The notes under the pieces are model-generated. The model searched no databases. It saw only the letters and a list, made by a program, of their open reading frames with translations, and was not told the origin of the DNA. 18,280 nt of DNA from an uncultured Myxococcales bacterium (lineage in GTDB: Bacteria; Myxococcota; UBA4151), in the NCBI GenBank assembly GCA_964013405.1, contig CAXGWI010000065.1, positions 1 through 18,280 of the forward strand, given 5' to 3'. The first letter of the stretch is position 1, and each line of letters starts with the position of its first letter. This document shows, one piece after another, positions 1 through 18,280 of this stretch. A program made the translations under genes and the position numbers.

Positions 1-44
1 AGAAGAAGAAGAAGAAAAAGAAGAAGAAGAAGAAGAAGAAGAAG
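1..44 (+). repeat. (AAG)n trinucleotide run within a pure-purine tract (1-53)
   Basis: Directly visible, with one AAA interruption at 15-17. Confidence 0.95.
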
Positions 45-56
45 GGAGGGAAGTAG
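1..56 (+). CDS. 3' end of an upstream gene (partial) with a poly-lysine C-terminus (K14-G-G-K-stop visible)
   Basis: The frame starting at base 3 reads AAG x4, AAA, AAG x9, GGA GGG AAG TAG (stop at 54-56). The single AAA is synonymous with Lys, and the stop lies 2 nt before the next ATG at 59. Confidence 0.65.
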   Translation, partial: KKKKKKKKKKKKKKGGK

Positions 57-58
57 AC

Positions 59-1732
59 ATGCTACGTGTCCAGCTCTCCTTGATTGTTCTCCTTGTGGGC
101 GCCAGCGCACTTGTGACGCCTTGGTGGTACGGAATGGAGTTGAGTGAGGCGGCGAAGCAGTCAGCTCGGGTGACGACAGCTCGGGCTGCTAAGGTCGCTT
201 CACTTGGTTTTGAGCGTCAGGCCCGCCAGTTGGTGAACGAGGCCCTTGAGACAGCCGAGAAGGGGGAGAAGTCCCCATGGGCGAAGGAGCCAGCGGACCA
301 GCATCTCCGTTGGCATCTCGACCCCCGGGGGGTGGTGACAACCATCTACGGTGGCGTCGCCCTGAAACCGGGAATTGATCTGTCCGGGATCGAGGTGGTG
401 GCTGCTGCTCAGCAAGGCGTTGCAAGCGACGGCGTCGTCAATCTGCGGGTGCAGCCAAAGGCGTCGCTCTGGCATCTCGCCGCAGCCCCTGTGTCTGATA
501 CAGCCGGCAAGCTCAGCGGTGTCGTGGTGGTTGGGGTTCGGTTGAGTCAGTCGGCTCGGTTGCTGGCAGCCGAGCTTCAAGGACTGACAAACACGGCTGA
601 TAGCAGCTTGCGACTGGGTCTCATCGTGGGTGGGAAGCGCTATGGTGATCTGCCCGACCTCGTTGCGGGAAAGGTGCGTCGGGGCTTTCCCCTGGGTGAG
701 CCTGCGGGGCACGGCAATAAGGATGTCGGTCCCTTTATCCGCCTCAATGAGGCCGCTTGGATGGTCTCCGCCCAACCCTTGCAGACCCAAGCAGGGCCTG
801 GCTTCATTGTGGCAGCGACCGATGTCTCGGCTGGGCTTGGCCCGCTCGCAGATCTTCTGCAAACCGGGTTGCTGATGGGTTTGGGCCTAACGGTCATCGG
901 GCTTGTCATGGTCTTATTTGTGGGTCGGCGATTGAGTGCTTCGGCGAACACGCTCGCAGGCTGGCTCAGCGACTGGAGGGTTGGTGAGTCCAGTCCGATT
1001 CCGCTGGCCTCCTTAAGCCTACATCCCCTTTTTCGGCGGGTTCGAGGGGCACTCGATCTGGCCCTGGAGGGGAAGCGGGCGACCCGGGAGCCAGAGTCGA
1101 TCCTGGACACCCTTGTGCCAGGTGGTGAGGGCGAGTTCGGCACGGACACTATGAATTTCCCGGGCCTTGGTGACGATGTCGAATTTGGCAGCGCTGACAT
1201 GGGCGATGCCGGTGACGATCTTTTTGCACCCGCGCCCGACGACGAACCCTTCTCTGAAGGACCGGGCGCAGGGCCTGGTCCGGAGGCCCCATCGGGTGGT
1301 CCGACGCTACCGCCTATTCCGGCCGCAGCCCCAGCCCAGGCCCAGGCGGCCGAACCGGCCGCTGTTGGCGGTGGAGAGTTGAATCAGTTCAAAGTTGCGG
1401 ACGATGGTCAGATTGCCCCTGAGGATCCCGCTGGTTTCGGTGACATGGCCACGGGCCAGTTCAGTGTACCTGAGACCCTTTTGGAGCAGATTAGCAACGA
1501 CGAGATTGAAACCGGTGCTCGCCCCTATGAAGAGACATACAACGACTATGTCGCCATGAGGCAAACCTTGGGGGAAGATATCGAGTCGATCACCTATGAT
1601 CGCTTTCGCAAAAAGATCGAACACACCCGGGCGAAGATTTTGGAAGATACGGGGGCCAGAGATGTTCGCTTTAGCGTGAAGGAAAAGAATGGACGGGCCA
1701 GCTTGCGTGCAATGCCCGTCATGGACACTTGA
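59..1732 (+). CDS. MXAN_5187-family-like membrane protein: N-terminal TM, periplasmic Cache-like region, second TM, acidic/Pro-rich linker, MXAN_5187-like C-terminal domain
   Basis: GGAGGG RBS at 45-50. Hydrophobic N-terminus, Cache-like strand WHLAAAPVSDTAGKLSGVVVVG and TM GLLMGLGLTVIGLVMVLFVG. The C-terminus YEETYNDYVAMRQTLGE..ITYDRFRKKI..DVRFSVKEKNGRASLRAMP matches my recollection of the MXAN_5187 C-terminal domain. Confidence 0.75.
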   Translation: MLRVQLSLIVLLVGASALVTPWWYGMELSEAAKQSARVTTARAAKVASLGFERQARQLVNEALETAEKGEKSPWAKEPADQHLRWHLDPRGVVTTIYGGVALKPGIDLSGIEVVAAAQQGVASDGVVNLRVQPKASLWHLAAAPVSDTAGKLSGVVVVGVRLSQSARLLAAELQGLTNTADSSLRLGLIVGGKRYGDLPDLVAGKVRRGFPLGEPAGHGNKDVGPFIRLNEAAWMVSAQPLQTQAGPGFIVAATDVSAGLGPLADLLQTGLLMGLGLTVIGLVMVLFVGRRLSASANTLAGWLSDWRVGESSPIPLASLSLHPLFRRVRGALDLALEGKRATREPESILDTLVPGGEGEFGTDTMNFPGLGDDVEFGSADMGDAGDDLFAPAPDDEPFSEGPGAGPGPEAPSGGPTLPPIPAAAPAQAQAAEPAAVGGGELNQFKVADDGQIAPEDPAGFGDMATGQFSVPETLLEQISNDEIETGARPYEETYNDYVAMRQTLGEDIESITYDRFRKKIEHTRAKILEDTGARDVRFSVKEKNGRASLRAMPVMDT

Positions 1733-1748
1733 ATCTAGGCTAGCGCGG

Positions 1749-1772
1749 GTCCATGGTCTGCGGGCCATGGAC
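1749..1772 (+). promoter_or_regulatory. Intergenic stem-loop immediately upstream of the RBS of the next gene
   Basis: GTCCATGGTC-TGCG-GGCCATGGAC gives a 10-bp stem (one G-U pair) and a 4-nt loop. There is no U-tract, and GGAG follows at 1776-1779. Confidence 0.4.
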
Positions 1773-1785
1773 ATGGGAGCTTGGA

Positions 1786-3342
1786 ATGCGGCGATTAAGC
1801 CTTTTGGCCTTCAGTGGCCTCTTTCTCATCAACTGCAATTGCGAATCGACGAAGCAGAAGGGCGAAGAAGCAGCCAGCGGCGGGGAGTCGGTCAAAGCGG
1901 TTGACCTTCTGGATCACCTTCCGCCGAAAGACTTGGGATTCCTCGTTCATATTCCGAAACTGGGGCAGTCACTTGCTGGTCTCGGTCGGCACGCTGGGAT
2001 TGTGCTCGATGCGCTGGGCGATAAATCTGAGAGCTTCAGCGCCCTCAAGCAACAGTTGGGCTTCAATCCCATGGTGCCCACTGAGTTGAGCGCTGCTGGG
2101 ATCAAGGCCGATGGCGCCTTTGTGATTTGGGGGGGCGCCCCTGCAGGCGACGAAACCTGGCAGCCGCACATCGTGTTTGAAGTCAGCGACGAGGACGCAC
2201 TCATCAAGACGGTGACAGCCCTCGCGAAGCGGGAGGCAGCGCTGCAAATGGAGCCAGCACAAGTCGTTGATGAAGGGAAGTGGTATGGACTCTTCCGGAC
2301 CTTCGGAAAGAAGAAGGAGCCGCAGGGAGGGCTGCTGCTGCGGAAGGACCCCGCGATGGCGATTTTGACGGCCGTCGACCTGCCGTCGCTTCAGGCTTTT
2401 CTAAAGGTTAAAGGTGCCGTGAACGATCACCCAGAGTGGCTTCGTTTTCGTAAGCGCTCTACTGAGCCGGCTGATGCGACGGTTCTCATCACGACCTTGG
2501 GGGCCGGTCGGGCCATGGCAGAACAAGCCTCAGTGGCGAACCTGAAGGTGATGCCCTACCTCATCAAGATGGGTTTCGAATCGAGTCGTTTCTGGGTGAG
2601 CAGTCACCAGATCATGGATGGACAGACTGTGGCCCTCACCAAAATGCTGCAGCCCGAACCACCCATGGTTCCAGCTCCGCCTCAGGGAGCAGTACTCGCT
2701 GCCGCTGGCAGTTTGGATTTGGGTGAAACCTCCAAGCAGCTGATGCGCCACCCCCTCGTCGGAGGGCAAATGGCCCAGCTTGATACCACTGCGTTGAACG
2801 AAGTTTTCGCAGCATTGGGCAGTACATATCGTGTCTACCTTGGCCTGAGCGGGGAACCTGGCAGCAATCCGATGATTCTGTTGGGGCAGTCCTATTTTGG
2901 TCTCGACGTGATCGGGAAAGACCCCTCTTCCTTGAGGGGCTTGTTGCCCCAACTCGCAGAGAAGGCTGGTTTAGCTCCAGGTCAGTTGGTCCCCACTGAC
3001 AAGGGCTATTCGGTTCAGACGCCGGCGGGAATGCCCGTTGAGATCGAGTTGAACAGCGGTGAGAAGCGTTTGAGTATACGCTTCGGAAATGGCGCAAATG
3101 GGAGTGAGAAACTCACGGGCGTGAAGAGCCAACTCACCTTACCCAAGGGGACATTGAGCACATTTTACTTGGATCTGACTCGGCTGGGTAAAGTCGCCAC
3201 CACACTCCAAGGTGTGGAGACGCCAATGAAGTCCGTGATGGCACCGGCGGCGAAGATTCTCTCGAATTGGAGCTATCTGCTGGTCGACCAGCGCCTGGAC
3301 AAGGACTACCATGTCCAGACCTTGCAGATCGGCCTGCCGTGA
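1786..3342 (+). CDS. Putative lipoprotein A (~518 aa), paralog of 4004..5473, possibly DUF3352-like
   Basis: Start moved from 1753 to ATG 1786 (GGAG RBS at 1776-1779). Signal peptide MRRLSLLAFSGLFLIN-C17 has an atypical lipobox. Several motifs are shared with 4004..5473. Confidence 0.7.
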   Translation: MRRLSLLAFSGLFLINCNCESTKQKGEEAASGGESVKAVDLLDHLPPKDLGFLVHIPKLGQSLAGLGRHAGIVLDALGDKSESFSALKQQLGFNPMVPTELSAAGIKADGAFVIWGGAPAGDETWQPHIVFEVSDEDALIKTVTALAKREAALQMEPAQVVDEGKWYGLFRTFGKKKEPQGGLLLRKDPAMAILTAVDLPSLQAFLKVKGAVNDHPEWLRFRKRSTEPADATVLITTLGAGRAMAEQASVANLKVMPYLIKMGFESSRFWVSSHQIMDGQTVALTKMLQPEPPMVPAPPQGAVLAAAGSLDLGETSKQLMRHPLVGGQMAQLDTTALNEVFAALGSTYRVYLGLSGEPGSNPMILLGQSYFGLDVIGKDPSSLRGLLPQLAEKAGLAPGQLVPTDKGYSVQTPAGMPVEIELNSGEKRLSIRFGNGANGSEKLTGVKSQLTLPKGTLSTFYLDLTRLGKVATTLQGVETPMKSVMAPAAKILSNWSYLLVDQRLDKDYHVQTLQIGLP

Positions 3343-4007
3343 GTTCAGAAACACCGATCGACCTTCGCGGGGTCGGACGGTCCTATGCAGGTCTGGATCG
3401 ACCCGTTCTCGATGGACTCGATCTGTGCGTGGGGGCGGGGGAGGTCGTCGCCGTTTTAGGGCGGAGCGGGACTGGGAAGTCCACCTTGTTGCGCATCATT
3501 GCTGGGCTCGACACAGCTTATGTTGGCCAAGCCCTTCTTGGGGGCCACTCCCTGCGAGACCTTAGTGATACGGCCCTGGCTCGCTATCGAGCCGAGTCCG
3601 TTGGCATCATCTTTCAGTCCTTTCATTTGTTGGATCATCTTACGGCTGCTGAGAATGTGGATCTCGGCGCTCGGTTCAGTCGGAAGCCAACGAGCGAAAG
3701 CACGACTGAGTTGCTGGCGGCGGTGGGGCTGGAAGGACGGGGCAGTGATCGTCCTGCCTTGATGAGCGGGGGGGAGCGGCAACGCCTCGCCATCGCCCGA
3801 GCCCTGCGCAATCAGCCTGATATTGTGCTGGCCGATGAACCCACAGGCAATCTCGATGAAGCAACGGGCCGGGTGGTGATCAACCTTCTTGCCGAGTTAG
3901 GTAGAAAGAGGGGGGTTGCCAGCGTTTGGGTCACCCACGAAGAACGTCTCGCTGCCGCGGCAGATCGGGTCTTAGTCCTTGAGAACGGACGATTGGAGGA
4001 GCGATGA
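3339..4007 (+). CDS. ABC transporter ATP-binding protein, LolD/MacB (type VII) family
   Basis: Walker A GRSGTGKST, Q-loop IFQSFHL, signature MSGGERQR, Walker B/D-loop IVLADEPTGNLD, H-loop VTHE. The GTG start overlaps the upstream TGA (GTGA 3339-3342). Confidence 0.93.
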   Translation: MSSETPIDLRGVGRSYAGLDRPVLDGLDLCVGAGEVVAVLGRSGTGKSTLLRIIAGLDTAYVGQALLGGHSLRDLSDTALARYRAESVGIIFQSFHLLDHLTAAENVDLGARFSRKPTSESTTELLAAVGLEGRGSDRPALMSGGERQRLAIARALRNQPDIVLADEPTGNLDEATGRVVINLLAELGRKRGVASVWVTHEERLAAAADRVLVLENGRLEER

Positions 4008-5473
4008 AGAAAATACTTATATTCGGTCTGGCCTGTGGCTTGATGGGCTGCGTTCACGGCCGCAGCGGAGCGGTCGACACGGTGCTTCAGGACCTTCCTG
4101 CAGAACACCTTGGGGCCGTCGTGTACACGAGGGATACGGCGAAGTTTCTCACCTTTTTGAAGGCCGAGATCGACGCCATCGAGAAGATTGCCGGGGGCGC
4201 GATGCAGCAACAGATGCAGGACGACCTCGGCTTCCATCCATTGACCGCCGAAGGCTTGGCCGCCGCTGGGCTCGACCCCACAAGACAGATGGCCTTCTGG
4301 CTTGGGGGAACCAATCCGAAAAAACCCAGTGTGCATGGCGTTTTACCGCTAGGGAATCGGGACAAGTTCCTCACTGCTTTGGACCGAATTTTAGTCAAAG
4401 GCTCCCTCTCACGGGGGAGTCCAGTGAAGACGGCCAAAGGGGACTGGATTGGATTAAACCGCACCACAGGTCAGCGCTCGGAGCCGGCGGGCGGGCTCTT
4501 GATCAACTCGAGGTGGGTCATCTTAACGACTGGCGAACGTGGGGATCTGCAGGCTTTCTCTGAAGGCCCTTCAGTGGCTCAGCATCCCCATCTAGAGACC
4601 CTGCGTCATCGGAGTCAGAAAGCCGGTCAGATGGCGGTGTTTATGACGCCCAAATGGCTGGAGCAATTGCAGGGCACCTCCCTGGGCAGCGAGATGCCTC
4701 AGGCGGCGGCCCTCTATGCCGACGTGCAAATGACGCCGGGCAAGGAGGTCTTTGTGGAAGCCTTGAGCTTCAGTCTGCCCGAGGCCTTGGCGCTGCAGCG
4801 CCGCTTAACGCCCAAGCCCGTGGCGCGAGTCCCCAGCCCCAAGGGCGCGGTCTTGGCTGCGACCGGCACCATGAATGTGACGGAGCTCTTTGCCTTTGTG
4901 AAAGAAGAGGATGAAGTGGCAAAGGTGCTCAAAAAAGAACAACGGATGGTCGACGCGATCGAGCCGGTTCTCGCGAAGCTCGGTACCGACTTCACCTTTA
5001 GTCTGGGCGTCGACGGTGAACCAGCGAATCCGATGATATTGCTTGGTTCACTTTTTGCCCGTCTCGACATCGCCGGCGGGCAACCGAGAGAGGCTCTCGA
5101 CGGGGTTCTCGCCGCAGCTAAAGTCTTGGAGTTGCCCACGGACAAGGTGCAGGCCGTCGAGGGGGGATACGATCTCTTCATCCCGCCCTTTGTTCGGGTT
5201 CGCTTCCGGGCCGACGACCAGAATCTGACGATCGCCTACGGTCGTGATGCCCAGCCTGATTCAGACAGTGCGTTGATGAAGATCGCTGAAGGTCAGATGA
5301 ATGCCGGCCTGTTTGATGGGGCCAAGGTGGGACGCATGGTGTCCAAGATGGTCCGGATGAATATCGGGCCCAAGATCGGTGCCCTGTTGCAGCGCTATGG
5401 GTCCTGGGAAACCTGGAGTGGGCCTCTCGAGGCGATCACAGCAGGCTACGGGAGACTTAAAATCACGCCATGA
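4004..5473 (+). CDS. Putative lipoprotein B (489 aa), paralog of 1786..3342
   Basis: MKKILIFGLACGLMG-C16 lipoprotein signal, GGAGGAG RBS, ATGA overlap with the ATPase stop. Confidence 0.78.
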   Translation: MKKILIFGLACGLMGCVHGRSGAVDTVLQDLPAEHLGAVVYTRDTAKFLTFLKAEIDAIEKIAGGAMQQQMQDDLGFHPLTAEGLAAAGLDPTRQMAFWLGGTNPKKPSVHGVLPLGNRDKFLTALDRILVKGSLSRGSPVKTAKGDWIGLNRTTGQRSEPAGGLLINSRWVILTTGERGDLQAFSEGPSVAQHPHLETLRHRSQKAGQMAVFMTPKWLEQLQGTSLGSEMPQAAALYADVQMTPGKEVFVEALSFSLPEALALQRRLTPKPVARVPSPKGAVLAATGTMNVTELFAFVKEEDEVAKVLKKEQRMVDAIEPVLAKLGTDFTFSLGVDGEPANPMILLGSLFARLDIAGGQPREALDGVLAAAKVLELPTDKVQAVEGGYDLFIPPFVRVRFRADDQNLTIAYGRDAQPDSDSALMKIAEGQMNAGLFDGAKVGRMVSKMVRMNIGPKIGALLQRYGSWETWSGPLEAITAGYGRLKITP

Positions 5474-6765
5474 GCGATGCGAGTTTGCTCCGGTCGGGTC
5501 TGAAAAGAGATCGATCTACATTGGTGATGGGCGGGCTTGGTATCGCCCTCGGGATTGGTGCACTCACGTGTTTTTTGGCCCTCGGACTTGGACTTCGGAC
5601 CCATGTCATCGATGGCTTGGTCGGGGAACTCCCGGTCGGGACCCTCGATGTGAAACCCTCGGGCTCCAGCGTCTTGATGGGATTGCTGGGAAGCCAGAAG
5701 AGCCAAGGGATGGGGCCGGTGGTCGAACCGGCGAAGATCCAAGGACTAGAAGAAACCCCGGGCGTTGCCCGAGTCGTTCCTCGGATCAGGGTCGACGTGC
5801 CCATGATGGCTTGGGGGCTGCAAAAGGAGTTGAACCTTCCTAAGCCGGTCGCCGTCGATGTCTTCGCCACGGGCCTGCCAACCGACTGGGTGACGGACGA
5901 TGTTCAGCCCGGTCACGTCTTTGCGGATCCAGGCAAGGGAAAAGTCATTCCTGTACTCGTCTCTCGCCGACTGGTGAACATGGCGAACAGTGCCCTTGCT
6001 GCGACCGTGAAAGTCAACCTGACACCCAAATTGCTGGCCGGCTTGGAGTTTCGTTTGATGGTTGGGCGGTCTTACATGACCGGGGGAATCCGAGGTCCGG
6101 GCAAAGGCAGGACGGTCACCTGCAAGATCGTCGGCGTGAGTGATAAGGCGATTACGCTGGGCGTGTCGGTTCCGGAAGGCGTCGCTGAGCGCTGGAACCG
6201 GGAGTTTGAGAAAGCGCCCCGACCGGTTGCTGGCGCTTGGGTCCAGCTATCTGAGACCCGTCAGATGGCGAGTGTGGTGGCCGCCATCGAGAGTTACGGT
6301 CTGCAAGTGGATGAAGGCCCCCGGTTGGTCGGCTTGGTCATCGATGGCTTGCTCGCCGGACTGGTCCTCGTCGCTGGGCTCCTCTTGCTTTTGGCGGCGA
6401 TGATCATCGCGCAGACCTTCTACAGTCGGGTCGCGATGCGTCGCCGTGAGTATGGTTTGTATCGGGCCTTAGGGGCCCCGAGGGGCTTGATTTATCGCTT
6501 AGTCCTCGGCGAGGCCCTGATCGCCGGTGGTATCTCGGGCTGCCTTGGCGTGCTGCTGGGCTTCGGCGCAGCCTACGGTATTGAAAGCACCACTTTGGCT
6601 GCCCTGCCGGACCTACCGTTTGAACTGAATGCCCTGGCTTTGTATCACCCGGGTTTAGGCTTGTTGGGGGTCGCTCTTGCGCTCTCGTTTGCCTTGCTGG
6701 GGGCGCTGGGGCCGGCCGCTCGGGCAGCCTCCGTTGATCCAGCGGAGGCCCTGGAACTCTCGTGA
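5470..6765 (+). CDS. ABC transporter permease, FtsX/MacB/LolCE family
   Basis: One N-terminal TM, a large periplasmic domain, then three C-terminal TMs with the FtsX-type motif RRREYGLYRALGA and an ..AARAASVDPAEAL ending. ATGA overlap with the upstream stop. Confidence 0.9.
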   Translation: MSDASLLRSGLKRDRSTLVMGGLGIALGIGALTCFLALGLGLRTHVIDGLVGELPVGTLDVKPSGSSVLMGLLGSQKSQGMGPVVEPAKIQGLEETPGVARVVPRIRVDVPMMAWGLQKELNLPKPVAVDVFATGLPTDWVTDDVQPGHVFADPGKGKVIPVLVSRRLVNMANSALAATVKVNLTPKLLAGLEFRLMVGRSYMTGGIRGPGKGRTVTCKIVGVSDKAITLGVSVPEGVAERWNREFEKAPRPVAGAWVQLSETRQMASVVAAIESYGLQVDEGPRLVGLVIDGLLAGLVLVAGLLLLLAAMIIAQTFYSRVAMRRREYGLYRALGAPRGLIYRLVLGEALIAGGISGCLGVLLGFGAAYGIESTTLAALPDLPFELNALALYHPGLGLLGVALALSFALLGALGPAARAASVDPAEALELS

Positions 6766-7838
6766 ACAGCGAACGGTCACCCTGGATCGTCTCGCCACGC
6801 TTTGATCTTTCTTTCTTTTTGTTGGGGGCCTGGCTGGTTCCGATCCTGCTCTGGGCGGGGATTGGTCTCTGGGGCTTACTGACCTCCTTGCTGATCTTTC
6901 GTGTGCTCGACTACAGCCATATCTTCGTCACCTGGCCCTTCACCTTTGGCGACCGGGAGACCATGACCGCACACGGTCGATGGTATCGAGTGGGCTTTCT
7001 CGCCATCGTGATTCTTTCCGTGTTGATGACGACCTTGGGCCGGAGTGCTCAGGTGCTGTGGTGGAGCGTGTTTATCTACTGGGGTGCCTTCCACATCATT
7101 CGGCAGCATTATGGCTTTCTGCGGATCTACCAAGCCCGTCAGGGGGCGACACCCGAGTTAGCAAAAGCCGAAGTCGGCTTACTCTACAGCGGCACCGCCT
7201 TCCCTTATCTGCTGAACCTCTCCCAGGGCTGGGCCTTGGACCCGATGGGGGATCAGGTCTTTCAACTGCCTGTCCCAGCGGTGTTGGCCTGGGGTGCGCT
7301 TGGCATTTTCGTTGCCTGCGCTGTTCAGGTGGCTTGGGGCTGGTGGTGTCTACTTCGCAGTGGCCGGAGGGTTGGATGGCAGCGGCTCCTGCACCTCGTG
7401 CTGGCCATCAGTAACTTTTGGGTGGGGCTCTTGTGGGCGGGCCAGACCAATGCTGCCCTCGCAGCCCTCTTCATCACCAGTTATCATGACCTTCAATACC
7501 ACGGCGTGATCTGGTGGGTTGGTCAGCGTCGTTATCGCCGTCGCGACAGTAACCCGTTCGGCAGCCTGTTTACCGCTCGGCTGCCCTTGCTGCTCGTCGG
7601 CTTTGTGCTGGCAGCCGGCTGTTTGCATACTTTGATGATTGGGGATCTGAGTTGGCTGCCTGGCCTGGAATGGAGCCGTTTCGCCTTCAGTGACGAGCCC
7701 GGACCGATGATGTACGTGGCCAACTTCTTCATTGGCACGGTCGCGGCCCACTACCTCTTTGATGGGAAAATGTGGAAGATGAGCGAGAATCCGAGACTCC
7801 GGCAGGAGCTGGATCTCAGCCGGCCTTCAGGGGCCTGA
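6762..7838 (+). CDS. Multi-pass membrane protein with conserved His motifs (putative metal-dependent membrane enzyme), paralog 1
   Basis: Many hydrophobic segments. Motifs SHIFVTW, FHIIRQHYGF, SYHDLQY, AHYLFDGKMWK. GTGA overlap with the permease stop. Confidence 0.75.
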   Translation: MNSERSPWIVSPRFDLSFFLLGAWLVPILLWAGIGLWGLLTSLLIFRVLDYSHIFVTWPFTFGDRETMTAHGRWYRVGFLAIVILSVLMTTLGRSAQVLWWSVFIYWGAFHIIRQHYGFLRIYQARQGATPELAKAEVGLLYSGTAFPYLLNLSQGWALDPMGDQVFQLPVPAVLAWGALGIFVACAVQVAWGWWCLLRSGRRVGWQRLLHLVLAISNFWVGLLWAGQTNAALAALFITSYHDLQYHGVIWWVGQRRYRRRDSNPFGSLFTARLPLLLVGFVLAAGCLHTLMIGDLSWLPGLEWSRFAFSDEPGPMMYVANFFIGTVAAHYLFDGKMWKMSENPRLRQELDLSRPSGA

Positions 7839-7852
7839 CGAGGAGTGAGCGA

Positions 7853-9025
7853 TTGAGTGAAGCGAAGGTTCTGGGCGAGGACAGGTCCCCCGGTCCCTGG
7901 GTTGTTTCACCGGTCTACGACCAATGGTTTCTTCTGGGCGCTTGGCTCTTTCCCTTCGGACTTCTTTTGCTGGTGGCCCTCTTGGAACCGACGATGGGTC
8001 GGCTGGGGGCCGTCGCCAGCGCTTACCTTGTGTTTCAGTTTGTCGACTGCGCGCACATTTTCATTACCTGGCCCATCCTGTTTGGGGACCGGGGGATCCG
8101 GGCCCGTTATGGCGACAGCAACCTGATCATCTTTGCCGGGATCGTGCTTGCCTCCATCGCGTGCACCTACAGTGGGCGCACGACTCAGATGGTCTACTGG
8201 ACCAGTTTCCTCTTCTTCGGGACATGGCACAACATCCGGCAACACTACGGCTTTCTGCGGCTCTACCAGGCCCGCACACCATCTTTGGACCGGCAGGCTG
8301 CTCGCGCAGAGGTGCTTTGTCTCTATGGTGGGACAGCGACCGCTTTCTTCACCAACATTCACTTTGGTTGGCTGTACGAGAGCTTTGGCGCCAACGTGAC
8401 GTGGATTCAGGTGCCGGCCTTGGTGCCCTGCGCCTGCTTTGTGGTCTTTCTCTATGGCTTGATCGGCGCCCTGGTCGGGATGTGGCAGCGACGCCGGGCA
8501 GGCTTGCCGGTGGGGGGACCTCGTCTCCTGCACTTGTTTCTCGTGCTCTCGAATTTCGTTTTGGGTCTGTTGGTACTGACCCGGGGCGACCTGTTGCTGA
8601 CCGTGCTGTTTATCACCAGCTACCACGATCTGCAGTACTTGCCCTTGGTCTGGCATATGGGTCGGCGACGCTACAGCAGTGAGCAGGGGGCCAAGGAGAA
8701 CCCATTGGCCCTGCTCTTTCGCTCGGGCCACTTTGTCTACTTCTTGGGGGCCTTAGCCCTCGGGGCGCTGATTCATGTGACCGCTGTTGGCCAGCTCAGC
8801 TTCCTCAACGGCCTGGACTTTACGGCCTATGCCCTGACCGATGAACCGGGGCTGATGAACTACGTGGCGAATGGGTTCATTGCGACGAGCCTAGCCCACT
8901 TCATCCTCGATGGGCGCATCTGGAAGTTCAGCGAGGACCCCCGTCTAAAGGATGAGTTTGACCTGCATCGACGGTCTGAGGGGGCGGCATCACAGGGCTC
9001 GGGGGTTGGGCCTGCGGCCGGCTAA
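7853..9025 (+). CDS. Multi-pass membrane protein with conserved His motifs, paralog 2 (~390 aa)
   Basis: Start placed at TTG 7853 (GAGGAG RBS at 7840-7845), which brings its N-terminus into line with paralog 1. Motifs AHIFITW, WHNIRQHYGF, SYHDLQY, AHFILDGRIWK. Confidence 0.75.
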   Translation: MSEAKVLGEDRSPGPWVVSPVYDQWFLLGAWLFPFGLLLLVALLEPTMGRLGAVASAYLVFQFVDCAHIFITWPILFGDRGIRARYGDSNLIIFAGIVLASIACTYSGRTTQMVYWTSFLFFGTWHNIRQHYGFLRLYQARTPSLDRQAARAEVLCLYGGTATAFFTNIHFGWLYESFGANVTWIQVPALVPCACFVVFLYGLIGALVGMWQRRRAGLPVGGPRLLHLFLVLSNFVLGLLVLTRGDLLLTVLFITSYHDLQYLPLVWHMGRRRYSSEQGAKENPLALLFRSGHFVYFLGALALGALIHVTAVGQLSFLNGLDFTAYALTDEPGLMNYVANGFIATSLAHFILDGRIWKFSEDPRLKDEFDLHRRSEGAASQGSGVGPAAG

Positions 9026-9743
9026 GGCCACGGGGGTGTTGTACCAGGATGGTGGCTGGCCCATCAGCGTCTGGTTCTAGGATAAAAGCTGGTGGGCCAA
9101 AGCGGCGACCGCCGAGGCCGGTCGCACGCAGCCAAATGCGCTCTTCGCCCTCTGTCTCGACCGCGACGTGGATGACACCAGGCCGGTCGGCGACTTTGGC
9201 ACTGGGTCCGGTCGCGTTCATTTCGATCTCGATGCGCAAGGCCACCTGCTCTTTATCCTGATGGCGATAGCTAAACTCGATGGGTGCAAGCAGGTAGGCC
9301 CGGAGGTCCAGCGGGTGCTGGGGCAGGTTACGGGCTTTGCGGGCAGCCCAAATCTGACCGGAAACGCGGTCGACTTCATAGGCGAGGAATTGGTCGGGGT
9401 GGGCAGCATCGGAGCCTCGCTCCGGCGGCATGATCCAAAAGAAGAAGACGGCAAAGACAAAGAAGCCTGCCTTCACTGCACCCCAGGGGATTTGCCCTTT
9501 AAGCCCTGCGGCCGCCGCACCGCAGATGAGCAGCCATAGGACGGGGTTTGGGGGGCTGAGATAGTAGCTCCAGGGCCCCCCGAAGTGGAGTTGCCAGGCA
9601 TCGACCAAACGCCACAGGGCCAACGCGATGATGGGGGTACAGAGCAGCCACCGCCACAGTCGTGGGTCCTGGGCAGGAGGTTGTAGTCCTACCCCAGTTT
9701 CATCGAGGTGATCAGCCGGTTGTTGGGCCTCGTCGTCTGTCAA
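8928..9743 (-). CDS. Hypothetical membrane protein (about 3 N-terminal TMs, a soluble domain, Pro-rich tail)
   Basis: 271-aa ORF filling the gap between + strand genes. TTG start preceded by AAGGGGGG. Hydrophobic segments LWRWLLCTPIIALALW, VLWLLICGAAAAGL and AGFFVFAVFFFWIM. Confidence 0.6.
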   Translation of the reverse strand: MTDDEAQQPADHLDETGVGLQPPAQDPRLWRWLLCTPIIALALWRLVDAWQLHFGGPWSYYLSPPNPVLWLLICGAAAAGLKGQIPWGAVKAGFFVFAVFFFWIMPPERGSDAAHPDQFLAYEVDRVSGQIWAARKARNLPQHPLDLRAYLLAPIEFSYRHQDKEQVALRIEIEMNATGPSAKVADRPGVIHVAVETEGEERIWLRATGLGGRRFGPPAFILEPDADGPATILVQHPRGLSRPQAQPPSPVMPPPQTVDAGQTHPLDGGPR

Positions 9744-9793
9744 CGGATGGTCCCCCCTTTTCTCTTAGCCTTCGGACAGGGCATAGGACCACC

Positions 9794-10945
9794 GTGTTTC
9801 GTTCCCTTCCCATGGTGCTGGCCTTGGCCAGTTGCAACCTGCAGCAGGCTCCCGCGCCAATGGGGCCCGAACCCAAACAATGTCTGGATCTCGAGACCGC
9901 GCTCCAGGCCACTCGAACGGCCCTCGATGAGCAGCGCTTTCAGTGGCTAGGTCAGGTCATTCGGGAGGTCTTTGTCGAAGGAAAACTGGGTTCGGAGTTA
10001 AGATCGGAACTCACCGACCCAGCGTCCCTAGAAGCCCATCTCGAAGGCAATCACCTGAGAACCTTGGTTGGGGTCATTGTTGAAGGTCTGGCCGAGATGA
10101 TCCCGGCCCAAACCTTAAGGGGGCTCGAATCCATTGTGTCGGAAGATGTGTCGATCGGGTCACTCATGGCATTTATGGATGCCCAGCCGGCCCGGTGGGA
10201 CGTGCTGGATCCGGTTCGAGAGATGTTCTCTTCTTGTCGGGATGGTGGAGATCTGGCCGACCTGCTGGTGCACCTGCCAATGGTCGAGGGGAACTGTGGC
10301 GAGGCTGAGCTCCTCTGCGCCATCGATCATTTGGTCATCGTCTTGAAGTCGCCGGATTTGGCCGAGTCCTTAGCGAACGTAGATTTCGAAGGGCGCATCG
10401 GTAGGGAGGCTTTTCAACAGCTCATTATCCACGTCATGGACGTCACCGCGACCCCTGGTTTCGACGCCGAAGCCCTCGCCGGACAGTTGCGCAACATTTT
10501 CGGCGAGCGCCTGGACGAAACGACGCTCGATGCTTTGGACGGTCTGATCGGCTCCTTTGGTCGGTTCATGGCCAATCAGCAGGTTCAGCAGCCCTGGAGT
10601 CGTGTGGTTTCGTGCGTCAAACGCTACGATCCGGAGCGGGCTGTTAGCGGCCTGACCTATGACATGTTGACGGATGGGGGCCTGAATTCCGGCACGACAG
10701 CCCGTGTGCTGACCGAGACAAAAGCCAACTTGGACGCTCAGCGCATGATGGTGGAGTGGAGCCGTATGGCGACCTTGCTCGCCGAGGATCCAGCCTTGCG
10801 CGAGCGACTTTCTTTGGGCTTGAAGCCCCTTTTGGTCCCCTCGCTCGTTCGATGGATCTCGCCCCGAGTGGTCGATCTCCAAGAGCGTGGCGTTTTGGCT
10901 GAATGGGTCCGACTTGTGGCGGAGGGCTTACCTTGCGACGACTAA
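9794..10945 (+). CDS. Putative alpha-helical lipoprotein (~383 aa)
   Basis: Start placed at GTG 9794 (AGGA at 9785-9788), giving MFRSLPMVLALAS-C14 with lipobox LASC. Leu/Glu/Ala-rich amphipathic helical pattern. Its 3' end overlaps the start of the FadL-like gene. Confidence 0.68.
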   Translation: MFRSLPMVLALASCNLQQAPAPMGPEPKQCLDLETALQATRTALDEQRFQWLGQVIREVFVEGKLGSELRSELTDPASLEAHLEGNHLRTLVGVIVEGLAEMIPAQTLRGLESIVSEDVSIGSLMAFMDAQPARWDVLDPVREMFSSCRDGGDLADLLVHLPMVEGNCGEAELLCAIDHLVIVLKSPDLAESLANVDFEGRIGREAFQQLIIHVMDVTATPGFDAEALAGQLRNIFGERLDETTLDALDGLIGSFGRFMANQQVQQPWSRVVSCVKRYDPERAVSGLTYDMLTDGGLNSGTTARVLTETKANLDAQRMMVEWSRMATLLAEDPALRERLSLGLKPLLVPSLVRWISPRVVDLQERGVLAEWVRLVAEGLPCDD

Positions 10946-12216
10946 TCTTATTGGCCGCGTTCTGTTCCACCAACGCATGGGCGAATGCCATCGAAGTCTA
11001 TGGCTTCGGCGCGTCAGGGACCGCCCAGGGTCTGAGCTCGGCCGCAGCCCCAGGGGCCCTTGCTGCCTATGGAAACCCTGGCTTTCTCACCGCTTCTGGA
11101 CAGGGGCATTTCACCCTCGGTTTCCAGGGCACGCAATCAGCGCTCTCCATCGATGGATCCAAGCGGACGGCCGAGCCTGCCCGCGCATCCCAGCACGTGC
11201 TCATGGGTCTCAATCTCCCCTTGGGGGAGGTCCTTGGTCGCAGGCTACACTTTGGCCTGGCCTTCCAGAGTCCGCAAAAGCAACTGGTCACGACTCGAGC
11301 GCAGCACGCGTCTACACCCCACTGGGCTTTCTACGATGGTTACACGGAGCGCGTTGCTTCTGCACTCGCTCTTGGTTTGGATTTAGGGGCGGGTTTTTCC
11401 GTTGGCTTCGGCGCCCAAAATAACGTGGGCCTAGATGGTCAGGTCAACCTGGCTGTCGATCCGGGCACGGAGCGATTTACCGAGCGGAAGCTCGATTTCA
11501 ATTTCTACGGTGTGTGGAGCCCGATTGTGGGCCTGCGTTGGCATCTGGGTAAGACCCACCTCGGGCTCAGTTACCGTCGTCAGACTGTCCAGTCCTACGC
11601 GACCCCTGCGCTGGTCGATGTGGACGGACTCGATGCCCAGTTTACCCTGGGGCTCGGTGGTCAGAGTCACTTCATTCCTGACACCACCGAGTTGGCTGTG
11701 CGCTACCAACACGGCCTACGCCGATGGCTCAGTCTCGGGTTGGTGCACAAGCGGTGGAGTGCGCAGCCCGACCCGCGGCTCGATACCAGTCTAACCGTCA
11801 GCGGTGATGATGCTGAACAGTTGGGTTTGGACGCGGCCTTGGCCTGGCCCGACCCGGCCGAGGCTTGGGGAATTTCCCCGGCCTACAGCGACACCCTTGC
11901 CTTTGCCCTCGCAGGCAGTTGGGAGATGAAGCCGGTTCACGCCACCCTCTCCTACGGCTTTGAACCCAGCCCCGTGCCCGAGCAAATCGGATTCTATAAT
12001 CAGGCCGACGGCGATAATCACCAGGTTGGTTGGGGGCTAGGTTACGATTTTGACGCTGCATTGGGGGCTCGAGGCTGGTCGGTCATGTTGGCCGGTCGGC
12101 ATCGGATTTACCCGACCCGTAGCAACCGCAAGGAGCGGGTCGGAGACCCGACCGGCGACTGGAGTGCTGGTGGCCTCTTTCACGTGCTGGTCCTGGAGTT
12201 CCAACGGGGCCTTTAG
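10933..12216 (+). CDS. Outer-membrane beta-barrel, OmpP1/FadL/TodX family (hydrophobic compound transport)
   Basis: TTG start with GGAGGG RBS (10921-10926) and Sec signal ..STNAWA. FadL-like N-terminal plug YGFGASGTAQG..AAYGNPGFL, alternating beta-strands, and the late motif YGFEPSPVP..NQADGDNH. Confidence 0.78.
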   Translation: MRRLILLAAFCSTNAWANAIEVYGFGASGTAQGLSSAAAPGALAAYGNPGFLTASGQGHFTLGFQGTQSALSIDGSKRTAEPARASQHVLMGLNLPLGEVLGRRLHFGLAFQSPQKQLVTTRAQHASTPHWAFYDGYTERVASALALGLDLGAGFSVGFGAQNNVGLDGQVNLAVDPGTERFTERKLDFNFYGVWSPIVGLRWHLGKTHLGLSYRRQTVQSYATPALVDVDGLDAQFTLGLGGQSHFIPDTTELAVRYQHGLRRWLSLGLVHKRWSAQPDPRLDTSLTVSGDDAEQLGLDAALAWPDPAEAWGISPAYSDTLAFALAGSWEMKPVHATLSYGFEPSPVPEQIGFYNQADGDNHQVGWGLGYDFDAALGARGWSVMLAGRHRIYPTRSNRKERVGDPTGDWSAGGLFHVLVLEFQRGL

Positions 12217-12248
12217 CGCCCGGATGCCATTTTCCCCTCGTGCGCGCG

Positions 12249-12278
12249 TTGACCCCGTCGACGCTCCAGCAGTATCAC
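12249..12278 (+). promoter_or_regulatory. Possible sigma70-type promoter
   Basis: TTGACC (12249-12254), 18 nt spacer, TATCAC (12273-12278) in the intergenic gap before ATG 12308. The -10 element is imperfect. Confidence 0.25.
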
Positions 12279-12307
12279 CGGGTAAGGCCGAGACCAAAGG
12301 GGACGGT

Positions 12308-12547
12308 ATGAGTTCAAATTTAATCGCCCTCCAGAACCGATTTCTGGGGGCTGGTGAGACGATCTACGACCGTCTTGCCCAAGTGGCTGAGGAGCAGGGC
12401 GCCATTGACTCGGCAGCCATCGATCAGTTGGCAAAAGAACTCAAGTTGCCTCCCGCTATCATCCGCAGTGTCGCTAAGTTCTACGATGATCTGCGCAGCC
12501 TTCGCTTAAGGGGCCCTCAGCCTGACAGACGGGGCCTGTTGGGCTAA
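12308..12547 (+). pseudogene. Truncated N-terminal fragment of a NuoE/FdsG/HoxF-like NADH-oxidoreductase subunit
   Basis: AAGGGGA RBS. ..LAQVAEEQGAIDSAAIDQLAKELKLPPAIIRSVAKFYDDL resembles the NuoE N-terminal helical domain ending in (V)AxFY. The ORF stops about 20 codons later and contains no Cys, so the [2Fe-2S] domain is missing. Confidence 0.6.
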
Positions 12548-12570
12548 GACGGACCCGGTAGGAGAAAGAT

Positions 12571-13767
12571 ATGCGCCACCTGTCCTCCCTGGCCCTCCTG
12601 ACGCTGATGGCCTGTCCTGGGTCGGTCGTAGATGACCCTGATGGGCCACCGGCACCCGACGGGGGCGTTGAAGCGCCCAGTGATGCCGGTGTCGAAGCAC
12701 CGATCGACGGAGGACAAGCCGCAGTCGATGCGGGGGCTTCGCCGGTGGCCGATCCCGATGGTGGCGTGGTGAGACCGGATGCCGGAGTCGCGGCCCCGGA
12801 CGGGGGAGTTGAACCCGAACCCGAACTCAGCGACGTTTTTATCGACAACCCGTTGGGGACCTACGAGATTCTCGATCTCTGGGTTGATGAGGAGGAGGAA
12901 GAACCGCCCGTCTTTGAAGGTCTGGTCTTTGCGGACAATGGCGCCACCGCGATGATGGCGGACCTCAGCGAGTGCATTCCCAGCATTGTGTTCGCAGAAT
13001 GGCGTGTGAACGGCGAAGGGCAGTTGTTGACCTACGGGGGACCCGACGAGGTGGAGGGAGACCTTCTTCTGGGCGCTTTATCGGATAACGGCACCATGAC
13101 CATTCAGTTTCCTGGCGGTGGTGCGGTGCTGCGTCGAATCCGTACCGACTGCCACACCATGGAGAATCACGTCGGTGCATGGCAGATGATGGGTGAAGAA
13201 CCGGAGCAGCAGATGACTGTCGTGCTAACGGATGCAGAAGACTATGTGGTGATGATCAGTAATGACCCCTGCTTCCCCTTGGTGTCGGCGACTTATGATT
13301 TAGTCGGGCCCTGGCTTCGGATCGCAGAGGAGGACGATGATGAGATGGGTGACTCCGTTCCGATTTTTGTAAAGAGAGGCAGCTTGTACTTGGCAGGAGT
13401 TGGTGTGGAGAACGGTGAAGGGACACCCCCTATGGAGCGCATCGACCGCTGTGAAGATGGCGCGATGAGTCTGCCGCCTCAAGTACTGGCAGGCACCTAT
13501 CGAACCAGTGGCAACAACCCGCCGGCCCCTTTCATTGCCATGGGCGCCGATGGGCAGTTCACCTTGCTCACAGAGGTGAGTCCCTGCTCGCCCATCAGCA
13601 GTGGTGAGTACACGGCCAACAACACCGTCTTCGGATATCGGGTGGGTGAGCAGACGGGATTGGGGCGCTATACGATGGAGGGGGCCAATATCACCGTCTA
13701 CCAAGGCCTTGAGCCCCAGGCGCCGGTTTGGCTGAACCTCACCCGTGTTCGGTCGGCTTGCCATTAG
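12571..13767 (+). CDS. Lipoprotein with a DGG/DAG-repeat linker and three tandem lipocalin-like beta domains
   Basis: AGGAGA RBS and lipobox LMA-C15. Seven D-[GA]-G motifs in aa 30-79. Three ~100-aa units, each starting G-x-[YW] and containing two Cys. Confidence 0.75.
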   Translation: MRHLSSLALLTLMACPGSVVDDPDGPPAPDGGVEAPSDAGVEAPIDGGQAAVDAGASPVADPDGGVVRPDAGVAAPDGGVEPEPELSDVFIDNPLGTYEILDLWVDEEEEEPPVFEGLVFADNGATAMMADLSECIPSIVFAEWRVNGEGQLLTYGGPDEVEGDLLLGALSDNGTMTIQFPGGGAVLRRIRTDCHTMENHVGAWQMMGEEPEQQMTVVLTDAEDYVVMISNDPCFPLVSATYDLVGPWLRIAEEDDDEMGDSVPIFVKRGSLYLAGVGVENGEGTPPMERIDRCEDGAMSLPPQVLAGTYRTSGNNPPAPFIAMGADGQFTLLTEVSPCSPISSGEYTANNTVFGYRVGEQTGLGRYTMEGANITVYQGLEPQAPVWLNLTRVRSACH

Positions 13768-13780
13768 GATTCGAGGTCAG

Positions 13781-15376
13781 ATGCGTTCTTGCTTGGGCTT
13801 ATGGGGAGTTGTTGCGGTCTTGGGGCTGCTGACTGGCTGTTCTAGCCCTTGCGAACTCAACGCGGACTGCGTCGCACCCGATGTCTGCTTTAATGGCATT
13901 TGCTCGCCTCCGAGCGATGGGGAGGCTCCCGGTTGTGAGGCCCACGGGGATTGCAGCGACTTGGCCGTATGTGATTGGTCCTTGGGCCAATGTCAGAACC
14001 TCGAGCCCGGTGCTTGTCACCCTGAAGATCCGGATCGCTGCCGCTGCCGAGAAGCGGGGGTTTGTCCCGAGAACCTGTGTCGAGCCGATGGATTTTGCTG
14101 GCACGAGCAAGCCCAAGGACCCGATGCCGGCCCCCCTGGTGGCGAAGACGCCGGCCACCAAGGTTGCGAGCGCACAGGGGACTGTCCAGAGGGGCATTAC
14201 TGCTATCCTCGGGATGGTTCCTGTCGTCCCCTCGAGCATCCCTCTTGTCGGGAAGATCGAGATTGCCGTGAGGCGGATGGGGAGCGTTGCGAGCGAGATG
14301 CAGACCGGGAACTCGGTCAATGCGAAGCACCCGCGCCCGAATGCGAGGATGACTTCGATTGTCCGGCGACGGACCGCTGTCTAGCCGGGCGCTGTATGCC
14401 TCGGCCCGAGCCTCGCTGTGGTGACGGCGTGCTGGACGATGGCGAGGCCTGCGACGATGGGAACAACCGGGACGGTGATGGCTGTAACCGGAACTGCGCC
14501 CTTGAGGCAGTCTGTGGCAATGGTGTGGAGGAGCGAGGCGAGCAATGCGATGACGGCAATCGCCGGGCTGGCGATGGCTGCGATGGCAACTGCCGTATCG
14601 AGCAGGAGGCCCAGTGTGGCAATGGTTGGGTTGAAGGCGATGAGCAGTGCGATGACGGCAACGACGTCGATACGGACAGTTGCACGACAGCTTGTCGCCG
14701 GGCCGCCTGTGGCGATGGCTTCGTTTGGGCCATTCTAGAGGAATGCGACGACGGCAACGACGCCAACGGCGATGGCTGCGATGCCTTCTGTCGACTCGAA
14801 GGCTGTGGCAACGGGCGTCTTGAGGCCGGCGAGGAATGCGACGACCGGAACCGCGAGAACGATGACAATTGCACCAATGAATGCCGTCGGGCGGTTTGCG
14901 GCGATGGCATCCTGAGAAACTTTGGCGAAGATTGCGATGACGGCAATCTGGAGCCGGGAGATGGTTGCGACGAGCGTTGTCGGATTGAAGGCTGCGGCAA
15001 CGGCCGAATTGACGAGGGCGAAGAGTGCGACGACCGCAACCAAGTCGATGGTGACTTCTGTACCAATGAATGTCGCCTCGGGGTTTGCGGTGATGGCGTC
15101 TTGAGGGAGTGGTGGGAGCAATGCGACGACGGCAACCTCGTCGATGGGGATGGTTGCGATGCCGAATGCCAAATCGAGGGCTGTGGCAATGGGCGTCGGG
15201 AAGAGGGTGAAGAATGTGATGACGGCAACGCCGACGATGGGGATTGGTGCACCAATGCTTGTACGGAAGCCCGCTGTGGTGATGGCGTCGTCAGGGATTT
15301 CTGGGAGCAGTGCGACGATGGCAACAACGTGGCCGGAGATGGCTGCGACGAACGTTGTTTTAACGAAGAGGACTAG
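13781..15376 (+). CDS. Cys-rich lipoprotein with Dickkopf-like N-terminal modules and 10 myxobacterial cysteine-rich (DUF4215-like) repeats
   Basis: Start moved to ATG 13781 (GAGGT RBS), lipobox LTG-C20. Ten copies of CG[DN]G-x6/7-E-x-CDD[GR]N-x4-D-x-C-x3-C. Confidence 0.88.
   Translation: MRSCLGLWGVVAVLGLLTGCSSPCELNADCVAPDVCFNGICSPPSDGEAPGCEAHGDCSDLAVCDWSLGQCQNLEPGACHPEDPDRCRCREAGVCPENLCRADGFCWHEQAQGPDAGPPGGEDAGHQGCERTGDCPEGHYCYPRDGSCRPLEHPSCREDRDCREADGERCERDADRELGQCEAPAPECEDDFDCPATDRCLAGRCMPRPEPRCGDGVLDDGEACDDGNNRDGDGCNRNCALEAVCGNGVEERGEQCDDGNRRAGDGCDGNCRIEQEAQCGNGWVEGDEQCDDGNDVDTDSCTTACRRAACGDGFVWAILEECDDGNDANGDGCDAFCRLEGCGNGRLEAGEECDDRNRENDDNCTNECRRAVCGDGILRNFGEDCDDGNLEPGDGCDERCRIEGCGNGRIDEGEECDDRNQVDGDFCTNECRLGVCGDGVLREWWEQCDDGNLVDGDGCDAECQIEGCGNGRREEGEECDDGNADDGDWCTNACTEARCGDGVVRDFWEQCDDGNNVAGDGCDERCFNEED
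14417..15358 (+). repeat. Coding tandem array of 10 Cys-rich repeats; units 3-10 form a 189-nt dimer periodicity
   Basis: CGNG Cys codons at 14615, 14804, 14993 and 15182, each exactly 189 nt apart. Confidence 0.92.
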
Positions 15377-16830
15377 GCCCGGTTCGCCGCCTTCACCTTC
15401 TTCAGGGCTTCTCGCAGTCGGCGCCGGGTGCGCTCCTTGCCCAGCACGGTGAGCGTTTCCCACATACCTGGGGTTGCCTTGCGCCCAGTCACTGCGATGC
15501 GAACGGGCATGAAGAGGTCTCTGGGCTTCCAGCCGGTCTCCTCGCAATGCCCTCGCAAGAGTTGCTCGATCGGTTCTTCGCTCCACTCCATCAACTGGTC
15601 CACTTTATCGATGAGGGAGGCGAGGACCGGCTCCAGCTCTTCGAGGCTCTTCTTTTTGGGCTTCAGATCCTCAGCCTCCACATCGAGGTCGCCGCTAAAG
15701 AAGTAAGCGACCTGGGGCATGAACTCGTCGAGTCGATCCATGCGCTCATGGACCAACGGGACGATTTGAGCCCAGCGTTCATCGCTCAGCAGGTGCTCTT
15801 TGAGCCGCTCCCAAATTCCTTCCGGGCTATGGTCCTCACGGATATAGCGACCGTTGAGCCAACTGAGCTTCGCCACATCGAAGACGGGCCCGCCGAGGGT
15901 GACGCGTTCCAGCGAGAAGGCGGCAACCATCTCTTCAAAGCTAAACTTCTCCCGGGTCTCTTCGCCTTCTTCGACCGGAAAGCCCCAGGCCATCCGTGCC
16001 AAGTAGTTGCGCATCGCTTCGGGCAAGATACCAGCATCGCGGTAATAGTTGAGACTCACCGGGTTCTTGCGCTTACTGACCTTCGACTTGTCCGGATTGC
16101 GCAGCAAAGGAAGGTGGCAGAAGACGGGCTGCTTCCAGCCAAAGGCTTCATAAAGCATCACGTGCTTGGGTGTAGACGTGATCCACTCTTCGCCGCGGAT
16201 GACGTGGCTGATCTCCATCAGGTGATCATCGACGACGTTGGCCAAATGATAGGTTGGAAAACCGTCGGATTTGACCAGGACTTGGTCATCAACCTCCTTG
16301 TTGGCGAACTCGATCGGGTCCCGCAGCAGGTCTCGCACCACCGTCGTGCCTTCCCGATCGACCCGCAGGCGAATGACGTAGGGCTCGCCAACTGCCATCC
16401 GGGCCCGGGCTTCAACGGGATCCAGATCTCTGCAGTGGCCATCATAACCGAGCCAGCCTTTGGCCTTCATTTGTTCCGTGCGCAGCGTGGCGAGCCGCTC
16501 CGGGGTACAGAAACAGGGATAGGCCTTGCCCGCATCCACCAACTGCTGGGCGTATTGAGCGTACAGTTCACTGCGTTCCGACTGCCGGTAAGGGCCATAG
16601 TCACCGCCGCAATCTGGCCCTTCATCCCATTGGATCCCCACCCATCGCAGGGCATCGTAGATCATCGCTTCCGAAGTCGGGGTGCACCGGCTCTGGTCGG
16701 TGTCTTCGATCCGCAGGATAAAGCGGCCACCCTTTTGCATGGCAAAGACCTTGTTGATGAGGCCGATGTAGGCGGTGCCGATATGGGGGTCGCCTGTGGG
16801 CGATGGAGCGATGCGGACACGGACGGACAT
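15373..16830 (-). CDS. gltX: Glutamate--tRNA ligase
   Basis: RIAPSPTGDPHIGTAY (HIGH region), LRIEDTD, YRQSER, CFC..YDGHC Zn site, DGFPTYHLANVVDDH, HVIRGEEW, KVSKR (KMSKS-like), and a full anticodon-binding domain. Confidence 0.97.
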   Translation of the reverse strand: MSVRVRIAPSPTGDPHIGTAYIGLINKVFAMQKGGRFILRIEDTDQSRCTPTSEAMIYDALRWVGIQWDEGPDCGGDYGPYRQSERSELYAQYAQQLVDAGKAYPCFCTPERLATLRTEQMKAKGWLGYDGHCRDLDPVEARARMAVGEPYVIRLRVDREGTTVVRDLLRDPIEFANKEVDDQVLVKSDGFPTYHLANVVDDHLMEISHVIRGEEWITSTPKHVMLYEAFGWKQPVFCHLPLLRNPDKSKVSKRKNPVSLNYYRDAGILPEAMRNYLARMAWGFPVEEGEETREKFSFEEMVAAFSLERVTLGGPVFDVAKLSWLNGRYIREDHSPEGIWERLKEHLLSDERWAQIVPLVHERMDRLDEFMPQVAYFFSGDLDVEAEDLKPKKKSLEELEPVLASLIDKVDQLMEWSEEPIEQLLRGHCEETGWKPRDLFMPVRIAVTGRKATPGMWETLTVLGKERTRRRLREALKKVKAANRA

Positions 16831-16986
16831 AGTCAGAGCCTCAGGGTCATTCGTAAGCGGGGCGCTGCTAGCAGGAGATTGGTGAATACGAAAGCACCAC
16901 GGGCAGGCTGAGGTTGACTAATCTCTGCGCTTGATTGATCCAGCGACCGAGAGCGTCATAAAAGCGAGCACAAGCAGGAGCCCAAG

Positions 16987-17541
16987 ATGAGCTATTCGAA
17001 TCCTTTGGATAATCTTCGTTCCGTCCGTGAGAACGAGCACTTTGTGAAGAGCAACTCCGATGCCCTGGAGGCCATGCGCCTGCGGAAGAAAGCTCGGGAG
17101 ATGGGCGAGGCAACCGGCGTCACAGACGAAGATCTGATCAACCATCTTGTCGAGCTTGGTATCGATGTAGAGACGGTTCGTATCCTCCATTTGGTCCCGA
17201 TGATTCAGGTGGCCTGGGCCAATGGCCACATCGACCAAGAAGAAAGAGCGTTGATTGAGTTGGCCGCGCAGGGGCGCGGCGTGAACGAACGCCCAAAGGC
17301 GCGGGCGCTCTTGACCGAGATGCTTTCCCGGCCGCCGACGGCGGACCTGTGCAATACGGCCCTGGATTTCTGTCGCTTGGTGCTGACGGCCGAGGGTGAC
17401 GATGGTTCGGGCATCGAGAACCTCCAGGAGCTGGCCCTAAGGGTTGCTGAAGCCCACGGCGGATTCTTCGGAATTGGTGCGGTCACCGATAGTGAGCGTC
17501 GAGCTCTTGAGCAGATCTCTGAACGTCTCCATCGCAAGTAA
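16987..17541 (+). CDS. TerB-like helical domain protein with a charged N-terminal helix
   Basis: AGGAG RBS at 16976-16980. TerB-like motifs QVAWANGHIDQEERALI and VAEAHGGFFGIGAVTDSERRALEQI. Confidence 0.72.
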   Translation: MSYSNPLDNLRSVRENEHFVKSNSDALEAMRLRKKAREMGEATGVTDEDLINHLVELGIDVETVRILHLVPMIQVAWANGHIDQEERALIELAAQGRGVNERPKARALLTEMLSRPPTADLCNTALDFCRLVLTAEGDDGSGIENLQELALRVAEAHGGFFGIGAVTDSERRALEQISERLHRK

Positions 17542-17599
17542 GCCGGGTTCACGCCGAGTCCGTACGGCGATTGATCGATAAAAAAGGGACTCAATTCCT

Positions 17600-17628
17600 T
17601 TGACGGCCGGCGTCTGCTCCCGTATTCG
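17600..17628 (+). promoter_or_regulatory. Probable sigma70-type promoter of the rpsP operon
   Basis: TTGACG (17600-17605), 17 nt spacer, TATTCG (17623-17628), with an A-tract at ~17580-17585 in UP-element position. The -10 lacks the final T. Confidence 0.4.
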
Positions 17629-17656
17629 CCCACGCCGAATAAGGAATGGAGGCACC

Positions 17657-17938
17657 ATGAGCGTGCGTCTGCGTATGGTTCGAGGTGGTCGCAAGAAGCG
17701 GCCGTTCTACCGTCTGGTGGCAGCCGATACGGCTCGCACCCGCTCGGGCAGTTATATCGAGCGTTTGGGGACCTTTGATCCCCTCGTCGAGCCCCCTGCT
17801 CTCAACTTGGAAGAGGACCGGATTCGGTACTGGCTTGGCGTGGGTGCCACCCCTTCCGAAACCGTGGCGAGCTTGCTGAAGAAGGCTGGCGTCATGGATG
17901 GTGAAGGTGCCGCCACGGAGGCCCCGGCCGAGGGCTAA
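17657..17938 (+). CDS. rpsP: 30S ribosomal protein S16
   Basis: MSVRLRMVRGGRKKRPFYRLVAAD..RSGSYIERLGTFDP..RIRYWLGVGATPSETVASLLK. GGAGG RBS at 17648-17652. Confidence 0.97.
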   Translation: MSVRLRMVRGGRKKRPFYRLVAADTARTRSGSYIERLGTFDPLVEPPALNLEEDRIRYWLGVGATPSETVASLLKKAGVMDGEGAATEAPAEG

Positions 17939-17943
17939 GGCCC

Positions 17944-18280
17944 ATGACACGTTGGATCCCCATCGGTTCAGTGCGCCGGCCCCATGGCCTGCGCGGACTA
18001 CTGCGGGTTCAACTGGATTTAGAGCGACCTGAACTTCTCGCCCCCGGCACCCAGGTGCAGGTGGGCGAGAAGCTCTTTTTTGTCGAGAAGCAAGGCCCTG
18101 CGCCGGGCCCCCAAGATGTGTTTCTCCTGACATTGAGGGAGGTGAATGGCCGGGACCAAGCAGAAGCCCTCAAAGGCCAAACGCTCTTCCTCTCCCGAGA
18201 CGATCTCGGGGAAGCCCCCGAGGAGGATGATTTTCTGCTCGTGGATCTCGAGGGCTTAGAAGCCGTTGATGTACAGGGGC
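17944..18280 (+). CDS. rimM: Ribosome maturation factor RimM (partial, runs off the window end)
   Basis: Translated by hand: MTRWIPIGSVRRPHGLRGLLRV..VNGRDQAEALKGQTLFLSRDDL..EDDFLLVDLEGLEAVD. This has the RimM HGLxG and RxxAExLxG motifs and sits directly after rpsP. Confidence 0.92.
   Translation, partial: MTRWIPIGSVRRPHGLRGLLRVQLDLERPELLAPGTQVQVGEKLFFVEKQGPAPGPQDVFLLTLREVNGRDQAEALKGQTLFLSRDDLGEAPEEDDFLLVDLEGLEAVDVQG

Follow-up and report, generated by a model that had tools for sequence, protein, structure and literature searches.

A large lipoprotein, an ABC ATPase and a permease of the MacB/FtsX type with four transmembrane segments (4 TM), encoded in that order, make up a conserved unit that is a widespread variant of the type VII ABC systems and is present in most myxobacteria. 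The copy described here lies in a window of 18,280 nucleotides (the whole stretch of DNA that was analysed), in a run of seven co-oriented genes that the first-pass annotation had taken for one dedicated pathway. All seven are confirmed as open reading frames between positions 59 and 9025; as a single conserved pathway they are not borne out, the three-gene unit alone being conserved. The features are as follows.

59..1732, + strand: membrane protein of the MXAN_5187 family; adjoins the module only within this bacterial family and lies outside the conserved module
1786..3342, + strand: lipoprotein A, 518 aa, DUF3352/DUF4836-like, TP0453-like predicted fold; ancestral slot before the ATPase; core
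3339..4007, + strand: ABC ATPase, 222 aa, LolD/MacB type; core
4004..5473, + strand: lipoprotein B, 489 aa, second family copy between ATPase and permease; only in this genus
5470..6765, + strand: type VII ABC permease, 431 aa, 4 TM, MacB_PCD and FtsX domains; own clade; core
6762..7838, + strand: membrane protein 1 (putative enzyme 1), four invariant His (H53, H111, H242, H330); module linkage confined to this genus
about 7853..9025, + strand: membrane protein 2 (putative enzyme 2), 42% identical to its paralog, protein 1; module linkage likewise confined to this genus
8928..9743, − strand: distant homolog of the MXAN_5697-slot small membrane protein (E 1e-5, about 210 aa)

Four junctions carry the 4-nt overlaps reported earlier, GTGA (3339), ATGA (4004), ATGA (5470) and GTGA (6762). 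For lipoprotein A, ATG 1786 is the probable start codon, since the signal peptide begins there; its lipobox reads L-I-N-C, in which the Asn at −1 is atypical. For enzyme 2, the probable start is TTG 7853, preceded by GAGGAG, and the gene would then not overlap enzyme 1. All seven genes are under purifying selection, as amino-acid changes are far fewer than silent ones in comparison with the same-genus genome (pN 0.10-0.26 versus pS 0.70-0.84). In a public RNA run (X1), short contigs map to the first gene, lipoprotein A and the permease (6/7 at ≥99% identity), none of them spanning a junction and none falling on lipoprotein B or the enzymes, a pattern that speaks neither for co-transcription nor for silent genes.

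The permease occurs in 240 of the 301 genomes of the phylum, nearly always as a single match, and the lipoprotein family in 243; families f9 (0/21) and f17 (0/11) have neither. Where both positions were listed, the lipoprotein lies directly upstream of the permease, with an ATPase-sized gap, in 108/110 genomes (107/109 when the unpublished G195 is left out), and the order lipoprotein-ATPase-permease is found in 38 of 40 fetched loci, one locus having lipoprotein and permease with no ATPase between them. Indeed, in the 39 loci examined for overlaps, one of which has no ATPase at that place, the 4-nt overlap is kept in 32/38 orthologous loci at the lipoprotein/ATPase junction and in 33/38 at the ATPase/permease junction, and the overlaps thus exceed chance. 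Across Myxococcota, the neighbourhood proposed in the first-pass annotation divides: lipoprotein, ATPase and permease hold together, and the enzymes, the twin lipoprotein and the first gene do not. The large lipoprotein is supported as the conserved genomic partner of the ABC. In the sister class (that of G303, a Kofleriaceae record), the permease is present in 34/61 genomes, and the lipoprotein was found next to it in only 7 of these 34; the lipoprotein was found anywhere in 17/61, which is an undercount, as the search missed the divergent copy of G303 itself. With no adjacent lipoprotein found in 27/34 permease-bearing genomes, the ABC can apparently exist without one. Furthermore, small genomes that have no more than three or four FtsX-family permeases still carry the module, and this retention suggests that it serves core envelope physiology.

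Judged by sequence, permease and ATPase would qualify as a type VII ABC. In the ATPase, the Walker A, signature, Walker B and H-loop motifs are readable in the translation, and its best scores are with models of the LolD, YbbA and MacB type, none of which reaches its cut-off. In the permease, MacB_PCD and FtsX domains go together with four hydrophobic segments and a large periplasmic domain after TM1. In a quick tree, from which Bacillus subtilis YtrEF was left out, 27 permeases of the family form one group (SH-aLRT 97), a clade that appears separate from LolC/E, MacB, FtsX and YbbP, and the C18 permease of this genome groups with Escherichia coli LolC/LolE at 100. The first-pass annotation had set the ABC apart from LolCDE, MacAB and FtsEX and expected its permease not to cluster with canonical LolC/E, and both views hold. 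LolCDE identity was rejected because the permease does not reach the lolCE model score and falls outside LolC/LolE; a separate LolCDE-like operon is present elsewhere in the genome, with LolA and an FtsE-like ATPase on other contigs. As that annotation had also stated, no MacA, TolC, LolA or EnvC partner is found among the 16 window ORFs scanned. MacAB-TolC and FtsEX-EnvC share with the module the permease fold and the ATPase class, whereas the module has no ATPase-permease fusion and belongs to its own clade; MacAB-TolC was rejected for the lack of a MacA adaptor among the 16 window ORFs and the position of the permease outside the MacB group, and FtsEX for permease length (431 aa versus about 300 aa for FtsX), FtsX model scores far below cut-off and a better FtsE candidate on contig C9. 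The best match of the permease to a solved sequence is YtrEF of B. subtilis (PDB 9o9x; E 6e-6, C-terminal part only), which differs in its monoderm host and its operon.

Lipoproteins A and B are paralogous, as noticed before (26% over 456 aa, E 1e-27). The assumption that they act as a pair by design is not supported: 38/40 loci carry one lipoprotein, and the twin form recurs only in the same-genus genome. A word-index search returned only 4 close homologs. Within the family, 11/29 members match DUF3352 (PF11832) and 2/29 match DUF4836 (PF16120) at E≤0.001, relatives reaching the Pfam cut-off of these DUF3352/DUF4836-like families. The window lipoproteins have no direct match to DUF3352, DUF4836 or DUF2138 (PF09909) and link to the DUF family through the family profile (E 6e-17 and 7e-20); together with structure neighbours in the Atlas (TM 0.65-0.68), this points to proteins that are DUF3352/DUF4836-like over most of their length. 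No function for DUF3352/DUF4836 is described in the literature searched. Comparison of the lipoprotein halves gives a weak sign of an internal repeat (probability 58-62% over 39 columns).

A PDB sequence search with the lipoprotein profile gave nothing significant. With the AlphaFold2 model of lipoprotein A (pLDDT 88), the closest solved fold is Treponema pallidum TP0453 (PDB 3k8g-3k8j; Foldseek probability 1.00), which aligns at Z 9.3 and rmsd 4.4 over 218 residues and ranks first of 48,161 chains (Z 7.8, next 5.4). Overall, the TP0453 alignments are middling (Z 7.8-9.3, rmsd 4.4-4.7) and cover 201-218 residues, less than half of the model; below them rank sensor or chaperone domains of the Mog1/PsbP type (Z 4-5.4). 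LolA/LolB/LppX-LprG carrier folds are absent among the matches listed, for a 518-residue model that can hide single-domain matches. TP0453 is, like the module protein, a membrane-associated lipoprotein, but it is about half the size and 8-9% identical; its role as a lipid/glycolipid carrier is itself only proposed (PMC5421087, excerpts), and the parts of its literature consulted mention no ABC link, in contrast to the module lipoprotein.

We tentatively favour, at a little short of even confidence, a model in which the module takes lipid out of the inner membrane and passes it on to the lipoprotein, the twin lipoprotein and the enzymes being additions of this genus only. Excerpts of PMC12646458 describe many type VII systems as extracting lipid-like substrates for a periplasmic partner. 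By analogy with LolCDE-LolA and YbbAP-TesA, ATP would drive closure of the periplasmic domains of the ABC and the extracted substrate would pass to the partner, here a lipoprotein that may bind lipid, given the middling TP0453 match. In this genus, a duplication of the lipoprotein gene took place, and two tandem genes for putative four-His membrane enzymes, unrelated to the module, came to lie behind the permease. LolCDE-LolA has in common with the module a 4-TM MacB_PCD/FtsX permease, a separate LolD-like ATPase and a partner in the periplasm that is predicted to take up hydrophobic cargo, but LolA is a soluble protein of 200 aa and the module partner a lipoprotein of 500-550 aa. YbbAP-TesA is likewise a type VII ABC co-located with a periplasmic partner for which lipid extraction from the inner membrane is proposed, and its deletion gave no distinctive phenotype (PMC12646458, excerpts). 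It was rejected as an identity, as YbbP is double-length and TesA a hydrolase, whereas the module has a single 4-TM permease and a lipoprotein without a catalytic family match. Doubtful, though conceivable, is the fuller version, a phylum-wide lipid route in which a type VII ABC loads a DUF3352/TP0453-like lipoprotein and this genus adds a second carrier and two cargo-tailoring metalloenzymes.

ABC systems such as FtsEX and BceAB relay signals, and the module could be a mechanotransmission or sensing device, in which an envelope cue is picked up by the lipoprotein and passed on by the ABC, possibly to a downstream Ser/Thr kinase. Indeed, in 20/43 loci a membrane kinase of the MXAN_5696 type is encoded downstream, at ≤3.5 kb and on the same strand; these loci come from 7 families of the phylum sample, except for 3 that lie outside the sample. 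It is also found in 7/22 sister-class loci (two loci are common to both sets). The Myxococcus loci are bordered by PspA and a histidine kinase, and at its N-terminal end the lipoprotein model looks like domains of the Mog1/PsbP fold, among them the extracellular domain of PknH (Z 4.3). We regard this as unlikely, since the kinase is absent from 23/43 loci, including the window and the same-genus locus, and the PsbP-type Z scores are within the background range.

Distinctly less probable is a second, dedicated Lol-like releaser, with the lipoprotein as its cargo, or as a chaperone for a subset of lipoproteins, instead of a receiver of free lipid. The ATPase does score best against LolD (203 bits, cut-off 308), lolA follows the operon in two loci of family f7, and an N-terminal CxxC/CxC, present in 95 of the 111 lipobox-bearing members among 149 examined, could be a sorting signal. 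Set against this are the E value of the permease with the lolCE model (0.004, compared with 9e-71 for the C18 permease), its place outside the LolC/E group and the restriction of lolA linkage to one family.

The seven-gene pathway, in which His-motif enzymes would modify a lipid, the ABC extract it and the lipoprotein pair receive it, is tenable at most as a derived elaboration specific to this genus, and even so is very improbable. Enzymes 1 and 2 are paralogs (E 8e-90) whose four His are invariant in 17/17 sequences; they have no Pfam, NCBIfam or PDB family match and no named structural neighbour in the Atlas. They are likely putative metal-binding enzymes, for which we take the desaturase/hydroxylase and Brp/Blh types to be the comparison classes. 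Both genomes of the genus retain the 4-nt overlap between permease and enzyme 1, the enzymes match the permease in conservation (85-86% versus 87% identity in the same-genus comparison), and the lineage with the duplicated lipoprotein is also the one with the enzyme pair; within this genus the enzymes are probably co-transcribed with the module. Yet enzyme homologs, present in 65/301 genomes, lie ≤20 kb from the module in only 2/62, both of this genus (on the same contig but ≥0.97 Mb away in 15, on other contigs in 45), and the slot after the permease holds different genes in different families. The enzymes are thus dispensable for the module elsewhere, and their assignment to the pathway is not supported. 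Nor is that of the first gene, previously called sensor-like, which is linked only within this bacterial family (3/40 loci); in a profile search its MXAN_5187-family C-terminal domain scores above cut-off and the whole-family model below.

Least probable of all is an efflux-type ABC working with partners encoded elsewhere and a lipoprotein that is a mere old operon neighbour: the lipoprotein-free neighbourhoods of the sister class, at the sensitivity used, and MacB as the best, albeit weak, BLAST match among E. coli type VII permeases for 26/27 family members would fit it, but lipoprotein adjacency in 108/110 genomes and translational-coupling overlaps kept across many families while flanking genes change do not.

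The function of type VII ABC systems is set by the periplasmic partner, and the four partners described for E. coli do not include the class to which the module lipoprotein belongs (PMC12646458, excerpts). The module is also a handle on large lipoprotein families without a described function, and the lipid-route reading, if true, would give the first function for DUF3352/DUF4836/DUF2138 lipoproteins of many phyla. In Myxococcus xanthus, the orthologs, mapped by gene order only, are MXAN_5700/5699/5698 (lipoprotein/ATPase/permease), a match that makes the module directly testable in a tractable model organism. The inferred permease gene MXAN_5698 tolerated insertion, with six traits showing no significant change (adjusted p 0.11-0.87), and the inferred ATPase gene MXAN_5699 could not be disrupted (PMC4103005). 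MXAN_5183-5187 and MXAN_5745-5750 were dropped as candidate loci, these regions holding crdS and romY.

Some neighbouring genes recur. In two sister-genus loci a START-domain gene precedes the lipoprotein, which, like lolA behind the operon in the two f7 loci, fits the lipid model. In 11 other loci the gene right behind the permease encodes the small membrane protein of the MXAN_5697 slot, whose window homolog lies inverted behind the enzyme pair; this protein is a possible fourth module member in one branch.

The lipoprotein-ATPase-permease core of this gene run is a widespread, uncharacterised variant of the type VII (LolCDE/MacB/FtsEX-type) ABC transporters with a novel class of lipoprotein partner, and genus-specific genes have been added to it here. 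In the phylum sample, the permease was matched in 240 of 301 genomes and the lipoprotein profile in 243 (the unpublished genome G195 is counted in both totals), and both were missing from families f9 (0/21) and f17 (0/11). Where both genes were among the matches listed, the best 150 per search, the lipoprotein lies just upstream of the permease on the same strand in 108 of 110 genomes, or 107 of 109 without G195. Gene order was read by profile searches in 40 fetched loci picked to span families: 38 have a single lipoprotein followed by ATPase and permease, and the twin-lipoprotein form, which the first-pass annotation took for a pair by design, is found in only one, from the same genus. The 4-nt overlaps are kept in 32/38 and 33/38 loci, counts in which kin loci are not independent. 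Flanking genes differ between families and the core is constant. At one of the 40 loci (L064:6570-9283, genome G001), the lipoprotein adjoins the permease with no ATPase between them.

In the window, which makes up the entire contig C65, the seven proposed ORFs were all found, and the four (A/G)TGA overlaps were confirmed at 3339, 4004, 5470 and 6762. The twin lipoproteins and twin membrane proteins are indeed alike, at 26% and 42% identity, respectively. Compared with the same-genus genome, every one of the seven genes has a low pN (0.10-0.26) against a near-saturated pS (0.70-0.84), indicating that all seven are maintained genes.

Both window lipoproteins fall in the lipoprotein family, being recognised at E 6e-17 and 7e-20 by a profile that excluded them; of the family's members, 11/29 match DUF3352 and 2/29 DUF4836; Atlas returned DUF3352, DUF4836 and DUF2138 clusters. 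The top meaningful Foldseek match of the structure model (pLDDT 88, pTM 0.85, from a 149-sequence alignment) is TP0453, which re-aligned to the model with Z 9.3 and rmsd 4.4 over 218 aligned residues, and which ranked first of 48,161 in a wide structure search at a middling Z of 7.8 (next 5.4), followed by Mog1/PsbP-type domains. According to a review, TP0453 is a lipoprotein of alpha/beta/alpha architecture that has amphipathic helices and for which lipid and glycolipid carriage was proposed (PMC5421087). Each type VII system works with a partner in the periplasm, and lipid-like substrates are what several of these systems extract (PMC12646458). Since the lipoprotein is translationally coupled and its nearest fold is that of a proposed lipid carrier, the most likely reading, held tentatively, is that the ABC would extract a lipid-like cargo and hand it off to the coupled lipoprotein. 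A CxxC/CxC motif runs from the lipobox cysteine on (alignment N-terminus; window 1834-1842) in 95 of 111 lipobox-bearing members, with 149 examined. In a sister genus, a further gene lies directly 5′ of the single lipoprotein:
L032:5006-5728 and L033:5103-5816, START/polyketide-cyclase-domain gene

A role in sensing or mechanotransmission with a kinase is possible but rather unlikely. Of 43 loci, 20, from several families and from the sister class of genome G303 (titled Kofleriaceae), carry a membrane Ser/Thr kinase 3′ of the permease, as do 7 of 22 sister-class loci (short flanks; two loci common to both sets), for example:
L161:8161-10662, Ser/Thr kinase with PEGA domain behind the permease, in the MXAN_5696 slot
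Against this, the kinase has no place at the module locus in the window or its genus. 

The M. xanthus AM003 locus reads PspA, NMT1-type binding protein, hypothetical protein, lipoprotein, ATPase, permease, small gene and Ser/Thr kinase, and a histidine kinase stands 5′ of PspA in related loci. In published lists, ATPase MXAN_5699 has the kinase MXAN_5696 and the sensor kinase MXAN_5704 in its neighbourhood, MXAN_5698 and MXAN_5702 are ABC genes (PMC4103005), and MXAN_5698 is a 4-TMS ABC3 permease (PMC3924187). The gene-number offsets match exactly, so that the module, mapped by gene order, is very likely MXAN_5700/5699/5698. As reported in PMC4103005, disruption of MXAN_5699 failed in at least three attempts and an insertion in MXAN_5698 was tolerated and altered no trait significantly (adjusted p 0.11-0.87), outcomes that conflict on essentiality. 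A search of main texts outside subscription journals returned neither DUF3352/DUF4836 nor MXAN_5696-5700/5702, and for a myxobacterial type VII ABC with lipoprotein it gave one review, which is unrelated; the main texts of PMC3222651 and bioRxiv 10.64898/2026.08.28.747804 are silent on the module, as are passages of PMC6617876, PMC3147164, PMC9481161, PMC11841059, PMC5956850 and PMC13749626.

Dedicated lipoprotein release appears improbable. Two genes past the permease, family f7 carries:
L044:6616-7251 and L043:9952-10587, lolA
On contig C18, the window genome (3.9 Mb, 94% complete) carries another, lolCE-like gene together with an ATPase, besides a two-permease system (C101), lolA (C10) and an FtsE-like gene (C9). 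The window ATPase belongs to the LolD/MacB class, and four hydrophobic segments accompany the MacB_PCD and FtsX domains of the permease. A quick IQ-TREE analysis of 67 permeases, with SH-aLRT support only, unites the 27 family permeases (25 of 55 alignment rows plus two others) at 97 and places the C18 permease with E. coli LolC/LolE at 100, bearing out the claim that the permease is distinct from canonical LolC/E; MacB, FtsX and YbbP fall outside the family group, the latter two on long branches. Among solved sequences, the permease matches YtrF best, over the C-terminal part alone (E 6e-6).

That all seven genes form one pathway is very unlikely: of that proposal, the ABC with its conserved lipoprotein neighbour stands, and a place for the membrane enzymes finds no support. 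Their four-His homologs occur in 65 of 301 genomes; in 62 genomes with the module position among the matches listed, they lie within 20 kb of it in two (the window's and G020, of the same genus), on the same contig at least 0.97 Mb off in 15, and on other contigs in 45. H53, H111, H242 and H330 are invariant in 17 sequences, a pattern that suggests a putative metal site, and Pfam, PDB and Atlas returned no family. A place for the first gene, an MXAN_5187-family protein, is likewise unsupported, the gene being linked in 3/40 loci, all from the window genome's taxonomic family. Lipoproteins A and B are sisters (weak support, 81) within the clade of that taxonomic family in a quick tree, which fits a duplication there. 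Two further genes concern the enzyme pair:
window 8928-9743, reverse strand, homolog of the membrane protein in the MXAN_5697 slot, convergent with enzyme 2
C4:26286-28088 of the same genome, reverse strand, third, distant four-His paralog with a longer ORF, among cysteine-lipoprotein-like genes
The former, with no Pfam family found, shares ~98 nt at its stop-proximal end with the end of enzyme 2. It is distantly homologous (E 1e-5) to the small membrane protein directly 3′ of the permease in 11 other loci; the enzyme pair thus seems to have come between the permease and this now inverted gene.

Mere neighbourhood of lipoprotein and ABC is the least probable reading, set beside their near-constant adjacency, although counts in the sister class (Polyangia) are real evidence against an obligatory partnership. 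There, 34 of 61 genomes carry the permease, and the lipoprotein was found upstream of it in 3/22 fetched loci, a set with strong composition bias, and beside it in 7/34 permease genomes with positions combined. With the profile, the lipoprotein family was picked up in 17/61 genomes but G303's own copy was not, so some lipoproteins may have diverged beyond its reach.

The contig opens with a GAA-rich repeat at window 1-53. The gene upstream in the same-genus locus has its match at the end of contig C104, and the assembly break is thus probably at the window start; rpoC lies farther upstream within the taxonomic family. The remainder of the window holds:
window 9662-15376, forward strand, envelope-gene run: probable lipoprotein, FadL/TodX-like outer-membrane protein (E 3e-4, under the cut-off), second probable lipoprotein, DUF4215 cysteine-rich repeat protein
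window 15373-18280, housekeeping genes: glutamyl-tRNA synthetase (reverse strand), TerB/DUF533-like protein, rpsP, rimM
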